Of a stretch of DNA of 64,000 nt, positions 1-64,000 are shown one piece after another. Below the pieces are notes generated by a model that was given only the letters and a program-made list of their open reading frames with translations, made no database searches and was not told the DNA's origin. Within the stretch, counting starts at the first letter, position 1; each line of letters starts with the position of its first letter. The DNA comes from Pseudomonadota bacterium. GTDB lineage: Bacteria > Pseudomonadota > Gammaproteobacteria > Eutrophobiales > Eutrophobiaceae. The position numbers were made by a program, and so were the translations under genes. The DNA lies in NCBI GenBank assembly GCA_022574295.1, contig JACZSJ010000001.1:786-64785 (forward strand), in the 5' to 3' direction.

Positions 1-493
1 TACACGATACCTTCTCACAGAGGTGGCGAGCTCGGGCACAGCAAGATCTATTGCAGCAAGATTGCCCGCATTTTTGCCTTTGGCTGGTAAAACAGGAACA
101 ACGAATGATTTGAGAGACAGCTGGTTTGCTGGCTTTGGGGATGATGTTCTCGGGGTGATTTGGGTTGGACGTGATGATAATCAATCATCACGGTTGACAG
201 GTTCAAGCGGTGCTTTACAAGTCTGGATAGATATCATGCAGGATCTGAAACCACGACCATTATCATTGATAACACCTGAAGGCGTTGAATGGGCTAAAAC
301 GTTACAGGGAAAGCGTGTGCCAGATAATTGTCCGGGGGCAGTCACCTACCCATTTGTGCAGGAGTACCTACCTGAATATTCAGGAACATGTCAGAATGAT
401 CCTGTTCAAAACAATCGTATTCATGATATTAAAACAGAAAGAAAAGATGCAAAGAATGAAACTACCATACGTCGGCATTTCAATATTCATTAA
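1..493 (+). CDS. mrcB: Penicillin-binding protein 1B, C-terminal part (5' end lies outside the window)
   Basis: The translation contains the transpeptidase KTGTTND motif and resembles the PBP1B C-terminus (KTGTT..WFAG..VGRD). The reading frame is open to position 1. Confidence 0.65.
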   Translation, partial: TRYLLTEVASSGTARSIAARLPAFLPLAGKTGTTNDLRDSWFAGFGDDVLGVIWVGRDDNQSSRLTGSSGALQVWIDIMQDLKPRPLSLITPEGVEWAKTLQGKRVPDNCPGAVTYPFVQEYLPEYSGTCQNDPVQNNRIHDIKTERKDAKNETTIRRHFNIH

Positions 494-1034
494 TCTGCTT
501 TTTTCTGCGTGTACGACAACGTCTGAACAGAATTACAAAACAGTGCCTGTAGAAGATCGAACGGTTACTGAGTCAACATATCAACGGGCAACATCTGGTA
601 GCAGAGCAATCTCGAAAGCTGAAACAGCGGATGAATCTCATCTTTCAGATATTGAGCGTGAGCATGTTGATTACAGGGAATCTGTTCCTGAACAATCTAC
701 CAGCCCTGTTGCGCTGGTATTTATTAATGATGCTGACAAATACGCATCTGCTGGCGATAGTGGCCGTGCGGTTGCAAGTCTGGAAAGAGGGCTTGATATT
801 GAACCAAAGAACCCCTGGTTGTGGAACAGACTCGCAGCAGAACGTCTGAAACAAAAAATGTGGGTGAAAGCGATCACCCTGGCTAAAAAATCAAACGCAT
901 TCACTGCAGGTAACAATCAATTACTGAAAGTTAATTGGCTAATTATTGCTGAAGCTAGATTGGCATTAGGCGATGCAGCTGGTGCCATGAAAGCGCAAGA
1001 AATGGCCCGGCGTTTTAGTCGTGAGAAGACCTGA
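447..1034 (+). CDS. Putative lipoprotein with TPR-like C-terminal helices
   Basis: An internal Met (MQRMKL) is followed by a signal peptide and a lipobox-like LFSAC. The C-terminal half is helical and Ala/Leu-rich. The 5' end overlaps the mrcB stop. Confidence 0.45.
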   Translation: MQRMKLPYVGISIFINLLFSACTTTSEQNYKTVPVEDRTVTESTYQRATSGSRAISKAETADESHLSDIEREHVDYRESVPEQSTSPVALVFINDADKYASAGDSGRAVASLERGLDIEPKNPWLWNRLAAERLKQKMWVKAITLAKKSNAFTAGNNQLLKVNWLIIAEARLALGDAAGAMKAQEMARRFSREKT

Positions 1035-1123
1035 TTTCATGGCAGGGCGTATACTAAGGTGTGGGCTATTTTTTATTGTAATCTAATAGTTGTGTAACAA
1101 TTTTGTCTGGTTGACGGTTTGAT

Positions 1124-1714
1124 TCAAATTTCATTCTCGTGAATTTCAACTGCCTTGTATCGCCATGCTTCGGTCAGCTTTTCCTGCGGTGGTATCTGGG
1201 CCTTTGCTTTTAGTTGTGAAAGAAATTGTTCAGCATCAGGCAGTGAATCCCACACCGCAGGCAAAAAGGTCGCACGCCGATGACCGGATTGAATGATCAA
1301 GCCATCAATATTGGCATTTAGTTGTTGAATCAGGTCGGAGTCCGAATTGAACTGAATTGATTCTGCCGGTGTCAAAATTGAAATACTCAGTGTTATCTTC
1401 TCGAACTCATCATGGCTGAGCGGTTTAAATCTTGGATCGCGGAAGGCAGCAGCGTAAGCATGCTTGGCAACGCCTCTGACCAAAGGATGTTTGGCTTCAA
1501 GGGTGCCAATACAGCCACGTAATGACTGCGCAATTTTCAATGTGACAAAAGTCGCTCTGATATTTTGCAATTCAGAAGCATAGCTTTTCAGGTTTATTTT
1601 TATCGTCTTGCCTGATTGTAGGCCATGCTGGATACTTGAGCGCGCGGTAGAGACCAGTATCTGTTTCTGCTCTTGTGTATACATCATAGTGATATTGTGT
1701 GGTTCCTGATTCAA
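1124..1714 (-). CDS. AmmeMemoRadiSam system protein A (AMMECR1 domain)
   Basis: 196-aa AMMECR1-family protein lying directly downstream of the MEMO1-like gene and next to the matching radical SAM gene. Confidence 0.75.
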   Translation of the reverse strand: MNQEPHNITMMYTQEQKQILVSTARSSIQHGLQSGKTIKINLKSYASELQNIRATFVTLKIAQSLRGCIGTLEAKHPLVRGVAKHAYAAAFRDPRFKPLSHDEFEKITLSISILTPAESIQFNSDSDLIQQLNANIDGLIIQSGHRRATFLPAVWDSLPDAEQFLSQLKAKAQIPPQEKLTEAWRYKAVEIHENEI

Positions 1715-1774
1715 GCGACGCCAGGAAATTCGATCCTAAACAATGCAACTTTAGACAATTCAACTCTGGTCAAT

Positions 1775-2584
1775 TTAATTAATAGCGTAGGCGCCATAAC
1801 CCACAACCCTGTCTTTGGTCCCTGCAGTATCCCCTGAGTTTCTCAAGTCAAGCATTTTAACTTTCAGATGTTTATTTCTTGCAAGCTGTAATAGACCACG
1901 CATGGGCATACACCCACAAGCCTGTTGCGGTCCGATTGATTCCAGATGTAAATTTTCAATCGCTTTACTGGTAGACAAATCTAGCTGCTGTGCTGTTTCA
2001 TAATCATGGAAATGACTTAGATCAGAACTGATAACGACAAGCGTATTATCATTTCCCCATAAAATTTCCAGAACTTCTTCAACTTCTTCAGGAGAGGCTT
2101 CACCAACGACGATGGGTATTAATTTAAAACGATCAAGCACAAGCTGCAGAAAGGGTAGATGTACTTCAATACTATGTTCCTCTGCGTGTGCTGCATCAAC
2201 CACTGAAACTTGTGACAAGTTTCGTATTGAATCATATGAATCCTGATCAATTTCAATCTTGCCCAAGGGGGTTTCATAATAATCAACAGAACTTAATGCC
2301 AGTCCCTTTAAATACACTCTGTGTGCAGGACCTAACAATACGACACGATTTATTTTTTCCTTTACAGACTGCAAACTAGTGTAAGCTATTGCGGCTATCG
2401 GTCCTGAATAGATCAATCCAGCATGTGGTGCAATAATCGCCTTTGATGGTGGTGGTATTTCCTCAACGTCGTTGAGGAGAGATTCAACCATCAGTTCCAG
2501 TTCAACAGGATTAGCTGGATAGAATTGTCCCGCTACCGCAGCCGGTCTGATGGTGCTTTTTATTTTGTTTTGACTATTATTCAT
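1775..2584 (-). CDS. AmmeMemoRadiSam system protein B (MEMO1 family)
   Basis: MEMO1-type N-terminus (AGQFYPANP, PHAGLIYSG). Start taken at the internal Met (MNNSQ) of the 274-aa ORF. Confidence 0.75.
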   Translation of the reverse strand: MNNSQNKIKSTIRPAAVAGQFYPANPVELELMVESLLNDVEEIPPPSKAIIAPHAGLIYSGPIAAIAYTSLQSVKEKINRVVLLGPAHRVYLKGLALSSVDYYETPLGKIEIDQDSYDSIRNLSQVSVVDAAHAEEHSIEVHLPFLQLVLDRFKLIPIVVGEASPEEVEEVLEILWGNDNTLVVISSDLSHFHDYETAQQLDLSTSKAIENLHLESIGPQQACGCMPMRGLLQLARNKHLKVKMLDLRNSGDTAGTKDRVVGYGAYAIN

Positions 2585-2635
2585 ATATGCGGTGCACAAA
2601 CCGGTGATTAACCATTGTGATAATTATAGGGTGTT

Positions 2636-3739
2636 TTGGAACAGCTTGCAGAAATGGTGACTAAAGTAATGAACTCAGTCGTGAGCACAAAATACTGGCA
2701 TGTCCTTGAAGATGGCCGGGTGCAGTGTGATGTTTGCCCGCGGGCATGTAAATTGAAAGAAGGACAGCAGGGACTTTGTTTCGTACGCGAATGCAGGGAT
2801 CAACAAATTGTTCTGACAACCTATGGTCGCTCAAGTGGATTTTGTATCGACCCCATTGAGAAGAAACCCTTAAACCATTTTCTACCGGGTACGCCGGTGC
2901 TTTCATTTGGCACCGCTGGATGCAATTTAGCCTGTAAATTTTGCCAGAACTGGGATATTAGCAAGTCCCGTGAAATTGACACTTTGGCTGATGCTGCATC
3001 ACCGGAACAACTGGCAAATGCAGCAAGTCAATTAAACTGTCGCAGTATTGCATTTACCTACAATGACCCGGTGATTTTTCATGAATATGCCATTGATGTT
3101 GCGCAGGCCTGTCATGAAAAAAATATAAAAACGGTTGCAGTTTCTGCTGGTTACGTTTGCGAAGAACCGAGAGAAGAATTTTATCAGTATATGGATGCAG
3201 CCAACATCGATCTGAAGGCCTTTACTGAACGTTTTTATCATCGTGTAACCGGTAGTCACCTTGCTCCTGTATTGGAGACACTGTCGTACCTTAAACATGA
3301 AACCGACGTCTGGTTTGAAATAACTAATTTAGTTATTCCTGGAGAAAATGATTCGGTGAATGAATTTGAAGAAATGACACAATGGATTATGGATAATCTT
3401 GGTCCTGATGTACCCATTCACTTTACCGCCTTCCATCCGGACTGGAAAATGCTAGACAAACCCGCAACGAGACCAGAAATATTGATCAAAGCCCGTGAAA
3501 TTGCACTAAAGAATGGAATACACTATGCGTATACAGGGAATGTGCATCATGAAGCGGGAGATACCAGTTTTTGTCACCAGTGTGGTGAAAAATTAATTGT
3601 TAGAGATTGGTATGAACTGAAATATTGGAATTTATCCGCGAAAGGAGAATGTCTAGCTTGTGGTGAACCATGTGCTGGTGTCTTTGAGGAAACTCCCGGC
3701 ACCTGGGGAGCAAAAAGGCAGCCTGTTCGTCTCGCTTAG
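2636..3739 (+). CDS. AmmeMemoRadiSam system radical SAM enzyme
   Basis: Carries the radical SAM CX3CX2C motif (CNLACKFCQNW) and the N-terminal KYWH..DGRVQCDVCPRAC motif typical of this family. It is divergent from the A/B genes. The start could also be 2654 or 2669. Confidence 0.8.
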   Translation: MEQLAEMVTKVMNSVVSTKYWHVLEDGRVQCDVCPRACKLKEGQQGLCFVRECRDQQIVLTTYGRSSGFCIDPIEKKPLNHFLPGTPVLSFGTAGCNLACKFCQNWDISKSREIDTLADAASPEQLANAASQLNCRSIAFTYNDPVIFHEYAIDVAQACHEKNIKTVAVSAGYVCEEPREEFYQYMDAANIDLKAFTERFYHRVTGSHLAPVLETLSYLKHETDVWFEITNLVIPGENDSVNEFEEMTQWIMDNLGPDVPIHFTAFHPDWKMLDKPATRPEILIKAREIALKNGIHYAYTGNVHHEAGDTSFCHQCGEKLIVRDWYELKYWNLSAKGECLACGEPCAGVFEETPGTWGAKRQPVRLA

Positions 3740-3789
3740 TTCATTATCTTGATTAAGTTTAAAGGTGGCTGTAACATGCGCCCCCTTAG

Positions 3790-3866
<77 letters not shown>

Positions 3867-4088
3867 AATGAAATGAGTTAGGGAATTTGGTAATTCGCCC
3901 TGGCGCGGAGCGCATGTCGGACTCGGTTGTTTAATAACAGGCGAAGGTCGTAGGTTCAAATCCTACCCCCGCTACCAAATGAAATGAGTTAGGAAATATG
4001 GTAATTAGGCCTGGCGCGGAGCGTATATCGGGCTCGGTTATATAATAACTGGCAAAGGATACAGGTTTAAAACCTGTCTCCGTTGCCA
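3867..4088 (+). repeat. Two decayed tandem pseudo-copies (period ~111 bp) of the preceding tRNA-Met gene
   Basis: Copy 2 (about 3903-3976) keeps an intact 3' half (CGAAGGTCGTAGGTTCAAATCCTACCCCCGCTACCA) but has a degenerate D-arm and anticodon arm. Copy 3 (about 4012-4088) is further degraded (T-arm ACAGGTTTAAAACCTGT, 3' end CCGTTGCCA). All three copies share the spacer AAATGAAATGAGTTAGG.AAT.TGGTAATT. Confidence 0.7.
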
Positions 4089-4233
4089 AAGTTTCTGAAG
4101 GGCTCCATTAGGGGCCTTTTTTACAGGCTTTCCAGAATTATTTGTCGGATGGTTTAGAAACTGGTGGTTTTAAGATGAGCGGCTATACTGCGCGTAGATT
4201 ATTTTGAATTTTAGAAGTGGGCCTTGTGCCCAT

Positions 4234-4430
4234 TTTTTATGTACAGGATGTACGGTATGCCGCGGGTGCATGGATGCACAGGAGCGGCGATGTACATAGG
4301 AGAACCTCTAATTAAGTCAGAGGTTCCATAGAAGTACGGTATGCCGCGGCCGCATGAACATCTTACAGGAAGTATTATTGTCACGAGAGGACGGGAGTTC
4401 GTAGCGACTGCACATGAGTGGCGGTTTGTA
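4234..4430 (+). repeat. Intergenic repeat element, copy A (upstream of rimP)
   Basis: Shares two modules with 17894-18062: TTTTTATGTACAGGATGTACGG, and GTATGCCGCGG.TGCATG.A...CAGGAAGTATTA.TGTC.CGAGAGGAC.GGAGT.CGTAGCGACTGCA...GAG.GGCGG. It has its own internal hairpin (GAACCTCT..AGAGGTTC) and begins right after a short terminator-like hairpin (4219-4240). Confidence 0.7.
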
Positions 4431-4434
4431 ATAA

Positions 4435-4890
4435 ATGCATAGTCAAAATAGTGATCTTATTGAGTTGTTAGAACCCGTTGTGACGGCACTGGGTTACGAA
4501 ATGCTTGGTATTGAGTATTTCAAACAAAAGGATGGTTCATTACTAAGGTTGTATATAGACCATGAGTCTGGAATCACGTTGCATGACTGTACAAAGGTGA
4601 ATCATCAGGTGATTGGTGTGCTTGACGTTCACGATCCCATTAAAGAGAGGTATCACCTGGAAATTTCATCACCAGGTTTGGATAGGCCTTTGTTTACGCT
4701 AGAACAGTTCGAGCGTTATCTGGGTCAGGAAGTGAAGATGAAGTTTCGGGAGAAACTTGATGGACGTCGAAAGATTAAAGGCGTAATCAAGGCAGTAGAA
4801 GAGAAAGCAGTAGTCATCAGTGAGGATGGTGTTGATTATTTAATCCCTGCTGATGTGATTGATTTGGCACATTTGGTACCAAAAATATAA
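4435..4890 (+). CDS. rimP: Ribosome maturation factor RimP
   Basis: 151 aa with RimP-like sequence (LEISSPGLDRPL) and the conserved position upstream of nusA. Confidence 0.85.
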   Translation: MHSQNSDLIELLEPVVTALGYEMLGIEYFKQKDGSLLRLYIDHESGITLHDCTKVNHQVIGVLDVHDPIKERYHLEISSPGLDRPLFTLEQFERYLGQEVKMKFREKLDGRRKIKGVIKAVEEKAVVISEDGVDYLIPADVIDLAHLVPKI

Positions 4891-4946
4891 TGTTACGGAT
4901 AATTAATTTGTTCTGAAAGTAGTGTGTTGAGAGTAATCATAGATTT

Positions 4947-6482
4947 ATGAATAAAGAGATTTTAACGGTGGTTGATGTTGTTTCCAGTGAGAAAGGCGTC
5001 AGCAAAGATATCATCTTCGAGGCAATCGAAGCTGCATTGGCGATGGCGACCAAAAAACGTAATCGTGAGGATATTGAATCACGTGTCGCGATTGACCGTG
5101 AAACAGGCAGCTATGAAACATTTCGTTGTTGGGAAGTCATGGAGACGACAGATGAAGATCTCGAATTCCCAGGTAGACAAATAAAGCTTAAAGATGCTTT
5201 GGAAGATCACCCCGACATTGAGCCTGGTCAGTTTGTTGAAGAACCGATGGATTCCGTCGAATTTGGTCGAATTGCAGCGCAAATAGCAAAGCAGGTCATC
5301 GTACAGAAAGTACGAGAAGCTGAAAGAATTCAAGTGGTGGAGGCTTATGCAGATCGTGTAGGTGAGATGCTGAGCGGTGTTGTGAAGCGGGTTGAAAGAG
5401 GCAATGTATATCTGGATCTGGGTAGAAATGCCGAGGGTTTTATTGCGCGTGATTGTTTGATACCCAGGGAAGCAGTAAGACCAGGAGATCGTATTCGTGC
5501 CTACTTGCAGGAAGTTCGTTCCGAAACACGTGGGCCACAATTGTTTTTGAGCCGTACGGCACCTGAGTTGTTGATTGAATTATTCAAACTTGAAGTCCCT
5601 GAAGTCAATGAAGGCATGATTGAAATTATCAATGGTGCCCGGGATCCCGGCGCAAGAGCAAAGATAGCGGTCAAGGCAAATGACCCTCGGATAGATCCCA
5701 TTGGTGCTTGTGTTGGTATGCGTGGTTCCCGCGTGCAGGCAGTCTCTAACGAACTTGGCGGCGAACGTATTGACATTATACTGTGGGATGAAAACCCCGC
5801 ACAATTTGTTATTAATGCCATGGCACCAGCGGAAGTTGCTTCAATTCTGGTAGATGAAGATGCGCATAGCATGGATATCGCAGTAGAAGAAGATAATCTG
5901 TCACAGGCAATCGGCCGTGGGGGACAAAATATACGACTCGCCAGTGAGTTATCAGAGTGGGTGCTCAATGTTATGTCTGTGGAACAGGCAGAAGAGAAAG
6001 CCGAAGAGGAATCTCAGACCTTACAAAAGATGTTTATGGAACAGTTGGACATTGATGAAGAGATGGCCCTTATTCTGGTACAGGAAGGTTTTTCTAGTGT
6101 TGAAGAAATCGCCTATGTTCCAGAAGAGGAAATGCTTAATATTGAAGAATTCGATGATGACCTGGTGCAGGAACTACGTGGACGTGCGCGAGATGTCATG
6201 TTAACTCGAGCAATTGTTAGCGAGGAAAAATTAGTTGATGCACATCCAGCAGAGGATCTGTTGCAAATGGATGGTATGGAAGATGCGCTTGCTTATGAGT
6301 TGGCAGCAATAGGCGTTTCTACCATGGAAGATCTGGCGGATCTTTCAGTGGATGAATTAATGGAAATCGAGGGAATGGAAAATGAACGAGCAGGCAAATT
6401 AATTATGACCGCCAGAATTCCCTGGTTCGAATCTGAAACAGAGGCTGAAGCTGGAGTCGACGGAGGGTCAACAGATGCCTGA
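4947..6482 (+). CDS. nusA: Transcription termination/antitermination factor NusA
   Basis: 511 aa with S1/KH domains and an acidic C-terminal repeat region. rimP-nusA-infB synteny. Confidence 0.9.
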
Positions 6483-9063
6483 GGTTACGGTCAGTCAATT
6501 TGCAAGCGTTGTCGGTATTGCCGTTGAGCGTTTACAGGAACAGATAGAAGAGTCTGGGTTACCCAAAAAATCTCCGGACGAAATGATTACAGATGAAGAA
6601 AAAAATCATCTGTTGAGTTATTTGCGAGGTAAACATGGAAAGGGATCTGCTGAAACAAAAAAGATTACTTTGAGAAGAAAGACAAGTAGTGAAATTAAAG
6701 TGCCACTTAGCGTACAGGGAAGGAATAAAACAAAATCAAAAATAGTTAATGTTGAGTTTAGAAAGAAACGTACCTACGTTAGACGTAGTGCAATTGAGGA
6801 ATTTACGAAACCAGTAGATGAAGAATTGTCTGCGGAATCGACGAAGGTTGCCGAAGATATTGTTGACAGTGCACAGCTTGTTGAAGAAACAAAGTCAGTT
6901 GATTCGACAAGTACTGAAACAGCAAATGAACATCAGGCAGAGGGGACACCTGTCGATGGGTCTGGAGAGCCCGAAATTAAGTTGGCAGCAGATGGAACGG
7001 CAGTTGCAGAAATTGAAGACAACACCTCTGTCGAAGAGATTGTCAAGGAGCCAGCCGTTGTAGAAACTCCGGTTCAGGAAAAGCCTGATCAGATAACGCC
7101 TGATCAGACAGGGATTGCTCAGGAACAAACCGATAATAAATCTAGAACAGGTAAAAAAGGAAAAGATAAATCAACTCGTTACGGTCGCCAGGAATTGCAC
7201 GTCGCTTCTGAAAAATCAGGACGTCGTAAGAAAAAACCAAGACGTAGGCATAAGGTCATTCCAACGATTGAAACGCAACATGGGTTTGAAAAACCAACAG
7301 AACCCATGATCAGAGAAGTTGATATCCCTGAGAATATTTCAGTGGGCGATCTTGCTCAAAAAATGTCGGTCAAGGCAACTGAAGTCATCAAGATGATGAT
7401 GGGTCTGGGAAGTATGGTCACCATCAATCAAATGCTTGATCAAGCGACAGCTTCTCTTGTTGTGGAAGAGATGGGCCATAAAGCTAAATTACTGAGTGAA
7501 ACTGCGCTGGAAGACGAAATTGTCTATGCAGCGAAAAAGACTGGCGAGCAGGTCTTGCGCGCACCTGTCGTGACGATTATGGGTCACGTTGACCATGGTA
7601 AAACTTCACTGCTTGATTATATTCGCAAGACGAAAGTCGCCGAGAGTGAAGCAGGTGGAATTACCCAACATATCGGTGCTTATGTGGTAGAGACAGACAA
7701 AGGAAAAATAACATTTCTGGACACACCGGGACATGCTGCGTTTACGGCAATGCGCGCGCGTGGTGCCAAGGTTACAGACATCGTCATCGTCGTGGTTGCC
7801 GCTGATGATGGTGTGATGCCACAAACAGAAGAAGCCGTACAACATGCCAAGGCCGCTAATGTGCCCATTATTGTTGCTGTCAATAAAATTGATAAAGCCG
7901 AGGCAGATCCTGAGCGAGTCAAACAGGCATTATCTAAACTGGAGGTTATCCCGGAAGATTGGGGAGGTGATACCCAATTTGTGAATGTTTCTGCACAGAC
8001 TGGTGAGGGGATTAATACTTTACTTGAAAATATTTCCCTGCAGGCCGAGTTGCTTGAACTTAAAGCATCAGAAGAAGGTCCAGCCACGGGGACGGTGATT
8101 GAGGCACGTCTGGACAAAGGGCGTGGACCCGTGGCAACGATATTGGTGCAAAGTGGTGCTCTTGAGAAAGGTGATATTGTTCTGAGTGGTAGAGAATATG
8201 GCCGCGTCCGGGCAATGGTTGATAGCAATGGCGATGAAGTTACGTCATCTGTAGGGCCATCTACACCCATTGAGGTACTTGGTTTATCTGGCATACCCAA
8301 TGCCGGGGACGAAATGATCGTTGTCCCTGATGAGAAAAAGGCACGTGAGATCGCTGATCTCAGACAAACCAAGAGCCGTGAATCCAAGTTGGCAAAACAG
8401 CAAGCGGTTAAATTACAGAACGCCATGAACCGGATGAGTGAGGGTGATATCTCGACACTCAATATCATGATCAAGGCCGATGTCCAGGGATCATCTGAAG
8501 CCATCGTAGAGGCGGTCACCAAACTGTCGAACGAGGAAGTCAGGGTTGGTGTGGTTAGCAGTGGAGTTGGTGGTATTACAGAAACTGATATGAATCTGGC
8601 ACTGGCATCAAAAGCAGTCGTCATCGGTTTTAATGTTCGTGCAGATGCATCTGCACGTAAGCTTGCAGATGAAGAAGGCATTGAAATTCGTTATTACAGC
8701 ATTATTTACGATCTAATCGATGATGTGAAAGCAGCCATGAGCGGCATGCTTGCGCCTGAACTGCGTGAACAAATTGTTGGTGTTGCAGAAGTGAAAGACG
8801 TATTCCGGTCACCAAAATTTGGTGACATTGCCGGTTGTATTGTTTCCACAGGTGTTGTTAAAAGGAATAATCCGATTCGCGTCTTGCGGGATAATGTCGT
8901 TATTTACGAAGGGGAACTCGAATCACTCAGACGATTCAAGGATGATGTTAATGAAGTGAAGTCAGGCATAGAATGCGGAATTGGTGTGAAAAATTATGAC
9001 AATATCCAGCCTGGTGATCAAATTGAGGTGTTTGAGCGAATCGAAATTGCACGCACGATTTAA
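6475..9063 (+). CDS. infB: Translation initiation factor IF-2
   Basis: 862 aa with GTPase motifs ([18 protein letters not shown]). Its start overlaps the nusA stop by 8 nt. Confidence 0.95.
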
Positions 9064-9092
9064 TTTTAATAAGCTGAGCAGTTCGATCGAAA

Positions 9093-9500
9093 ATGACCAG
9101 AGAATTTAGCCGCAGTCAGCGAGTAGGTGACCAACTACAAAAGGAGTTGGCCTCAATCATACGGGCGCCTGTGCAGGATGCCGGGTTGGGGCTGGTGACA
9201 ATTTCTGCTGTCAATTTAAGTACAGATTTGGCTTATGCGAAGATTTTTGTTACATGCCTGGGGAAGGGCCATCCAGAAAGTGACCCTCTGGAAAATAACA
9301 GGGATGATGCATCGGATAGAGCAGAAGTTCTGGCCATGTTGAATGGGCATGCTGTTCAATTTCGCCATCAATTATCCAAAATATTCACCACGCGCACTGT
9401 TCCCAAACTGCAATTTATATTTGACGAAAGCCTGGAGCGTGCAAATAAACTGACCAGTTTGATAGATTCCTTGCATTCAGAAGAGATTGATAGCCACTAA
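9093..9500 (+). CDS. rbfA: Ribosome-binding factor A
   Basis: 135-aa RbfA-like protein in the conserved position after infB. Confidence 0.85.
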   Translation: MTREFSRSQRVGDQLQKELASIIRAPVQDAGLGLVTISAVNLSTDLAYAKIFVTCLGKGHPESDPLENNRDDASDRAEVLAMLNGHAVQFRHQLSKIFTTRTVPKLQFIFDESLERANKLTSLIDSLHSEEIDSH

Positions 9501-9518
9501 GCCAGTTGGACTGTTCGA

Positions 9519-10466
9519 ATGGGTCGAAGACGAAAAAGAAAGCCGCACGAGCGGGATGTTCACGGTATTCTGCTTTTAGACAAACCCGCCGGCATCACAT
9601 CGAACGATGCCTTGCAAAGAATCAAACGTAGTTACCGAGCTGCCAGGGCGGGGCACACGGGTAGCCTGGACAAACCCGCGACGGGCATACTACCAATATG
9701 TTTGGGTGAAGCGACAAAATTTTCTAGTTACCTTCTTAATGCCGATAAAACCTATGTTACAGTCGCGAAACTGGGTGTCGTCACCAATACCGCAGATGCC
9801 GAAGGTGAAATACTGGAAACACGTTCTGTGCCCGATTTCAATCAACAGAATTTAGAACAGATTTTGGCGCAATTTGTCGGAAACATAGAACAGATTCCAC
9901 CGATGTATTCCGCATTGAAGGTCGATGGGCAAAGGCTTTATAAACTCGCTTATCAGGGAGTAGAGGTTACGCGTCAACCCAGACCTGTGTCGATACATCA
10001 GATTGATTTGCTACATTTCGATCAGGATTCATTTGAAATTCGGGTGCGCTGTTCAAAAGGTACTTATATACGAACCTTAATCGAAGATATAGGTAATGTT
10101 TTAGGCTGTGGAGCCCACGTCAGTACACTTCGTCGTTTGTCGACCGGGCCATTTACCGAAGAGCAGATGGTCACCATGGAGACTGTGGAAAAACAGATGG
10201 AGCTAGATGATAATGCATTGGATGGTCTGCTCATGCCAGTCGACAGTGCTTTGGATCATTTACCTCAGACAGAGCTAAGCGAGGATGATACATATCATCT
10301 TTGTCTAGGTCAGGCAGTGTTGGTGCCCTACGCGCTAACAGAAAAACCAGGGGAAGGACTGGTTCGGATTTATGACCAAAATCATGTTTTTATCGGAATT
10401 GGCACCATCATGGATAACGGACGAATTGCACCGAAAAGATTGCTGAAAACCGGTAACACAGCATAA
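9519..10466 (+). CDS. truB: tRNA pseudouridine(55) synthase TruB
   Basis: 315 aa with the TruB motifs (LLLDKPAGITS, HTGSLD). Synteny. Confidence 0.9.
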   Translation: MGRRRKRKPHERDVHGILLLDKPAGITSNDALQRIKRSYRAARAGHTGSLDKPATGILPICLGEATKFSSYLLNADKTYVTVAKLGVVTNTADAEGEILETRSVPDFNQQNLEQILAQFVGNIEQIPPMYSALKVDGQRLYKLAYQGVEVTRQPRPVSIHQIDLLHFDQDSFEIRVRCSKGTYIRTLIEDIGNVLGCGAHVSTLRRLSTGPFTEEQMVTMETVEKQMELDDNALDGLLMPVDSALDHLPQTELSEDDTYHLCLGQAVLVPYALTEKPGEGLVRIYDQNHVFIGIGTIMDNGRIAPKRLLKTGNTA

Positions 10467-10562
10467 CTATTTGATAATTAATGATAAATAGTTGTCTTCG
10501 GATCCAGGGTGGTGGTCAGAATCAGGTCGTTCAAAATAATCATGGCATCTTGTGAATTGCGC

Positions 10563-10591
10563 TTGTTCATGCATCAGAGCGCGGTTACAAT
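10563..10591 (+). promoter_or_regulatory. Candidate sigma70 promoter for rpsO
   Basis: -35 TTGTTC (10563-10568), a 17-nt spacer, and -10 TACAAT (10586-10591), about 45 nt upstream of the rpsO ATG. Confidence 0.35.
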
Positions 10592-10636
10592 ACGCGCCTC
10601 ATTTAGACCGAGATTATTTCAGGAGCACGGTTAAGC

Positions 10637-10906
10637 ATGGCATTAAACACTCAGCATAAGGCTGACATTGTAAAAGAACATCAACGTTCGGAAAGCGATA
10701 CAGGTTCTCCGGAAGTGCAAGTTGCATTGTTAACGGCAAATATCTTAGAGCTGTCTGATCATTTCAAGACACACAAAAAAGATCACCATTCCCGCCAGGG
10801 CTTATTAAGAATGGTGAATCAGCGCCGTAAACTTTTAGACTACCTGAGAGGCAAGGATGTGAGCCGTTACCGTGATCTAATCACTAATCTTGGTTTGCGT
10901 AAATAA
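10637..10906 (+). CDS. rpsO: 30S ribosomal protein S15
   Basis: 89-aa S15 in the conserved position upstream of pnp. Confidence 0.9.
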
Positions 10907-10920
10907 GATAAATAAACGGG

Positions 10921-10947
10921 CCTGCGTAAAATTAAGTACGCAATATT
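10921..10947 (+). terminator. Hairpin after rpsO (terminator/attenuator candidate)
   Basis: CTGCGTA-aaattaag-TACGCA stem-loop followed by an A/T-rich stretch. It lies in the rpsO-pnp intergenic region, where E. coli has a partial terminator and RNase III processing hairpins. Confidence 0.35.
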
Positions 10948-11085
10948 AGAACAAGCTTTGTTTACGCCAGATCCTATTAGCAACACAACATTTCATAAAA
11001 GACAGGGTTTCTATAATCAGCCTTGAACAAGAATCCCTGCAAATCATTTCTCAAATCATTTAAAAATTATTTTTAAGGTAAAAAT

Positions 11086-13185
11086 ATGAAAGCAGTCAGG
11101 AAAGAATTCCAGTTCGGTGATCACACAGTCGTATTGGAGACGGGGAAAATAGCTCGACAGGCCAGCTCAGTCATTGTCAGCATGGGAGACACCGTTGTCA
11201 TGGTCAACTGTGTCGCAAAGAAAGAGGCTGATCAAGGGCGTGATTTTTTTCCACTGACAGTAGATTATCAGGAACGTACCTATGCTGCTGGTAAAATACC
11301 GGGTGGTTTTTTCAAAAGAGAAGGTCGTCCGAGTGAAAAAGAAACCCTGACATGTCGTTTAATTGACCGTCCACTGAGACCATTATTTCCTAAAGGTTTT
11401 AGAAATGAGGTTCAAATTGTGGCCACAGTGATGTCACTGGATCCACAAATCAATGCGGATATCCCGGCATTGATTGGTGCCTCAGCTGCCGTCGCCTTGA
11501 CAGGGGCACCATTCAATGGCCCAGTAGGCGCTGCGCGGGTGGGTTATATCGATGGTAATTATGTCCTTAATCCCTCGTCGGATCAGTTGCTGGATTCAGC
11601 ACTCAATCTGGTTGTCGCAGGAACCAGTACCTCAGTATTAATGGTTGAGTCTGAGGCCAAACAATTATCAGAAGAGGTCATGCTGGGTGCAGTGATGTTT
11701 GGGCATGAGCAGTTTAAGGTCGCGATAGAAAATATTATAGCTCTGGCAGAAGAAGTTGGTGTCGTCGCCTGGGATTGGCAGCCAGAAGTAAAAGATCAGG
11801 CATTGGCTGATGAAGTGGCCAGTCGTTCAACAGACCTGTTACGTGAAGCCTATGCCATCACAGATAAAGTTAATCGTAAGGATCGCATCAGTGAGATTCG
11901 TAATGAAGTTGTAGAAGTGATGACCGAGGGCGAAGATCCGAAATGGTCAGCATCCGAAATCAATGATGAGATCAGTAATCTTGAAAGCCACATCGTTCGT
12001 AGCAGTATTCTAGCTGGTGAGAAGCGTATTGATGGGCGTGATACAAAAACCATCAGAACTATCAGTACAGAAGTTGGTATTTTGCCAAGAGCGCACGGTT
12101 CAGCATTATTCACACGTGGGGAAACCCAGGCGATTGTTGTCGCTACCCTGGGGACTGAACGTGATTCACAAATCATCGATGCGATAGAAGGTACTTACAA
12201 GGAGCCTTTCATGTTGCACTACAATTTCCCTCCCTACTGCGTCGGTGAAACGGGTCGTGTTGGCACACCAAAACGTCGTGAAATTGGGCATGGTCGTTTA
12301 GCAAAACGTGGCATCCTGGGCGTTATGCCAGATATGGATGAATACCCTTATTCCATTCGGGTAGTTTCAGAAATTACGGAATCAAATGGTTCAAGCTCTA
12401 TGGCCAGTGTCTGTGGGACGAGTCTTGCGTTAATGGATGCAGGTGTTCCGATTGAAGCGCCAGTTGCGGGTATTGCCATGGGACTGATTAAGGAAGATGA
12501 CAAGTTTGTCGTGCTTTCAGATATTCTCGGTGATGAAGATCATCTGGGTGATATGGACTTTAAAGTCGCGGGGACTGAAAAAGGTATCACTGCTTTGCAG
12601 ATGGATATTAAAATCGACGGTATCACCAGGGAAATTATGGAAATAGCATTGGCCCAGGCGAAAGAAGGCCGTATTCATATTCTCGGAGAAATGGCCAAAA
12701 CAATTTCCAGCTCCCGTGAGGAAATGTCTGAATTTGCACCCAGAATTACCGTCATCAAAATCCATCCTGACAAGATCCGTGATGTGATTGGTAAGGGTGG
12801 CACGACCATTCGCGCCATTACGGAGGAAACAGGTGCGACGATCAATATCGATGATGATGGAACGGTAAAGATTGCCGCCGTTGACAGAGCTGCCGGTGAG
12901 GCTGCATTACTCAGAATCGAACAGATAACTGCGGATATCGAAGTCGGTAAAATCTATGAAGGCAAAGTTGCCAAGCTAATGGATTTCGGTGCCTTCGTGA
13001 ATATCCTGCCGGGCAAAGATGGTTTGGTACATATATCGCAAATATGCGAAGAGCGCGTTGAGAATGTCAGTGATAAATTAAGAGAAGGTGAATTTGTCAA
13101 AGTCAAAGTACTTGAAATCGATAGACAAGGCCGCGTCCGCTTAAGTATGAAAGCAGTCAATGAGGCGGAAATACAAGAAGTCTGA
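11086..13185 (+). CDS. pnp: Polyribonucleotide nucleotidyltransferase (PNPase)
   Basis: 699 aa with two RNase PH domains, a KH domain and a C-terminal S1 domain. Confidence 0.95.
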
Positions 13186-13207
13186 TTGTTAAATCAAGTA
13201 TCGACAA

Positions 13208-13240
13208 AAAAAGGGCTATTTGGCCCTTTTTTTGTATCTG
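13208..13240 (+). terminator. Rho-independent terminator after pnp
   Basis: AAAAAGGGC-tatttg-GCCCTTTTTTT hairpin with a T-tract. Confidence 0.7.
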
Positions 13241-13314
13241 CAAATCAGATAGTGGTTTGAATGTTAACCCGTTCTTCGCTTAATACCGTTAGTACCAGAT
13301 AGAACAGATGTTAT

Positions 13315-13389
13315 ATACCCAAACTACTTGGAAATGCTGAATGCTGAATGCTGAACTCTGAATCCTGCACCTCCAAGTAGTTTGGGTAT
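13315..13389. promoter_or_regulatory. Perfect 18-bp inverted repeat enclosing (GCTGAAT)x3, immediately 5' of the ECF sigma gene
   Basis: ATACCCAAACTACTTGGA (13315-13332) is the exact reverse complement of TCCAAGTAGTTTGGGTAT (13372-13389). The 39-nt loop contains GCTGAAT three times. Confidence 0.6.
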
Positions 13390-13402
13390 AGACTTCATTG
13401 CT

Positions 13403-13963
13403 ATGATGGGAGATGCCAGCGATGAAGAATTGATGCTTAGCTACCAGCAGGGTAACGCAACCGCATTTGAGGTTCTGTATGAACGACACAAAGGGGGCGT
13501 ATTTCGTTATTTGCTGGCTAAATGCCATCAGCAAGCGATTGCTGAAGAACTATTTCAGGATGTCTGGATGAAGCTGATTGCCGCACGTGACAGATATGAA
13601 GTACGGGCTAAATTTACCACTTACCTTTATCAACTCGCACACAATCATTTCATTGATTATTACCGAAAGACGCGCATCGATGTATTCCAACAAAAAAATC
13701 CGGAGGAGGATGTTGAGCAAATAACATCAAATGATCAGAAGCAACCAGATGAGCAACTGGAGATACAGCAGCAAATAGAAACGCTCTCGGAGTTAGTTGA
13801 CGGTTTGCCCGATGAACAGCGAGAAGCTTTTATGTTAAGGGAAGAGGCAGGGTTAACGGTGGCCGAAATTGCAGAAGTGACAGGAGTCAATGCAGAAGCG
13901 GCCAAGAGTCGATTGCGATATGCAGTGAAAAAATTACGCGCGGGTTTGAAAAAGAATGGCTAA
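13403..13963 (+). CDS. ECF-family RNA polymerase sigma factor
   Basis: Sigma-70 region 2 (FEVLYERHKGGVFRYLL..ELFQDVWMKL) and region 4 (LPDEQREAFMLREEAGLTVAEIA). Start taken at an ATG downstream of the ORF-track start. Confidence 0.8.
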   Translation: MMGDASDEELMLSYQQGNATAFEVLYERHKGGVFRYLLAKCHQQAIAEELFQDVWMKLIAARDRYEVRAKFTTYLYQLAHNHFIDYYRKTRIDVFQQKNPEEDVEQITSNDQKQPDEQLEIQQQIETLSELVDGLPDEQREAFMLREEAGLTVAEIAEVTGVNAEAAKSRLRYAVKKLRAGLKKNG

Positions 13964-15047
13964 GAAACCGGAAGACAACAAACAAGACGATCAGATATTT
14001 GAAGATTATCTACAGGGTGGTTCCTCTCTGTCCGGGGTTTATCGCGCTGAAGGAAAAGTACGACCACCAGCACATCTCGATAAAGCCATTCTCTCAGCGG
14101 CAAATGAGGCCGTCAAACCAGAACAAATCTCAAAGGTGGCATACAGTCCTTTTGCCAGGAACTGGTATGTGCCGGCATCGATGGCGGCCGTATTGATGTT
14201 ATGTGTTGGTCTGGTATTTACCATCTACAAGGACAGCGGACATATATTATTAACGCCACCGAAAAGTGAATATGATATTGATGCCCAGGTAGCACCGATG
14301 AAATTTGATGAATCAGGAGAAAAAAATAGACAAGATAAATACGTAGAAGAAATCGCTAAGGAAGCTGAAATGCCTGTGCATGTGATATCGGAAGAAAACA
14401 AACCTGCCGCTTCATCAATAGAAGCATTCGATATGGAAGAATCAGATTTTCAGCAGAGGCCTGCGAGCAGGATGCTCCTGCGAGAAAAAGTGACAGAAAT
14501 GGATGATGCCCTGCTGCCAGAAACAGTCGATGAAATGGTTCCAGGAAAAGATGTATCAGATCAGACCATGCGTGACTCCCTTTACAGCCCTGAGAGACTG
14601 GATGATTCAGGCCGCCGGGAAGCAGCGAAAACTAAGAAACAAAAACAATTGGATGTGGGCGATCTGGATAACAAATTAGGTGAAATGGAGTTGAAAACCA
14701 TTGAACAGGGGATAGGGGTAAATTCAGATCAGGAGATGCGTTACAGACAGACAATGGATGATCTGCAAAGACGAAATGAATCATTGAAAGAAGAATCATT
14801 TAAGAAAGAGATTCTTGACGATGATCAGGCCACTGCAGGATTTGCTGAGCAGGAAAAAGCGATAGGTGATGAAATGATGACACCGGAGCAATGGCTGAAA
14901 CAGATTAATAATTTATGGGTATCAGGGGAACACCAGGCCGCCGAAGAAAACCTTAAACAATTTTTTGAAGTCTATCCGGATTACTCAATTGAAAACATAA
15001 AAACCATTCTAGATCCGCAGATAGATCTGATGCAATACATAAGATAG
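13956..15047 (+). CDS. Putative membrane-anchored anti-sigma factor
   Basis: Its start overlaps the sigma gene stop by 8 nt. It has a short cytoplasmic N-terminus, one TM segment (AAVLMLCVGLVFTIY) and a long acidic extracytoplasmic region. Assigned by context only. Confidence 0.45.
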   Translation: MAKKPEDNKQDDQIFEDYLQGGSSLSGVYRAEGKVRPPAHLDKAILSAANEAVKPEQISKVAYSPFARNWYVPASMAAVLMLCVGLVFTIYKDSGHILLTPPKSEYDIDAQVAPMKFDESGEKNRQDKYVEEIAKEAEMPVHVISEENKPAASSIEAFDMEESDFQQRPASRMLLREKVTEMDDALLPETVDEMVPGKDVSDQTMRDSLYSPERLDDSGRREAAKTKKQKQLDVGDLDNKLGEMELKTIEQGIGVNSDQEMRYRQTMDDLQRRNESLKEESFKKEILDDDQATAGFAEQEKAIGDEMMTPEQWLKQINNLWVSGEHQAAEENLKQFFEVYPDYSIENIKTILDPQIDLMQYIR

Positions 15048-15092
15048 TTTCTAGCCATCGGGTATGCAAGGAGTTGATTTGAAAGCTGGCAT

Positions 15093-15668
15093 TTAGACAA
15101 CAATCACGCGTTTTTCAGTTACAATTTTATCCATCAGTACGTCATTATCTTCAACAGGTATTTCATCGACCAACTGTGCTTCAAAGGCAAGGGCAATCTT
15201 GTGCTTTACTTTGTTTTGCACAAACCATTTGTCGTAATAGCCCCGACCAAATCCCATACGGTGGCCTGTCAGGGTAAATCCAAGTCCGGGGGTGATGGAG
15301 ACATCGAAAGGCCCATCACAAGGCGTAGAATTGGCGGGGGCCAATATTCCCATTTCTCCAGGCACCAAATCTTCCCAACTCAAGAAGGTTTCTGCCTGCA
15401 TATAATTAGAATTGACTATTTTGGGTACCGCCAGGATTTTGCCGGCATCCAGTAAGGCCCTGATGAGTGCATGAGTATGGACTTCACTGACGTAGGAAAT
15501 ATAGACAAAGATTAGCCTGGCGTCCCTGATTTCATCAAGCCTAAGTACTTGTTCTGTAATAGAATTAGCATAGCCCATGCGGGTGGCTTCAGGGATGCTT
15601 GCACGTGCTGATTTGAGCATTTTTCGGGTTTCTGACTTGCGTTGACTGACTTTGCTATTTTGTTGCAT
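15093..15668 (-). CDS. 5-formyltetrahydrofolate cyclo-ligase
   Basis: 191 aa with the family's GxGxGYYD motif (GFGRGYYDKW). Confidence 0.75.
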   Translation of the reverse strand: MQQNSKVSQRKSETRKMLKSARASIPEATRMGYANSITEQVLRLDEIRDARLIFVYISYVSEVHTHALIRALLDAGKILAVPKIVNSNYMQAETFLSWEDLVPGEMGILAPANSTPCDGPFDVSITPGLGFTLTGHRMGFGRGYYDKWFVQNKVKHKIALAFEAQLVDEIPVEDNDVLMDKIVTEKRVIVV

Positions 15669-15795
15669 GAATTAGGTGTCCGTAATGCGCTGAAATACTT
15701 TATTTTTCATTAATATGCCGTACAATACCGCCTTTTTTCAGGGCAGGATTATTTTCCTGCAAGATTGTAACAGGCAACTAAAAAGAGGTTAATGA

Positions 15796-16041
15796 ATGGT
15801 TACCATTCGATTATCACGTACCGGGGCAAAGAAAAAGCCCTTCTATCATATTGTCGTCGCAGACAGTCGCAATAAACGCGATGGTCGCTATATTGAGCGT
15901 GTTGGTTTTTATAATCCTGGCGCGCAAGGTAAGGAAGAGACTTTAAGATTGGATGGTGGTCGTGTAGAACATTGGCAAAGCCTTGGTGCACAAGTATCAG
16001 ATCGTGTTGCCAAGCTGATCAAACTTAACGCGAGCGCCTGA
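15796..16041 (+). CDS. rpsP: 30S ribosomal protein S16
   Basis: 81 aa starting [21 protein letters not shown]. rpsP-rimM-trmD-rplS operon. Confidence 0.9.
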
Positions 16042-16124
16042 TTTATTCTCTGAATTATTATTAAATCCTGCGTTATATTATATTAGTATGACGGGGTTCG
16101 TAATTTTTAAGAAAGACTGCATGG

Positions 16125-16646
16125 GTGGCGAGTATGCAGGATGAACCAGGTTTCATTGTTATCGGAAAGCTTGTTGGTGTTTACGGCATTAAAGGCTGGT
16201 TCAAGATTTTGTCATTCACTCGACCAAGAGAAAATATATTTACATACAGTCCCTGGTTAATTAAACAAAACGGGGATTGGCAGGGAATGCAATTGTCGGA
16301 AGGCAAACCTCAAGGTAAGGGGTTGATTGCTTCTATAGCGGAGATTACCGACAGGGATGAGGCGATGGCTCTTGTTGGTTCAGAGATAGCGATTAATCGG
16401 GATCAGCTGGCAGAGCCCAAAGCCGGTGAGTACTACTGGCATGATCTGATTAATCTGCAAGTCATTAACGCACAGAATGAAATACTTGGTGTTGTCACGG
16501 AACTCCTCGAAACTGGTGCAAATGATGTGCTGGTTGTCAAAGCTGACAAGCAGCGGTATTTGATACCCTATGTGAAAGATGTCTATATCAAGGATGTCGA
16601 TCTTGAACAAGGTATCATGCAGGTTGATTGGCAATCTGATTATTGA
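16125..16646 (+). CDS. rimM: Ribosome maturation factor RimM
   Basis: 173 aa with the RimM fold motifs, in its operon position. Confidence 0.85.
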   Translation: MASMQDEPGFIVIGKLVGVYGIKGWFKILSFTRPRENIFTYSPWLIKQNGDWQGMQLSEGKPQGKGLIASIAEITDRDEAMALVGSEIAINRDQLAEPKAGEYYWHDLINLQVINAQNEILGVVTELLETGANDVLVVKADKQRYLIPYVKDVYIKDVDLEQGIMQVDWQSDY

Positions 16647-16698
16647 TGGTCGTTGATGATCGATGATGGGCCAGAATGATAAATCATGGGCTGCTTGA

Positions 16699-17469
16699 AT
16701 GTTACAGATTGAAGTAATCACTCTATTTCCGGAGATGGTGAATACCGTCACTGAATATGGGGTTATCAGTCGGGCAGTGGAGCGGGGTTTGCTCAGGGTG
16801 CAAACCTGGAATCCGAGGGATTATACGAATGATAATCATCGGACCGTGGATGACCGGCCCTATGGGGGTGGTCCAGGCATGGTCATGATGGCTGAGCCAT
16901 TATGTGCAGCGATTACAGATGCACGTGGTTCGGGAAGTGCCCCACACGTGATCCATCTGAGTCCGCAAGGCAGGAAACTGGATCAGAAAGGCGTGATGGA
17001 ACTGGCGCAGCGACAGCATCTGATTTTGATTGCTGGACGTTACGAAGGGATCGATGAACGTGTTATTGATAAGGAAGTTGATGAAGAATGGTCTATCGGT
17101 GACTATGTTCTGAGTGGCGGGGAACTGGCCGCGATGGTACTGATTGATGTACTGACCCGAACATTGCCGGGTGTGTTGGGTCACGAAGATTCGGCAAGTG
17201 AAGATTCATTTTTTAATGGCTTGCTTGATTATCCTCACTATACAAGGCCAGAAAAAATTGGATCAGAAAGGAGTGGCGCTGAACAAAGTGATGGGCAGCA
17301 AGTCCCGGATGTATTGCTGAGTGGAAACCATGAAGAGATCAGGCGTTGGCGTTTGCAACAGGCTCTGGGTCGTACATGGCTAAGAAGACCGGACATGTTG
17401 AACGATTTGCAGTTGGACGATGAGCAACAGGGATTGCTGGAAGAATTTAAAAAACAGAATTTGAAATAA
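16699..17469 (+). CDS. trmD: tRNA (guanine37-N1)-methyltransferase TrmD
   Basis: 256 aa with TrmD motifs ([24 protein letters not shown]). Confidence 0.9.
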
Positions 17470-17494
17470 AAGATATTTAAGTGGAGTTAGTAAA

Positions 17495-17848
17495 ATGAGC
17501 AATATTATAGAACAGCTTGAGGCAGAACAAATGACACGAGAAATACCGGATTTTGCTCCGGGTGATACGGTCATTGTTCAGGTCAAGGTGAAAGAAGGGC
17601 AGAGAGAACGTCTGCAGGCATTTGAAGGTGTTGTGATCGCGAAGAAAAATCGTGGCCTGAATTCAGCCTTTACTGTTCGTAAAATTTCTCATGGAGAAGG
17701 TGTCGAACGTGTCTTCCAGACATACAGCCATGCGATTGCAAAAATCGAAGTAAAACGTCGTGGTGCTGTTCGACGTGCCAAATTGTATTACATGCGTGAG
17801 CGCACGGGTAAGGCAGCCAGGATTAAAGAAAAAATCAAATCTAGCTAA
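17495..17848 (+). CDS. rplS: 50S ribosomal protein L19
   Basis: 117-aa L19. Confidence 0.9.
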
Positions 17849-17874
17849 GCTTTATTTGTATCGTATCTTTGGAA

Positions 17875-17901
17875 AGGCCTGCTCTGCAGGCCTTTTTTTA
17901 T
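17875..17901 (+). terminator. Rho-independent terminator after rplS
   Basis: AGGCCTGCTCTGCAGGCCT hairpin followed by TTTTTTTA. Confidence 0.75.
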
Positions 17902-18062
17902 GTACAGGATGTACGGTCGGAAAAGGCTCCTGCAATTCCGACATTTCCGCCATCCATGGCGGTCGTATGCCGCGGCTGCATGGACGACATACAGGAAGTA
18001 TTAGTGTCGCGAGAGGACAGGAGTCCGTAGCGACTGCAGAGGAGCGGCAATGTAATAGAATA
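17894..18062 (+). repeat. Intergenic repeat element, copy B (between rplS and the convergent aldo-keto reductase gene)
   Basis: Shares the same two modules as copy A. Its central module is a different perfect palindrome, CCGCCATCCATGGCGG. Confidence 0.7.
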
Positions 18063-18099
18063 AAAAAGACAATACTATCTACACGGAGTAAGGGATAGG

Positions 18100-19092
18100 T
18101 TATCTCGTACTACAGTTATGTTCCGTTACTTCTTCGTTACGATCGGTGGCTGGTGGAGGGGTAGGTGAAAGCGCTGAAATCTCTGCCCGTAGTTCTTCCG
18201 TCATGCTGATTTCTACGGATTTAAGCGAGTCTTCAAGCTGTATCAAATTACGTGCTCCGATGATGGGTGCAGTGACTGCAGGGTGGCTACTGACCCAGGC
18301 GACTGCCAGTGACGCTGCGCTGTAACCACGCTCTTTGGCAAAATCTGAAAATCTCTCCGCAACTTGAAAATCTGTTTTCGCTCCGTAGCGAACCTGGTAA
18401 GTTTTGTTCTCCATCAAACGTCCGCTTTCAGGTCGCTTATTAATACCATATTTCCCTGTAAGTAAACCGCCACCCAACGGGCTGTATGGCATAACCGCCA
18501 GACCTTCAGCAGCGGCCATGGGCAAAATTTCAACTTCTGCCTGACGCTTAACAAGATTATACATTGGCTGTATACAGCGAAATTTCGGCAAGTCATTTTT
18601 AGCAGAGATACCCAACGCCTTCATGACTTGCCATGCTGCGAAATTACTTGCGGCTGGATACCTTATTTTACCTTGTTGTACCAATGTATCGAGGGCACCG
18701 AGAGTGTCTGCCAAATCTGCGTATTCATCGAATTTATGAATATAAAATACATCAATATAGTCTGTTTTAAGACGCTTTAGACTTTCTTCGACTGCAGAAA
18801 GTACGTGTTGCCGTGTGGCCCCTCGAGCATTGATATCTTCACTCATTGGATAATAGGCTTTACTGGTAATAATAATTTCATTTCTGCATGAAGAAATCAG
18901 TTTGCCAAGTATTTCTTCAGCTTTGCCTTTCGAATAGACATTGGCGCAATCGAAGAAATTGATCCCGGCATCACGGCAGTGATTGAACATTTGTTTAGAC
19001 ATCTGCTCATCTGCGTCGCCACCAAAGGACATAGTCCCGAAGCATAATTGCGATACGCGTTCGCCTGTGTTGCCGAGTAATTTATATTCCAT
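18100..19092 (-). CDS. Aldo/keto reductase (Tas/YajO-like NADP-dependent oxidoreductase)
   Basis: N-terminal MEYKLLGNTGERVSQLCFGTM and typical AKR length. Start taken at the internal Met. Confidence 0.75.
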   Translation of the reverse strand: MEYKLLGNTGERVSQLCFGTMSFGGDADEQMSKQMFNHCRDAGINFFDCANVYSKGKAEEILGKLISSCRNEIIITSKAYYPMSEDINARGATRQHVLSAVEESLKRLKTDYIDVFYIHKFDEYADLADTLGALDTLVQQGKIRYPAASNFAAWQVMKALGISAKNDLPKFRCIQPMYNLVKRQAEVEILPMAAAEGLAVMPYSPLGGGLLTGKYGINKRPESGRLMENKTYQVRYGAKTDFQVAERFSDFAKERGYSAASLAVAWVSSHPAVTAPIIGARNLIQLEDSLKSVEISMTEELRAEISALSPTPPPATDRNEEVTEHNCSTR

Positions 19093-19421
19093 GACATAAT
19101 TCCTTATATCCACTTTGGGTCGTTTGTTGCTCCTAGTTGCATATATCTGAACGTCCGTATATGGACTCCTTCTCAACAGGGCAACGCACATTTTAATCTT
19201 ATAGCAAAAAGATGGAGTGTTGAATATGACTTACAGAACTCGAATAAAATAGTCAGCTGAACACGACTGCATGGATGCAGGACGACTTCAAGGATGGAGG
19301 AGGTAGAGAATGTCTGGAACACATTCTCGAGGCAGAACGAATCAGGAGACAGAGTCGAGAAAGATGAGATGTGGGCCAGTTATTCTTATCCCTTCAGAGG
19401 AAGAGTGCGGTATCATTGTTT

Positions 19422-19919
19422 GATATGGCGCAGTCCACAGCAAAATATAATTTTTTGTATGAATCCCCCACAGGACAATTAAGTGTGTGTATTGATGAGG
19501 GAAGCATCACCAAAATCATCTGGCTGGATCAGGCCATACTGGCAACAACAGAAACATCTCCATCAAAGTTAATTAATAAGAAGCTGAAAAGAAAGATTAT
19601 CTCGGTTTTGGATGATTACTTTGAATCAGGTTTAATCGAACCTGAAATTTCTCTGCGTCCACAGGGAACACTCTTTCAGAAAAAGGTCTGGCAAGCGCTA
19701 AAAAGAATCCCATCAGGGGCCGTTAAAACCTACGGTGATGTCGCAAAAGAATTGCACAGCAGTAGTCGTGCAGTGGGCCAGGCTTGTCGCAGGAACAACA
19801 TTCCACTTTTTATTCCTTGTCATAGGGTCGTTGCCGCAAAAGGCCTCGGTGGTTTTATGGGCGGTTACCGGCATGTAGAACGAAAACGATGGCTGTTGCA
19901 GCATGAAGGCATCCTCTGA
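19422..19919 (+). CDS. ogt: Methylated-DNA--protein-cysteine methyltransferase
   Basis: Active-site motif IPCHRVV and about 166 aa counted from the internal Met. Confidence 0.8.
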   Translation, partial: DMAQSTAKYNFLYESPTGQLSVCIDEGSITKIIWLDQAILATTETSPSKLINKKLKRKIISVLDDYFESGLIEPEISLRPQGTLFQKKVWQALKRIPSGAVKTYGDVAKELHSSSRAVGQACRRNNIPLFIPCHRVVAAKGLGGFMGGYRHVERKRWLLQHEGIL

Positions 19920-19947
19920 GTCGATCAGCCCAACTTTGACGAATTCA

Positions 19948-20823
19948 ATGGATCATATTGATCGTTTTCTAGATGTACTCTGGATGGAACGAGGTGTTAG
20001 CGATAATACCCTGATGGCCTACCGAAGTGACCTGCAAAAATATGCCCTCTGGCTGGATAAAAACGACTGCGAGATGACAGCAGCACAGGAAGGTCATGTA
20101 AGAAGCTATTTGTCTAGCATGAAAGGAAGATCGGCAAGAACGATGGCGCGGCATCTTTCAAGTCTAAGGAGTTTGTATGGTTATTTGGTGCGCGAGGGGA
20201 TAATGAAACATGACCCTGGTGCTCGGGTGGAGGCGCCAAGATTAGGCAGACAGTTACCAAAATTCCTGACAGAAGCCGAAGTAGAGGCATTGCTCAATGC
20301 GCCAGATACAGACAATTCACTTGGTTTGCGAGATAGAGCAATGTTGGAAGTTCTTTATGCAACCGGCCTGCGTGTATCAGAGTTAGTCGGACTTCAATCT
20401 GGACAAGTTAATCTACGACAGGGGGTTGTCCGTGTTTTGGGAAAAGGCAATAAGGAAAGGCTCGTGCCCCTGGGTGAAGAATCAATCGAATGGTTGACTC
20501 GTTATCAAGACAGCGCAAGGAAGGAACTGTTAGGGAAAAATATCAGCGATGCATTATTTCCAACAAGACGTGGGTCGGCCATGTCACGACAGGCATTTTG
20601 GTATTTGATCAAGCGTTATGCTGTTGTCGCAGGCATTAATAAAACGATCTCCCCACACATATTAAGGCATGCCTTTGCGACACACTTGTTAAATCATGGT
20701 GCTGATCTGAGAGTTGTGCAGATGCTTTTGGGTCATAGTGATATTTCGACCACACAGATATACACACATATTGCCCAGGAACGTCTTAAAAACCTGCATG
20801 CAGAGCACCATCCGAGAGGTTGA
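19948..20823 (+). CDS. xerD: Tyrosine recombinase XerD (chromosome dimer resolution)
   Basis: The N-terminus aligns with XerD (FLDVLWMERGVSDNTL). The catalytic region has R..HxLRHAFAT..LLGHSDISTTQIYTH. Start taken at the internal Met to match XerD length. Conserved xerD-dsbC neighbourhood. Confidence 0.85.
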   Translation: MDHIDRFLDVLWMERGVSDNTLMAYRSDLQKYALWLDKNDCEMTAAQEGHVRSYLSSMKGRSARTMARHLSSLRSLYGYLVREGIMKHDPGARVEAPRLGRQLPKFLTEAEVEALLNAPDTDNSLGLRDRAMLEVLYATGLRVSELVGLQSGQVNLRQGVVRVLGKGNKERLVPLGEESIEWLTRYQDSARKELLGKNISDALFPTRRGSAMSRQAFWYLIKRYAVVAGINKTISPHILRHAFATHLLNHGADLRVVQMLLGHSDISTTQIYTHIAQERLKNLHAEHHPRG

Positions 20824-20935
20824 TTTACGGGAACCTCTATTAATTGTCTTTATCCTGCGATTGCGGCGTTAGCTCCGTACTCACAAAAACGCCGGCCACG
20901 CAAAAATCCTAATGAATAGAAGTCCCCTTAGAAGC

Positions 20936-22726
20936 CTAAAATTTATCCAGATCGTCAGGGATGACAGAGAAGATTTCTTCAAGTGTCGTCAGGCCCTCTG
21001 CAATTTTTTCTGCCCCACTAATTCGCAAACTACGCATGCCTTGCTTCAGAGCGGTAGCTCGCAATGTAATGAGCTCCCTGTTGTCTGACACCTTTTTTTG
21101 TAGTTCTGTATTCATGGTCAATATTTCGTAGATACCGATTCGTCCAAGATAGCCCGTATGTTTACATTCATCACAACCCACAGCTTTAAAACAGCCATTT
21201 GGTACTTTCAGTTTGGAGGGTGCCGTCAGTTTGCCCCATGCAGCTTTATCCAGAGTTGTTGCTTGTTTGCAGTGTGGGCAAAGTGTGCGCACCAGACGTT
21301 GTGCAAGAATTCCCAGTAGTGATGCGTTAATCAGGAAGGGTTGAACACCAATATCTATGAGTCTTACGATAGCAGAAGGTGCGTCATTCGTGTGTAAACT
21401 GGAGAGTACCAGGTGCCCGGTCAGGGCTGCTTGGATAGCGACATCAGCTGTTTCAAAATCACGAATTTCGCCAATCATAATAATATCTGGATCCTGCCTT
21501 AATAAAGTGCGTACGCCCGTCGCAAAATCAACACCGATATTGGCTTGTACCTGCATCTGGTTTAGCTGATCATCGATCATTTCGATAGGATCTTCGATGG
21601 TACAAATGTTGTAATCTGGGCGAGCCAATTGTTTTAAAGCTGAATAAAGCGTTGTGGTTTTTCCTGAGCCGGTTGGACCTGTAACCAGAATGATGCCGTG
21701 TGGATTTTTGGCCATGCTTTTCCAGCAATTAACATCATGTTGGCTGAAGCCAAGATCCGAAAAGCTTTTGTACAACATTTCAGGATTGAAGATTCGTATC
21801 ACCAGTTTTTCCCCAAATGCTGTCGGCATTGTCGAAAGTCTCATTTCGACTTCATCCCCCGCGGGTGTTTTGGTTTTAATTCGACCATCTTGTGGACGGC
21901 GCCTGTCCGTTACATCCATACGTCCCAGAGATTTTAGTCGACTGGATATAGCGCCCATCAGGATGATTGGAAATTCGTGGACCTGATGCAACACACCATC
22001 TATACGAAAGCGGACTTTACCTTTTTCTCTGCGTGGTTCCAGATGAATATCACTTGCGCGTTGTTCAAATGCAAACTGTAATAGCCAGTCAACAATACTT
22101 ACGATGTGTTGATCATTCGCATCAGGTTCACCCATCTTGCCAATTTCAACAAGTTGCTCGAAATTTTGTAACTTTGATCTGCTTTCATCAGAGTTGATTA
22201 AGGCACCGAGTATAGAACGACTTATGCCATAAAACTCTATCAGATAGCGTTCGATATCATTCGGGTTCACTAAGACGCGTTTGATCCTGAGATTGACAAT
22301 ACGTGAGAGCTCCGACTCCCATGAATCAAAGAAAGGTTCACAGCTAGCAACAGTCAATTCCCTGCTGCTTATTTTCAGAGGCAGAATTTTCAGATTTGCA
22401 GCATAAGCCTGAGAAACAAGACTGGTTACTTTATTGACATCTATCTTCAAAGGATCAATTCGCACATAGGGCATCCTGGTTTTCTCCGCCAACCATTGAG
22501 TCAGTCTCTCAAGTGTTAGTGGATAGGATCGTTTACCAGGACTCTTCCAGCCCTCATTGGATATCGTAACAAGGGGGTGCGTTTGTTCTTTGTCATCAGG
22601 TTTATATGAACTCTCAAATTGTGAGAGTTGCTGCTCGGTAATGAGATCATCTTGCAGCAACTGTTTCAGGACATAATCCATCGTCAGTTTTTCATTTCCT
22701 GAGGATGTAATCACTTGTTGTTGCAT
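20936..22726 (-). CDS. GspE/PilB-family secretion ATPase (type II secretion / type IV pilus family)
   Basis: 596 aa with a GspE-type N-terminal domain, a Walker A box (GPTGSGKTT) and a C-terminal tetracysteine motif (CPHC..CDEC). Confidence 0.75.
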   Translation of the reverse strand: MQQQVITSSGNEKLTMDYVLKQLLQDDLITEQQLSQFESSYKPDDKEQTHPLVTISNEGWKSPGKRSYPLTLERLTQWLAEKTRMPYVRIDPLKIDVNKVTSLVSQAYAANLKILPLKISSRELTVASCEPFFDSWESELSRIVNLRIKRVLVNPNDIERYLIEFYGISRSILGALINSDESRSKLQNFEQLVEIGKMGEPDANDQHIVSIVDWLLQFAFEQRASDIHLEPRREKGKVRFRIDGVLHQVHEFPIILMGAISSRLKSLGRMDVTDRRRPQDGRIKTKTPAGDEVEMRLSTMPTAFGEKLVIRIFNPEMLYKSFSDLGFSQHDVNCWKSMAKNPHGIILVTGPTGSGKTTTLYSALKQLARPDYNICTIEDPIEMIDDQLNQMQVQANIGVDFATGVRTLLRQDPDIIMIGEIRDFETADVAIQAALTGHLVLSSLHTNDAPSAIVRLIDIGVQPFLINASLLGILAQRLVRTLCPHCKQATTLDKAAWGKLTAPSKLKVPNGCFKAVGCDECKHTGYLGRIGIYEILTMNTELQKKVSDNRELITLRATALKQGMRSLRISGAEKIAEGLTTLEEIFSVIPDDLDKF

Positions 22727-22907
22727 ATGTTTATTCCAGGCTGGGCTATTCAGACGACTTTAGCACCCATTAATGTGAATAGGGAATAAATGTGACCCAA
22801 ATGGAACAGACATGGATTTGACATGTCTGATAGCATAGCGCGTATACTCCTGCCCGGTTCTGGATGATGAATTAACTATGATTTGACAGGGCTGATTTTG
22901 CCGAATA

Positions 22908-23633
22908 ATGAGACATTTGATGAAAGTAATCACTATATTAATAAGCATGACCCTGGTACTGACCGTATTCAATATCGGGGCAGAAGAACAGGTCGCAGAG
23001 CGCCTGACAAGAACTCTGCAACAGGTATTTCCGGACATGGAGATCACCCGCGTAACTTCTACGCCGATTGAGAATATATATGAGGTGATGATAGGTACGG
23101 ACGTAATTTATATGACAGGTGATGCCCGTTTTGTCCTGAAAGGGGACTTAATCGACATGAAGGAAAGACGCAATCTTAGTGAAGATGTGCGTTCGAGATC
23201 CAGAGCCGATTCGTTAAAAAATATACCAGAAAGTGAGTATATTGAATTTGCCTCCAAGGATAGCAAAGATATCATTTATGTGTTTACAGACGTCGATTGT
23301 AGCTATTGTCGAAAGTTACACAGAGATGTGCCCGAACTTAATGATAATGCGATAACTGTCCGTTATCTGGCATACCCAAGAGCAGGCATTGGATCCTCAG
23401 TTCATAGATTAATGGAGGATGTCTGGTGTGCTGAAGATCGTCAGCAGGCATTGACGGATGCCAAGGCCGGTAGACTAGTCAAAACAAGTGAGTGTAAAAA
23501 CCCGGTAGAAAATCAGCACGCCCTGGGCAGGAAACTGGGCGTTCGAGGCACACCGGCGATATTTCTTGAGAACGGTCGCGCATTATCAGGTTATATGCCT
23601 CCGGACGAATTACTCAGAGAGATCGGTAGATAA
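22908..23633 (+). CDS. dsbC: Thiol:disulfide interchange protein DsbC/DsbG family
   Basis: Signal peptide, a dimerisation N-domain and a thioredoxin CxxC motif (DVDCSYCRKLH). Confidence 0.8.
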   Translation: MRHLMKVITILISMTLVLTVFNIGAEEQVAERLTRTLQQVFPDMEITRVTSTPIENIYEVMIGTDVIYMTGDARFVLKGDLIDMKERRNLSEDVRSRSRADSLKNIPESEYIEFASKDSKDIIYVFTDVDCSYCRKLHRDVPELNDNAITVRYLAYPRAGIGSSVHRLMEDVWCAEDRQQALTDAKAGRLVKTSECKNPVENQHALGRKLGVRGTPAIFLENGRALSGYMPPDELLREIGR

Positions 23634-24368
23634 ATGACTCTCACCTGTTCGAGTAAACCCGCTCAGTGTAGTGATCATTGCTGTTGTCATGGAACCCTCA
23701 TCATCCGTAGCTTCAACCTTGACGGGTAGAAAATGAAGTTCGCTCGCGCACCAAAGGGTCAGGTTTCCTTTCTCATCATGTTTCTGGCGGACAATTTTTA
23801 CGGTATTCAGTTTACCGATAGGAGTATCTAACAACTCTTCTCCAAGATATTCGAAATTGTAGGTTTTAATCTTTGTCCCGTCTACAACAGTATAGGAAGC
23901 TGGATGATGGCCCCTTTCAAGATTGTGCATCATATCAAGCTGGTAGAGTAGTTTATCGGTCATCTCTGGCTTTAGTTCCAGAGTTGATTTCTTTCCGTTT
24001 ACAATGGAATTTACCTGATGGTTCTCCCAGTCAAAAATCGTTTGTTTATGGCTTTTTTTCTTTTTCTTGATGCGTTGATAACTGTAGTCTAAGGGTTGTA
24101 TTTTCTGGTTTTGCAGACGCCAGTGTGATTCTTCCAGAACATGGAGTTTATAAAAAATGGATACCAGACCTGTCGAGTTTGTTTCTGATCGATAAATATA
24201 TTCGCCATTATCAAGCCGACTTAAACTACGATGCATTTTTGCCACTTCAACACCTTTCTTGAATATCGTATAAGACGCTTCAAACGGCAGTGGCAGGTTC
24301 TCTTCCGCGTGTAATTGTGAAGCACAGGCCAGTAAAATTATCAGAAATATTTGACTTGGTTTTTTCAT
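23610..24368 (-). CDS. Secreted hypothetical protein (DUF3108-like)
   Basis: Signal peptide MKKPSQIFLIILLACASQLHA. Start taken at the internal Met. No catalytic motif recognised. Confidence 0.4.
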   Translation of the reverse strand: MKKPSQIFLIILLACASQLHAEENLPLPFEASYTIFKKGVEVAKMHRSLSRLDNGEYIYRSETNSTGLVSIFYKLHVLEESHWRLQNQKIQPLDYSYQRIKKKKKSHKQTIFDWENHQVNSIVNGKKSTLELKPEMTDKLLYQLDMMHNLERGHHPASYTVVDGTKIKTYNFEYLGEELLDTPIGKLNTVKIVRQKHDEKGNLTLWCASELHFLPVKVEATDDEGSMTTAMITTLSGFTRTGESHLSTDLSE

Positions 24369-24473
24369 GGTAATCAGTTGCATTGGAGTACTAAGACAAG
24401 CATTCGATGTTAATATTCGCCCCAACTGAAAGATTAATAAGACTTTATAACGGGGAAGGGTTGTTAACAACAA

Positions 24474-25904
24474 ATGAAGCAGATATTTACACCAGATAAC
24501 AAAGCCAGGGTGCTGATTGCTGGAGATATCATTCTGGACAGGTACCTGCATGGTGATACAACACGAATATCACCAGAAGCGCCAGTGCCTGTGGTCCATG
24601 TCAAAGAAACTGAAGAGCGACCGGGTGGGGCAGGTAATGTTGCCCTGAATATTTCTAAATTGGGTGTGCAATCATGTCTGGTGGGCGTCACTGGAGATGA
24701 TGATTCAGCTGATATTCTGGAAGCCTACCTGTCTGATGTGGGTGTTGAATGTCAGTTTATTCGTCAAAGTGGTTTCCCTACAGTGACGAAATTAAGAGTG
24801 TTGAGTCAACATCAACAACTGATTCGCCTGGACTATGAATCAAATACGTCTCAAATTGATGTGGCAAAAATCAGCGAATTATTTGTTCAGCAATTAAAAG
24901 AAACAAAGGTTGTCGTCCTGTCAGATTATGCCAAAGGAAGTTTGTTGGGCATAGAAAAACTCATTCAGCATGCAAGAGATAATGGATGTACCGTCCTGGT
25001 TGATCCAAAAGGCACTGATTTTACACGGTATCGGGGAGCAACTATTTTAACCCCAAATCTTAAAGAGTTTGAAACTGTTGTTGATGGGTGTGATGGCGTT
25101 GATGAAATTGTCTCAAAGGGTAAAGCTCTATGCGAGACACTCGAACTGGAAGCATTGTTGGTCACAAGGGGCAAAGAAGGGATGTCGTTGATTCGTCCGC
25201 TCGGGTCGGTCGTCCATTTTCCCTCGCGGGCACTGGATATTTTTGACGTGACAGGCGCAGGAGATACTGTCATCGCGACATTGGCAGCTGCGATTGCATC
25301 AGGTCATGACATGGTTCATGCAACTGCTTTCGCCAATGAGGCTGCGGGTCTTGTTGTTGCAAAATTGGGGGCAGCTTACGTGACGGTTGATGAATTGAAT
25401 CATGCTGTGATGGAACATCATGTTAAAAATAAAGGCATATTGGATAATGCTCGTTTAATGGGTGTGGTCAATGAAATTAAAAAACAGGGTGAAACACTGG
25501 TGATGACGAATGGGTGTTTTGATATTCTGCATGCAGGACATGTGCAATATTTACAACAGGCAAAGCAGTTAGGGGACTATTTGCTGGTTGCAGTGAATGA
25601 TGATGCTTCGGTATCCCGGTTAAAAGGCAATGATCGCCCCATCAATAAATTAGAGGATCGCATGCTTGTACTAGATGCACTGAAGTCAGTAGATTGGGTT
25701 GTTCCTTTTACAGGTGATACCCCTGAAGATCTGATAAATAAAGTATTGCCAGATATTCTGGTGAAAGGCGGGGATTATCAGGCGCATGAAATCGCAGGGG
25801 CTGACTCAGTACTAAAAAATAAGGGTGAAGTTCGAATACTCCCATTACTTGAAGGTTGTTCGACTAGCTACATTATTGATAGTGTCAGGACTGGAGAGAA
25901 ATAA
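24474..25904 (+). CDS. hldE: Bifunctional D-beta-D-heptose 7-phosphate kinase / D-beta-D-heptose 1-phosphate adenylyltransferase
   Basis: 476 aa with an N-terminal ribokinase-like domain (GAGDT) and a C-terminal cytidylyltransferase domain ([10 protein letters not shown]). Confidence 0.9.
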
Positions 25905-25909
25905 AACCG

Positions 25910-26881
25910 ATGATTATCGTTACGGGGGGCGCAGGTTTTATAGGCAGCAATCTTGTTAAGGCTCTGAATAAGAAGGGCAAGGCAGATATATTGCTTGTGG
26001 ATGATCTGACTGATGGGGTCAAGTTTAGAAACCTGGTTGACTGTCAGGTGATGGATTATCTGGACAAAGATGATTTTCTTCAACTTGTGAAACAGGAAAA
26101 GGATCTTGGTCAGGAGATTGAAGCAGTTTTTCATCAAGGTGCTTGTTCTACGACTACCGAATGGGATGGTCGTTATATGATGGAGAATAACTATACCTAT
26201 TCAAAGGAATTGTTGCATTACTGTTTGAAACTCAGGGTTCCCTTCATTTATGCATCCAGTGCCGCGGTTTATGGGTCAGGTAAGAATTTCAAGGAAACGA
26301 AGGCAAACGAAATGCCAGTGAACGTTTATGGCTACTCAAAATATTTATTTGATGAATATGTCAGGCGAATCGCAATCAACCCCGAAAGTCAGGTGCCAGA
26401 GAGTCAGGTGCCAGAGAGTCAGGTGATTGGATTGCGTTATTTTAATGTCTATGGGCCACGAGAGCAGCACAAGGGGTCTATGGCCAGTGTTGTCTGGCAT
26501 TTAAATCAGCAGCTAAAAGCGACAGGTAAAGTCAGATTATTTGCAGGGAGCGGTGGATACGCAGAGGGTGAACAGCGCCGTGATTTTATCCATGTAGATG
26601 ATGTAGTGAATGTTAATCTATGGCTGTTGGAAAGAGGGTGTTGTGGCATTGTCAATGTTGGAACGGGTGTAAGCCGACCATTTAACGATGTGGCCAAAGC
26701 GGTTATTGCCTGGCACGACAAGGGGGAAATTGAATATATCGAGTTCCCCGAGCATCTGAAGGGTAGTTATCAAAGTTATACTCAGGCGGACTTAAATTCG
26801 TTGAGGGAAATGGGTTATAAAGATGATTTTTTATCTGTTGAAGATGGCGTAAAACAATATCTCGATATTTTAAATACATGA
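25910..26881 (+). CDS. hldD: ADP-L-glycero-D-manno-heptose 6-epimerase
   Basis: Rossmann motif GGAGFIGSN and [10 protein letters not shown]. Carries an in-frame PESQV tandem insertion. Confidence 0.9.
26381..26425 (+). repeat. In-frame 15-bp tandem repeat (CCAGAGAGTCAGGTG, about 3 copies) inside hldD
   Basis: Two perfect copies plus one degenerate copy, encoding [15 protein letters not shown]. Confidence 0.8.
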
Positions 26882-26944
26882 ATAAAACTAAATATTAGTT
26901 CAGAATTATTCTATTAGTTAAGAAATACCCAGAGACCAGACCCA

Positions 26945-28222
26945 TTGAGAATAATCTATTCTTTCATCCTCTATTTGCTTGCCCCTCTAGTCATATTCCG
27001 ATTATTCTGGCTTGGCTTCCGGAACCCTGATTACAGGAGTCGTTGGACAGAACGATTTGGCCTGCTGGACAAAACCATATCTAACGACAAGATTATCTGG
27101 TTGCATGCGGTTTCTGTCGGAGAAGTACAGGCAGCGAGGCCCCTGGTTAACGGTTTGCTGGAAGAGTATCCGGAATTCAGGATTATAATCACCACCATGA
27201 CGCCCACGGGTGCTGATACCGTCAGGCAATATTTTGCAGATACCGTTGGGCACTTTTATATTCCTTATGATTTACCGGTGTCCGTCAAACGCTTTCTCTC
27301 CATCGTTGACCCAACAATATTAATCGTTATGGAAACAGAATTGTGGCCAAATTTGTTTCATTATTGTCGAGCAAACAATGTTCCAGTTGTCGTGATCAAT
27401 GCACGCATGTCTGAAAAATCTGCTAAAGGTTACCGACGCCTGTCATCATTAACGCGGTCAACGCTTAAAAATATTTCATTAATTGTAGCTCAGGGGCAAA
27501 AGGATGCGGAAAGATTGATAGCCCTCGGTGCTGACAGAGAGAAAGTTAAAATTTCAGGGAATTTGAAGTTTGATATACATTTTCCTCACAGTGTTTCTGA
27601 ACAAGCACAAGCACTGAGAAGATATCTTTCAGTGAACAGACCCATATGGATTGCAGCCAGTACCCATGAAGGCGAAGAGAAAATAATACTGGATGCTTTT
27701 GCTAAAATTCTGGAAAAACAATCGCGGTGTTTACTTGTGATTGCGCCAAGACATCCTGAGCGCTCACCAGGTATCAGGACATTATGCAATAGACGAAATC
27801 TTAAAGTGTTGTGTAAAACCGAAAACACAGTGTGTGATGAAAGCATACAGGTTTTCATTCTTGATACGCTGGGTGAATTACCAATGTATTATGCAGCTGC
27901 TGATGTCGCGTTTGTCGGGGGTAGCCTTACGGAAAACGGTGGTCATAATATGTTAGAGCCAGCCAGCCTGGGGGTGCCAGTGATTATGGGACCATATGTT
28001 TTTAATTTTCAGGAAATCAGCCAAATATTGATAGACGAAAGGGCCGCGTGGAAAGTGTCCTGTGCAGATGAACTATCCAGTAGGGTATGTGGTCTACTGG
28101 ACGATGCGAACTTAAGGCATAGCACTGGTGAACGAGGCAGGAATATCGTTTTTAAGAACCGTGGCAACGTTGAAAATGTGATGAAATTACTGCGAGATTT
28201 TTTCCGGACTTCTGTAACTTAG
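26945..28222 (+). CDS. waaA: 3-deoxy-D-manno-octulosonic acid (Kdo) transferase
   Basis: 425 aa with the KdtA-like N-terminus (IWLHAVSVGE). Confidence 0.85.
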   Translation: MRIIYSFILYLLAPLVIFRLFWLGFRNPDYRSRWTERFGLLDKTISNDKIIWLHAVSVGEVQAARPLVNGLLEEYPEFRIIITTMTPTGADTVRQYFADTVGHFYIPYDLPVSVKRFLSIVDPTILIVMETELWPNLFHYCRANNVPVVVINARMSEKSAKGYRRLSSLTRSTLKNISLIVAQGQKDAERLIALGADREKVKISGNLKFDIHFPHSVSEQAQALRRYLSVNRPIWIAASTHEGEEKIILDAFAKILEKQSRCLLVIAPRHPERSPGIRTLCNRRNLKVLCKTENTVCDESIQVFILDTLGELPMYYAAADVAFVGGSLTENGGHNMLEPASLGVPVIMGPYVFNFQEISQILIDERAAWKVSCADELSSRVCGLLDDANLRHSTGERGRNIVFKNRGNVENVMKLLRDFFRTSVT

Positions 28223-28330
28223 GATAACATCAGGGTTTTAACTGGGTATAATGTCCGAAATTCCTTAGGTGATCAGCCTGTATAGGATAATTGTCGGATA
28301 TAAATAATGTAAAATTTGGAGATATGAGAA

Positions 28331-28738
28331 ATGCGTTTAATTAAAGTTTTTCCCTTTATACTACTGTTGGGTTTTTCATCGGTGGTTAGTGCTAATGATT
28401 TTCCGACACGTGATCGAGCTGAGTATGTGCTTAATTGCCTCCAGGAACTTGGTAGAAACTCCATGGCCGATTTACAAACATGTTCATGCCGGATCGACGC
28501 AATCGCATCACAAATACAATTTGAACAATATGGTTGGGCGGTCACCTATGAACGTAATAAAAGAATGACAGGTGAAAAGGGCGGTATCTTCAGGGATAAC
28601 GATGCAGGTAAAGCATTTGCGAAAGAACTAACAGTAGCTACGGAAATAGCTGAAAGCCAATGCAAACAGGTTGTGCAGATTGTGGCACCGACGGATCTGA
28701 CAGGGGATAAAAAATATCATGAGATAGTGGTATATTAA
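28331..28738 (+). CDS. Small secreted hypothetical protein
   Basis: Signal peptide MRLIKVFPFILLLGFSSVVSA and 4-5 Cys. No recognisable family. Confidence 0.4.
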   Translation: MRLIKVFPFILLLGFSSVVSANDFPTRDRAEYVLNCLQELGRNSMADLQTCSCRIDAIASQIQFEQYGWAVTYERNKRMTGEKGGIFRDNDAGKAFAKELTVATEIAESQCKQVVQIVAPTDLTGDKKYHEIVVY

Positions 28739-28802
28739 AATTAATAGAGGGTTCCTCAAGTCAGTTGCAGAATAGTGTAGTCAAGGCATTAGCATTAACA
28801 AT

Positions 28803-28831
28803 AAAAAAGGGTGGCAAAGCCACCCTTTTTT
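28803..28831. terminator. Bidirectional rho-independent terminator
   Basis: AAAAAGGGTGGCAAAGCCACCCTTTTTT lying between convergent genes. Confidence 0.8.
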
Positions 28832-28864
28832 GCGGGGTCCACGGTTTATGAAATTACATGGAAT

Positions 28865-29752
28865 TTATAGCGTAACTGAATGTGTTGCTTTAAATTTATT
28901 ATTCTTGGTATCAACAGCCTCAACGACTATGTCAGCTTCCTTTTCTGGTTTGAAAAAGAAACGAAAACTTGGATCCTGACTGACAGCAAACGTCAGAATT
29001 GCTTTCATTACCAGTTTGCCATCATAGCTTATCTTAAGTCCTTTAATAAAATGAGGGGGTGGTTTAACGCCGGTTCTGACGCTTGCCCCAAGACCCGTGA
29101 TATTTGGGTGACTAATTTTAAGCTGCATCAAATTAGCATCTCCTAGGGCAACATCACCAATCGTATTTATTTTCATTTTGCCCATACGCTTCAGTGATTC
29201 TTCTACACTTGCACCTAGGGGTTCAGAACAACCACCAAGCGAACGGATGAAAGATTTACTCATCAGTAAATCACCGTTGTTCATTTCAGTCACGACGCGG
29301 AAATAGGTATTATCATCAACCCTGATACGCATGGCCAAATCTGCCTTGCCACTTTCCGGGGTAAATTCAAATATACCGACCAGTGGCAGCGGATTTTTAT
29401 CCAGATATATATATAGCTTTTTAATATAGCGGTCGGCCGTTTGAGGAATCCTTGTATGTATCGAGACAGGCACGACTGAAGGATCTTCTGATCGGTATGG
29501 CGCTTTTATCTCAATAACAGCATCAGCCTGATTTTCATTAATTTTCCTGTCCTGAAATACCCCGGGACGAATGTTTTTATCCCACACAGTATCAGATTGT
29601 TTTTTAAGATCATCGGGGCTTCGGTTTCTCAGCTCGTCAACAGTTCCGGCCATTGTCGGCAAGGTGAATGCGAACAACGATATGAATAAGGTTGTTCCAA
29701 TAAAAATATTTAATGAATCTCTCATCACACTCTGCCTTCTTGCAATATCCAA
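28865..29752 (-). CDS. Quinoprotein dehydrogenase-associated SoxYZ-like carrier protein
   Basis: Signal peptide. The mid-region has a SoxY-like GGC motif (SLGGCSEP). The C-terminal region has a SoxZ-like HPxxTG motif (ISHPNITGL). Divergent from xoxF. Confidence 0.5.
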   Translation of the reverse strand: MDIARRQSVMRDSLNIFIGTTLFISLFAFTLPTMAGTVDELRNRSPDDLKKQSDTVWDKNIRPGVFQDRKINENQADAVIEIKAPYRSEDPSVVPVSIHTRIPQTADRYIKKLYIYLDKNPLPLVGIFEFTPESGKADLAMRIRVDDNTYFRVVTEMNNGDLLMSKSFIRSLGGCSEPLGASVEESLKRMGKMKINTIGDVALGDANLMQLKISHPNITGLGASVRTGVKPPPHFIKGLKISYDGKLVMKAILTFAVSQDPSFRFFFKPEKEADIVVEAVDTKNNKFKATHSVTL

Positions 29753-30571
29753 ATAGCTATGTAACTGAAATAATGATCTTTGAAGATTGTAACACTATAC
29801 GTTCACACTTTAGTTGGATGCATTATCTTAATGACAGAGACAAACAGGATTGGATAAAGTTCATGACTGCACTCAAAATCTATGTTGGTCTTGATGTATA
29901 TTTGGATTGAATCTTATTGTTTAACAAAATCAACTAACATATTAATAATCAAGGGAGTTAATGGCACTAATTTAGATTAAATTTTTAATGTTTTTAAGCA
30001 GTAAATACAATCGCCGCTATGCAAGGCTAGGTCATGCATTATCGCCTTGAGTCAGAAACTTGCGTATTGTGTGACAATTGCCTAGAATCCATACGCTTAT
30101 GTTGGATGTTTAAAGCAGATGAGGATATTGCTGCGCCGCATCATCAAAAGGGTATGCCTAGTTGGTGACGATGGCGGAAGTGGTATACAATAAGGCCTCA
30201 CTGTAGTCGGGTAAGTTGATAATCAGGGACGGACTTATTCGCATGGCGTAGTGTTTCCATCGAAGTGCAGGAACGTACTAAAGTTCAAACACGTACAATT
30301 TGGGAAATATTGTAATTTTGAAATATGAATTTTTTATAACGCGCAGCTATGAAATGCCAAATAACGAAATAAAATATGTGGCAACGACAAAATCTTATCT
30401 CAACTGTCTGCACAGTACGTGTGCCACGGCTGCCATCTCGCACGCCAACATTCATGCAAATAAACATTCTTTATTACAGTCCTTTGATGTCTTATGATCT
30501 CGAGATATCAGGGGATTTCCTATATGTACTTTGAGATCGCACATGATCAACTAATATAAGAGGAGGAGGTC

Positions 30572-32473
30572 ATGAGTAAAATATCTTTTAAATCAGTGGT
30601 AATCGCTGCGATCGCTCTGGTGGTGCCTGTAGTTGCGTCTGCGAATGATGAAGTTCGCAGCCTCATACAGAACCCTAACTATTGGGCGTTTCCTAGTGGT
30701 AACTACGACGGTCACCGATATACTGCGTTGAAGCAAATCAATAACAAGAATGTCGGTAAGTTACAAGTTGCGTGGACATTTTCTACAGGTGTTCTGCGTG
30801 GTCACGAAGGCGGTCCTCTGGTTCTGCCTGGTTCTGCAACTGGTCTGCCTGGTGATACGCTGTACATCCATGCTGCTTTCCCGAACAATACGTTTGCGAT
30901 TGATCTGGATACACTGCAAATCCTCTGGCATTTTGAACCACAGCAGGATTTCGACGTAACTGTTCCTGTGATGTGCTGTGACACGGTCAACCGTGGTCTT
31001 GGTTACTCAATGGGTCAGATTTATCTGCAGCAAGCTGACACCGTATTGGTGGCTCTAGATGCTAAAACAGGTAAAGTCAACTGGTCAGTTCAACAGGGTG
31101 GCGATATCTCGGCTGCCTTGGGTGGTCCTTACGGTCCTGAATCAGGTATGACCAATACCAACGCACCACATCCTATTAAAGACAAAGTCTTTACGGGTTG
31201 TTCTGGTGCTGAGTTTGGTGTCCGTTGCTGGATGGCCGCTTACAATGCAAAAGACGGTAGTCTGGCATGGCGTGCTTTCAGCATGGGCCCTGACGCAGAC
31301 ATGATGTTCGATGCAAACACAACCTCTCTGGGCAAGAAAGTTGGTAAGGATTCCAGCCTGAAGACCTGGAAGGGTGATCAGTGGAAGCAAGGCGGTGGTT
31401 CTGCTTGGGGTTATTGGCCTGCTGATTTCGACGAAAACCTGATGTACTACGGTACTGGTAATCCAGGGACCTGGAATCCGGTAGTTCGTCCTGGCGACAA
31501 TAAATGGTCTATGACTATGTTTGCTCGTGATATCGACACTGGTGTTGCACGTTGGGTCTATCAGATGACGCCTCATGATGAGTGGGACTATGATGGCGTT
31601 AATGAAATGATCCTGGCTGACTTCAAAGTTAAAGGCAAAATGACAAAAGCACTGGTTCATTTTGACCGTAATGGCTTTGCATATACCATGGACCGTATAA
31701 CAGGTGCTCTGTTAGTTGCTGAGAAATATGATCCAGCAGTGAACTGGGCAACAGGTATTGATATGAAAACAGGTCTGCCACAACGTGTTGCTAAATACAG
31801 TACACACGGTAACGGTGAAGACGTCGTTTCTAAAGACATCTGTCCTTCAGCTCTGGGCACCAAGGATCAACAGCCTGCTGCTTACTCACCACAGACAGGT
31901 CTTTTCTATGTACCTACCAACCACGTATGTATGACCTACGAACCAGTTAGCTATGCTGCTGGGGGTAACAAGTATGTTTCAGGTCAGGCTTTCGTGAATG
32001 CAAACTTAACCATGTATCCTGCTGGTGCTGTATGTCCGGATTGCCCGAACAACAACGCAGCAAAAGACAACATGGGTAACATGCTTGCATGGGATGCGAG
32101 CACAGGTAAGATTGTATGGAACATCGTTGAGCAGTATTCAGTTTGGTCAGGTGTACTCGCAACCGCAGGTGGCGTAGTGTTCTACGGTAACCTCGAAGGT
32201 TGGGCTAAAGCTGTCGATGCCAAGAGCGGCAAACTTCTCTGGAAGTTTAAAACTCCTTCAGGCATCATCGGTAGCTTCAATAGCTGGGCATACAAAGGCA
32301 AGCAGTATGTCGGTGTCTTATCAGGTATTGGTGGTTGGGCTGGCGCAGTTGTTGCTATCCCAGGTTTAGCCGCAGCTCCTGACACAGCAGCACTTGGTGC
32401 TGTTGGTGGTTACAGGAGTCTGTTGCAGCACTCACGTGCTGGTGGTGTTTTGATGGTGTTCGCACTGCCATAA
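30572..32473 (+). CDS. xoxF: PQQ-dependent methanol dehydrogenase, XoxF-type (lanthanide-type DYD motif)
   Basis: 633 aa with a signal peptide, the vicinal disulfide PVMCCD, and the tryptophan-docking repeats typical of the 8-bladed PQQ propeller. The motif W-D-Y-D-G (nt about 31583-31597) has Asp where MxaF-type enzymes have Ala. XoxJ-like and SoxYZ-like partners are adjacent. Confidence 0.8.
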
Positions 32474-32506
32474 GTAAGTAGCACGTAACAAACTAAGTAG
32501 TATTAA

Positions 32507-32539
32507 AGCCCTGACCTTTTATAAGGTCGGGGCTTTTTT
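32507..32539 (+). terminator. Rho-independent terminator after xoxF
   Basis: AGCCCTGACC-ttttataa-GGTCGGGGCT hairpin followed by TTTTTT. Confidence 0.75.
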
Positions 32540-32890
32540 AATCAGTATGTGGTATGTGGTCCCTCTTGCTGAGGGAGTGTGGAAATCTAATGAATCACAA
32601 AATCCTGGAAAGTTCCGTAATATGGTAAAAAACTTTGCCTTGTTCACCAGGTCATAGTGGGTGTACCCGCTAAATGATATCTTTCGCATGCATTTATTTG
32701 GACTTAAGCGCTTTGAATAGAGTTTATTAATTATATATTAGGGATTGAATTTACAGAGTAAATCCATCAATATTAAACAATGTGCCCATGCCAAATGGTC
32801 CTGTGCAGTCGACAGCTAGAAAGTCTGCATATGGCGATGGTGGTACACAATCGTTTTAAATAGTACGAAGCCTCACTGGAGAAGGTTAAG

Positions 32891-33313
32891 ATGAAAATAA
32901 TGAAAATTGCTTTAATATCTGCTGCTTTATCAGTATTACTCGTATCTTTCAACGCAGCTGCAGAAGAACATTTGGTTGTCTCTGGCGCGACCAACTTTAT
33001 TCCCATGCATCTTTTTATTAAACCTGGGGATACTGTCAAATGGACAAACATGACCATCCATAATAGTGAATCTATGGAGGGTCTGATCCCGAAAGGTGCA
33101 GAACCATGGAAATCCAACATTGGTCAGGAATTGGCCGTGACCCTGGATGTCGAAGGTGTTTATATCTATAAGTGCTTTCCTCACTTTGCTAACGGCATGG
33201 TGGCAGCCATCATTGTTGGCGAAGCAAATAATATGAATCAACTTGATAATAATGCCAAAGGCAGGGAGAAGGGCGTCATCTTTAAGCTGAAGAAGAAACT
33301 TGCAGCAAAATAA
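32891..33313 (+). CDS. Pseudoazurin-family blue copper protein (cupredoxin)
   Basis: Signal peptide. Type-1 copper ligand pattern H..C-F-P-H-x(4)-M (YKCFPHFANGMV), as in pseudoazurin. Confidence 0.7.
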   Translation: MKIMKIALISAALSVLLVSFNAAAEEHLVVSGATNFIPMHLFIKPGDTVKWTNMTIHNSESMEGLIPKGAEPWKSNIGQELAVTLDVEGVYIYKCFPHFANGMVAAIIVGEANNMNQLDNNAKGREKGVIFKLKKKLAAK

Positions 33314-33334
33314 GATCCAGTAACGGCCCATAAA

Positions 33335-34237
33335 ATGATTAACTTCAATAAAGATGCTCAACGATCAGGGCGAAAGTATTTTGTCCTGATTACAATGCTG
33401 ATCCTCGGTTTTACCAGTAACATTGCGATTGCAGAAGATTCTAAATACAAGGAACGACCTGTTCTGAAAGTGTGTGCAGATCCTCAGTTGATGCCATTTT
33501 CTAATAAAAACGAAGAAGGCCTGGAAAACAAGATTGCTGAGTTATTAGCCAAAGAACTCGGGGCCGAACTCAAATATGTATGGTTTCCACAGCGAATGGG
33601 GTTTATTCGTAATACGCTTCGTTCTGAAGAAAATGGTATTTTCAAATGTGATCTGGTTTTGAGTGTGCCGGAACACTTTGAACTGGCCGCTACAACCAAG
33701 CCATATTACGCTTCAACTTATGCATTAGTGTACGTTAAGGGAAGAGGGTTAGACAGTGTTACGGAGCCGGATATGCTTGAGACACTGAACGATGAGAGAC
33801 AAGATATTAAAATTGGTCTGTTTGATCGTGGCCCGGCGCAACTCTGGGTTTTTCAGCGTAATCTGATGGATAATATGGTCCCGTATCAATTACAGCTGGG
33901 TGATGCCAGGAAGAACCCAACTGAAATTATCTTGAGTGATCTGCTTGATGGAAAGTTCGATGCGACCATTGTTTGGGGTCCGACGGCAGCATATTTTGCC
34001 ACACAGAACAAAGATAAAGGTGAATTGGTGATACTACCGTTAAAGGATGATCTAAAATTACCGGAAATGAAATTTGTATACAATATGTCGATGGCTGTCA
34101 GGCATGCTGATAAGGAATGGAAAGAACAATTAAATGGATTGATTGATAAATATCAGGAAGATATCAATGCTATTATCAGCAGCTATGGTATCCCTATCGT
34201 TGAAGTAATACCAAAGCCAGCATTAGATGATGATTAG
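33335..34237 (+). CDS. xoxJ: Quinoprotein dehydrogenase-associated periplasmic binding protein (MxaJ/XoxJ family)
   Basis: Signal peptide followed by PVLKVCADPQLMPFSN, matching the LRVCADPxNLPFS signature of MxaJ/XoxJ. About 300 aa. Confidence 0.7.
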   Translation: MINFNKDAQRSGRKYFVLITMLILGFTSNIAIAEDSKYKERPVLKVCADPQLMPFSNKNEEGLENKIAELLAKELGAELKYVWFPQRMGFIRNTLRSEENGIFKCDLVLSVPEHFELAATTKPYYASTYALVYVKGRGLDSVTEPDMLETLNDERQDIKIGLFDRGPAQLWVFQRNLMDNMVPYQLQLGDARKNPTEIILSDLLDGKFDATIVWGPTAAYFATQNKDKGELVILPLKDDLKLPEMKFVYNMSMAVRHADKEWKEQLNGLIDKYQEDINAIISSYGIPIVEVIPKPALDDD

Positions 34238-34273
34238 TCCCCCTATTAGTTAGAAATTAAGAATTGATAAAAA

Positions 34274-35041
34274 ATGATTAGATATTTATTACTGGTGGTT
34301 TTCCTTTCAAGCTCATTATCAGCGGTCGCTGAGGAAACGGCAAAAGAAGAAATAAAGCCACAGATTGGCTCAATGGATGATTCAGGAAGGGTTGACCCGG
34401 ATGAATACGAATTTTCAAATGCCGAAAATAAATTGTGGATGGATAACCATTTACTAAATATTAAGCAGGCAGTAAGGCTACACTATGAGTTTGAGAAGAC
34501 AGGCTCTTATGAAGATGGTTTCATTGACGATGTCTATCTGGATATTGTTAAAATAAATGAAGACGGCACAAGGGATGCTGTCCTGGATTTCTTTTCAGAC
34601 GAACAAAAACAAAAGGTGTCACCGAGCAATGTGAAGAATATCACGGGTAATCCGGTGATAGGCATATATCTACAGGGCGACGTTTACGAAATGAGTCGTT
34701 TTACTGAAGGCAACTGGAAGTATTTTCATCGACAAATTAAGCTGGCGATGGCAGATAGCAATACCAGTGAGCATGTGACTGTTGAACTTGAAGGGAAGCT
34801 GTATCAGGGCGAAAAAATTGTACTGTATCCCTATGAAAATATTAAACAGAAAAGTCGCTTAAAAGAATTTTCTGATAAGCGTTATGAATTTATTCTATCG
34901 GATGAAATACCAGGAAAGTTATATCAAATAAGAACAGTAATTAACGACGCAGAAAATCCAGCTGTCCCTTTGGTGGAAGAAGTATTAACGTTAAAGAGTG
35001 TGGAGTTCGCTACTAAGGTTGTTGCCAAAAACGAAAATTAA
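34274..35041 (+). CDS. Periplasmic hypothetical protein in the xox cluster
   Basis: Signal peptide MIRYLLLVVFLSSSLSAVA. No recognisable motifs. Co-directional with and immediately after xoxJ. Confidence 0.45.
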   Translation: MIRYLLLVVFLSSSLSAVAEETAKEEIKPQIGSMDDSGRVDPDEYEFSNAENKLWMDNHLLNIKQAVRLHYEFEKTGSYEDGFIDDVYLDIVKINEDGTRDAVLDFFSDEQKQKVSPSNVKNITGNPVIGIYLQGDVYEMSRFTEGNWKYFHRQIKLAMADSNTSEHVTVELEGKLYQGEKIVLYPYENIKQKSRLKEFSDKRYEFILSDEIPGKLYQIRTVINDAENPAVPLVEEVLTLKSVEFATKVVAKNEN

Positions 35042-35080
35042 TCACTGATCAGGGACAGGTTAAATAATTTTTTGACAGAG

Positions 35081-35113
35081 AAAGGGTGGTATCTGATGAT
35101 ACCACCCTTTTTG
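35081..35113. terminator. Bidirectional rho-independent terminator
   Basis: AAAGGGTGGTATCTGATGATACCACCCTTTTTG lying between convergent genes. Confidence 0.8.
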
Positions 35114-35184
35114 TTTGGGGAGGTTTTAATTTGATGAATTAAATTTAATCCAATTAATAGTGAGTAGCGAGTTCTTAGTTAGTT

Positions 35185-37980
35185 TCAGGCTGTTTGTTTT
35201 TTGCGACTAATTGTATCTTGATCACGACCCCCCGATGTTAATTTTACAGCACAGAATTTAAACTCAGGAATTTTAGCGAAAGGATCCAATGCATCATTGG
35301 ATATTAAGTTAGCAGCAGCTTCACTGAAAGTGAAAGGCATCATGACGACGCCTTTTTGCATATGCTCATCAGCACGTGTCGTCGCTGCAATTCTTCCACG
35401 TCTTGATTCAATCACCAGAATATCACCTGTCTTCATATTAAAGTCCTTCAAATCTTCAGGATTGATCATGATGCATGGACCAGGTTCGATTGCATCCAGA
35501 ACCCGACAGTGGCGTGTCATCGTGCCAGTATGCCAGTGTTCTAATTGACGGCCTGTTGTAAAAATAAACGGGTAGTCTTTGTCGGGTAATTCGGCCGGCT
35601 CTATATGTTCAGCAGGTATAAAACGGCCTCTGCCATCGTCGGTCGGAAATATACCATCTTTAAATATCACTGGTTCACCAGCATCACCTTCATTTTCAAG
35701 CGGGTAGGTTAATGAATCTTCCTGCTCAAGTCGTTCCCACGTCATTCCCGCCATACTGGGGACTGCTTTACGAATTTCTTCAAAGACGTCTTCAGGGCCA
35801 TCATAGCTCCAGTCCAGGCCAATTCGGTTTGCTAGCTCCTGAATGATCCACAAATCCTGGCGTGCATCTCCTGGTGGATCGATTGCCTGACGTCCCATTT
35901 GTACACGCCGATCAGTATTTGTGAATGTACCGGTTTTTTCAGGGAAGGCAGAAGCTGGTAAAATCACGTCGGCGTAACTACATGTCTCAGTAAAGAAAAT
36001 ATCCTGTATAACCAGATGATCCAACTTTGATAAGGCCTCGCGGGCATGATGCAGGTTGGGATCGGACATAGCTGGATTTTCTCCCATAATATAGAGTCCA
36101 TTCAGGTCTCCACCATGAATTGCATGCATGATCTCAACAATAGTCTTGCCGATATTTGGATCGAGTTTCTTGCCCCAGAGTTTTTCAAATTTTGCCCTTA
36201 CATTCGGGTCAGTAACGGGTTGGTAATCCGGATAAACCATGGGGATTACGCCTACATCAGAGGTCCCTTGCACGTTGTTTTGTCCGCGTAGTGGATGTAA
36301 ACCGGTGCTGGGTCTGCCGATTTGACCGGTCATCAGCGCAAGTGATATCAGGCAGCGAGCATTATCAGTTCCATGTATATGTTGGGATATACCCATTCCC
36401 CAGAAAATGATAGCCGTTTTAGCTTTTGCATAAAGTCGAGCGACAGTTTTGATTGTCTCTGCAGGGATATAACAAATTGGTGCTACTTTTTCCGGGCTGT
36501 AATCTTTAATGACTTTCTTTAACGCTTCAAAACCATCGGTGTGGTCTTTTATAAATGCATCGTTTTGCAGGCCTTCTTCAATGATGGTGTGCATCATTGC
36601 ATTGAGTAATAGGACATCAGTTCCCGGTTTAAGTTGCAGCAAGTGTTCTGCATGAAGATACATCTCAGAGCCATACGGTTCGATCAGAACTAATTTACTG
36701 CCGCGATCAATGGCATTCTTCATGAAGGTCGCTGCGACCGGATGGTTATCGTTTGGTCGTGCACCGATGACAATCATGACTTCAGCGCCAACACCGTCAG
36801 CGACCTGATTCGATACGGCAGCTGAACCTATCGTTTCTAATAGCGCGACAACCGAAGAAGCATGACAAAGTCGGGTACAATGATCGACATTATTGGTACC
36901 AAAACCGGTACGTACCAGTTTTTGCACTAAATAAGCTTCCTCATTACTTCCTTTAGCACAACCAAAACCGGCAAGTGCCTGTGGACCTTTATTATCTCTA
37001 ATTTCTTTAAGACCGTGTGCAGCGAAATCAAGCGCTTCTTCCCAGCTTGTTTCCCTGAAATATTTGTGCATTTCAAGCGGGTCGATTAGATCTGGAGTTT
37101 TTATTGCATCTTCGCGACGGATAAAAGGTTTGGTTAAACGATCAATATGATGCACATAATCAAAACCGTAACGTCCCTTTACACAGAGACGACTTTTATT
37201 AGCAGGTCCATCCCGTCCATCAACAGATAGAATGTGATTATTTTTAACATTGTAGGTTAATTGACAGCCAACGCCACAATAAGGGCAGACTGACTCAACT
37301 TTTTTATCCGGTTCTATCAATCCAACATTCCTTGCTGGCATAAGCGCACCAGTCGGACAGGCTTGTACACATTCACCACACGCGACACAGGTGCTCTCTC
37401 CCATCTCTTCGTCCATATCAAATACAATTTTGGCGTGGCTGCCTCGAAACGCCATACCAATTACATCATTGACCTGTTCTTCACGACAGGCCCGAATACA
37501 GCGAGTGCATTGGATACAGGCATCCAGGTTAACGGAAATAGCCGAATGGGATAGATCGGCTTTAGGTTGTTTACGTTGATGAAAACGCGGGTCGTAAATT
37601 TCGAACTTATTGGCCCAGTAGTCAAGTTCCGAGTTTAATGTATAGGGCGATTTTCCCTGTTGAGGCATATCCGAGAGTAATAACTCCAGTACCATCTTTT
37701 GTGAATGGATAGCTCGTTCATTCTCACTGTTAACTTTCATGTCTTCAGTGGGCTGACGACAGCATGATGGTGCCAGAACTCTTTCGCCCTCAATCTCAAC
37801 CATGCATACTCGGCAATTCCCATCAGAGCGATAGCCTTCCTTGTAACAAAGATGAGGAATTTCAATATCGTTGCGTTTGGCCGCCTGAAGTATGGTTTCA
37901 TCGCCATAGGCTACGATATCCTCTCCATTCAGGTTGAAGGTGACAGCTTTTTCATTCATAACTTTTGGATTTGCAGCCAT
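35185..37980 (-). CDS. fdsA: NAD-dependent formate dehydrogenase alpha subunit (molybdopterin/tungstopterin; FdsA/Fdh1A-like)
   Basis: 931 aa. The N-terminus carries NuoG-like 2Fe-2S and 4Fe-4S cysteine clusters. The Mo-bisPGD domain has an active-site-like LCHASS motif (Cys-His). Confidence 0.85.
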   Translation of the reverse strand: MAANPKVMNEKAVTFNLNGEDIVAYGDETILQAAKRNDIEIPHLCYKEGYRSDGNCRVCMVEIEGERVLAPSCCRQPTEDMKVNSENERAIHSQKMVLELLLSDMPQQGKSPYTLNSELDYWANKFEIYDPRFHQRKQPKADLSHSAISVNLDACIQCTRCIRACREEQVNDVIGMAFRGSHAKIVFDMDEEMGESTCVACGECVQACPTGALMPARNVGLIEPDKKVESVCPYCGVGCQLTYNVKNNHILSVDGRDGPANKSRLCVKGRYGFDYVHHIDRLTKPFIRREDAIKTPDLIDPLEMHKYFRETSWEEALDFAAHGLKEIRDNKGPQALAGFGCAKGSNEEAYLVQKLVRTGFGTNNVDHCTRLCHASSVVALLETIGSAAVSNQVADGVGAEVMIVIGARPNDNHPVAATFMKNAIDRGSKLVLIEPYGSEMYLHAEHLLQLKPGTDVLLLNAMMHTIIEEGLQNDAFIKDHTDGFEALKKVIKDYSPEKVAPICYIPAETIKTVARLYAKAKTAIIFWGMGISQHIHGTDNARCLISLALMTGQIGRPSTGLHPLRGQNNVQGTSDVGVIPMVYPDYQPVTDPNVRAKFEKLWGKKLDPNIGKTIVEIMHAIHGGDLNGLYIMGENPAMSDPNLHHAREALSKLDHLVIQDIFFTETCSYADVILPASAFPEKTGTFTNTDRRVQMGRQAIDPPGDARQDLWIIQELANRIGLDWSYDGPEDVFEEIRKAVPSMAGMTWERLEQEDSLTYPLENEGDAGEPVIFKDGIFPTDDGRGRFIPAEHIEPAELPDKDYPFIFTTGRQLEHWHTGTMTRHCRVLDAIEPGPCIMINPEDLKDFNMKTGDILVIESRRGRIAATTRADEHMQKGVVMMPFTFSEAAANLISNDALDPFAKIPEFKFCAVKLTSGGRDQDTISRKKQTA

Positions 37981-39641
37981 TATTCAAATTCCTCAGGAAA
38001 ATATTTTATTGCACAACGTAATGGGTTCGGGGCTGCCTGACCCAGGCCACAAATAGAGGCATCTTCCATTGCCCGTGCCAGTTCTTCTAATAAGGACTGA
38101 TCCCAATATTTTTCTTCCATCAACTTAACTGCTTTTTCAGTTCCTACCCGACAAGGCGTGCATTGCCCACAGGACTCATCTTCGAAAAATCGCATTGCAT
38201 TTAACGCCATATTTTTAACGCTGTCTTTATCTGATAGTACGACAATCGCGGCTGAGCCAATAAAACAACCATGTTCCTGTAATGTATCAAAGTCGAGTGG
38301 AACGTCACCTAAAGAGGCAGGGAGTATCCCGCCAGATGCGCCACCAGGGAAATAGCCATAAAATTTATGACCATCCAGCATACCGTCACAGTATTCTTCA
38401 ATCAATTCACGTATTGTAATGCCTGCTGGTGCAAGATATACACCGGGTTTATTAATTCGACCACTGACAGAAAATGATCTTAATCCACTTCGTTCATGAC
38501 GGCCTTCAGATGAAAACCATTCCGGACCCTTTTCGATGATGTCCCGAACCCAATGCATTGATTCCATATTTTGTTCTAATGTCGGTCGCCCAAACAGACC
38601 GACCTGAGCAACATAAGGGGGACGTAGGCGTGGTAGCCCACGTTTGCCCTCGATGGATTCGATCATAGCGGACTCTTCGCCACATATATAAGCACCTGCA
38701 CCGCGACGCAAATGGATATTGGGTAATGGGCAGGGGGGATCTTGCTTTAATGCGGACAGTTCCTTTTCCAATGCTTTTCTGCAGCCTGCATATTCATCCC
38801 TCAAATAGATATATATATCCTCAGCTTCGATTGCCCAATGCGCTATTAATGTCCCTTCAATAAATCGATGAGGATCCCGTTCGAGGTAATATCGATCCTT
38901 GAATGTTCCCGGTTCTCCTTCATCAATGTTAATAGCAATTAGTCGAGGCTTGGATTGTTGACGTAAAATGCGCCACTTTTGCCCTGTTGGAAAGCCTGCA
39001 CCACCGAGTCCACGGAGTTTCGAATCTTCCAGTATTTTAATGATCTCTTCTCGATCGTGTTTTCCATTAACACAATCAATCAGCGTTTGATAACCACCAG
39101 ATTTTCGATAGCTGGCATAGTCAATATACTCTGGCATTGCTGCGTCAAACTCTCTCCTATTTACAGCATTGTCTATTTTCCCCTGGTTGGCATGCTCAAT
39201 TGGGTTTGTGCCAACAACGGCAACAGGGGCTGTATCACACCGACCGATACATGGCACAGCTTGAATTCTGACATCATCTTTATATTTGGCTTCTAGCTGA
39301 TTAATGAGCTCTTTAGCGCCAAACATCTCGCAAGTGAGTGATTCACATACCCGGATGGTTAGTGTTGGCGGAGGTGGCTCATTTTCGTTTAACACGTCAA
39401 AGTGATGATAAAACGTGGCCGTTTCATAGATTTCAGCCATTGGTAGGCTCATGTCTATGGCGAGTGCAAGAATATGACGATTTGAAATATGGTGATAGTG
39501 ATCCTGTATTTTATGGAGATTCTCAATCAACATATCGCGCGTGCGGGGCGCATCACCTAGAAGCTGCCGAACTTCTGCTAAAGATTTATGGGGTGTAGTA
39601 CGACCTTGAACACGACCTTTTTTCCCACGTGTACGTTTCAT
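37980..39641 (-). CDS. fdsB: NAD-dependent formate dehydrogenase beta subunit (NuoE-like plus NuoF-like fusion; FdsB/Fdh1B-like)
   Basis: 553 aa with an N-terminal thioredoxin-like 2Fe-2S domain and the NuoF flavin/NADH motifs (GLGGAGFPTGQKW, ESCGQCTPCR). Confidence 0.85.
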   Translation of the reverse strand: MKRTRGKKGRVQGRTTPHKSLAEVRQLLGDAPRTRDMLIENLHKIQDHYHHISNRHILALAIDMSLPMAEIYETATFYHHFDVLNENEPPPPTLTIRVCESLTCEMFGAKELINQLEAKYKDDVRIQAVPCIGRCDTAPVAVVGTNPIEHANQGKIDNAVNRREFDAAMPEYIDYASYRKSGGYQTLIDCVNGKHDREEIIKILEDSKLRGLGGAGFPTGQKWRILRQQSKPRLIAINIDEGEPGTFKDRYYLERDPHRFIEGTLIAHWAIEAEDIYIYLRDEYAGCRKALEKELSALKQDPPCPLPNIHLRRGAGAYICGEESAMIESIEGKRGLPRLRPPYVAQVGLFGRPTLEQNMESMHWVRDIIEKGPEWFSSEGRHERSGLRSFSVSGRINKPGVYLAPAGITIRELIEEYCDGMLDGHKFYGYFPGGASGGILPASLGDVPLDFDTLQEHGCFIGSAAIVVLSDKDSVKNMALNAMRFFEDESCGQCTPCRVGTEKAVKLMEEKYWDQSLLEELARAMEDASICGLGQAAPNPLRCAIKYFPEEFE

Positions 39642-40477
39642 GCTACTTTTTTGAGGTTGAGTGTTTGTAAGATCAGGATTTCTCCCTTTCCATTACGTGC
39701 CAAATCACCTGAAAAACGATGTGCTTCTGGTCCAAATTTATTGAAAATTGAAAATTCTTTACCCATATTCGAGAGTTGTGTAAACAGCAAGCGTAAAAAC
39801 TGTATTTTTAAATTTCCGTTGCTTTTAAATGTAGCGGTGATATGAGCGGGTTTCTTCGCCAGAATGATTGTCCCGCGTCGCATCCCAGCACCTGGGTTCT
39901 TTCCAGCTTTATCAAGGACAATAATTGTTCCTGCATGCATGCGGCTACCACAAAAATCACCTGCCTTACCATATATAATAATCATGCCGCTACGCATTCT
40001 GTCGCCGACACGATCCCCGGCAGAACCAGATATTTTGATCATGCCATCAGTCATGCCAAATGTATCACCAGGTTTGCCAGCACCGATATGATCACCAGCA
40101 TTGCCATTAATATCAATGCGACCACCAGACATATTGTTTCCGACCCATGACCCCGCGTTTCCGTTAATTGTAATAATGCCTCCTTGTAAATATGAGCCAA
40201 GAATTTTACCAACATCGCCATTCACATTGATTGATCCATAGGACATTTTTCTACCGACTGACACGAGCTTTTCACAACTACGATTGATCTGAATATTTTT
40301 AGAATCTGACCCAGTCACATTGAAGAGTGTGTCCAATACCACCTTGTTTTTACCATAAGGCAGCTTCAGGGATTTAATTTTAGTTTTGTTCAAACCAGCA
40401 AGATTATCGGGCGTTAATTGAGCAACATCCAAAGTAAACTTTGGTCGAATCTTTAATGTAAAGGTTAACGGATTCAT
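39638..40477 (-). CDS. fhcC: Formylmethanofuran dehydrogenase subunit C homolog (Fhc complex subunit C)
   Basis: Gly-rich beta-helix repeats (INGNAG..IDINGNAG), as in FwdC. 4-nt overlaps with the neighbouring genes. Confidence 0.8.
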   Translation of the reverse strand: MNPLTFTLKIRPKFTLDVAQLTPDNLAGLNKTKIKSLKLPYGKNKVVLDTLFNVTGSDSKNIQINRSCEKLVSVGRKMSYGSINVNGDVGKILGSYLQGGIITINGNAGSWVGNNMSGGRIDINGNAGDHIGAGKPGDTFGMTDGMIKISGSAGDRVGDRMRSGMIIIYGKAGDFCGSRMHAGTIIVLDKAGKNPGAGMRRGTIILAKKPAHITATFKSNGNLKIQFLRLLFTQLSNMGKEFSIFNKFGPEAHRFSGDLARNGKGEILILQTLNLKKVA

Positions 40478-41370
40478 TTCATTATCTTCCTGAGATGAAA
40501 ATGATACGGCCCCAAATCACCGCCATAATTACCAGCACTGATGCGGCATATGCCTTTTTTTGGGCCATACGAGCAGACTGCTTTAATACCAACACGCATT
40601 GCTTCGTTGATTGATTCTTCATCAAGACCATCAATAACAATTTCCAGAACAGAGCCGATCTCATCAGTCAGTTCTGAATCAACCTGTCCTTTTAATGTAG
40701 GACAATAAGCCTCATTGGTTGATGCCGGAAGAAAATCATATTTCGATCCGACTTTTGAACCTGATCCAACAATCCCCCCCGGGAAAGCAGTAATGACACC
40801 TGGAACTTTTTGAATTTCTTCAACTGCCTTTTCACAAGCCGATAAAGCATGGCGTGTGGTTTTTGCCAGCACAAGAAAGTTTCCGCCGCCTACAGCTTTG
40901 GTAGAGCCAGTAGTATCTTCACAAATGAATTCACCATGCATAACGGGGATGCGCCAAAATCTTCGGCTGTTGATTTTTTTTGATATTTGATAGCCATCAC
41001 CAAAATAACGCAGGCTTTTGCCCATGGGAATTTGATGACCATCACGAATGCCAGCGTAACAGGCTGCTGTTGCTGTAGTCATCACAGATTGGCCTACACG
41101 CATCGGGATTTGTTTTTCCAGGTCTTTCATAGACATTGCGAATATCAGTAGTGATATCCCAGGTCGACCATCAGGTGTCTCTGAAGGTGACAACTCTTTT
41201 TCAATATCTGCTTCACAACCGCAAGCGATAACCGATGAAGCAAATCCTCTGAGTGCGTTTGCTGCTCTGTATGCCCATTTTAAATTCATTGCTGTAATAA
41301 TAATGCGCGTGGCTTTCATAGGGAAAGCCTCTGCAAAAGTATCATCAATATATACGCCGTTTATTTTCAT
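40474..41370 (-). CDS. fhcD: Formylmethanofuran--tetrahydromethanopterin N-formyltransferase (Ftr; FhcD)
   Basis: 298-aa Ftr family protein (MKINGVYIDDTFAEAFPMKATRIIITA). Confidence 0.85.
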   Translation of the reverse strand: MKINGVYIDDTFAEAFPMKATRIIITAMNLKWAYRAANALRGFASSVIACGCEADIEKELSPSETPDGRPGISLLIFAMSMKDLEKQIPMRVGQSVMTTATAACYAGIRDGHQIPMGKSLRYFGDGYQISKKINSRRFWRIPVMHGEFICEDTTGSTKAVGGGNFLVLAKTTRHALSACEKAVEEIQKVPGVITAFPGGIVGSGSKVGSKYDFLPASTNEAYCPTLKGQVDSELTDEIGSVLEIVIDGLDEESINEAMRVGIKAVCSYGPKKGICRISAGNYGGDLGPYHFHLRKIMK

Positions 41371-41376
41371 TATATT

Positions 41377-43032
41377 TTATGTACAAGGTTGTACGATGAT
41401 GTTGCCATTACCATGTTCAACGATTTCATCATCATCGATCTTGAAATTACCTAGTTTAACGGTCATATAACGGTCAAAATATTTTTTTAATGATTTTTCA
41501 ATACTCTTGTCATAATCAGGTCTTAGGGTATGAGTACCACCAGTGACTACCTTGACAATTTTGCCGTTTTTGACAATTTCTTCTCCGTTCTTAAAGACAT
41601 ACAGTGGTTTTTCAAACATTTTTTCTTTATTCTTTATATTGTTATACACAGTAATATCTGCAATGGCACCACCGCCCAGGTGGCCTCTGTTTTTTAATCC
41701 TAAACTGCGAGCTGGTGCCGCACGTGTCATGGTCGCGATTTCATAAAGTGTGTATTCGCGGTCAATACTACTTAATATACTTGCAGCAGCAGCACCTTTG
41801 TTGATTGTCGCCAGCATGTCATTTCTGAAACTACGATCCATTAGCAATCGGATTAAATGGGGATAGCTTGTAAATGGTGCACCATTTGGATGATCGGTTG
41901 TCAGGAAAATTCGCCATGGGTCATTGATTAATAAAAAGAGTTCAAGGCCGATTGCCCATTGCAAGGCATTAACAAAATTCTTGTCTCGATATTTAAATGG
42001 GACAACACCACAGCCCGCATCACATTCAATATCCATGATCACCCACTTTTTCGGGTGAGCATGCCAGTGACCTGCATATTGACGCATAGTATCACCTGAT
42101 GCAGTAACGGTTTGTCCAAACAATACCTGACCTACATCGATAGAAATATTCGGATTTGAGTTTACAGCTTCAGCAATTTCCGCAGCCCCTGATGAAAACT
42201 TTCGGTCACCTTCAGTACCATAACTATGAAATTGGACATGGGTTAAATGTAATGGCATACCTTCAACTGCACGTATAGTATCTAATGTTGTGTGCATATT
42301 GCCTGGAACACCGAGATTACAACCATGTAAATGCAGAGGGTGGGGGACACCTAACTCGCGAACTGCACGTGCAAGTGATTTTATGATCTCACGAGGGGAG
42401 ACACCATAATGTTCATTCTGTTCATCCAGATCTAACTTACGTTGATTAAATTTAAAGGCATTGATGCCGCCAGGGTTTACAACTTTAATCGCTATTGCCT
42501 GTGTAGCATTGATTATCCAGCCCACGTAATCACTAATAGCTTCACGATCTTTTTTCGCAGTTAGCATACGCAGGAAAAAGTCATCACTACCCAACATGGC
42601 ATAGGCGCCTTTATCAACCATTGGTGTATCTGCCATTTCCATGTGTGCCTGACGTGCATTTGAAGGTAGCATGGCAGGTTCAAAACAGGCCGTATAACCC
42701 ATTTCCGCATATCGATATCCTGCAGTAAGTGTTGATGGTGCAGCATGGCCACACCCTGAACGTGTCAGTTTTGTTTTACTTACAAGGTCTGCCCGATGAT
42801 CTTCGGGCAACATCATACGTGCAATATTTACCTTGCCACCACCAATATGAGTGTGGATATCAATTGCACCAGCCATAATTATTTTGCCATTAAGATCATA
42901 TGTCTTATCAATCTTTATTGAAGAGGCAGGTTTTCTCGTGATGTAGCCATCCTGTAGATAAATATCTCTCTTTTCACCATTAATACCATGCACAGGATCG
43001 TAGACAGTGCCACCAGATAATTTAATTAACAT
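41377..43032 (-). CDS. fhcA: Formylmethanofuran dehydrogenase subunit A homolog (amidohydrolase; FhcA)
   Basis: 551-aa FwdA-like amidohydrolase with a metal-binding HxH motif (DIHTHIGG). Confidence 0.85.
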   Translation of the reverse strand: MLIKLSGGTVYDPVHGINGEKRDIYLQDGYITRKPASSIKIDKTYDLNGKIIMAGAIDIHTHIGGGKVNIARMMLPEDHRADLVSKTKLTRSGCGHAAPSTLTAGYRYAEMGYTACFEPAMLPSNARQAHMEMADTPMVDKGAYAMLGSDDFFLRMLTAKKDREAISDYVGWIINATQAIAIKVVNPGGINAFKFNQRKLDLDEQNEHYGVSPREIIKSLARAVRELGVPHPLHLHGCNLGVPGNMHTTLDTIRAVEGMPLHLTHVQFHSYGTEGDRKFSSGAAEIAEAVNSNPNISIDVGQVLFGQTVTASGDTMRQYAGHWHAHPKKWVIMDIECDAGCGVVPFKYRDKNFVNALQWAIGLELFLLINDPWRIFLTTDHPNGAPFTSYPHLIRLLMDRSFRNDMLATINKGAAAASILSSIDREYTLYEIATMTRAAPARSLGLKNRGHLGGGAIADITVYNNIKNKEKMFEKPLYVFKNGEEIVKNGKIVKVVTGGTHTLRPDYDKSIEKSLKKYFDRYMTVKLGNFKIDDDEIVEHGNGNIIVQPCT

Positions 43033-43046
43033 AATTCAATGATTCC

Positions 43047-44318
43047 CTAAATCAATTCAATAATGCGATTTAATATGTCGCTAACACTCATATATTTTGA
43101 ATCGCGTAATTTTTTTAGAGGGAGTGAAACAACGTTATCTGTTCGGATTAATTGGCCCGAATGATCAATGCCAGGTGTCGCAACAGGGATAAACACATCA
43201 GGTTTAAAATCCAGTTTTGCCTCAGGGGTGGCAAGTACAACGGTTGGTATCTTCGCTTTTGGCGGCCTTGTATTTGAACTAAAGCTGGAAATCCACATCA
43301 ATGCATCAACTTCTTTATTTTTCAGTAAACTTTTGGTTGAATTTCTACCGACATCGTGTCTTGGAAAACCTTTACTAAAATTTACACGTAATGGAAAGCC
43401 ACTTTGCCATGCACTTACATTATTTGCACTCATTGCTCCATCAGCACCAGCCAGGGTAAATCCGGCAAAACGCGTCGTTCTGGTCAGATATTTAACCAAT
43501 TCACAAATACTTTGAATGGTTAATTCGGCATGTGGAAAATTTAATTCGCCAGGTGCCCAGACAATAACACCGTATTTTGCTTCTTGCATTTGTTTGGCGA
43601 GTTTCAGTAATGTTGCAAGACTAATTCCTGCAATTTTTGGTGTCTGTATTATGTTGCCAGCAATGATGGCATGCAAAACCGAAATTATTTCATTGATTTC
43701 TTCCTGTTCACACTTTAATACCGTAGGTAATTTTCCTTCGGGGCTTCTTCCTGTTGAAGTTTTCAACTTATCACCTATATAAACAATCTTCCTTTTTTTT
43801 ATATTTCTGAATAATGAGTTTTTATTCCATATGACACGCTCGAAAAAGCGTGGATAATTTGATGCGTCAGTTCCCGCAAAGATAATAAAATCTGCCCGGT
43901 TTTTTATTTCTGCCATGGTCGTCATCACCCAGCCAAGGTCTTGTAATACCAGTGTGTTTCTGATCACACCATCACTATGCATATGATCGATCGTCGCACC
44001 TATATTATCGGCAAGATGCATAACAGAACGCATGCCTCCAATATCTGTGCCCAATCCAGCAATTAATGGTGCAGATGATTGTTTCAGGATTGTGGCTGCA
44101 GCCTTAATAGCCTTATCGATAGAGCAGGATTTACCTTTCAGAGCGGGGGTACTATCAGGCAGTGGTTGTGCGAAATGCGCTTTCACTTTGGCGCAGCCAT
44201 TCTCTTTCACTGTTAATTTGCTGTCCTTGTTCTGAATGACTAAATCATCACAGATAAGACTGCAAAATGGACAAGGAACTTCATTCAGCACAATTGTCTG
44301 ATGTGTTTTTGTTTTCAT
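43047..44318 (-). CDS. fhcB: Formylmethanofuran dehydrogenase subunit B homolog lacking the active-site Cys (FhcB)
   Basis: Has the N-terminal Fe-S Cys motif (CPFCSLICDD). At the position aligned to the catalytic Cys-His it has IDHMHSDG, so no Cys. This is consistent with the non-redox Fhc hydrolase complex. Confidence 0.75.
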   Translation of the reverse strand: MKTKTHQTIVLNEVPCPFCSLICDDLVIQNKDSKLTVKENGCAKVKAHFAQPLPDSTPALKGKSCSIDKAIKAAATILKQSSAPLIAGLGTDIGGMRSVMHLADNIGATIDHMHSDGVIRNTLVLQDLGWVMTTMAEIKNRADFIIFAGTDASNYPRFFERVIWNKNSLFRNIKKRKIVYIGDKLKTSTGRSPEGKLPTVLKCEQEEINEIISVLHAIIAGNIIQTPKIAGISLATLLKLAKQMQEAKYGVIVWAPGELNFPHAELTIQSICELVKYLTRTTRFAGFTLAGADGAMSANNVSAWQSGFPLRVNFSKGFPRHDVGRNSTKSLLKNKEVDALMWISSFSSNTRPPKAKIPTVVLATPEAKLDFKPDVFIPVATPGIDHSGQLIRTDNVVSLPLKKLRDSKYMSVSDILNRIIELI

Positions 44319-44330
44319 AGCGAAAGTAAT

Positions 44331-44368
44331 TACTGACTTAAAATTATTGTACTGACTTAAAATTATTA
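44331..44368. repeat. 19-bp tandem direct repeat in the fhcB leader
   Basis: TACTGACTTAAAATTATTG repeated twice, back to back, 13-51 nt upstream of the fhcB start codon. Confidence 0.7.
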
Positions 44369-44608
44369 ATGGCTAAGATACAGCCATTCCAGGTATTTTC
44401 CTGCAATCGTTCAACTAGTCTAGAAAATTAAGGTCCCGAAGGGATAGAGGTATGCGTAACTCATTGTATTTATTATGTATTTAAACAGATCTGCCACCAT
44501 CAATTTCATAGATGGCAATAATATACACTATTAGAAACAATCTGTAAGCTGGTAATTATGCCGGATATTTTTGCAATTTCTGCATTATATAAGGAATAAA
44601 TTTCTTGC

Positions 44609-46000
44609 CTAATTCAGTAGTTCCAGCATTTCTTTGACGTAGGTTATTTTTTCTCGTGGTTTACCCTTCGCTTGACCACGCTCGACTTCAGTGGCATCAA
44701 TTGATTTCCATTCCTGATAATTTATATACCTCACATTTCGTGAATCCAGTAGCGAATAAAGCGTTTCAGCCCCAGCTTTCTGGTCACCCGAATCAAGTGT
44801 ATCGAGATCGGCGAGAAGAGAATTTACCGTTGCAACACTGCAGGCACGATTTGTGCCGATGATGCCGCTGGGGCCTCGTTTGATCCAGCCGGCAGTATAG
44901 AACTGTGGCACTATTTCGTCATTCTCCGTGATGCGGCCATCGTCGTTTGGAAAAACACCCCAGCCGTCATGAAAAGGGACGCCTTGCATTGGAATACCAC
45001 GATAGCCAATGCTGCGAAACAGGATACCGGTTTCCAGTTCATAGAATTTACCTGAGCCCCGTGCAGATTGCTTAAAAGGGTCACCTGAAAGTTGATTGTG
45101 TTCGATCCTGACTCTCTCCAGTTTTGAGTCTCCTAATAATTCAACCGGACTCCTGAGAAACTGGAAATGGCATCGACGTGCCTTCCTTGATGATGCCGGG
45201 CCCGATATAGCCCGGGATGAATATTTCTGGAATAAGTCATAAATCTTTTTACTGCCGATATTCGATTTTTCTTCCAGTTCTATATGACTGGCTTTATTCA
45301 ATTCCAGTTCTGTTGAGTCAACAACCGCATCGCAATGTTCTAGTTCACCAAATTCGCGCAGTTCTTTCGGTGTAAATTTGGCTTGTGCAGGACCACGTCG
45401 GCCGATGACATAAATATCTTTAATCTTGCTTTCTGCTAGTACATCCAGCGCGTGTTCGGCGATATCGGTATGTTTCAATTCATCAACTGTCTTGGACAGG
45501 ATTCGGGCAACATCGGCGGCGACATTGCCCTGGCCGATAATCACAGCAACTTCATTGGATAAATCGAATTGTCGATCACGATAATCAGGATGACCGTTAT
45601 ACCAGGCAACAAATTCAGTTGCTGTATAACTACCAGCCAGATCTTCACCGGGGATACCCAATCTACGGTCTGATTCTGCACCACAGGTAAATATAATTGC
45701 ATGGTGGGAATCGCGCAGTTCGTCAACGCTAATGTCCTTGCCCACCGTGATATTGGCAATCAGATTAAATTCAGGTGATTGTGCTATTTTATCGTAAAGT
45801 AAGATCGCCTGTTTTAGTTTTGGATGATCAGGTGCGACGCCACTTCTCACCAGGCCATAAGGGGAAGGGAGACGTTCCAGCATATCAACCTTGATATCAA
45901 TATCAGATTTAATAAGTGCTTCTGCCGCATAAAATCCACTTGGGCCGCTGCCAACGATGGCAACACGCAAGGGATTTTGTTCACTGCCGAGTTGAGCCAT
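44609..46000 (-). CDS. fprA: FprA-type NADPH:ferredoxin (adrenodoxin-reductase-like) oxidoreductase
   Basis: 463 aa with N-terminal VAIVGSGPSGFYAA..MLERLPSPYGLVRSGVAPDHPK, matching the FprA / adrenodoxin reductase / GltD family. Confidence 0.75.
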   Translation of the reverse strand: MAQLGSEQNPLRVAIVGSGPSGFYAAEALIKSDIDIKVDMLERLPSPYGLVRSGVAPDHPKLKQAILLYDKIAQSPEFNLIANITVGKDISVDELRDSHHAIIFTCGAESDRRLGIPGEDLAGSYTATEFVAWYNGHPDYRDRQFDLSNEVAVIIGQGNVAADVARILSKTVDELKHTDIAEHALDVLAESKIKDIYVIGRRGPAQAKFTPKELREFGELEHCDAVVDSTELELNKASHIELEEKSNIGSKKIYDLFQKYSSRAISGPASSRKARRCHFQFLRSPVELLGDSKLERVRIEHNQLSGDPFKQSARGSGKFYELETGILFRSIGYRGIPMQGVPFHDGWGVFPNDDGRITENDEIVPQFYTAGWIKRGPSGIIGTNRACSVATVNSLLADLDTLDSGDQKAGAETLYSLLDSRNVRYINYQEWKSIDATEVERGQAKGKPREKITYVKEMLELLN

Positions 46001-46060
46001 TAAAAATATCTCCCACTGGGAATTATGTAATAAAATTATGCAATGATTATTAACGAATCA

Positions 46061-46369
46061 TTAGAAACCAAGTTCCGTCTTACGTTCCTCAGCGCCCGGT
46101 AATGGATCCATTTGCTCATCACAAACAGGGAGATCAGGTGCTCGTTCAGCATTAATGGCAATCCATTCTTCCTTGCCTTCAGCAACAATATCATCATCCT
46201 CAAAGATTGCTTGTACAGGGCATTCAGGGATACAGGCACTGCAATCAATGCATACATCAGGATCGATATACAACATTTCATCATCAAAATGAAAACAGGC
46301 GACAGGACAGACAGTGACACAATCTGTGAAACGACAGGATTTACAATTATCAGTTACTATAGTTGTCAT
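46061..46369 (-). CDS. fdxA: 7Fe ferredoxin ([3Fe-4S][4Fe-4S], FdxA type)
   Basis: 102 aa with CKSCRFTDCVTVCPV and CIDCSACIPECP motifs. Immediately upstream of fprA on the same strand. Confidence 0.85.
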   Translation of the reverse strand: MTTIVTDNCKSCRFTDCVTVCPVACFHFDDEMLYIDPDVCIDCSACIPECPVQAIFEDDDIVAEGKEEWIAINAERAPDLPVCDEQMDPLPGAEERKTELGF

Positions 46370-46413
46370 AATATTGACCTCCCCAAAGGTTTTAGGCCCC
46401 TTTAATAAAAGAG

Positions 46414-47226
46414 TTACTCGTTTGCGTATAAAAGAATTTCACCTTTGTTTAATTCGATGGCATCACCAATCCAGCGTTTGTAGTTGCCATTTATTTGTTC
46501 ATCAGAGACTTCCATGCCGAGTTTTCTGATATAAGATAAATACATTCGTAAGTAGGTCGGATTATAGGTACAGACATAACTAAATGTTGGAATCATTGGT
46601 GCATGATGCATTGATATTATGGTTCCTCGCTTCATGCTGGCACCATTACGGATCCCCATTTCGCCAAGTACAATAATTGTTCCGGCAAGCATATTAACAC
46701 CGGTAAAGTCACCCGTGTTTCCACCAATAGCAATCAACCCACCACGCATTGTATTGCCCGTCTCATTTTTTACGTCGCCATGAATAATTATTTCACCACC
46801 TTGCATGCCGATGGGGCTGCCTCGATAGGCGCTACCAATTAAATGTCCAGCATTACCTTTGATAGTAATCTTGCCTCCCGTCATTTCCGGGGCAACCCAG
46901 TCATGCGCATTGCCTTCAACAACGATCTCGCCACCACTCATGCAGGCGCCCAGATGTTGGCCAACATCACCTTCGATGATCATCTTGCCAATCGTCATTT
47001 CAGAACCAAGGTGTTTAACATTGGCTAAATCACCTTCGAGTTGTATTTCACCATCACATTGCCCCTTCACGGTAAAAAAATCTCCAAGTGCCGTTTGGTC
47101 ATTACCATGGAAAACAGTCAAGGCCGCGATTGCAGTTTCATTCACACCATTTAATTTATCGGGACAGATAACATCTGCCTCGAGTGGTACGTCAGGTTTT
47201 GTATGTAATGAAAGTTTTAAACTCAT
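46414..47226 (-). CDS. fwdC: Formylmethanofuran dehydrogenase subunit C (second copy)
   Basis: 270 aa with Gly-rich repeats (IVVEGNAHD..ITIKGNAG..IIIHGDV). 4-nt overlap with ftr. Confidence 0.8.
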   Translation of the reverse strand: MSLKLSLHTKPDVPLEADVICPDKLNGVNETAIAALTVFHGNDQTALGDFFTVKGQCDGEIQLEGDLANVKHLGSEMTIGKMIIEGDVGQHLGACMSGGEIVVEGNAHDWVAPEMTGGKITIKGNAGHLIGSAYRGSPIGMQGGEIIIHGDVKNETGNTMRGGLIAIGGNTGDFTGVNMLAGTIIVLGEMGIRNGASMKRGTIISMHHAPMIPTFSYVCTYNPTYLRMYLSYIRKLGMEVSDEQINGNYKRWIGDAIELNKGEILLYANE

Positions 47227-48134
47227 GACTGGTTGCTTGCTTCCCTTGCTTCCAGAATTTTATTCAAATGCAGATGGTATTGGCCTAAATTGCCCCCATA
47301 ATTACCCGCAGATAATTGCTTGATACCTGGTTTTGCAGCGGCATGTAAACCAACATGCATCGCCTCAGCAACAGCTTCTTCGCTCAAGCCATCAATCACA
47401 ATTTCCAGTACACAATTGACACCTTCTGGCACCAGTGATTCGCTGGACACGGTACGCAGAGTCGGGCAATAAGCATCATTGCTTGATGCAATGAGTGCTT
47501 TATATTTTGAACCGACCTTACTACCACTGCGTACAACGCCATTCGGGAAAGGCAGAATGACCCCGTCAATTTCTCGCATGGCTTTTGTTGCTGCCGTTGC
47601 TGCTCTCAATGTAGTTTTTTGATCTTTACCTAAAATCAGAATATTGCCACCACCGACGGCATCCTGGATACCGAAGCGTTCATCAACGACAAATTCGCCA
47701 TCCATCACCGGGATACGCCATAGCCGTTGTTTCCCCAATACCTTGCTGCTTTGATGGCCATCACCGAAGTAACGTAATTGTCCACCAACAATGGCTGTTG
47801 TGTCAGATTCAAGACCATTAAAGCAAGCCGTTGTTGGGCAGGTCATGACACATTGGCCAACACGTTCCATCAGGCGCTTTCCCAATCCATCGGCATCCAT
47901 TGCAAAAATCAGGACGCTGATGCCGGGCCTGTTATCCGGTGTCTCATCCGCTGATAATTCTTTTTCTATGCCTGCTTCGCATTTACATCCAATCACCGAG
48001 GTGGCAAAGCCAGTGATGGATTGTGCTGCTGCCATTGCCCATTGTTTTGATTCAGCCGTGATAATGATCCGACTGCCACTCATTTTGAATGCTTCAGCAA
48101 AGGTATCAACGATTTCGGTAGACTTGATTTTCAT
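47223..48134 (-). CDS. ftr: Formylmethanofuran--tetrahydromethanopterin N-formyltransferase (second copy)
   Basis: Ftr family (MKIKSTEIVDTFAEAFKMSGSRIIITA). Start trimmed to the internal Met, giving about 303 aa. Confidence 0.85.
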   Translation of the reverse strand: MKIKSTEIVDTFAEAFKMSGSRIIITAESKQWAMAAAQSITGFATSVIGCKCEAGIEKELSADETPDNRPGISVLIFAMDADGLGKRLMERVGQCVMTCPTTACFNGLESDTTAIVGGQLRYFGDGHQSSKVLGKQRLWRIPVMDGEFVVDERFGIQDAVGGGNILILGKDQKTTLRAATAATKAMREIDGVILPFPNGVVRSGSKVGSKYKALIASSNDAYCPTLRTVSSESLVPEGVNCVLEIVIDGLSEEAVAEAMHVGLHAAAKPGIKQLSAGNYGGNLGQYHLHLNKILEAREASNQS

Positions 48135-48147
48135 CAGTATTCGCCAG

Positions 48148-49788
48148 TCATCTATCATTTGCCGTTGGTACGATCTCATGATCATGTAAATAGCTATCAC
48201 TAACCGCATAGTTATCAAATTCAATGGTATAATAATTTTCGAAGAAAGGCTGAACGACTTCCTCGATCTTTTCGTCATACGCCGGTGTGATATGCAGGAT
48301 CTTTCCGTCATGGTCACCACAAAATTCATGATTAGCAATAATGGCCTTGCCAGATTTAATTACATATCGAGGGGCATTGAACATCATTTCCTTGTCATCC
48401 ATTTCATCATAGATAGTGATGTCGGCATCTGCACCTGGCCCCAGATGCCCCTTGTGCTTCAACCCTAATGCTTTGGCAGGCCCTGCGCGTGTAATGATAG
48501 TAATCTCATATAATGTGTATTCGCGATCCAGATCGTTGAGTGCTGTTTTGGCAATTGCTTTTTGATTGACGCGCGAAATTTCTTCCTGTCTAAACCCTCT
48601 GTCCATGAGCAATTTAATGAGCTTGGGATAAAGCATAAATGATCCACCATTCGGATGGTCTGTTGACAAAATGACTCGCCATGGATCTTTTGACATCAGG
48701 AACAATTCAAGCCCGATGGCCCATTGTAATGTGTGCATATAGATATGTTCCTGATAACTGAATGGAAGAATGCCGCAACCACTTTCACATTCTGTATCTA
48801 CATTTACCCATTTGCTGTTTGTTAATCCACGCAAGACATAAGCCAGTGGTGCATCCGCTGTCATAATAGTTGCCTTACCAAACATGACCTGGCCGACATC
48901 GCAGGTGATATTTGGATGTGTGTTGACATATTCAATAATTTCGGCGGCTTTTGAATCCGGATTTTTACCCAATTCTCCACCATAGCTGTGAAACTGGATG
49001 TGGGCCAGATGTGCGCGCTGATCGCCGGCAGTGCGCATGGTCTCCAATGTTGTTTTGTAGTTGCCACTGTGACCGAGATTATTACAGTGAATATGGGCCG
49101 GGTGAGGGAAGCCCATATCATTCACCGTGGTGATAAATGCTTCAATGATTTGTCTGGGTGAAAGACCGTCAAATTTCTCATCAATATTGGAGACATTTGA
49201 ATTTTTTTTGCCTTTCCAGGGTTCATCTCCGCCCGGGTTGACCAGTTTAACTGTGTAAGCCTTAGTTGAATTTACCCACCAGGCGACGGCTTGTCTGAAC
49301 TCTTCTTTTCTTCCTTCTCTTAATAAATTTTGCAGAAAAATATTATTACCAAGCAAGACGTAAAAACCTTTATCAATGATAGGAGTGTCATGAAATTCTT
49401 CAAGCGTGTGTCTTGCACCAATGGGAGTTACTGCGGCTTCCATGGCAGTGGTATAACCTAATGTCGCATAGCGATAACCGGTTGCAAATGTTGAGGGGAC
49501 AGTTCCCCCGGTGCCAGAACGAGTGAAGGGTGTGCCCGGATGGGGATCTCGACGATGATCTTCCGGTTGTAATTTACGTGCTGCGTTTACTTTAGGGCCG
49601 GCAATGTGGCAGTGGATATCGACACCACCGGGCATGACGACCATGCCCTGTGCATCGATGCGTGTTGCATCGTCGGAGACGGAATCAACAATTCGGCCAT
49701 CTTCGATACAGATGTCCTGGACTTTCCCATCAATATTGTTAATGGGATCATAAAGTTTGCCATTAACAATGCGCAGTGTTGCCGCCAT
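48148..49788 (-). CDS. fwdA: Formylmethanofuran dehydrogenase subunit A (second copy; amidohydrolase)
   Basis: 546-aa FwdA-like protein (DIHCHIAG). Confidence 0.85.
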   Translation of the reverse strand: MAATLRIVNGKLYDPINNIDGKVQDICIEDGRIVDSVSDDATRIDAQGMVVMPGGVDIHCHIAGPKVNAARKLQPEDHRRDPHPGTPFTRSGTGGTVPSTFATGYRYATLGYTTAMEAAVTPIGARHTLEEFHDTPIIDKGFYVLLGNNIFLQNLLREGRKEEFRQAVAWWVNSTKAYTVKLVNPGGDEPWKGKKNSNVSNIDEKFDGLSPRQIIEAFITTVNDMGFPHPAHIHCNNLGHSGNYKTTLETMRTAGDQRAHLAHIQFHSYGGELGKNPDSKAAEIIEYVNTHPNITCDVGQVMFGKATIMTADAPLAYVLRGLTNSKWVNVDTECESGCGILPFSYQEHIYMHTLQWAIGLELFLMSKDPWRVILSTDHPNGGSFMLYPKLIKLLMDRGFRQEEISRVNQKAIAKTALNDLDREYTLYEITIITRAGPAKALGLKHKGHLGPGADADITIYDEMDDKEMMFNAPRYVIKSGKAIIANHEFCGDHDGKILHITPAYDEKIEEVVQPFFENYYTIEFDNYAVSDSYLHDHEIVPTANDR

Positions 49789-49878
49789 TTCTCTCCCTTA
49801 TTTTATGCTTGTTCTTCTTTTATTGTTCTACAGGTTAATATTATTTTTCTTACTTTATCTTTTTCATGCAACCCTGGT

Positions 49879-51228
49879 TTATGCGACCCTGGCTTCGCCA
49901 ACGGCTATCTTGATGCCTTGTTTTGCCCAAACAAGTTCCTGAACACGTTTTTTTATTGCCGTTAAAATCTCTTCATCATCAGGATAGGGTGAGTCGAACG
50001 CTGATCGCATGGTAATGGGGACATCATCCATGCGATAAACGGTTCCACCCGTGTTAATCCCATAAGTCGATGTGGCAAAAGCAACATGAGCAAGGTTGCT
50101 AGTCTCTGTCTGTTTGGTGTCAAGCGATATTACCGGAATTTTCTTCATGTGTTCGATCGCCACTTTGGGGAAATTAGAAGCCGGGTCACTGGCAATAAAC
50201 ATGGCAGCATCGGCATCTCCTCTTGAGAGAGTGTCGACGGTGGTAAATTCGCCGGGATTGAATCTCGGATAACCCCGATTGAAATTGACCCCAAAAGGAT
50301 AACCTGTTTGCCAGGAGAGGACATTATCGGCACCAGTAACATTACCATGTCCTCTGACGGGTTTGGTGACAAAATGGGTAAATTCATTTAAATCGGTTGT
50401 CAGCGCCATTATTGCACCGGAATTAAAATGACGACCACGGGTCATGGTTAATCCCATGCCAAAAAACAGGACGCCATAACGACAATTTTTCATTTTATCG
50501 ACTAGGTCTTCCAGCGTTGCTAATGACACACCGGTCTCTTCTTCGATCGAAGGATCAATATTTTTGCCTTTCACGAGTGCACGCAAAGCCCAGAGGACTT
50601 CAAAATCTTTACCAGGCTTGACCTGAATAAATAAGTCCGCTACCGGGGCACTGGGTGTTTTTCTGATATCGACCAAGACAACGGTCCTGTCTTTGCGCCC
50701 GTTTGGTATAAACATGCCTTTCGGTGTGACTGTATAGCGTGTGAAGTGACGTGGATGGGATGCAGCGGGATTACCTCCCCAATAAATCACCAGATCGGCG
50801 CGATTTTTAACTTCACCCAATGACATGGTGCTTTCACCAACACCCTGGAATGCCAGACCGCTTGGCCCATGGCAGACTGATGTCGTTGTATCAATCGTGC
50901 CTCTGATAATATCGCTGATTGCGACAGCCTGGCGCTGGGCCTCGCAAGTAGTGTCACTCAGACCATAGATGATAGGGAATTTTGCTTTGACCAGGGTTTG
51001 TGCGGTTTCTTCAATGGCTTCCTCTTTGCTCACTTCTTTACCATCGATCATGGCAACGGGCCAATCGCCAATGGTATGTTCAGCAAACCAGGCGCGGCCT
51101 AAAACACAGGCATTTTTTGCTTTGATGATCCGTTTTTCATCCAAATCGACAGTGAGTTCCATGTCATCGCAGACACAGCCGCAAAATGTACAGGTTGCAT
51201 TTTTAACAATCTTTATATTCTCACTCAT
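49879..51228 (-). CDS. fwdB: Formylmethanofuran dehydrogenase subunit B with a conserved Cys-His active-site motif (molybdo/tungstopterin subunit)
   Basis: N-terminal Fe-S Cys cluster (CTFCGCVCDD). Contains TSVCHGPSG (Cys119-His120), which matches the V-(U/C)-H-G-P-S active-site motif of formate dehydrogenases and bona fide FwdB. Confidence 0.8.
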   Translation of the reverse strand: MSENIKIVKNATCTFCGCVCDDMELTVDLDEKRIIKAKNACVLGRAWFAEHTIGDWPVAMIDGKEVSKEEAIEETAQTLVKAKFPIIYGLSDTTCEAQRQAVAISDIIRGTIDTTTSVCHGPSGLAFQGVGESTMSLGEVKNRADLVIYWGGNPAASHPRHFTRYTVTPKGMFIPNGRKDRTVVLVDIRKTPSAPVADLFIQVKPGKDFEVLWALRALVKGKNIDPSIEEETGVSLATLEDLVDKMKNCRYGVLFFGMGLTMTRGRHFNSGAIMALTTDLNEFTHFVTKPVRGHGNVTGADNVLSWQTGYPFGVNFNRGYPRFNPGEFTTVDTLSRGDADAAMFIASDPASNFPKVAIEHMKKIPVISLDTKQTETSNLAHVAFATSTYGINTGGTVYRMDDVPITMRSAFDSPYPDDEEILTAIKKRVQELVWAKQGIKIAVGEARVA

Positions 51229-51257
51229 TACTATTCTGGCCTCATGTATCAGAATTT

Positions 51258-51614
51258 TCAGATATTTTTCACTGTTACTTTTTCTACCAGTACTTCAATA
51301 TTTTTAGATATAGGCATGCCGGTTCCAGCCGTATCACCGTCCATCAATTGAGAAGAGGGTGGCCCATATGCGATGAATAGTATGCCTGACGGCAAGTCTT
51401 CGGGTTTACGACCTTTGCAAGTAACGACCGTTTCTCCAACTTCATTGCTTAGACGAACTGAATCACCTTCCTCCAGGCCGAGACGTTGCATATCGTCACT
51501 GTTCATCTCCAGGGTACTTGTGACTAACAGGTATTCCGGCTTTAGTTTGCCCTTGTTTAGAGCCGTGCCCTGTTTACTGGAACGCCCGGGCACTAATATC
51601 ATGGTTTCCGCCAT
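51258..51614 (-). CDS. fwdD: Formylmethanofuran dehydrogenase subunit D (molybdopterin dinucleotide-binding domain)
   Basis: About 118-aa FwdD-like beta-barrel protein with GAGGA as RBS before the chosen ATG. No FwdD counterpart exists in the fhc set. Confidence 0.7.
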   Translation of the reverse strand: MAETMILVPGRSSKQGTALNKGKLKPEYLLVTSTLEMNSDDMQRLGLEEGDSVRLSNEVGETVVTCKGRKPEDLPSGILFIAYGPPSSQLMDGDTAGTGMPISKNIEVLVEKVTVKNI

Positions 51615-51888
51615 GTTGTCCTCACGCTTTAATTTTTTGGGTGTTCGACGGGTTAGCAAACCAGACTGACCTTTCAGGCATCTGAATCTGGTTTTATATA
51701 TTGTGGGTACTCAACCGTATGTTGACATTATAGTCTGGAATTTTTGTCGAGAACAGCAAAAACGCGCATCACGATTAGAATACTATGAAAAAATGTTCTC
51801 GCCAGTACCTCAAAAGTCTAACTTACAGTATGATAACAGGCCAATTTTCATAAAATAATACAAAATATTCAAACCCATTTGTAAGTCA

Positions 51889-52908
51889 ATGAAAAATCAA
51901 CAATTATCAGTAGCAGGCAATGAATCAATCAGTATCATTGCACCTGCGCGTCTGCATCTGGGATTTATGGATATGCATGGTGGTTTAGGCAGGCAGTTTG
52001 GTAGCCTGGGCTTGTCTTTATCTGACATCTTCACACATATAACAGCAAAAAAATCAGATGCTATTGTGATACATGGCCCGTCGAGTAACCGTGGTACCGA
52101 GTACGTGTCCAGAATTATCAACGCACTCAAGATCAAGGGTGGCGTGGAAATTACAATTCATGATGCGATACCTGAACATGCCGGTCTGGGCTCAGGGACG
52201 CAACTTTCGCTGGCCATTGGTATCGCTATTGCAAGACTTTACGGCTTTCAAATATCTACTAGAGAAGTAGCTATATTGATGAAGCGGGGTGCACGCTCAG
52301 GTATTGGTGTGGGCGCATTCACCATGGGTGGGTTTTTAGTCGATGGAGGTAGAGGTGAATCAACAGAGGTGCCTCCGATTGTTAGTCAATGTTATTTCCC
52401 TGAAGAATGGCGAATATTACTGGTATTCGATAAAGATGTAGAGGGAATCAACGGTAACCCTGAAAAAGAAATCTTTGAGCAATTACCTCCAATGAATGAG
52501 GATGACAGCGCACGAATCTGTAGAGTAGTGCTCATGCAACTTTTACCCGCGCTGGCAGAGAAAAATTGCGATAAGTTTGGCGCTGCGATCACCGAAATAC
52601 AAACTATGATGGGTGAACATTTCTCAGATGCACAAAATGGTCATTATAGCAGCCAGCAAGTTGCAGAAATTATGCGTTGGACGTTGTTGCACGGTGCGGC
52701 AGGCGTCGGTCAAAGTTCATGGGGCCCGACTGGTTTTGCCGTCTATGCAAATGAACTAAAGGCCTACCAAACGCTGCAATTATTGCGTAAAAATTGGCAG
52801 AATGAAAAGAATCTGGACTTTTGCCTATGTACAGCACGCAACACAAAGGCTGACATAATTATTGATGGTCAGTTGCCTCAAGACATTAATTTACAAAGTC
52901 ATCAATAA
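51889..52908 (+). CDS. mptG: Beta-ribofuranosylaminobenzene 5'-phosphate synthase (GHMP-kinase fold; H4MPT biosynthesis)
   Basis: 339-aa GHMP-kinase-like protein (IIAPARLHLGF, GLGSGTQLSLA). Context within the H4MPT gene cluster. Confidence 0.65.
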   Translation: MKNQQLSVAGNESISIIAPARLHLGFMDMHGGLGRQFGSLGLSLSDIFTHITAKKSDAIVIHGPSSNRGTEYVSRIINALKIKGGVEITIHDAIPEHAGLGSGTQLSLAIGIAIARLYGFQISTREVAILMKRGARSGIGVGAFTMGGFLVDGGRGESTEVPPIVSQCYFPEEWRILLVFDKDVEGINGNPEKEIFEQLPPMNEDDSARICRVVLMQLLPALAEKNCDKFGAAITEIQTMMGEHFSDAQNGHYSSQQVAEIMRWTLLHGAAGVGQSSWGPTGFAVYANELKAYQTLQLLRKNWQNEKNLDFCLCTARNTKADIIIDGQLPQDINLQSHQ

Positions 52909-52940
52909 AAAATTATAAACAATAAAGTAAGGAAGAATTA

Positions 52941-53846
52941 ATGAAAGATCCCTATTTGCTGCATATGTTTAACCCGACCAGGAATGTCAGTCCATTTGAT
53001 GTCAACATGGCCTATGAGGCCGAATATGATAGCGTCATCCCCTATGATGAAGTGACACTGGATGATATTCATATGCTTACTCAGGATACTATTTTTTCCA
53101 GAGGCCCTACAGGAGTAAAGAGAACCAGTATTTTTATTGGTGGACGTTCATTTGGATTGGCGATTGATATGTTGAATCGAGCCAGGGCTGCCATGGTACC
53201 ACCCTTCGAAATTTCAGTATTTGCTGACCCAAGTGGGGCGATTACTACGGCTGCTGCTATGATTGCCTGTATTGAGCTTTGGGTAAAAAACAAAACGGGA
53301 GACTCACTCGAAGGTAAAAGTGTGCATATTATTGGGGGTACAGGTCCGGTCGGTGTGTGTGCTGGAATCATAGCTGCACATTGTGGTGCAGATGTATATT
53401 TAATCAGTAGTCGGGGTTTTGATGTGGCACAGGAATTTGCTGAAGAAAATAACGGCAAATTCCATGTCAATATGAAGGGAGGAGATGGAAGCACTGAAGA
53501 ATCACTCAATAAAATGATAAAAAGTGCGGAAATTGTGATTGGTTCCGCCAAAACTGGGTTGCAGGTGTTATCACGGGCACAATTAGAAATGGCAGAAAAT
53601 CTGATTATTGCTGCAGACGCAAACGCCGTCCCTCCGTTGGGTATAGAAGGTGTCGAAGTGCATGACATGGGCAAGGAACTTGATTTCACACCGAGCAAAG
53701 CTGTGGGAATTGGTGCATTAGCAATGGGTAACGTGAAATACAAGGTGCATTACCGCATGTTTGAACTGATGAAAGAATCAGATAAGGCACTTTACCTGGA
53801 TCATGATGAAGCCTTCAAGGTTGCGCGGGAGTATGTCGCGAAATAA
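52941..53846 (+). CDS. mtdB: NAD(P)-dependent methylene-tetrahydromethanopterin dehydrogenase (MtdA/MtdB family)
   Basis: 301 aa, clearly alignable to Methylobacterium MtdA/MtdB. It has the GTGPVG Rossmann motif and a conserved N-terminal region. Confidence 0.75.
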   Translation: MKDPYLLHMFNPTRNVSPFDVNMAYEAEYDSVIPYDEVTLDDIHMLTQDTIFSRGPTGVKRTSIFIGGRSFGLAIDMLNRARAAMVPPFEISVFADPSGAITTAAAMIACIELWVKNKTGDSLEGKSVHIIGGTGPVGVCAGIIAAHCGADVYLISSRGFDVAQEFAEENNGKFHVNMKGGDGSTEESLNKMIKSAEIVIGSAKTGLQVLSRAQLEMAENLIIAADANAVPPLGIEGVEVHDMGKELDFTPSKAVGIGALAMGNVKYKVHYRMFELMKESDKALYLDHDEAFKVAREYVAK

Positions 53847-54984
53847 TCAATTTCTGATTATTTCGCAATCTGGTCGTGCCCTGGCTGTATCTGCGAAACG
53901 TGCAGGGATTGACACGCACGTGATTGATCTCTTTGTAGATGAAGATACCGTCGAAAGTACACTTTCAAACCACTCCGTCACTGGTTTCAGTGGCAGAAGT
54001 AATTCTGAAGCGTTAATCGACATTGTTACTGAATATGTGATCAACAATCCTGAACTTCGTATTGTTGTGGGTAGCGGACTTGAGGAGTGTCCGGATTTAT
54101 TGGCACAGTTAGAGCAACGATTTTCGGTGATAGGGAACCATTCCAGCGTCGTTAAACAAGTGAATGATCCCGTCGTTTTTTTTAAAAGATTGGGAGAACT
54201 CGCATTACCATATCCTGATTTTTTCACTGATAAAGATAAACCTGCAGAGTCTAAAGGAGCTTTTCTTATAAAGACGATTGGTGGGGCCGGAGGTGGACAC
54301 GTCAGACCCTATAAAAAGGGAATGAAGCTGGCATCAATTTGTTATTGCCAGGTTTTTTTGCGGGGTAAAAATTATTCAGTCACATTTCTTGCAGATGGTA
54401 ATTCATTCCGCGTACTTGGTTTTAATGAAACATGGGTCTGTGATGAATATCGTGACTTTACTTTTGCAGGGGCCGTTTCAAATGCAAACTTGCCTAATGA
54501 ATTATGTCAGCAAGTGATTGATGCAATCAGACAATTGGTACCATCATTCAATCTGAAAGGTCTATGTAGTCTGGATTTTATCGTTGAAGAGGCAGGGCAA
54601 TATTCAATTCTTGAAATTAATCCACGTCCCACAGCAACGTTTGAATTGTATGAATTCAGGGAGAGCTTATTCGTTCAACATTTGGCCGCTTTTAATGGAA
54701 AGATGCCAGGGCCTGAATCTGATCCTGGTCTTGACCCTGAATCGAGTCAAGGCCTATCGCGAGCGCTGGGGGTATTATATGCTGGGGAAAGTATTACAAT
54801 ACCGTTTCTGAAGTGGCCGGGCTGGGTCACTGATCGGCCAAAGCAGGGTAAGCCAATAGCCAAAGGTGAACCTGTTTGCACGGTACATGCCGAAGGATTT
54901 GATACCACTAGCGCCAAGGAGCAGTTGATGATGAGACTTGCCAGACAAAGGGCGTTATTAGGGCTGTCACTAAAGGCAGCATAG
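53803..54984 (+). CDS. ATP-grasp family protein of the H4MPT/methanofuran cofactor cluster
   Basis: 393 aa with an ATP-grasp C-terminal fold (LEINPRPTATFE). The start is uncertain (M at 53803 or 53833). Confidence 0.55.
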   Translation: MMKPSRLRGSMSRNNQFLIISQSGRALAVSAKRAGIDTHVIDLFVDEDTVESTLSNHSVTGFSGRSNSEALIDIVTEYVINNPELRIVVGSGLEECPDLLAQLEQRFSVIGNHSSVVKQVNDPVVFFKRLGELALPYPDFFTDKDKPAESKGAFLIKTIGGAGGGHVRPYKKGMKLASICYCQVFLRGKNYSVTFLADGNSFRVLGFNETWVCDEYRDFTFAGAVSNANLPNELCQQVIDAIRQLVPSFNLKGLCSLDFIVEEAGQYSILEINPRPTATFELYEFRESLFVQHLAAFNGKMPGPESDPGLDPESSQGLSRALGVLYAGESITIPFLKWPGWVTDRPKQGKPIAKGEPVCTVHAEGFDTTSAKEQLMMRLARQRALLGLSLKAA

Positions 54985-55110
54985 TATTTGCAGAAGCTAG
55001 TAAATATAAAAAACCAATTCTGCCAAGAGAAATTCTATAAGTAGGATTTTTGAAACATAATAATAAATGAATAATAATAACTTTTGACTAAATTAAGCAG
55101 GTAAATTTTT

Positions 55111-56103
55111 ATGTCTAAACTGGATGACAGTCATTTCCCCAGCGTCAACGCGCTGAGCGCACCAATCGTACAATCTTTGATCGATAATGCAATTGCCTTG
55201 CGTTTAGATGTTTCAACGCTGAGTAATGGAACAACGGTGATTGATGCAGGTATCAATGCCATGGGGGGGCTTGAAGCGGGTCGTCTTATCTCGGAAATCT
55301 GTTTAGGGGGGCTTGGTAAGGTTAATCTTCGCGCGACATCAAACTATGATAAATGGTCATGGAACGTCGATATTCATACATCACATCCGGTACTTTCTTG
55401 CCTGGCCAGTCAATATGCAGGCTGGAAATTGTCACATGGAAAAGGCGAGGATGCTTTTAATGCATTGGGCTCAGGGCCCGGTCGTGCATTGGGCAGCAAG
55501 GAAGAACTATTTCAGGAATTGGGCTACAAAGATAAAGCTGAATCAGCATGTCTGGTCATAGAAACTGATAGCATCCCCCCTGTAGATGTCGCCGATCATG
55601 TTGCCAAAATGTGTGGAATTTCCACAGATAAATTAACACTAATATTAACACCGACATCAAGCCTGTGCGGAAGCGTCCAGATTGTTGCCAGGGTATTGGA
55701 GACGGCATTACATAAGGCGCATACTCTGGGTTTTTGTATTGCCAAAATCGTTGACGGTGCCGGCAGTGCACTTATTTGCCCACCATCAAATCATACAATA
55801 ACTGCAATGAGTCGCACCAATGACGCTATTTTATTTAGCGGACAGGTTCATCTGTTTGTAGAGATGGATGATGATGAGGCTGCAGTGATGGCGAGTGAAT
55901 TGCCAAGTAGTACTTCACGTGATTATGGCAAGCCGTTTGGCGAAGTATTTAAAGATGTTGGTTATGATTTTTATAAGATTGATCCTATGTTATTCAGCCC
56001 AGCTAAGGTTGCCGTGACTGCACTGGAAAGTGGCAATACATTCCATGCTGGGAATTTAAACTTGGCATTACTGGATAAATCGTTTAGCAATAAATGTGGC
56101 TGA
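55111..56103 (+). CDS. mch: Methenyltetrahydromethanopterin cyclohydrolase
   Basis: 330 aa with Mch family motifs (VIDAGI, LASQYAGW). Confidence 0.8.
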   Translation: MSKLDDSHFPSVNALSAPIVQSLIDNAIALRLDVSTLSNGTTVIDAGINAMGGLEAGRLISEICLGGLGKVNLRATSNYDKWSWNVDIHTSHPVLSCLASQYAGWKLSHGKGEDAFNALGSGPGRALGSKEELFQELGYKDKAESACLVIETDSIPPVDVADHVAKMCGISTDKLTLILTPTSSLCGSVQIVARVLETALHKAHTLGFCIAKIVDGAGSALICPPSNHTITAMSRTNDAILFSGQVHLFVEMDDDEAAVMASELPSSTSRDYGKPFGEVFKDVGYDFYKIDPMLFSPAKVAVTALESGNTFHAGNLNLALLDKSFSNKCG

Positions 56104-57031
56104 CATTAAGCCAAAAATAGCAATTGTTACGGATGAACCCGGCTGGCATGGTCGCCAGCTTAAGGAAGCATTGGCCGCACATGGTTTGAGTAGTCAGTAT
56201 GTTTCTTCCATGGAATGTCTGATGAATATCACTGATTCTGGTACTCAGATCAATCTTCCTGGATTTGAAAATGACCCCTTAGCTGTTTTTGTCAGGGGTG
56301 TGCCAGGCGGCACCCTTGAGCAGGTAATATTTCGTTTGAATATATTGCATACCTTATCTGAGATGGGGATTGTTGTGTATAACAACCCTCGTGGGATTGA
56401 GCGAACAGTCGACAAGGCGATGACCAGCTTTCTCCTCAAGCAAGCGGGATTACCCACTCCAGAAACATGGGTTTGTGAATCAAATGAAAAAGCCGAATTC
56501 ATTTACCGGCAGCAGTGCGGACAGGGGGGGAAACTGGTGATTAAGCCATTATTCGGGTCACAAGGCATAGGTGTACATTTACTTGATAGCGATACCGGGC
56601 TGATTCATGATGAATATTTCGCGGGTGTTTATTATTTGCAGTCCTTTATAGACTGTGGGGACAAAGACTCATTTGATATCAGGGTCTTTGTCATTAATGG
56701 CAAGGCAATAGCTGCCATGATACGGCGTAGCACATCGTGGATCACCAATCGTGCCCAGGGTGCTCAATGTGAACCCCTGAGGTTAGATGGGGAATTATGT
56801 CAACTATCAGAGGCCGCTGTTAAAGCTGTCGGCATTGATTATGGTGGCGTTGATTTGATTCCAGATACCAATGGACGGTTGCAAGTCATTGAAGTGAATA
56901 GCATTCCCGCATGGTGGGGACTGCAAAAGGTCACAGATATCAATATCGCCTCAAGTTTAATCGACGACATGGTCAATCGACTCACTGACTGTCCTGAACT
57001 GAGCAATAGCCTGAGCAAAAATAGAACTTAA
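56096..57031 (+). CDS. RimK-like ATP-grasp ligase (candidate tetrahydromethanopterin:alpha-L-glutamate ligase, MptN-like)
   Basis: 311-aa RimK-type ATP-grasp protein. Its start overlaps the mch stop. Confidence 0.6.
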   Translation: MADIKPKIAIVTDEPGWHGRQLKEALAAHGLSSQYVSSMECLMNITDSGTQINLPGFENDPLAVFVRGVPGGTLEQVIFRLNILHTLSEMGIVVYNNPRGIERTVDKAMTSFLLKQAGLPTPETWVCESNEKAEFIYRQQCGQGGKLVIKPLFGSQGIGVHLLDSDTGLIHDEYFAGVYYLQSFIDCGDKDSFDIRVFVINGKAIAAMIRRSTSWITNRAQGAQCEPLRLDGELCQLSEAAVKAVGIDYGGVDLIPDTNGRLQVIEVNSIPAWWGLQKVTDINIASSLIDDMVNRLTDCPELSNSLSKNRT

Positions 57032-57888
57032 TGATAAACCCGTCCCAGGTGTCCGGTTTTCAGGATGCTGTTATGAGTAGTTTTATCATAGAGGTGAATT
57101 CACTAAAACCGGGAAATGTTAGTCGTTATTCTGAAGGTCACGACATGACAGTGGGCGATTTTGTTAGAAGTGCAGAAATAACCAGCCCAATACTGTGTGA
57201 TCCTGCGTTATCGGTTGGGGAACGTGTGCTTGAGAGCGTTAGAGCGACAATTTCCGGGATCGGTTGCAACACCAATCTGGGCATGTTGTTGTTATTTGCT
57301 CCTCTGCTTAGGGCAGCGGAGCTTGGAAAATCCTCGCTTCGATCAAATTTGGGCGTTGTACTAAGCGGGTTGGATGCAAACGATGCAGCCTGTGTATTTG
57401 AGGCCATTTGCCATGCCAGTCCAGGTGGGTTGGGTGAGAGCAAAAAATACGATGTAAATAAAAAATTGGAGGACGGTATTAGCCTCAACAAGGCGATGAT
57501 GGAAGCCAAAAACAGGGATTCTATTGCGAAACAATATGTTACAGATTTTATGGACATATTTTCTATGGGATATAAATGCATTGGAGATTTTGCAGTTCGA
57601 TGGAATAGTGTAGAATGGGCTGCTGTAGCCTGTTATATGGGGTTTTTGGCTGAATTTCCTGATTCACATATCAGGCGGAAATTCGGTCTGGAAGTAGCAG
57701 AGCAAATAAAAATAAATGCAGTTCCTATTGCAAAAGCGTTTCAAGAAAATGATAGTCCGGAAGATGCTATAGAAATGCTGATGAAGTTTGATGAGGAACT
57801 GAAAGAAAAGGGAGCTAATCCGGGGACCAGCGCAGATTTGACTGCAGCGAGCCTCCTAGTATTTCATCTGATGAAAGCAGAATTTTAG
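57031..57888 (+). CDS. Triphosphoribosyl-dephospho-CoA synthase (CitG)-like protein of the H4MPT/MFR cluster
   Basis: 285-aa CitG/MdcB-like protein, as found in methylotroph C1-transfer clusters. Confidence 0.55.
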   Translation: MINPSQVSGFQDAVMSSFIIEVNSLKPGNVSRYSEGHDMTVGDFVRSAEITSPILCDPALSVGERVLESVRATISGIGCNTNLGMLLLFAPLLRAAELGKSSLRSNLGVVLSGLDANDAACVFEAICHASPGGLGESKKYDVNKKLEDGISLNKAMMEAKNRDSIAKQYVTDFMDIFSMGYKCIGDFAVRWNSVEWAAVACYMGFLAEFPDSHIRRKFGLEVAEQIKINAVPIAKAFQENDSPEDAIEMLMKFDEELKEKGANPGTSADLTAASLLVFHLMKAEF

Positions 57889-58051
57889 GATTTTTAGAAT
57901 TGTTGGCGTACAGATATTATGTCTTTTTATCCGTGCGTTGGCTCATTTGGTCGGGGATGAACTCCCCATATTTTTAAACTACTAGATAGGAAAACAGACT
58001 ATGTCACTATTCGGAAAACTGTTTGGCTTTCTAGCTGGAGGAGATAATAAA

Positions 58052-58564
58052 ATGGCAGTCATTGATAAAGTTTTAATTGGTGAAGCGTTGGTTGGTGATG
58101 GCAACGAAGTTGCTCATATTGATTTGATGATGGGTCCTCGCGGAGGTGCTGCTGAAGCAGCTTTCTGTAATGCCCTGACAAACAATAAAGATGGCTTTAG
58201 TACTGTGTTGGCTCTTGTTGCTCCAAATCTGGCATGTAAACCTAATACAATTCTCTTTAACAAAGTAACCATCAAGGGTGCAAAACAGGCTGTTCAAATG
58301 TTCGGTCCTGCACAGCGTGCTGTCGCTATGGCCGTGATGGATTGTGTTGAAGATGGTACCATCCCTGCTGAAGAAGCTGATGATATCTTTATTTGTGTTG
58401 GTGTGTTCATTCACTGGGAAGCTGATGACGACACTAAAATCCAGGACTATAACTACGAGGCTACCAAGCTTTCAATTAAACGTGCGGTAACTCGTGAGCC
58501 AAAGGCTTCTGAAGTATTGAGCAAGCGTGGTTCTGCAGCTCATCCGTTCGCTGCGCATGACTAA
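58052..58564 (+). CDS. fae: Formaldehyde-activating enzyme
   Basis: 170 aa counted from the internal ATG, which is preceded by GGAGGAG. Highly Fae-like ([27 protein letters not shown]). Confidence 0.9.
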
Positions 58565-58612
58565 GATATAAAAAAATAATATTAAGCTGTTTTTCAGCAG
58601 AGCTTCATTATT

Positions 58613-58641
58613 AAATGCCCCGTTTTACGGGGCATTTTTTT
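58613..58641. terminator. Bidirectional rho-independent terminator
   Basis: AAATGCCCCGTTTTACGGGGCATTTTTTT lying between the convergent fae and HisA-like genes. Confidence 0.8.
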
Positions 58642-59329
58642 GTGTAAATTTGTTGAGTGTCTCGTTTGTTATTCGTTGTCTATGTAACGCAGTTGCGATA
58701 AGTACACCATCTACACCCATTTCATCTAATAACTCCAGGTCAGCTTCATGGCGCACACCGCCCGCGACGTATATCTTCCTGTCACCAGCCATTTTTTTCA
58801 GGTTGGAGATGAGTTTATAATCTGGTCCATTATTTGAGCCAACATGAGCAAGACTCATAATAATAATTCTATTTGGCCATAGATCATTGTTTTGTAATAA
58901 AATTTCCTGCCCCAGGAATGTATCCATCTGAAAATCCAATGACAAAATAATATCCGGTATTAATGTAATGATCTCATTCAACGTATCAGGAGAAATTTTC
59001 GTTTCACTGCCAATTACATGTTGTCCGCAACACTGGTTTTTAAGATCAGTTGGCGATGATAGACCCTGATCGACCCAGAAAGTCAGCGATTGAAATGACT
59101 CATGTAACTGTCCAATGATCTTGTTATTGTTTGTTCGCCCCTCAATGGCATCAAGATCAGCAATATAAATTGTTTTAAACGGGTAGGAGCTAATAAAGGC
59201 ATGTACAATATCTTCCGGAGAATTACTTTTACAAAGGGATGTTTGTAATGGAAGATAATTTTGGCGCTGGCCTTTGATAGCGTGGACAACCTGCCCCCGG
59301 TGTATGTCAATGACAGGAATAATTTCCAT
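58625..59329 (-). CDS. HisA/HisF-like TIM-barrel protein of the H4MPT cluster
   Basis: 234 aa with the N-terminal IIPVIDIHRGQVVHAIKG, as in ProFAR-isomerase-like proteins. Confidence 0.55.
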   Translation of the reverse strand: MEIIPVIDIHRGQVVHAIKGQRQNYLPLQTSLCKSNSPEDIVHAFISSYPFKTIYIADLDAIEGRTNNNKIIGQLHESFQSLTFWVDQGLSSPTDLKNQCCGQHVIGSETKISPDTLNEIITLIPDIILSLDFQMDTFLGQEILLQNNDLWPNRIIIMSLAHVGSNNGPDYKLISNLKKMAGDRKIYVAGGVRHEADLELLDEMGVDGVLIATALHRQRITNETLNKFTQKNAP

Positions 59330-59351
59330 GAGAGTACCGAAATATTAACTG

Positions 59352-60362
59352 ATGCGTTTATTTATTTGTGAGTTTATCACGGGTGGTGGTCTTCAAGACA
59401 ATGAGTTGCCTGATAATTTAGTCAGGGAAGGCAACATGATGCTTGAAGCACTACTGACTGATCTTCTGGATTCCGGTTTCACAGACATCATCACGACACG
59501 TGATAAACGTCTTGCCCCCGTATTGTTGCCCGTTGAATCAATCCCAATAAAAGGGGACGTCTATCGTGTCTGGCAATCTTGCATGAATGACGCGGATGCA
59601 GTCTGGATGATTGCACCTGAGAATGATGATATTTTATTTAATTTGACATTAATGGCTGAGCAAGCTGACTGTCACGTGTTGGGATGTTCATCAGAATCAG
59701 TAAAGTCTGCAAGTAGTAAATTACAGACAGCCAACTTACTGGAAAAAAATAATATTCCATGCATTGAAACTATGTTATTCAAAGATGAAACTATTCCTGA
59801 CAGTGAAAATGGCTGGGTGATTAAACCTGATGATGGTGTTGGCGCTGAAGATTGTTATTTCTGTGCTGATAGAGAAGATTTAAAACAATTAAGAAAATCA
59901 ATTGACACTGGACATTTCGTAATTCAAAAATATCAGACAGGTACTCCAGCAAGTCTTTCAATGATCTGTTATCAGGGACAAACACAATTATTAGCATGCA
60001 ATAAGCAGGAATTCTGCTTTAATAATGGGAAAGGCGAATTAACAGGACTTGTTGTTAATGGCCTGCAGGAGCAGTGGGGACAATTCGATATGATCGCACA
60101 GAAAATCGCCAAAGCTGATGAGGGTCTGAGAGGATACATCGGTGTTGATTTGATAATACCTGATAATGGGTCTGAATCTTGGCCTGTCGTTTTAGAGATA
60201 AACCCCAGATTAACGACTTCCTATGCGGGATTAAGACAATCTTTATCTTTAAATCCTGCAGAATTAATCTTATCCATCTGGCAAAATGGGGTTATTCCTG
60301 AGGTTCATAAAAAACAGTTTTTGCCTGTGAGTTTGTCGTTGGATGAAACAGATGTCGTTTAA
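59352..60362 (+). CDS. ATP-grasp domain protein (candidate methanofuran/H4MPT biosynthesis ligase)
   Basis: 336 aa with an ATP-grasp C-terminal half (VLEINPR). Confidence 0.5.
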   Translation: MRLFICEFITGGGLQDNELPDNLVREGNMMLEALLTDLLDSGFTDIITTRDKRLAPVLLPVESIPIKGDVYRVWQSCMNDADAVWMIAPENDDILFNLTLMAEQADCHVLGCSSESVKSASSKLQTANLLEKNNIPCIETMLFKDETIPDSENGWVIKPDDGVGAEDCYFCADREDLKQLRKSIDTGHFVIQKYQTGTPASLSMICYQGQTQLLACNKQEFCFNNGKGELTGLVVNGLQEQWGQFDMIAQKIAKADEGLRGYIGVDLIIPDNGSESWPVVLEINPRLTTSYAGLRQSLSLNPAELILSIWQNGVIPEVHKKQFLPVSLSLDETDVV

Positions 60363-61398
60363 TACATATATTGGCTGGGATATTGGTGGTGCGCATTTAA
60401 AAATAGCATCGATTGACCATGATGGCTGTGTGATATTTGCGGAACAACTGGCGACACCCCTATGGGAAGGTCTAGCCAGTCTGGAAAATGCAATGTCAGA
60501 GATACACAGTCAAATCACTGATGAACCAGTCACGCACACAATCACGATGACAGCAGAACTGGCTGATATTTTCAGGGACAGGCGCACGGGGGTGAAGGAA
60601 TTGGTCCGGTTTCTTTCAAATCACTTCAAAAATGAACCCTATCATTTATATGCTGGGGAAAGCGGTTTAATCAAAGCTAATCAATTAAATTCTCATATCG
60701 CTGATATTGCATCAGCAAACTGGCACGCGACAGCCAGTTTTGTCGCGCAACATTTAGATGATGCTGTATTGATTGATATTGGTAGTACGACGACAGACAT
60801 TATCCCGTTTACATCAGGGAAGTTGTTAAATTCTGGTACTACTGATTATGAAAGACTGCGAAACAATGAACTTGTATATACTGGCATTATCAGAACGCCT
60901 GTCATGGCCGTTGTGAATAAAATGTTTTTTGATGGTCAATGGCAAAATATTGCGGCTGAGAATTTTTCAACAATGGCTGATGTCTATCGCTTAACGGATG
61001 AGTTGAATGAACAAGATGATTTGCTGCCAGCAGCAGATGGGGCAGATAAAACAAAGTGTGATAGTGCGAGAAGGTTGGCAAGAATGGTCGGATTGGATAT
61101 TCAGGATGAAAATGATATCCCCCACGTTAAAGACATGGCTGAACATGTGGCAGATTCTCAACTGGAAAGAATCAATGGATCGCTTATTAAAATATTGTCA
61201 CGGCCTGATCTAAAGAAAGTAGGCTGTTTAGTTGGTGCAGGCGCAGGCCGCTTTCTGGTACGCAAGTTGGCATCAAAAAATAACTTAAGATATATCGACT
61301 TTACTAATTTTCTTACTTGTTCCAAAGAAGATGAACAAAAAGTGCTGAGTTGTGCTGCTGCGGTTTCAGTTGCACAGATTACGAGGCTTGTCAGTTGA
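60343..61398 (+). CDS. ASKHA-fold (hydantoinase/BadF-like) protein of the cofactor cluster
   Basis: 351 aa with the N-terminal GWDIGGAHLK phosphate-1 motif and DIGSTTTD. Overlaps its neighbours. Confidence 0.5.
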   Translation: MKQMSFNTYIGWDIGGAHLKIASIDHDGCVIFAEQLATPLWEGLASLENAMSEIHSQITDEPVTHTITMTAELADIFRDRRTGVKELVRFLSNHFKNEPYHLYAGESGLIKANQLNSHIADIASANWHATASFVAQHLDDAVLIDIGSTTTDIIPFTSGKLLNSGTTDYERLRNNELVYTGIIRTPVMAVVNKMFFDGQWQNIAAENFSTMADVYRLTDELNEQDDLLPAADGADKTKCDSARRLARMVGLDIQDENDIPHVKDMAEHVADSQLERINGSLIKILSRPDLKKVGCLVGAGAGRFLVRKLASKNNLRYIDFTNFLTCSKEDEQKVLSCAAAVSVAQITRLVS

Positions 61399-62783
61399 CA
61401 TTTAAATTGACAGAGTTGCCATATTGTCGCGATTCTTCGCTTCTATTTACACCTCTTGCAAAAGAACACTGGAGCATCTTTCTGGATAGCGGCTATCCGT
61501 ACATTGATCTAGGACGATACGATATTATTGCTGCGCGTCCCTACATCATGTTGAAGACCTTCGCGGATGAGACAGAAATAGTTTATGCAAATGGAAAAAA
61601 AGAGCATTCTTCAGACGATCCATTCTCACTGGTGAAGACATTGCTTGGTGAGAATCAGAACAAACTCTCAACAGTTCCTTTCGCTGGAGGTGCACTGGGT
61701 TATTTTGCCTATGATCTTGGACGCGGGATAGAAAAAATACCCGAAATTTCCGAGCATGATATTGCCATGCCTGATATGGCTATTGGTATTTATGATTGGG
61801 CAGTCGTCACAGATCATCAACAACGCAGGACGTGGCTCACAGGATACGGAAAAGACGAAAAAACATTTGATGAATGGGATGAGCTACTTGATCTGTTTCA
61901 GACAAATACAGAGTCAGGTACATCAACATCAGGTGCAGACGACTTCGAGGTGTGTTCAGGTTTACAGGTAAATATGGACAATGAATTTTATGCACGTGCA
62001 TTCAACAAAATTAAGCATTACATCAGAGAAGGGGACTGCTATCAGGTCAATCTGGCTCAACGTTTTACAGTTGATGTAACTGGCGATCCCTGGACTGCTT
62101 ATCTGAAATTACGAAGATTAAATCCTGCCCCCTATAGTAGTTTCTTTAAGATTCCTGAAGGATCAGTATTAAGTACATCACCAGAAAGGTTTTTGAAGGT
62201 TGATAATGGCCTGGTTGAAAGCAAACCAATCAAGGGCACGCGGCGGCGTTCATCTGATGTTTATGAAGACAGGGCATTAAGCGAAGATTTGTTGGAAAGT
62301 AAAAAGGATCGTGCAGAGAATCTTATGATTGTCGATCTCTTACGTAATGATATCGGGAAATCATGTCGTACTGGCAGTGTATCTGTTCCCAGACTGTTTG
62401 CTCTGGAGAGTTTTGCCAGGGTACATCATTTAGTCAGCACCATCATCGGACAACTGGCTGTAAATACTCATGCTCTGGATTTATTACGCGGTTGCTTTCC
62501 GGGAGGTTCTATTACAGGTGCCCCAAAGTTACGTGCGATGGAAATCATTGAAGAACTTGAACCTCACAGACGCAGTATCTATTGTGGTTCAATGGCGTAC
62601 ATCGGCTTTGATGGCAATATGGATAGTAATATAACAATTCGTACACTGGTGCATCACAAAGGTCGAATGTATTTCTGGGCAGGCGGGGGTATCGTCATGG
62701 ATTCACGACTGGATGCTGAGTATCAGGAATGTTTTGATAAGGCATCCGCATTGCTTGCATTATTCGAACTTGAAAAACCATAA
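61350..62783 (+). CDS. pabB: Aminodeoxychorismate synthase component I
   Basis: Chorismate-utilising enzyme motifs (SPERFL, PGGSITGAPK). The start may instead be the TTG at 61395, which overlaps the upstream stop. Confidence 0.75.
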   Translation: MCCCGFSCTDYEACQLTFKLTELPYCRDSSLLFTPLAKEHWSIFLDSGYPYIDLGRYDIIAARPYIMLKTFADETEIVYANGKKEHSSDDPFSLVKTLLGENQNKLSTVPFAGGALGYFAYDLGRGIEKIPEISEHDIAMPDMAIGIYDWAVVTDHQQRRTWLTGYGKDEKTFDEWDELLDLFQTNTESGTSTSGADDFEVCSGLQVNMDNEFYARAFNKIKHYIREGDCYQVNLAQRFTVDVTGDPWTAYLKLRRLNPAPYSSFFKIPEGSVLSTSPERFLKVDNGLVESKPIKGTRRRSSDVYEDRALSEDLLESKKDRAENLMIVDLLRNDIGKSCRTGSVSVPRLFALESFARVHHLVSTIIGQLAVNTHALDLLRGCFPGGSITGAPKLRAMEIIEELEPHRRSIYCGSMAYIGFDGNMDSNITIRTLVHHKGRMYFWAGGGIVMDSRLDAEYQECFDKASALLALFELEKP

Positions 62784-62785
62784 TC

Positions 62786-63400
62786 ATGTGGATCATTAAA
62801 CTTGGCGGTAGTTTGTTGTCGTCAGGTAGCTTGAACAAATGGTTATCAATTATTGTTGAGTTTGGTAGAGGCAAGTTGGTGATTGTTCCCGGTGGTGGAA
62901 GTTTTGCAGCTCAGGTTCGTGAAGCACAAAAAAAATGGAGATTTGATGATAAGGCAGCTCATCAAATGGCTTTGTTGGCCATGGAGCAAACTGCGCACTT
63001 GCTAAAATCTATTGAACCAGATCTTTCCCTGACAGATTCAATTAAAGATATTGAGGAGATCGTTAACCAGAACAAGGTTCCTGTTTGGTTACCATGCAAA
63101 ATAATTGATAGGTCCCAGGAACTATCCTCAAACTGGGACGTGACTTCAGATAGCCTGGCTCTGTGGCTGGCCGGAAAGCTGAAAGCTGAACACACCATGT
63201 TGGTTAAATCATTAAGTGCCAGTAATAAGAATGCAAGGCAATTATCTGATTTTGATATGGTAGATAAGGCGTTTCCGGAATTCGTAAAAAAATCTGAATC
63301 GGGATTGTGGTGGCTTGAAGAGAATGATATGGGCGTATTCAAAAAAATGCTTAAGACAAAGGCCAAACCAGAAGACTATCTCAAGTCCGTTGCTTACTAG
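62786..63400 (+). CDS. Amino-acid-kinase-fold protein (candidate MfnE-like kinase of methanofuran biosynthesis)
   Basis: 204 aa with the N-terminal IIKLGGSLL..VIVPGGG, as in the AA-kinase family. Context. Confidence 0.45.
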   Translation: MWIIKLGGSLLSSGSLNKWLSIIVEFGRGKLVIVPGGGSFAAQVREAQKKWRFDDKAAHQMALLAMEQTAHLLKSIEPDLSLTDSIKDIEEIVNQNKVPVWLPCKIIDRSQELSSNWDVTSDSLALWLAGKLKAEHTMLVKSLSASNKNARQLSDFDMVDKAFPEFVKKSESGLWWLEENDMGVFKKMLKTKAKPEDYLKSVAY

Positions 63401-63445
63401 AATAATTCAACTGAACGGTGAAGATTGTAGACCAAAGAAAAACGC

Positions 63446-63480
63446 ACCAACCTTGTTAAGGATTGGTGCGTTTAAAAGAA
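63446..63480 (+). terminator. Rho-independent terminator after the cofactor operon
   Basis: GCACCAA-ccttgttaagga-TTGGTGC hairpin followed by GTTT. Confidence 0.5.
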
Positions 63481-64000
63481 CTTCACTTTTAGGAGAAGTT
63501 CACTCTGGAATAAGAAAGCCTGGCATCCGGAAGAGGATGGAGACACCAGGCAATAGCCAAGTTCCGTCTTGGCTTCCCGCTATTAGGCGGTCACGGTAAA
63601 ATCGGTTTCGAGACGAGAGGGAAGACATCATGGGCGTTAGCCAATGACAAGATTTCATTTGCAACATGATTTTCCCCATTTACATCCCCGTATTCCACCG
63701 GCCCATATCATTGACTGGCCGATGGGTTTTCTATTGCTAGCGATGTATAGCACCACAATAGACAGTGGTCAAGTGGTAAATAAACCACAATATCATGTGG
63801 TTTAGGGTTTATTTCAGTAGAAAATCATGCGGTAAAGCCACTGCTTCTATTTAATTACACTGTAGAATTCAGAAAATAACAATAAAAACAAGTAGATATG
63901 CTTATTTGCCAGCTTAATAACTGAAAAAAATACGGTGTCATTAAAAAAGAGCGGGGGAGCAAAAAAAAGGACCCGACATATTTGCATGCCGAGTCCGCTG

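Follow-up and report, generated by a model that had tools for sequence, protein, structure and literature searches.

We confirmed that, in an uncultured marine methylotrophic bacterium and many of its relatives, a cupredoxin gene occupies the slot between xoxF and xoxJ. XoxF enzymes are the chief methanol oxidisers of the ocean. To our knowledge, every physiological partner described for them is a c-type cytochrome, either XoxG or cGJ. The cupredoxin in the XoxG slot was best read as a non-orthologous displacement, which is a variant of a known system. Judging from sequence, we consider it somewhat probable that the module is a lanthanide-dependent XoxF system in which Paz1, a pseudoazurin that is soluble in the periplasm, has taken the place of XoxG. 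A copper protein in the slot of a haem carrier suggested a copper-for-iron swap in methanol respiration.

The dehydrogenase, the copper protein and their neighbours

The window was the whole 64-kb stretch of DNA that was analysed. The features of the module within it were as follows.

28331..28738, + strand: p135, small secreted protein with four Cys
28865..29752, − strand: SoxY-SoxZ fusion, 'quinoprotein dehydrogenase-associated SoxYZ-like carrier', divergent from xoxF
30572..32473, + strand: XoxF, lanthanide-type PQQ methanol dehydrogenase (predicted), 633 aa, with signal peptide
32506..32539, + strand: intrinsic terminator 3' of xoxF, with a 13-bp GC-rich stem, a 4-nt loop and a T-run
32609..32636, unstranded: inverted repeat AAAGTTCC-N12-AAAACTTT, a conserved block in the spacer alignment
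32745..32773, + strand: promoter-like block (TTGAAT, 17 nt, CAATAT), about 118 nt 5' of the paz1 start codon
32891..33313, + strand: Paz1, secreted pseudoazurin-family type-1 copper protein (predicted), 140 aa (116 aa mature)
33335..34237, + strand: XoxJ-like accessory protein with a periplasmic binding-protein fold, 300 aa, starting 21 nt past Paz1
34274..35041, + strand: p255, acidic secreted protein of 255 aa that lacks Cys and has a LolA/RseB-like half-barrel fold

The 633-aa protein is, by its sequence, an XoxF-type PQQ methanol dehydrogenase that carries the lanthanide Asp, and its activity is predicted. In a profile search, NCBIfam TIGR03075 matched it with 643 bits, above the cutoff of 480. 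In a PDB search, the best solved relatives were 6DAM (M. buryatense XoxF; E 1e-242, 810 bits) and 6OC5 (M. extorquens XoxF; E 3e-219, 733 bits), whereas the MxaF chains gave about E 1e-162 and the ethanol dehydrogenases E 1e-88 or weaker. The protein belonged to the methanol/ethanol PQQ dehydrogenase family, with characterised XoxF closest. W338-D-Y-D-G was located at residues 338-342 (nt 31583-31597). Within it, Asp339-Tyr-Asp341 (nt 31586-31594) held the extra Asp two residues past the catalytic Asp, where MxaF has Ala. The motif scan found this D-x-D together with the vicinal Cys135-Cys136 (nt 30974-30979), the combination used to recognise the lanthanide type. The lanthanide-type XoxF with D-Y-D at this position, given in a preliminary description of this DNA, was exact in its position and consistent with the profile and structure matches. 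When the clades were compared through solved structures, a set without XoxF3 or XoxF4 references, the two XoxF5-type structures scored 810 and 733 bits, XoxF2-type 4MAE 546 bits and 7O6Z 479 bits.

Paz1 matched Pfam PF00127 with 48 bits, above the cutoff of 21, and, in the PDB, pseudoazurin structures (E 4e-19 to 5e-13). All four copper ligands were present, namely His57 (nt 33059-33061) and Cys95-x2-His98-x4-Met103 (nt 33173-33199), with 38 residues between His and Cys as in a cupredoxin domain, and they were invariant across 17 homologues. The AF2 model (pLDDT 81) showed two C-terminal helices at 115-121 and 125-139, which are part of the pseudoazurin fold. When this model was compared with the PDB by Foldseek, the top 27 matches were all pseudoazurins (TM 0.63-0.71), above plastocyanins and amicyanins. 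The score against the amicyanin model TIGR02657 was just 18.5 bits. These results bore out the earlier assignment of a pseudoazurin-type cupredoxin with C-F-P-H-x4-M ligands. However, Paz1 stayed below the equivalog cutoff of NCBIfam TIGR02375 (88.2 bits vs 109.85), and its NCBI label is merely 'copper-binding protein'. Within the pseudoazurin family it is thus divergent and does not count as an equivalog of the classical pseudoazurins of denitrification; copper binding is predicted.

The gene for this cupredoxin had been placed directly downstream of xoxF. It was indeed the next gene, but this placement made the linkage look closer than it is, as a 417-bp spacer with a strong terminator lay between them. 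The folding energy of the terminator was −22.2 kcal/mol. In 18 of 19 loci, an equivalent hairpin with a T-run followed the stop codon of xoxF at 6-55 nt, and the sequences differed between loci. Since this conserved terminator intervenes, paz1 is not simply co-transcribed with xoxF. The inverted repeat AAAGTTCC-N12-AAAACTTT occurred only in six close relatives and might be a regulator-binding site. No other part of the spacer was as conserved as the promoter-like block, which was likewise present in six close relatives; it fell under the threshold of the consensus promoter scan. The sole Rfam match in the window was a tRNA, with none within the spacer. A conserved small ORF was not found in the spacer, where indels did not come in threes and conservation was patchy. 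The genes paz1-xoxJ-p255 are closely packed and make up a unit apart from xoxF, preceded by the conserved promoter-like block as its putative promoter. The strong terminator and the promoter-like element between xoxF and paz1 were counted among the points against displacement.

The third gene of the preliminary description, xoxJ after the cupredoxin, was found as the ORF at 33335-34237. Its product exceeded the cutoff of TIGR03871 (260 bits vs 212) and was below the strict MoxJ equivalog TIGR03870 (100 bits vs 258). XoxJ 6ONP was its best PDB match (E 1.6e-36), with MxaJ next at E 8e-17. It has a binding-protein fold and adjoins a PQQ dehydrogenase, in line with an XoxJ/MoxJ-like protein. The final gene of the unit encoded p255. 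Upstream of xoxF, p135 had no match in Pfam, NCBIfam or the PDB and belonged to no known family there. Most related loci encoded a homologue 5' of xoxF, and others were found beside the solitary XoxF of locus L047 (41% identity) and in the cytochrome-type module of Azoarcus (36% identity, E 8e-18). We also considered p135 and p255 as the missing electron carrier and rejected both, as they had no haem or cupredoxin motif and the fold of p255 was LolA-like. The SoxYZ-like carrier scored 215 bits against NCBIfam TIGR04557 (cutoff 140) and also matched Pfam SoxY and SoxZ. It was present in the Azoarcus module, whereas some relatives (L002, L009) lacked it or had fragments of it. This carrier and MoxJ_2 were the members of the quinoprotein dehydrogenase 'relay' set (TIGR03871/TIGR04557) above their cutoffs here. 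Zinc metallohydrolases 1 and 2, which are present in Azoarcus, were not found among the subset of window ORFs scanned. Fae/H4MPT/Fhc and formate dehydrogenase genes adjoined the module. All module proteins carried signal peptides, which placed them in the same compartment.

Carrier genes in the window and in related loci

Carriers other than Paz1 were searched for in the window. No CxxCH motif was found in any ORF of at least 60 aa in all frames, and a wider haem-motif scan gave one match, a CxxxCH (CTRLCH) within the formate dehydrogenase gene. No XoxG-like sequence was detectable in the 64-kb window. The cytochrome of the homologous soil-type module, used as a query, matched nothing in the window and nothing in the Paz-type loci, and the 10 kb around each Paz-type genome locus contained no credible cytochrome gene. 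A tblastn search of the window with an approximate MxaI query gave chance matches alone (E 0.085 or weaker), and between the module genes there was no further ORF. The window thus contained no dedicated c-type cytochrome encoded with xoxF and xoxJ, as the canonical xoxFGJ arrangement has it. The claim that a xoxG-type cytochrome gene was lacking from the window stood, and so did that on mxaI as far as the approximate query could show.

The use of this absence as an argument for a copper acceptor did not stand equally well. Related Gammaproteobacteria typically have xoxG at a site remote from xoxFJ; it is 'distantly carried' in Methyloprofundus, and a Methylobacter MAG has a xoxFJ cluster without xoxG (PMC8788690, PMC7902576). 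For this reason, the absence of xoxG from a 64-kb window is weak evidence, and the distance of xoxG from xoxFJ in related gammaproteobacterial methanotrophs was also counted against displacement. XoxF could instead be served directly by a conventional XoxG encoded elsewhere in the genome, which would leave Paz1 as a second carrier or an alternative one; we regard this as rather unlikely. Paz1 could then act like cytochrome cH between XoxG and an oxidase, or it could be a stand-in tied to copper sufficiency or iron limitation. This explanation would fit the two cases cited above, the terminator that divides xoxF from paz1, the solitary XoxF without partner genes in the related lineage of L047, and the several unlinked small cytochromes c encoded by a UBA4486 MAG. 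It was at odds with the occupancy of the slot itself.

Slot occupancy was determined in 80 metagenome loci retrieved through XoxJ. A pseudoazurin was encoded directly 5' of xoxJ in 50 of them, and a small monohaem c-type cytochrome (C-E-R-C-H) lay between xoxF and xoxJ in 19, a 50:19 ratio that is biased because the search started from motifs of XoxJ proteins linked to Paz. The two carriers were never found together in the slot (0/80). XoxF5-like enzymes with the lanthanide Asp were encoded in Paz-type and cytochrome-type loci alike, and C-x2-H-x4-M was kept in all 52 metagenomic pseudoazurin ORFs of at least 110 aa. In the cultured bacteria Azoarcus sp. KH32C and Paraburkholderia largidicola, a cytochrome c was located exactly in the slot of Paz1, together with XoxF, XoxJ and a p255 homologue. 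Such exclusivity is the pattern expected of functional equivalents and not of successive carriers, which argues against a remote XoxG as the direct acceptor. The module also remained intact in a reduced 1.72-Mb genome in which the adjoining SoxYZ and formate dehydrogenase genes were fragmented. The hedged proposal of the preliminary description, that XoxF may have a blue copper protein as its physiological electron acceptor, gained support from the slot exclusivity and from the cytochrome-slot modules of Azoarcus and Paraburkholderia. A search of plasmids and chromids with XoxJ for Paz-type modules of cultured organisms gave cytochrome-type modules only.

The XoxF-cupredoxin-XoxJ order was found in 22 distinct genome loci, including L031, the type genome of GTDB order Ga0077536. 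With this number and the 50 of 80 metagenome loci, the order cannot be attributed to chance. XoxF-Paz-XoxJ-p255 was kept in order although Paz identity dropped to 37-50% and the flanks varied. A homologue of p255 was present in 35 of 38 Paz loci and in one of nine cytochrome loci of the metagenome set. The idea that p255 is Paz-specific was discarded on the basis of the clear homologues in the Azoarcus and Paraburkholderia cytochrome modules. Six loci had Paz-XoxJ without XoxF in the 3-10 kb covered upstream (L029, L100, L103-L105, L110), and four of them had p255; the lack of XoxF near these six was also counted against displacement. So was the result of a HMMER search with the Paz profile, in which ten multi-domain candidates for a Paz-XoxJ fusion were inspected and no XoxJ or SBP domain was found. 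The same search returned many multi-cupredoxin proteins.

The conserved order could also be inherited, with Paz1 unrelated to methanol oxidation and serving a different redox enzyme of the periplasm, such as a copper nitrite reductase or an N2O reductase, or copper handling. We give this explanation little probability. Donation to denitrification enzymes is the best-known role of pseudoazurins, and the housekeeping genes flanking the module were also syntenic in close relatives. Loci L040 and L041 hold related cupredoxins without XoxF or XoxJ. In a plasmid search with Paz1, the best-covering match and closest cupredoxin on a plasmid of a cultured organism, that of Methylophaga thalassica, adjoined copper-resistance genes and not xoxF. 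However, nirK and nosZ were not found in the window, and the core module was retained where the flanks differed, with formate dehydrogenase and SoxYZ missing from several distant loci. The 21-nt gap makes paz1-xoxJ a tight unit. An exclusive relationship with the cytochrome of a methanol module would be hard to account for if Paz1 served another pathway.

Paz1 as a candidate electron acceptor of XoxF

Comparative genomics supported Paz1 as the putative physiological electron acceptor of XoxF. XoxF, with PQQ and Ln3+ and with Asp341 as the extra metal ligand, would oxidise methanol in the periplasm. Cu(II)-Paz1 would dock at the active-site funnel and re-oxidise the reduced PQQ in two one-electron steps. 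Cu(I)-Paz1 might then pass its electrons to a membrane acceptor, which could be a terminal oxidase, possibly via Paz2. XoxJ, p255 and p135 would be accessory proteins common to the cytochrome-type modules, and formaldehyde would enter the pathways encoded by the adjoining Fae/H4MPT/Fhc and formate dehydrogenase genes. Methylamine dehydrogenase passes electrons to amicyanin, and pseudoazurin potentials (about +230 to +280 mV) are within the range of cytochrome cL/XoxG. In the alcohol dehydrogenase served by azurin, a haem c domain sits between PQQ and copper, and we know of no PQQ alcohol dehydrogenase with direct PQQ-to-copper transfer, a further point against displacement. As precedents, type II quinohaemoprotein alcohol dehydrogenase is described as having azurin for its natural acceptor (PMC8348568), and aerobic oxidases can be served by cupredoxins (PMC12423496). 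The searched literature held no report pairing xoxF or methanol dehydrogenase with a pseudoazurin, cupredoxin, azurin or blue copper protein.

The missing precedent for PQQ-to-copper transfer in this enzyme family, together with the location of paz1 beside xoxJ and p255, would also suit a Paz1 that is an accessory or maturation factor of XoxF and not a catalytic route. It could poise the Cys-Cys redox state or handle metal with XoxJ and p255. This is highly improbable in our estimate. The four type-1 copper ligands and the pseudoazurin fold were strictly conserved, which is typical of electron carriers, and the slot was otherwise filled by a cytochrome that is one.

Paz2 is a lipoprotein-type, membrane-tethered paralogue of Paz1 in the same genomes. 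At another locus, it filled the slot that holds a 'cytochrome c-555' in UBA4486 MAG 20100303_Bin_105. This is a second cytochrome-to-cupredoxin slot replacement within the clade and was counted in favour of displacement. The widespread uncultured methylotrophs in or near the Ga0077536 and possibly the UBA4486 lineages might even have a wholly haem-c-free periplasmic chain, from XoxF to Paz1 and then to Paz2 and/or an oxidase, as an iron-sparing exchange of c-type cytochromes for cupredoxins. We consider this extension unlikely. If it is true, an alcohol dehydrogenase would for the first time be seen to pass electrons straight from PQQ to copper.

If Paz1 is the partner of XoxF in this large, environmentally abundant group, copper would have to be added to the requirements in models of methanol respiration in the sea. 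Estimates of how much iron, copper and lanthanide these organisms need would have to be updated as well, as would the annotation of the genes. Enzymology would obtain a natural PQQ/lanthanide-to-copper electron-transfer pair. Orthologous modules that differ in whether this slot encodes a cytochrome or a cupredoxin are matched systems for the study of partner recognition.

Comparison with known systems

The order of dehydrogenase, small carrier and XoxJ was the same as in xoxF-xoxG-xoxJ of Methylorubrum extorquens AM1 and in the modules of Azoarcus (pAZKH) and Paraburkholderia. In Azoarcus sp. KH32C, the enzyme is also XoxF5-like with the lanthanide Asp, and XoxF of the window was 60% identical to it. 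Homologues of p255 were shared with the Azoarcus and Paraburkholderia modules, and those of p135 and the SoxYZ-like carrier with Azoarcus additionally. However, the carrier in these three systems is a haem-c cytochrome, whereas a type-1 copper pseudoazurin was encoded here, and the terminator and 417-bp spacer 3' of xoxF set the module apart from their clusters. The xoxFJ clusters of Methyloprofundus and Methylobacter were similar in having a gammaproteobacterial XoxF5-like enzyme, an adjacent xoxJ and no cytochrome in the cluster. They differed in having nothing between xoxF and xoxJ and a distant cytochrome, while a conserved cupredoxin gene was inserted here.

Methylamine dehydrogenase is a periplasmic quinoprotein dehydrogenase of methylotrophs, and its mau cluster encodes the dedicated cupredoxin acceptor amicyanin. 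The module resembled this cluster in that a cupredoxin was encoded alongside such a dehydrogenase. In contrast, the cofactor is TTQ there and would be PQQ with a lanthanide here, and amicyanin belongs to a different cupredoxin subfamily. The type II quinohaemoprotein alcohol dehydrogenase of Pseudomonas putida HK5 is a PQQ enzyme with a blue copper acceptor (PMC8348568), as proposed for XoxF and Paz1. However, an in-chain haem c domain links PQQ and azurin in that enzyme, and the haem-motif scan found no haem motif in XoxF.

Cytochrome c6 and plastocyanin of cyanobacteria and algae are a soluble haem carrier and a cupredoxin that interchange for the same partners. The carriers of the XoxF modules would be alternatives in the same way. 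They differed from that pair, which works in the photosynthetic chain, usually with both genes per genome and under copper control, in that the alternatives were found in different lineages. In verrucomicrobial methanotrophs, the XoxGJ fusion (cytochrome cGJ) couples an electron carrier genetically to XoxJ. A close carrier-XoxJ coupling was likewise seen in the short paz1-xoxJ gap. It is a haem carrier that is fused to XoxJ in the Verrucomicrobia, whereas the copper carrier of the present module was encoded as a separate protein, with no fusion among the ten candidates.

Module genes and their products

Six genes formed the module in the window, and the products of all six carried signal peptides.

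Genes of the XoxF module in the window (all products with a signal peptide)
28331-28738, plus strand: p135, a small secreted protein
28865-29752, minus strand: SoxY-SoxZ fusion, "quinoprotein dehydrogenase-associated carrier"
30572-32473, plus strand: PQQ dehydrogenase (XoxF), 633 aa
32891-33313, plus strand: cupredoxin (Paz1), 140 aa
33335-34237, plus strand: XoxJ-like protein, 300 aa
34274-35041, plus strand: p255, 255 aa

The dehydrogenase scored 643 bits against the curated cutoff of 480 for the methanol/ethanol PQQ dehydrogenase family. Its closest solved enzymes were two of the XoxF5 type (6DAM, E 1e-242; 6OC5, E 3e-219), and MxaF, XoxF2 and ethanol dehydrogenases gave far lower scores. 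W-D-Y-D-G occupied residues 338-342 and a vicinal Cys pair residues 135-136; D-Y-D was encoded at nt 31586-31594, exactly where the preliminary description had placed it. The window XoxF and closely related proteins (627-658 aa) showed short insertions relative to solved XoxF structures, at residues about 84-91, 179-188, 463-467 and 488-498, one of which reads PGSATGLP. Paz-linked XoxF proteins at greater distance, with about 611 aligned aa, appeared to be without them.

The pseudoazurin-type identity and the copper ligands proposed for Paz1 were both confirmed. Paz1 matched PF00127 and solved pseudoazurins (E 4e-19 to 5e-13), and its ligands, His57 and the C-x2-H-x4-M set Cys95-x2-His98-x4-Met103, were unchanged across 17 homologues. 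The AF2 model (pLDDT 81) showed two C-terminal helices, a pseudoazurin hallmark. When this model was the Foldseek query against the PDB, the best 27 matches were pseudoazurins without exception. The score of 88 bits was below the NCBIfam pseudoazurin equivalog cutoff of 110; Paz1 was a divergent family member and no equivalog of the classical denitrification pseudoazurins. The XoxJ-like protein was above the TIGR03871 cutoff, and its nearest solved relative was M. extorquens XoxJ (E 1.6e-36). The NCBI records of these three central proteins were MCH8845138.1 to MCH8845140.1, where the cupredoxin was labelled only "copper-binding protein".

The SoxY-SoxZ fusion gene was divergent from xoxF, with an intergenic region of 819 bp. 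Zinc metallohydrolases, the partners of the SoxYZ-like carrier in Azoarcus, were not found among the window ORFs scanned. Genes for the alpha and beta subunits of formate dehydrogenase and fhcCDAB were located 3' of the module on the minus strand, and beyond them lay a second fwd/fhc-like cluster, H4MPT biosynthesis genes, mch and fae. These neighbours indicated that the window was a methylotrophy island. The second formylmethanofuran-dehydrogenase-like cluster (44609-51659, minus strand), present besides fhcCDAB at 39638-44318, encoded an FwdD-like subunit, a 449-aa molybdopterin-type FwdB, FwdA, a second formyltransferase and FwdC, then a ferredoxin (46061-46369) and a GltD-like NAD(P)-binding oxidoreductase (44609-46000). 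Its products may form a bacterial Fwd-type complex that is redox-active. Several deep-sea metagenomes contained identical or near-identical contigs.

Conservation of gene order and probable transcription units

Database relatives of Paz1 numbered over 200, and almost all came from uncultured Gammaproteobacteria; the genomes with such relatives included complete chromosomes of 1.4-2.5 Mb. A genome scan with one genome per species gave 36 loci, to which loci from protein look-ups were added. In this combined set, XoxF, Paz and XoxJ followed one another in 22 distinct loci, usually with p255 next, and four loci were cut off upstream. The order was kept at Paz identity down to 37-50% and XoxF identity of about 63-77%, and also where formate dehydrogenase and SoxYZ no longer adjoined. 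Since it persisted across divergence and changed flanks, p135, XoxF, Paz, XoxJ and p255 were taken as the core module. On the 1.72-Mb chromosome of a reduced genome (OZ250183.1; L009 and L018), the flanking SoxYZ-like and formate dehydrogenase genes were fragmented, and XoxF, Paz1, XoxJ and p255 were intact beside them. A Candidatus Porifericomitaceae locus (L029) had Paz-XoxJ-p255 with no XoxF within 10 kb.

One genome (L031) names the GTDB order Ga0077536, which Francis et al. grouped with UBA4486, UBA4575, Methylophagaceae and Cycloclasticaceae; Ga0077536 and UBA4486 were termed unexpected methylotrophs (PMC8371827). Transcription of xoxF by UBA4486 was strong both in Guaymas plumes and ocean-wide (PMC12120059, PMC12542740).

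Two further arrangements were observed. A tandem pair of pseudoazurin genes lay upstream of xoxJ in L039 (9412-10336), L036, L098, L105, L110 and L043; in L105 and L110, the roughly 3.3 kb upstream contained no XoxF. In L040 (4911-9181) and L041, both single-cell genomes labelled "uncultured proteobacterium", a related cupredoxin of 41-49% identity adjoined formate dehydrogenase, neither XoxF nor XoxJ was close by, and in L040 the cupredoxin was preceded by a malyl-CoA-lyase-like gene. These hosts may be serine-cycle marine methylotrophs.

The cupredoxin had been described as directly downstream of xoxF. It was indeed the next gene, but a terminator and a promoter-like block intervened. A strong hairpin with a T-run (32506-32539, -22 kcal/mol) began 32 nt after xoxF, and an equivalent terminator of differing sequence followed xoxF in 18 of 19 related loci. 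The spacer also contained an inverted repeat (32609-32636, AAAGTTCC...AGAACTTT) and a promoter-like block of 30 nt with sigma-70-like -35/-10 elements (32745-32773). Both were kept in the closest relatives only and were missing from more distant loci; they probably reflect lineage-specific regulation of paz1-xoxJ-p255. The gaps within paz1-xoxJ-p255 were only 21 and 36 nt. We infer two units: xoxF, terminated or attenuated separately, and an operon made up of paz1, xoxJ and p255.

The redox protein between xoxF and xoxJ

Metagenomes were scanned with an XoxJ alignment, independent of the cupredoxin, and the slot between xoxF and xoxJ was classified in the best 80 loci. The slot held a pseudoazurin ORF in 50 loci (GC 0.35-0.64) and a monohaem cytochrome of about 115 aa (W-R-A-L-A-C-E-R-C-H) in 19 (16 of them measured, GC about 0.62-0.68), a ratio biased by search motifs taken from Paz-linked XoxJ; it was cut off in 11. 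None of the 80 loci had both. One seeming double occupancy was an alternative-frame artefact inside xoxF. C-x2-H-x4-M was kept by all 52 slot pseudoazurin ORFs of at least 110 aa, and the best NCBIfam match of the slot cytochrome was "c-type cytochrome, methanol metabolism-related". The dehydrogenases of both groups carried W-D-[YF]-D-G. The one checked in a cytochrome-type locus (L111) was XoxF5-like (6DAM, 958 bits), with 60% identity to the window XoxF. In a neighbour-joining tree, cytochrome-linked XoxJ proteins grouped as one clade amid deeply branching pseudoazurin-linked proteins. In the high-GC cytochrome-type loci L111 (4137-4916) and L107 (4077-4682), an ORF of 200-260 aa that matched no annotation separated the cytochrome gene from xoxJ; it might be a genuine additional gene or stop-free high-GC DNA.

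Cultured bacteria carried the cytochrome version in annotated form. Plasmid pAZKH of Azoarcus sp. KH32C encoded a PQQ dehydrogenase, a cytochrome c (C-D-R-C-H), an XoxJ-like protein and homologues of p255 (E 3e-39) and p135 (E 8e-18), followed by a zinc metallohydrolase, a SoxYZ-like carrier and an MBL hydrolase. Paraburkholderia largidicola had a dehydrogenase, a C-E-R-C-H protein, an XoxJ-like protein and a p255 homologue. This gene-for-gene match meant that the window module was orthologous, and the sole difference was the redox protein in the slot. As judged from gene order, the pattern is characteristic of non-orthologous gene displacement. It was mainly for this reason that we accepted the cautious proposal of the preliminary description that a blue copper protein may be the XoxF acceptor; a cytochrome in the same slot of orthologous modules supports it.

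p135, a secreted protein with four cysteines and no family, was linked to this XoxF type across loci, with homologues beside a solitary XoxF (L047 7094-7474, 41% identity) and in the Azoarcus module (L136 6624-6974, 36%). p255 was acidic, Cys-free, periplasmic and without family, and its predicted fold was weakly LolA/RseB-like. It followed xoxJ in cupredoxin-type and some cytochrome-type modules, and was found in only one of nine high-GC soil-type cytochrome loci. The presence of p255 in the Azoarcus and Paraburkholderia modules showed that it was not specific to the copper version. An electron-carrier role was implausible for both proteins, since haem-c and cupredoxin motifs are missing from each.

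Paz2, a paralogue with 54-64% identity to Paz1, was encoded in seven of the genomes (L005 10001-10648; also L006, L007, L019-L027). It is about 206-215 residues long and has a linker as well as a lipoprotein signal (L-L-A-C). The conserved gene order around it was NAD-binding dehydrogenase, M20 peptidase, 78-aa ORF, Paz2, hexapeptide transferase and gidA. The 78-aa ORF (L005 9768-10004) duplicated the Paz2 N-terminal lipobox and linker (...YDPDVPSMVVEDNGVI.EEEIY..WPE) with no copper domain. In UBA4486 MAG 20100303_Bin_105, a 308-aa "cytochrome c-555" (PF13442) is annotated at the position of Paz2 (PMC8371827, supplement 4). This one published table suggests a second positional cytochrome-to-cupredoxin replacement, which fits a clade-wide tendency to use cupredoxins for c-type cytochromes.

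Proposed electron transfer from XoxF and comparison with known systems

We lean toward the reading that Paz1 takes the place of XoxG, the usual cytochrome partner, re-oxidising the PQQH2 of XoxF and passing electrons to a membrane acceptor. Paz1 would act in two one-electron steps, and the acceptor would be an oxidase or possibly Paz2. CxxCH was absent from every ORF of at least 60 aa in all frames of the 64-kb window, and no MxaI-like or XoxG-like sequence was detectable there. The claimed absence of mxaI and xoxG from the window thus held, but its weight as an argument was weak, because related genomes carry xoxG away from xoxFJ: it is "distantly carried" in Methyloprofundus (PMC8788690), and a Methylobacter MAG lacks it in the xoxFJ cluster and has candidate cytochromes elsewhere (PMC7902576). 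Such a remote XoxG might still receive the electrons, with Paz1 acting second or conditionally; beside the slot pattern, we regard this main alternative as less likely.

Counting against Paz1 as the partner were the terminator between xoxF and paz1, six loci with Paz-XoxJ and no adjacent XoxF, and the lack of a Paz-XoxJ fusion among the candidates inspected. To our knowledge, direct PQQ-to-copper transfer is also without precedent in this enzyme family. A function of Paz1 unrelated to methanol is considered improbable, and an accessory, non-catalytic role still more so.

The replacement of XoxG by Paz1 is thermodynamically plausible. Pseudoazurin potentials are about +230 to +280 mV, which falls inside the span of cytochrome cL, cGJ and XoxG, and amicyanin pairs with methylamine dehydrogenase. 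For type II quinohaemoprotein alcohol dehydrogenase, azurin is given as the natural acceptor (PMC8348568), and cupredoxins can feed aerobic oxidases (PMC12423496). These cases provided precedents for Paz1. In the searched literature, no paper gave XoxF a blue copper partner, whether called pseudoazurin, azurin or cupredoxin, and public annotation did not flag one. The variant was widespread in metagenomes and occurred in lineages among active marine methanol oxidisers. All components belong to known families, and XoxF with XoxJ is a known system; the carrier is what is new.

Follow-up and report, generated by a model that had tools for sequence, protein, structure and literature searches.

Organization of the locus

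Six genes lie on the minus strand of the window (the whole 64-kb stretch of DNA that was analysed) in the order fhcB-fhcA-fhcD-fhcC-fdh1B-fdh1A, running from 44318 down to 35185 in the list of open reading frames. The host is an uncultured methanol-oxidising gammaproteobacterium and the array is chromosomal. Around it, the window is a methylotrophy island: besides genes for H4MPT and methylofuran biosynthesis it contains fae, mch and the gene of a XoxF-like PQQ dehydrogenase. The methylofuran biosynthesis homologues, MfnD, MfnE and MfnF-like, are located at 59352-63400. The six genes are:

43047..44318, minus strand: fhcB, FwdB-like and predicted to be non-catalytic (TIGR03129, 334.8 bits, only just exceeding the cut-off of 327.8 bits)
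41377..43032, minus strand: fhcA, formyl-methylofuran hydrolase, an amidohydrolase (TIGR03121, 783 bits)
40474..41370, minus strand: fhcD, formylmethanofuran:H4MPT formyltransferase, Ftr (Pfam FTR and FTR_C; NF002554, 452.8 bits, full length 1-297)
39638..40477, minus strand: fhcC, GXGXG beta-helix scaffold (PF01493; TIGR03122, 252 bits), its start overlapping the fhcD stop by 4 nt
37980..39641, minus strand: fdh1B, FDH1 beta, a NuoE-NuoF fusion with 2Fe-2S, FMN/NADH site and 4Fe-4S, its start overlapping the fhcC stop by 4 nt
35185..37980, minus strand: fdh1A, FDH1 alpha, Fe-S domains and Mo/W-bisPGD domain (TIGR01591, 768 bits), its start overlapping the fdh1B stop by 1 nt

The gaps between consecutive genes, read out at the junctions, are +14, +6, -4, -4 and -1 nt, with the sequence ATGA at the fhcD/fhcC and fhcC/fdh1B overlaps and TAATG at that of fdh1B and fdh1A. 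The six co-directional genes with overlaps of 4, 4 and 1 nt given in the preliminary description are borne out by the list of open reading frames and the junction sequences, and the six gene identities hold up in profile, Pfam and solved-structure alignments. The start codons are credible, since homologues have the same lengths as the array proteins (553-556 residues for the beta subunit, 277-279 for FhcC and 931 for the alpha subunit) and profile matches begin at residue 1-12. The same array is present on at least 22 independent metagenome contigs with an identical beta subunit; its recurrence on these and in 54 of 64 species loci rules out chance or an assembly artefact as its origin. Overlapping start/stop pairs are also frequent elsewhere in the window, for example at 6475/6482, 13956/13963, 56096/56103 and 57031.

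The formyl-methylofuran hydrolase genes

All four Fhc subunits, the amidohydrolase A, the FwdB-like B, the GXGXG beta-helix protein C and the formyltransferase D, are present as fhcBADC. The closest solved relative of FhcA is its counterpart from Methylorubrum extorquens (6s6y_A, 437 bits), and alignment to this structure shows all six metal ligands to be conserved: His57, His59, the carboxy-lysine Lys176, His229, His258 and Asp377. FhcB aligns over its full length with the archaeal FwdB (5t5i_B, 143 bits), with Cys118 replaced by Gly, His119 by Val and Arg288 by Ala. This loss of the FwdB dehydrogenase residues is common to the 24 homologues that we aligned, and neither the list of open reading frames nor Pfam revealed a Molydop_binding reading frame, and hence a FwdD partner, within 35185-44318. 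From these substitutions, the FhcB of the array is predicted to be non-catalytic. The binuclear metal site in FhcA, the lost dehydrogenase residues in FhcB and the lack of FwdD are all features of Fhc; a Fwd/Fmd formylmethanofuran dehydrogenase label for the array was rejected, there being no catalytic FwdB and no FwdD. Fhc sets formate free from formyl-H4MPT with a bound methylofuran serving as swinging arm, a biochemical property for which the window has the methylofuran biosynthesis homologues named above. One feature described for M. extorquens, the absence of an N-terminal [4Fe-4S] domain from FhcB, is not shared: a CxxCxxxC...C motif (Cys16, Cys19, Cys23 and Cys42) is kept and is invariant in the same alignment. 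It is found in 79 of 80 related loci, the exception (L054) being a gene cut off at a contig end. As the motif is typical of beta- and gammaproteobacterial FhcB generally, its retention appears to be a lineage variant and no ground for excluding membership of Fhc.

The FhcABCD complex of M. extorquens (PDB 6S6Y; fhcBADC, Mext_1824-1827) consists of these four subunits too, and its genes are likewise ordered B-A-D-C (PMC6926001). Its FhcA is the best solved match, with the six metal ligands in common, and its FhcB likewise has no equivalents of Cys118, His119 and Arg288 and no FwdD accompanies it. However, the M. extorquens FhcB is 361 residues long and has lost the N-terminal domain, while that of the array has 423 residues and keeps the four-cysteine domain, and the array operon continues past fhcC, through overlapping codons, into fdh1BA. 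The archaeal FwdABCDFG complex (PDB 5T5I) likewise takes formyl-(M)FR to formate and on to CO2 from one gene array, and subunits A, B and C are homologous; in the array, by contrast, the FwdB/FwdD redox site is dead or absent, a separate NAD-linked formate dehydrogenase would take the redox step and Ftr belongs to the array. In archaeal Fwd both reactions take place in one complex via a formate tunnel, whereas the channel of M. extorquens Fhc opens to the solvent (PMC6926001).

The formate dehydrogenase genes

Fdh1B (553 residues) matches the beta subunit of the M. extorquens tungsten formate dehydrogenase (7e5z_B) with 722 bits over residues 12-552. The Pfam families 2Fe-2S_thioredx, Complex1_51K, SLBB and NADH_4Fe-4S are recognized, with domains at residues 26-161, 205-365 and 478-553. 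This match confirms the earlier suggestion that the beta subunit is a NuoE and NuoF fusion as in Methylobacterium FDH1. In Fdh1A, the Pfam families are Fer2_4, Fer4, Molybdop_Fe4S4, Molybdopterin and Molydop_binding; it matches 7vw6_A with 1207 bits, the segments HCTRLCHASS and RGQNNVQG being conserved and, within them, LCHASS and RGQNNVQG identical. The active-site residue is a cysteine, not a selenocysteine, and the conserved arginine is present. With the M. extorquens AM1 enzyme FDH1 (PDB 7VW6, 7E5Z), the array pair shares the two-subunit make-up, the fused NuoE-NuoF beta subunit, and an alpha subunit that has Fe-S domains at its N-terminus and Cys-His at the active site, although the array Fdh1A is about 57 residues shorter at the amino-terminus than the solved alpha subunit. 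The beta-then-alpha gene order is common to the array, Methylobacterium radiotolerans and Azospirillum. In the cultured hosts examined the FDH1 pair is solitary (in M. radiotolerans, beside mobB/glp), whereas here it is appended to fhcBADC.

The two genes had been labelled fdsB and fdsA, which is the wrong family. Fds enzymes have a separate, NuoE-like gamma subunit together with FdsC and FdsD. The Fds of Cupriavidus necator and Rhodobacter capsulatus (FdsGBACD; PDB 6TG9, 6VW7) is also a NAD-linked Mo-bisPGD formate dehydrogenase with a NuoEFG-like electron path, and the array proteins match it with 567 bits (alpha, 6tg9_A) and 251 bits (beta, 6vw7_B). In the array, however, NuoE and NuoF are joined in a single protein, and fdsC and fdsD are missing downstream; with no separate gamma subunit either, the pair is of the two-subunit FDH1 type, fdh1B/fdh1A, named fdwB/fdwA in KEGG. 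An Fds-type enzyme was rejected on the same grounds, NuoE and NuoF occupying a single reading frame of 553 residues and a hairpin and a convergent gene lying beyond fdh1A. By these alignments, the last two genes of the array are close orthologues of the M. extorquens tungsten FDH1. No tup, moeA1 or mobB was found in the window, and the active-site metal may be tungsten or molybdenum.

Transcription and translation signals

Four features bear on the expression of the array:

44319..44608, minus strand: 290-nt spacer separating fhcB from fprA, which would hold the promoter and leader of the fhc-fdh1 unit
44520..44548, minus strand: promoter-like CTTACA-17-TATATT (9/12 in a consensus scan), within the best-conserved block of the spacer
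44331..44364, minus strand: AATTTTAAGTCAGTA in two exact copies, 19 nt apart, shortly ahead of the fhcB ATG
35081..35110, minus strand: terminator-like perfect 13-bp hairpin, about 75 nt past the fdh1A stop, between convergent genes

The spacer, which has no match in Rfam, is kept in each of the 43 loci that allow its measurement, at 68-361 nt. A promoter search there had been proposed, and the consensus scan combined with the comparison of loci yielded a conserved promoter-like block: L007-L009, with FhcB proteins only 79-86% identical, have retained ...CTTACAGATTGTTTCTAATAGTGTATATT, and UBA4486-like loci have a TTGACA/TTGATA box at the equivalent position upstream of fhcB. The proximal copy of AATTTTAAGTCAGTA is conserved in L007-L009 too, and no further exact copies occur in the window. 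The hairpin after fdh1A (dG -21.8 kcal/mol, z = -7.2, none of 200 shuffles being equally stable) is the sole strong intergenic hairpin that a sliding-window scan found on the minus strand in 34.9-52 kb. The same scan detected none within the array that was both strong and followed by a U-rich tail, so that the proposed terminator search was negative for the array, which has no intergenic space; the fhcC/fdh1B junction has no significant structure (z = 0.18). Promoter-like matches across the region number 34, compared with 40.8 expected from shuffled sequence, and two of them, each 9/12 in the consensus scan, are inside fhcC (40116-40088 and 40059-40032). The earlier proposal of a unit uninterrupted between fhcC and the FDH pair fits the absence of a spacer at this junction; it is qualified by these two weak, chance-level matches. 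A Shine-Dalgarno sequence is missing before fdh1B, but little can be made of this, as the same is true of fhcB and fhcD. A single transcript for fhcBADC-fdh1BA is consistent with every sequence test, and translational coupling in the array is likely.

Conservation of the arrangement

Loci were compared for the best 80 of 536 FhcB relatives, a sample that is biased towards the clade with the linkage, as it was chosen by similarity to the query. Among these best 80, fdh1B directly follows fhcC in 54 of the 64 informative GTDB species-level loci, all from uncultured Gammaproteobacteria, and in every one of the 47 loci with an FhcB at least 48% identical; the linkage persists down to 45% FhcB identity. 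The gene-order comparison suggested beforehand has therefore shown the linkage to be conserved. Spacing in linked loci is mostly -29 to +44 nt, with 0-4 nt kept in the window and its closest relatives. Eleven of the 54 linked loci, in a sister subclade, have a spacer of 253-439 nt between fhcC and fdh1B, and ten of these eleven spacers share a conserved promoter-like box, TTGACT-17-CAATAT, and a conserved leader hairpin. The box suggests that the FDH pair can be an independent unit, and that independent transcription evolved in relatives. In a tree of FhcA, linked loci fall in one large gammaproteobacterial group, with the unlinked Alpha, Beta and Methylophilaceae sequences as outgroups.

In the cultured methylotrophs examined, fhcBADC and fdh1BA are separate units, in agreement with the separate loci previously stated for model methylotrophs. 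The layout, described as unusual, is so in comparison with these organisms, but is normal in the large clade of uncultured Gammaproteobacteria (47/47 loci). The fhcBADC-fdh1BA array is a modest new variant, not a new kind of system, and is conserved in dozens of uncultured species. For relatives of this lineage (UBA4486), dissimilatory methylotrophy has been described, with no assimilation pathway identified (PMC8371827).

The upstream Fwd set

Directly ahead of fhcB lies a paralogous set of seven genes, 44609..51614 on the minus strand:

51258-51614, minus strand: fwdD (69 bits to 2ki8)
49879-51228, minus strand: fwdB (about 400 bits to solved FwdB), keeping SVCHGPS, RGH and the four-Cys motif
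48148-49788, minus strand: fwdA, closest to archaeal FwdA
47223-48158, minus strand: ftr
46414-47226, minus strand: fwdC
46061-46369, minus strand: 7Fe ferredoxin (98 bits to A. vinelandii FdI)
44609-46000, minus strand: fprA (359 bits to 1lqt)

The upstream fwd, fdx and fprA genes mentioned in the preliminary description are real, fprA being a true FprA, and the co-directional set does extend to 51614, where fwdD starts at an ATG; it is conserved in relatives, the whole fwd-ferredoxin-fprA set being found 5' of fhcB in 39 loci. It has a catalytic FwdB (Cys-His, Arg) and FwdD, while the fhc set of the array has neither. FwdDBA-Ftr-FwdC is predicted from these residues to be catalytically intact and a genuine Fwd-type enzyme of the organism. 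Together with the 7Fe ferredoxin and FprA, it would bring about the same overall oxidation, the electrons going to ferredoxin and NADP+, and the module appears to be an ancient paralogue lying directly ahead of the fhc-fdh1 operon. A 2016 review gave fwdD as absent from Proteobacteria; arguably, the upstream set is more notable than the six-gene array.

Proposed function

We consider it likely, from gene content and arrangement, that fhcBADC-fdh1BA is one co-expressed operon taking formyl-H4MPT to formate and then to CO2 and NADH. By homology and conserved catalytic residues, FhcA would hydrolyse formyl-methylofuran to formate, with FhcB and FhcC as scaffolds, and the heterodimeric Mo/W-bisPGD enzyme Fdh1AB would oxidize formate to CO2, reducing NAD+ via its NuoE/NuoF-like beta subunit. 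Transcription would most likely start at the conserved promoter-like block in the 290-nt spacer and end at the hairpin after fdh1A. Given the ATGA and TAATG overlaps, translation is probably coupled, in which case the enzymes that release formate and those that use it up would be synthesized jointly. In the textbook model, M. extorquens, Fhc delivers formate to a free pool, where the path branches into assimilation and oxidation, the latter by formate dehydrogenases with loci of their own. A plausible selective reason for the operon is that methanol seems to serve relatives chiefly as an energy source; formate would then be no assimilation branch point and could go straight to CO2.

A physical supercomplex of Fhc and FDH1 would go further: an NAD+-dependent formyl-methylofuran dehydrogenase, in which FDH1 replaces the lost FwdB/FwdD site and formate passes from the FhcA/FhcB channel to Fdh1A without ever being free. 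Archaeal Fwd performs the same two reactions in one complex with a formate tunnel (PMC6926001), and the fhcC/fdh1B overlap and tight linkage are kept over deep divergence, down to 45% FhcB identity. A shared operon is by itself no proof of a complex, however, and 11 species tolerate the 253-439 nt spacer, ten of them with the common promoter-like box. The array FhcB is more Fwd-like than that of M. extorquens, being full length with the four-Cys domain kept, but the motif occurs equally in lineages without an adjacent FDH, such as the Methylophilaceae, and is thus independent of the linkage. The free-standing M. extorquens enzyme can be aligned over the whole of Fdh1A and Fdh1B, which carry no additional domain for docking, and among the best 120 database matches to a junction-spanning query there is no FhcC-Fdh1B fusion, each match covering one half. 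Such a complex is doubtful.

Two transcription units, with fdh1BA expressed mainly from a promoter within fhcC and the overlaps a by-product of genome compaction, seem improbable. Start/stop overlaps are common elsewhere in the window, sister lineages evolved a spacer with a promoter-like box ahead of fdh1B and there are the two weak matches within fhcC, but promoter-like matches are no commoner than in shuffled sequence, the 0-4 nt spacing is kept in the window and its closest relatives, fdh1B is without its own Shine-Dalgarno sequence and the adjacency is kept in 54/64 species loci. Operation in the reductive direction, from CO2 via formate and formyl-MYFR to formyl-H4MPT for assimilation of CO2 or formate, is very improbable. 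The reducing power of NADH is too low for CO2 reduction plus condensation, and the genomic context, a XoxF-like dehydrogenase and fae, is that of methanol oxidation. M. extorquens FDH1 is described as CO2-reducing (PMC13197769, PMC13396061), but formyl-MYFR hydrolysis is exergonic by about 23 kJ/mol (PMC6926001).

Significance

The proposed fhc-fdh1 operon is conserved among uncultured methanol oxidisers of the sea and of groundwater, a large and environmentally active group. It is a ready-made gene set for testing an interaction between Fhc and FDH1; if the supercomplex were true, the locus would present two stages of the Fwd-to-Fhc transition next to each other in the same genome. The intact Fwd with FwdD, 7Fe ferredoxin and FprA extends the known range of true formyl-methanofuran dehydrogenases to Proteobacteria, and points to a ferredoxin/NADP-linked variant. 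Conservation of the fhc-fdh1 operon suggests a logic other than that of M. extorquens: formyl units would be destined for CO2 and NADH, in keeping with methylotrophy for energy only, and the arrangement may serve as a simple genomic marker for this way of life.

Layout of the array

The preliminary description had placed the fhc genes and the formate dehydrogenase genes in one co-directional, overlapping array. The open reading frame list and the reading of the junctions match its coordinates and overlaps exactly.

Genes of the array, from the open reading frame list and junction reading (window positions)
43047-44318, minus strand, fhcB
41377-43032, minus strand, fhcA
40474-41370, minus strand, fhcD
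39638-40477, minus strand, fhcC
37980-39641, minus strand, fdh1B
35185-37980, minus strand, fdh1A

From fhcB to fdh1A, the successive gaps are +14, +6, -4 (ATGA), -4 (ATGA) and -1 (TAATG) nucleotides, with no intergenic DNA between fhcD, fhcC, fdh1B and fdh1A. The start codons of the array are credible, because database homologues have equal called lengths and the profile and structure-sequence alignments start within the first dozen residues. The window belongs to an NCBI MAG (proteins MCH8845142-47).

Identity of the subunits

Profile matches and structure-sequence alignments bear out the four Fhc assignments first made for these genes. FhcA belongs to the amidohydrolases (TIGR03121, 783 bits), and its closest solved relative is M. 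extorquens FhcA (6s6y_A, 437 bits); six metal ligands are listed for that structure (PMC6926001), and all six are kept in the alignment. FhcD is a full-length Ftr; the GXGXG beta-helix subunit is FhcC. The alignment to archaeal FwdB covers the whole of FhcB but scores only 143 bits, and at the FwdB catalytic positions Cys118-His119 is replaced by Gly-Val and Arg288 by Ala. Because of these replacements, and because there is no FwdD-like open reading frame inside the array, FhcB is predicted to be a non-catalytic scaffold, as in Fhc.

Despite the loss of the pterin active-site residues, residues 16-42 of FhcB (window positions 44193-44273) contain a CxxCxxxC...C motif of the [4Fe-4S] type, which is invariant in our FhcB alignment, A1. 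Of 80 related loci, 79 have it, and the remaining one (L054) is cut off at a contig end. The FhcB of M. extorquens, 361 amino acids long, has lost the entire N-terminal Fe-S domain (PMC6926001), whereas the window FhcB retains the motif. Methylophilaceae without a linked formate dehydrogenase also have it; the motif is therefore ruled out as specific evidence of electronic coupling to FDH1, and is a beta/gammaproteobacterial trait.

The pair that ends the array is orthologous to the tungsten FDH1 of M. extorquens. Fdh1A scores 1207 bits to the alpha chain (7vw6_A), with the active-site Cys-His and Arg motifs kept, and Fdh1B scores 722 bits to the beta chain (7e5z_B); this match and the Pfam domains confirm that the beta subunit is a NuoE-NuoF fusion, as in the tungsten enzyme. 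The labels fdsB and fdsA, used for these genes at first, are imprecise since there is no separate gamma subunit, no fdsC and no fdsD; the correct names are fdh1B and fdh1A. By homology, FhcD would convert formyl-H4MPT to formyl-MYFR, FhcA would produce formate from formyl-MYFR and Fdh1AB would oxidise the formate to CO2, yielding NADH.

The upstream paralogous set

The inclusion of the upstream fwd, fdx and fprA genes in the same supercluster also stands, and its start is confirmed: fwdD begins with the ATG at 51614, preceded by GAGGA. This set (set 1, the fhc genes being set 2) occupies 44609-51614 on the minus strand, beyond the 35185-44318 interval. Its FwdB (449 amino acids) retains SVCHGPS, RGH and the four-Cys motif, and scores about 400 bits to solved FwdB. 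With the Cys-His and Arg of FwdB retained and FwdD present, set 1 is, as judged from these residues, a catalytically intact formyl-methanofuran dehydrogenase. It carries its own Ftr, and its FwdA clusters with archaeal FwdA, not with FhcA. The 102-residue protein is an Azotobacter-type (FdI-type) 7Fe ferredoxin, and the 463-residue protein is a true FprA/adrenodoxin-reductase homologue, of the NADPH:ferredoxin reductase type. This gene content implies a putative ferredoxin/NADP-linked Fwd parallel to Fhc and FDH1.

Paralogues from the two sets are 27-55% identical, and while set 1 groups with the Fwd of archaea, set 2 groups with the Fhc of M. extorquens. A recent tandem duplication is therefore ruled out as their source; the sets are paralogues of ancient origin. 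According to a 2016 review, Proteobacteria lack fwdD (PMC5020050), a statement contradicted by the occurrence of this gene in the window and in about 39 related gammaproteobacterial species; bacterial FwdB homologues were already reported in a 2023 survey (PMC10100899). In four related loci (L007, L028, L033 and L045) the Fwd genes and fdx are retained, but a gap of 384-1264 nt lies between fdx and fhcB and no fprA match was found, so that the NADP link of set 1 is not universal.

Conservation of the linkage

Alignment A1 was scanned against one genome per GTDB species, giving 536 relatives. The best 80 were kept, these being the loci most similar to the query, and synteny was mapped by tblastn. 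Among them, fdh1B lies directly 3' of fhcC in 54 of the 64 loci with enough downstream sequence, and in all those with an FhcB at least 48% identical (47/47). About 39 species have the full 13-gene array (fwdD-B-A-ftr-C-fdx-fprA plus fhcB-A-D-C-fdh1B-A), and almost all are MAGs whose label is Gammaproteobacteria or 'Thiotrichaceae' UBA4486, UBA973 or UBA7359; the FhcB of the GTDB species nearest to the window is 86% identical. In a neighbour-joining tree of FhcA, the linked loci form one large gammaproteobacterial group with a few unlinked lineages nested in it, and Alpha, Beta, Thiodictyon and Methylophilaceae are unlinked outgroups. The history of the linkage fits a single early fusion that would have been followed by losses. 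At one locus from a complete-chromosome MAG (L035, 14654-16537), fdh1B and fdh1A after fhcC are spread over several frames, fdh1A also being truncated, reflecting either decay of the pair or long-read frameshift errors.

The layout had been called unusual relative to model methylotrophs. This is correct for the cultured comparators examined, in which fhcBADC and fdh1BA are separate units. In annotated records of Ca. Thiodictyon syntrophicum, Azoarcus sp. KH32C and Azospirillum oryzae, unrelated genes follow fhcBADC; fdh1B-fdh1A stands alone as a pair in Methylobacterium radiotolerans (beside mobB/glp) and Azospirillum thermophilum; and about 177 kb separate the units on one replicon of A. lipoferum 4B. 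It also agrees with the report that formate released by Fhc is oxidised by separate formate dehydrogenases (PMC6926001). In the uncultured clade, by contrast, fusion is the norm. We found no description of an fhc-fdh operon in the open-access full texts searched; the layout is a real, conserved operon variant assembled from well-known enzymes, and apparently undescribed.

The spacing between fhcC and fdh1B in linked loci is mostly -29 to +44 nt, and 253-439 nt in eleven species of a sister subclade (loci L018, L020, L021, L023, L024, L026, L034, L038, L041, L048 and L050). Examples of these spacers are:

L018, 14666-14928, fhcC-fdh1B spacer
L021, 14665-14940, fhcC-fdh1B spacer
L041, 14641-15079, fhcC-fdh1B spacer

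Conserved elements common to all but L048 (10/11) are the box TTGACT-17-CAATAT, the hairpin UUGAUAGGAUUGGGAUGAUGUUCGUUUCUAUCAA, in which some changes are compensatory, and AAACGAAUAUCAAUG at the start codon of fdh1B. No Rfam family was found in the spacers of L021 and L041, and the motif is absent from the window. The spacer may be an undescribed leader controlling fdh1BA.

Synteny would be in keeping with a physical supercomplex of Fhc and FDH1, but we consider such an assembly unlikely. The spacer-bearing subclade shows that physical contiguity of the genes is dispensable, and alignments to the M. extorquens chains reveal no extra domain in Fdh1A or Fdh1B. A Rosetta-stone fusion of FhcC with Fdh1B was also sought with a chimeric query across the junction; none of the best 120 matches spans both halves.

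Transcription and translation signals

The preliminary description had proposed a search for terminators inside the array; in the sliding minimum-free-energy scan nothing rises above chance, nor does any internal promoter in the consensus scan. Across the region, sigma-70-like matches are not enriched (34 observed, 40.8 expected from shuffles), and the fold of the fhcC/fdh1B junction is unremarkable (z = 0.18). The single strong intergenic hairpin that the sliding-window energy scan detects in 34.9-52 kb is at 35081-35110, about 75 nt past the fdh1A stop, with a perfect 13-bp stem (dG -21.8 kcal/mol, z = -7.2). The 290-nt spacer between fprA and fhcB was aligned with that of relatives having an FhcB 79-86% identical; its best-conserved block contains one of the sigma-70-like matches, the promoter-like CTTACA-17-TATATT at 44548-44520. 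In relatives further removed, a TTGACA/TTGATA box is conserved at the corresponding position upstream of fhcB. A single transcript would start at about 44520 and end at the 35081-35110 hairpin, and its translation is presumably coupled at the overlaps. The absence of a Shine-Dalgarno sequence before fdh1B (dG -0.4 kcal/mol) is not decisive proof of such coupling, since it is shared by fhcB and fhcD.

The minus strand carries AATTTTAAGTCAGTA twice, as exact copies 19 nt apart, shortly before the fhcB start codon (44331-44345 and 44350-44364). The sequence is not found elsewhere in the window, its proximal copy is kept in the closest relatives, and the repeat may serve as an operator or in translation initiation. 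When 44250-44680 was searched permissively against Rfam for a leader or riboswitch (such as Moco/Tuco) ahead of fhcB, only chance-level matches came up, and at the gathering threshold the whole window yielded only a tRNA. Near the start of the window, a complete three-gene AmmeMemoRadiSam system (proteins A and B and the radical SAM enzyme, 1124-3739) adjoins a tRNA-Met (3790-3866).

Metabolic context

The array is surrounded by a methylotrophy island, with beta-RFAP synthase, mch, MptN-like, fae and MfnD/E/F-like genes at 51.9-63.4 kb; housekeeping genes occupy the chromosomal backbone. A XoxF-like PQQ methanol/ethanol dehydrogenase is encoded at 30572-32473, in a cluster at 28865-34237 (28.9-34.2 kb). 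Its partners there are a pseudoazurin-like copper protein (not of the cytochrome c type), a MoxJ-like binding protein and a 'quinoprotein dehydrogenase-associated SoxYZ-like carrier', a combination suggesting that the dehydrogenase may use an unusual electron acceptor.

Francis et al. described UBA4486 as carrying out dissimilatory methylotrophy and identified no assimilation route (PMC8371827). Methylotrophy for energy only would make a branch point at free formate needless, which could explain selection for the fusion.

Follow-up and report, generated by a model that had tools for sequence, protein, structure and literature searches.

A seven-gene block on the minus strand of the 64-kb window (the whole stretch of DNA that was analysed) probably, on balance, encodes a redox-active bacterial formyl-methanofuran (methylofuran) dehydrogenase, whose electrons would pass through the ferredoxin FdxA and the flavoprotein FprA to NADP+ and which would thereby bypass free formate. 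Direct oxidation of the formyl group to CO2 appears probable because all catalytic residues were found to be kept and because the block is conserved together with a 7Fe ferredoxin and a NADPH:ferredoxin reductase. The initial annotation had read the same genes as a ferredoxin/NADPH-linked formyl-MFR to CO2 oxidoreductase, and the comparisons described below support that reading at the level of sequence. If true, it would place formyl-methanofuran dehydrogenase activity, so far shown only in archaea, in a bacterium; no description of a fwd module joined to fdxA-fprA was found in the literature searched, and one 2016 article gave fwdD as absent from Proteobacteria.

The genes run in the order fwdD-fwdB-fwdA-ftr-fwdC-fdxA-fprA from 51614 to 44609, and all seven were recovered on the minus strand where the initial annotation had put them. 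They are followed on the same strand by fhcB-fhcA-fhcD-fhcC (39638..44318), a conventional formyltransferase/hydrolase set that forms the context and lies outside the redox module, and then by a NAD-type formate dehydrogenase (35185..39641), recognised from its Pfam architecture as a NuoE/NuoF-fusion (fdsBG-like) gene plus an fdsA-like Mo-formate dehydrogenase alpha subunit (TIGR01591, 768 bits). The order fwdB-A-ftr-C mirrors fhcB-A-D-C, and ftr and fwdC overlap by 4 nt. Calling the block a full archaeal-type Fwd set proved right only in part: it has genes for FwdA, B, C and D, but polyferredoxin genes (FwdE, F, G or H) were not found anywhere in the 64-kb window. A scan for promoters and terminators gave a result no better than shuffled sequence. 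An assembly artefact as the source of the gene block was rejected, the same order being found on six independent metagenome contigs with 100%-identical FwdB.

The catalytic subunit FwdB (49879..51228, minus strand; 449 aa; TIGR03129, 513 bits) matched five solved archaeal FwdB chains with E = 3e-119 to 2e-101, and its alignment with the archaeal structures was colinear at 43-45% identity, with internal indels of 4 aa or less. Residues C13, C16, C20 and C41 align with the [4Fe-4S] cysteines of M. wolfeii FwdB, and C119, H120 and R292 with its Cys118/His119/Arg288, which have been named as catalytic (PMC6926001). The TSVCHGPSG motif, expected at about 50860-50880, was located there, with TGC at 50874-50872 coding for Cys119 and CAT at 50871-50869 for His120. 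The third member of the triad, Arg292, was absent from the initial annotation. The predicted retention of Cys-His was borne out by alignment, in which C13, C16, C20, C41, C119, H120 and R292 were all invariant in 81/81 FwdB sequences, that is, the window plus the best 80 of 472 matching GTDB species genomes (mostly gammaproteobacterial, all labelled MAGs). As far as colinearity and conservation indicate, the pterin-contact residues are likewise probably retained.

These residues are not kept by default: of ~120 full-length sequences that represent the FwdB/FhcB superfamily, only ~17 carried the full signature, and in FhcB the Cys, the His and the Arg are lost. In the neighbouring FhcB (44318-43047), which is 30% identical to FwdB, IDHMHSDGV stands at the aligned place; the missing Cys had been pointed out initially, and the active-site His and Arg proved to be gone too, as in 43/43 sequences of the co-resident FhcB family. 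Of 173 archaeal-invariant columns, FwdB keeps 111 vs 63 for FhcB. Across the 34 genomes with all eleven genes, identity to the window protein was 77-92% for FwdB (median 81%), while FhcB fell to as low as 36% (median 58%), and few proteins of the island are as well conserved as FwdB.

FwdD (51258..51614, minus strand) starts at Met16 of a 133-aa ORF, giving 118 aa, the length also given by gene callers on six contigs, and carries a Molydop_binding domain. It scored 73 bits with NCBIfam FwdD, under the 175-bit cutoff, and its structural matches were to archaeal FwdD only (2ki8, 8rja_D, 5t5i_D, 9sfi_S and 7bkb_J; E = 6e-18 to 4e-10); by homology it is a true counterpart of archaeal FwdD, as first annotated, and the predicted cap ('domain IV', here a separate protein) over the Mo/W-bis-pterin site. 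The gene is kept in 78/80 loci (best 80 of 472 species). FwdA (48148..49788, minus strand; TIGR03121, 702 bits) matched the archaeal 8rja_A (E = 7.5e-147) and 5t5i_A (E = 1.5e-140) more strongly than M. extorquens FhcA (E = 6e-104), and has its metal-ligand motifs intact (DIH59CH61, K181, H232xH234, H263/H267, D377); it is, by the same kind of evidence, the amidohydrolase subunit predicted to hydrolyse or form formyl-methanofuran. Ftr (47223..48134, minus strand; 303 aa from MKIKST; Pfam FTR and FTR_C; NF002554, 438 bits), a second copy that is 54% identical to the FhcD of the window, is a predicted formylmethanofuran:H4MPT formyltransferase. For the beta-helix (GXGXG) subunit FwdC (46414..47226, minus strand; TIGR03122, 261 bits), archaeal alignments end at its residues 206-224, M. 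extorquens FhcC aligns over 7-268, and the C-terminal 61 residues matched the FhcC family by hhalign (92% probability, E = 5.6e-7). Judged by these alignments, FwdC joins a beta-helix resembling the archaeal one to a C-terminus of the Fhc type, and the predicted complex has an Fhc-like build with a retained archaeal dehydrogenase module.

FdxA (46061..46369, minus strand) has cysteines at 9, 12, 17, 21, 25, 40, 43, 46 and 50, the FdI-type pattern of a 7Fe ([3Fe-4S][4Fe-4S]) ferredoxin as had been annotated, and it matched A. vinelandii ferredoxin I structures with E = 3e-27. Because it scored 107 bits with NCBIfam FdxA_Protbact, under the 135-bit cutoff for housekeeping FdxA, it is a divergent paralogue. 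A point against its taking electrons from FwdB is that, of the two clusters in 7Fe ferredoxins of the A. vinelandii type, the [3Fe-4S] cluster alone has a usable potential. The FprA assignment (44609..46000, minus strand) was likewise confirmed: in full-length alignments, M. tuberculosis FprA (1lqt) matched with E = 3e-106 and bovine adrenodoxin reductase with E = 3e-97. With GSGPSG at 17 and GRRGP at 200, the protein is by homology an adrenodoxin-reductase-type flavoenzyme that contains FAD and acts as a NADPH:ferredoxin reductase.

The functional link between this pair and the fwd genes had been drawn from adjacency, and it gained from synteny: fdxA-fprA adjoins the fwd genes in ~51/53 informative loci at species level (best 80 of 472 species), 48 of them scored automatically as lying after fwdC and two (L064, L071) by inspection, and in the rearranged locus L032 the two genes have moved jointly across the fwd genes and lie directly upstream of fwdD. 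In L035 and L067 the pair lies 3' of fwdC without fhc genes following. The fwdC-fdxA gap (44 nt in the window; median 52 nt over 57 loci) and the fdxA-fprA gap (60 nt; median 42 nt over 56 loci) resemble the gaps inside the fwd genes, and the fprA-fhcB gap is larger (290 nt; median 150 nt). The incomplete pair in L018, which has neither gene, and in L023, which has fdxA only, counts against the best reading, as do two more distant bacterial FwdB genes that carry Cys-His-Arg with no fdxA-fprA nearby.

In the proposed mechanism, Ftr would sit on the Fhc-type C-terminal part of FwdC and transfer formyl from formyl-H4MPT to the furan cofactor, after which the binuclear metal site of FwdA would hydrolyse the formyl-furan. 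The formate would then be channelled inside the complex to the bis-pterin site of FwdB/FwdD (Cys119, His120, Arg292), which presumably binds Mo or W, and be oxidised there to CO2. The [4Fe-4S] cluster of FwdB would hand the electrons on to FdxA, a dedicated 7Fe ferredoxin and a substitute for archaeal FwdG/FwdF, and the FAD of FprA would deliver them to NADP+. Since the block lacks FwdF/FwdG, the polyferredoxins that serve as wiring in the archaeal enzymes, docking of a soluble 7Fe ferredoxin on FwdB is an assumption here. The genes would presumably be co-transcribed and their products form one complex, with the net reaction formyl-H4MPT + NADP+ -> CO2 + NADPH and no free formate, parallel to the neighbouring route of Fhc and NAD-formate dehydrogenase. 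The potential of NADP+ is about -320 mV. Against the E0' of -530 mV cited for formyl-MFR/CO2 in PMC11493965, oxidation comes out at about -40 kJ/mol by calculation, downhill by ~0.2 V.

The fwd and fhc genes sit in an H4MPT/methylofuran biosynthesis island with oxidative surroundings (PQQ methanol/ethanol-family dehydrogenase, fae, mtdB, mch, NAD-type formate dehydrogenase), and the host is apparently an aerobic, methylotroph-like gammaproteobacterium.

It is possible, though rather unlikely, that Fwd does carry out redox chemistry but most of its electrons end up elsewhere than on NADP+, with reduced FdxA feeding other ferredoxin-dependent reactions and FprA balancing the pools or running from NADPH to ferredoxin. 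The latter is the usual direction of FprA-type enzymes, for example in P450 systems, L023 keeps fdxA without fprA, and FdxA is better conserved than FprA (median identity 81% vs 67%); against this, fprA accompanies fdxA in nearly every informative locus and moved with it in L032, the block encodes no ferredoxin-consuming enzyme, and electron flow to NADP+ is downhill. We regard it as unlikely that FwdB/FwdD is mainly a ferredoxin-linked formate dehydrogenase for free formate, e.g. from the neighbouring Fhc, with no oxidation of formyl-methanofuran through an internal channel. In structure FwdB/FwdD amounts to a formate dehydrogenase split in two, E. coli FdhH is matched in part (E = 3e-11), and the fhc genes lie directly downstream; but the block has its own FwdA with intact metal ligands, Ftr and FwdC in a tight, often overlapping layout in nearly all loci, which counts against such an enzyme because a plain formate dehydrogenase would need none of the three. 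Moreover, a separate NAD-type enzyme, by homology a parallel route from formate to CO2, is already joined to the fhc operon, its genes 3' of fhcC showing start/stop codon overlaps of -4 and -1 nt.

A redox-dead second formyltransferase/hydrolase, with Cys-His as an evolutionary leftover and fdxA-fprA as unrelated housekeeping neighbours, is very improbable: the active site is lost in most members of the FwdB/FhcB superfamily and among bacteria only the non-redox Fhc has been characterised as a complex of this kind (PMC6926001), but the seven invariant residues, the conservation of FwdB relative to FhcB, the retention of fwdD, the synteny that survives rearrangement and the sub-cutoff score of FdxA all speak against it. 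Equally improbable is the reductive, archaeal direction, in which CO2 would be fixed onto the furan cofactor with reduced ferredoxin to feed a reductive H4MPT route; archaeal Fwd runs reductively and the module is homologous, and a similar fwdDBA-ftr-fwdC operon of Hakuba Actinobacteria has been discussed in a Wood-Ljungdahl context (PMC7325909), but the sole encoded supplier of reductant is the NADPH:ferredoxin reductase, NADPH at ~ -320 mV cannot drive the -530 mV couple, the island is oxidative, and no hydrogenase, bifurcating Hdr, mer or CODH/ACS gene was found in the 64-kb window.

Taken as an NADP+-linked formyl-methanofuran dehydrogenase, the block resembles archaeal FwdABCDFG (M. wolfeii PDB 5T5I; also 8RJA, 9SFI, 7BKB, 9SW6) in its homologous FwdA, B, C and D, with the FwdB [4Fe-4S] cysteines, the Cys-His-Arg site, the separate FwdD cap and the FwdA metal ligands. 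It differs in lacking FwdE, F, G and H, in having ftr between fwdA and fwdC, in the Fhc-type FwdC C-terminus, in its electron partners, a 7Fe ferredoxin and the FprA flavoprotein, and in its apparently aerobic gammaproteobacterial host and presumed oxidative direction. With bacterial FhcABCD (M. extorquens PDB 6S6Y) it shares the order B-A-(Ftr/D)-C, a formyltransferase within the operon, a C-subunit segment that aligns with FhcC to the end, and the H4MPT/methylofuran biosynthesis island. Fhc is without FwdD, the active-site Cys/His/Arg and, in M. extorquens, the FeS domain, and releases formate (PMC6926001), whereas the block keeps all of these features and is linked to redox partners. The Hakuba serpentinite actinobacterial operon has the identical five-gene order fwdDBA-ftr-fwdC, a FwdB with an N-terminal [4Fe-4S] domain and Cys118, and no fwdE, F or G, but belongs to another phylum and a Wood-Ljungdahl/CO context, with H4MPT biosynthesis genes not found there and no fdxA-fprA module reported (PMC7325909).

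The F420-reducing Fwd of Ca. Ethanoperedens thermophilum (FwdI module; PMC11493965) is, as proposed for the block, an oxidative Fwd wired to a mid-potential two-electron carrier, at ~ -340 mV vs ~ -320 mV for the block, which makes CO2 release strongly exergonic in the one and would do so in the other. That enzyme is archaeal and anaerobic, with its F420-reductase subunit connected through a polyferredoxin, not through a soluble 7Fe ferredoxin and an adrenodoxin-reductase-type NADP(H) flavoprotein, and its coupling was shown biochemically where that of the block is predicted. The M. tuberculosis FprA/7Fe ferredoxin and mitochondrial adrenodoxin reductase systems offer a full-length homologous flavoprotein with the GRRGP NADP(H) motif. 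A mycobacterial precedent for pairing FprA with a 7Fe ferredoxin was reportedly provided by Fischer et al. in 2002. In those systems NADPH is the donor, and ferredoxin or adrenodoxin receives the electrons for use by P450s; in the block the proposed flow would be reversed, and the partner would be a C1 dehydrogenase.

The minus strand from 51659 to 35185 was found to carry an unbroken series of C1-oxidation genes. It includes the seven genes of the Fwd set, namely fwdD (51614-51258; 118 aa from Met16, the same start being picked by gene callers on six other contigs), fwdB (51228-49879), fwdA (49788-48148), ftr (48134-47223), fwdC (47226-46414), fdxA (46369-46061) and fprA (46000-44609), all on the minus strand, with ftr placed between fwdA and fwdC and overlapping the latter by 4 nt; the initial annotation had listed these genes in this order for 44609-51614, and both list and coordinates were correct. 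After a 290-nt gap come fhcB, fhcA, fhcD and fhcC (44318-39638, minus strand), the conventional non-redox formyltransferase/hydrolase set, and then genes for a NuoE/NuoF-fusion protein and an FdsA-type molybdo-formate-dehydrogenase alpha subunit (39641-35185, minus strand) with overlapping start and stop codons. Divergently from 51889 lie the H4MPT/methylofuran genes for beta-RFAP synthase, mtdB, mch, fae, an mptN-like gene, pabB and an mfnE-like gene. Upstream, a PQQ methanol/ethanol-family dehydrogenase (633 aa), a pseudoazurin-like protein and a MoxJ-like periplasmic binding protein are encoded in this order at 30572-34237 on the plus strand; the pseudoazurin-like protein scored 88 bits, under the 110-bit cutoff, and occupies the expected position of the cytochrome c gene. 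The identical gene arrangement was present on six independently assembled contigs. Recent horizontal transfer of the Fwd block was ruled out because its GC content, 0.43-0.45 throughout, is equal to that of the flanks.

No riboswitch, for Moco or otherwise, was detected in an Rfam scan of the whole window or in a permissive scan of 44200-52000, and these scans gave only a tRNA at 3790-3863 plus two sub-threshold chance matches. Consensus scans returned 17 promoter-like sites against 17.4 in shuffles, i.e., no excess, and 14 terminator-like sites against 7.1, with none clearly located between fwdC, fdxA and fprA; operon boundaries were drawn from gap sizes and not from the promoter/terminator scan. 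Adjoining the tRNA gene is a conserved AMMECR1-Memo-radical-SAM trio (1124-3739, the first two genes on the minus strand and the third divergent), which bears no relation to the Fwd finding. At 28865-29752 on the minus strand, SoxY and SoxZ domains are fused in a single 295-aa ORF, which suggests that the organism may also oxidise sulfur compounds.

One genome per GTDB species was scanned for FwdB, and a relative was found in 472 genomes, of which the best 80 (77-92% identity) were analysed. All 80 are labelled as MAGs and most as Gammaproteobacteria; the carriers include 'Chromatiales bacterium USCg_Taylor', Thiotrichaceae UBA973 and UBA7357 and a Ca. Oxydemutatoraceae chromosome, and isolate names point to origins in marine sediment and groundwater and possibly in association with a host. 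Among these MAGs, the loci L001, L002, L003, L007 and L080, with FwdB 78-92% identical, are labelled Enterobacteriaceae, Gemmatimonadota, Planctomycetota or Anaerolineae; judged by gene content and identity, these are more likely placeholder names or the result of misbinning than a sign of true taxonomic spread. In the 34 genomes with both sets, the median identity to the window protein was 81% for FwdB (minimum 77%) and 58% for FhcB (minimum 36%).

FwdB matched five solved archaeal FwdB chains with E = 3e-119 to 2e-101, against a best E of 8e-41 for the neighbouring FhcB. When three archaeal FwdB sequences were rebuilt from structure alignments and realigned with both proteins, the identity to them was 43-45% for FwdB and 26-29% for FhcB. 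FwdB is colinear with its archaeal counterparts, internal indels being limited to 2, 4 and 2 residues, and 111 of 173 archaeal-invariant columns are kept in the sequence alignment, which bears indirectly on the predicted binding of a Mo/W-bis-pyranopterin guanine dinucleotide. By alignment, C13, C16, C20 and C41 are the N-terminal [4Fe-4S] cysteines, C119-H120 falls on Cys118-His119 of M. wolfeii FwdB and R292 on its Arg288, and every one of these residues was invariant in 81 of 81 sequences, so that the active-site Cys119-His120 reported initially was confirmed. The same pair also aligned to the X-His of 9SFI, where X is presumably selenocysteine; selenocysteine at the FwdB active site was ruled out because the Cys119 codon is TGC (50874-50872). 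Cys118, His119 and Arg288 are the very residues given as lost in FhcB (Hemmann et al., PMC6926001). FwdD, likewise claimed for this block, was recovered directly upstream of fwdB as a Molydop_binding protein of 118 aa whose structure matches were archaeal FwdD only, and the gene was present in 78 of the 80 loci. In FwdA, residues H59, H61, K181, H232/H234, H263/H267 and D377 aligned to the binuclear-metal motifs of M. wolfeii FwdA.

The neighbouring FhcB, on the other hand, shows IDHMHSDGV at the Cys-His site and G-A-D at the Arg site, with no Cys, His or Arg; the Cys-free IDHMHSDG mentioned in the initial annotation was indeed seen at the aligned position. The Fhc-type hallmark, i.e., a B subunit without Mo/W ligand, His and Arg and no FwdD, is accordingly present at 39638-44318 and absent at 46414-51614. 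FwdB matched 679 clusters at E < 1e-30 in a search of 1.84 billion library representatives, and the full Cys4/Cys-His/Arg signature was carried by about 17 of about 120 full-length top representatives. Site loss is therefore the usual fate in the FwdB/FhcB superfamily, and strict retention of the site in the FwdB clade argues for function. A tblastn search of FwdB against 72,556 plasmids gave only FhcB- or FdhF-type matches below 30% identity. Among the nearest outgroup clusters, one member is named Pirellulales. Two distant relatives (L091, 4492-5811; L092, 4046-5398) are stand-alone FwdB homologues with the full signature in planctomycete-like contexts, with no fwdA, C, D or ftr nearby and one of them adjoining a MoaA-like radical-SAM gene; they may be orphan formate-dehydrogenase-like enzymes.

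In FhcB itself (43047-44318, minus strand), the N-terminal [4Fe-4S] motif CPFCSLICDD...C has all four of its cysteines in 42 of 43 orthologues among loci L001-L080, despite the loss of the catalytic Cys, His and Arg, and most representatives of the FwdB/FhcB superfamily likewise retain the four. To our knowledge, the FhcB of M. extorquens is the only one studied. That protein is without an N-terminal [4Fe-4S] domain (PMC6926001). Further downstream, the genes for FhcC, the NuoE/NuoF fusion and the FdsA-type alpha subunit (35185-40477, minus strand) are joined by stop/start overlaps of -4 and -1 nt, and thus the formate-releasing Fhc and the NAD-type formate dehydrogenase look like one operon. 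The codon overlaps and the retained FeS motif of FhcB together make it conceivable that Fhc and FDH associate physically.

Neither the window nor the DNA flanking the 80 loci was found to contain a gene for the polyferredoxin subunits FwdF/FwdG, whose place is occupied by fdxA-fprA. FdxA carries cysteines at 9, 12, 17, 21, 25, 40, 43, 46 and 50 in the pattern of A. vinelandii FdI (E = 3e-27), fitting CxxCxxxxCxxxCP ... CxxCxxCxxxCP for one [3Fe-4S] and one [4Fe-4S] cluster, and FprA is a full-length homologue of M. tuberculosis FprA 1lqt (E = 3e-106, residues 9-460) that also matched adrenodoxin reductase 1cjc (E = 3e-97); both gene products were therefore identified rightly at the outset as a 7Fe ferredoxin and an FprA-type reductase. 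Against the NCBIfam model of the housekeeping proteobacterial protein, FdxA_Protbact, FdxA scored 107 bits, under the cutoff of 135, and is thus a divergent family member. The FAD fingerprint GxGxxG is found in FprA as GSGPSG at 17, and the NADP(H) motif GRRGP at 200, the two Arg of which bind the 2'-phosphate of NADP(H).

The order fwdC-fdxA-fprA was scored automatically in 48 of the 53 loci with enough downstream DNA, and by inspection in L064 and L071 too. In one locus (L032), both genes have moved as a pair, with their orientation kept, to a position immediately upstream of fwdD; another (L023) had fdxA without fprA, and a third (L018) had neither. Two loci (L035 and L067) have the pair after fwdC and yet no fhc genes downstream, indicating that fdxA-fprA is tied to fwd rather than to fhc. 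The median gaps of 52 nt (fwdC-fdxA) and 42 nt (fdxA-fprA) are comparable to that of fwdB-fwdA (69 nt), and the fprA-fhcB gap is larger (median 150 nt; 290 nt in the window). In the archaeal loci with a FwdD-FwdB fusion (L089/L090), the gene of a FwdG-like 2x[4Fe-4S] protein comes next. A distant bacterial cluster (L087, 5699-17311) has a FwdB 49% identical with Cys-His-Arg kept, in the order mtdB, ATP-grasp, fwdD, fwdB, fwdA, flavoprotein, pterin-binding protein, DUF447, GHMP kinase, ftr, fwdC, mch; fdxA-fprA is missing there, so its electron partner differs or is encoded elsewhere. Since distant relatives show other solutions, the ferredoxin/FprA output seems to have arisen within this gammaproteobacterial clade.

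The gene order fwdB-A-ftr-C parallels fhcB-A-D-C. The FwdC beta-helix scored best against archaeal FwdC with alignments stopping at residues 206-224, M. extorquens FhcC aligned through residue 268, and when the 61 C-terminal residues of FwdC were compared with the FhcC family by profile-profile alignment (hhalign), the probability was 92% and E = 5.6e-7. Both Fhc features, a formyltransferase in the operon and an Fhc-type C-terminal segment of the C subunit, were thus found in the Fwd set. This region forms a helix-loop-helix in Fhc, as opposed to the archaeal beta-hairpin, with FhcC serving as the binding subunit for the formyltransferase (PMC6926001); from this and the FwdC C-terminus, we infer that the Fwd set would form a formyltransferase/dehydrogenase complex of Fhc-like organisation with Ftr docked on FwdC, but, unlike in Fhc, with the dehydrogenase module still present. 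A three-step trajectory from Fwd to Fhc was proposed by Hemmann et al. (PMC6926001), and the Fwd set would represent the kind of intermediate it implies.

The reading of this block as a ferredoxin/NADPH-linked formyl-MFR to CO2 oxidoreductase is supported, on sequence grounds, as a well-founded hypothesis. The gene block was verified in 80 species-level genomes, the best of 472 matching. It seems quite possible, if somewhat short of probable, that an uncultured gammaproteobacterial clade runs an unrecognised NADP+-reducing formyltransferase/formyl-methylofuran dehydrogenase, a living intermediate between archaeal Fwd and bacterial Fhc that would combine Fhc-like architecture with a still active dehydrogenase and in which a 7Fe ferredoxin and FprA replace the polyferredoxins. 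In textbook bacterial methylotrophy, the H4MPT pathway ends at Fhc, which releases free formate, and we know of formylmethanofuran dehydrogenase activity demonstrated in archaea only. If the proposal is true, aerobic C1 oxidisers would gain a second terminal oxidation route from formyl-H4MPT to CO2, formate-free and NADPH-yielding, in which carbon is committed to CO2 and the formate branch point is avoided. The proposal would also contradict the published view that Proteobacteria have no fwdD (PMC5020050) and supply the intermediate form postulated by Hemmann et al. For CO2-capture biocatalysis, interest would lie in a Cys-type CO2/formyl-furan enzyme whose partners are simple and soluble and which may tolerate oxygen. 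As an upland-soil-cluster-gamma MAG belongs to the clade, the finding is also relevant to how atmospheric-methane oxidisers balance energy and reductant. In Actinobacteria, an operon with the identical order fwdDBA-ftr-fwdC and with Cys118 was reported (Merino et al., 2020; PMC7325909), and 149 bacterial FwdB homologues were listed in 2023 without functional analysis; neither a description nor a proposal of a Fwd-FdxA-FprA module or an NADP-linked bacterial enzyme was found in the full-text literature searched.

In the proposed mechanism, Ftr would transfer the formyl group from formyl-H4MPT to the furan cofactor, FwdA would split formyl-furan by hydrolysis to formate, and the Mo/W site of FwdB/FwdD would oxidise the formate to CO2. 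The electrons would pass to the [4Fe-4S] cluster of FwdB, from there to FdxA, assuming docking of the soluble 7Fe ferredoxin, and finally through the FAD of FprA to NADP+. The potential of NADP+ is about -320 mV. For formyl-MFR/CO2, an E0' of -530 mV has been given (Bertram and Thauer, as cited in PMC11493965), and the transfer would thus be downhill by ~40 kJ/mol and the reverse reaction on NADPH impossible. The logic of this scheme is parallel to that of the F420-reducing Fwd of Ca. Ethanoperedens. The Fhc plus NAD-FDH encoded next door would carry out the same overall chemistry; the proposed Fwd route would differ from it in having no free formate as a branch point, in yielding NADPH instead of NADH, and possibly in its kinetics.
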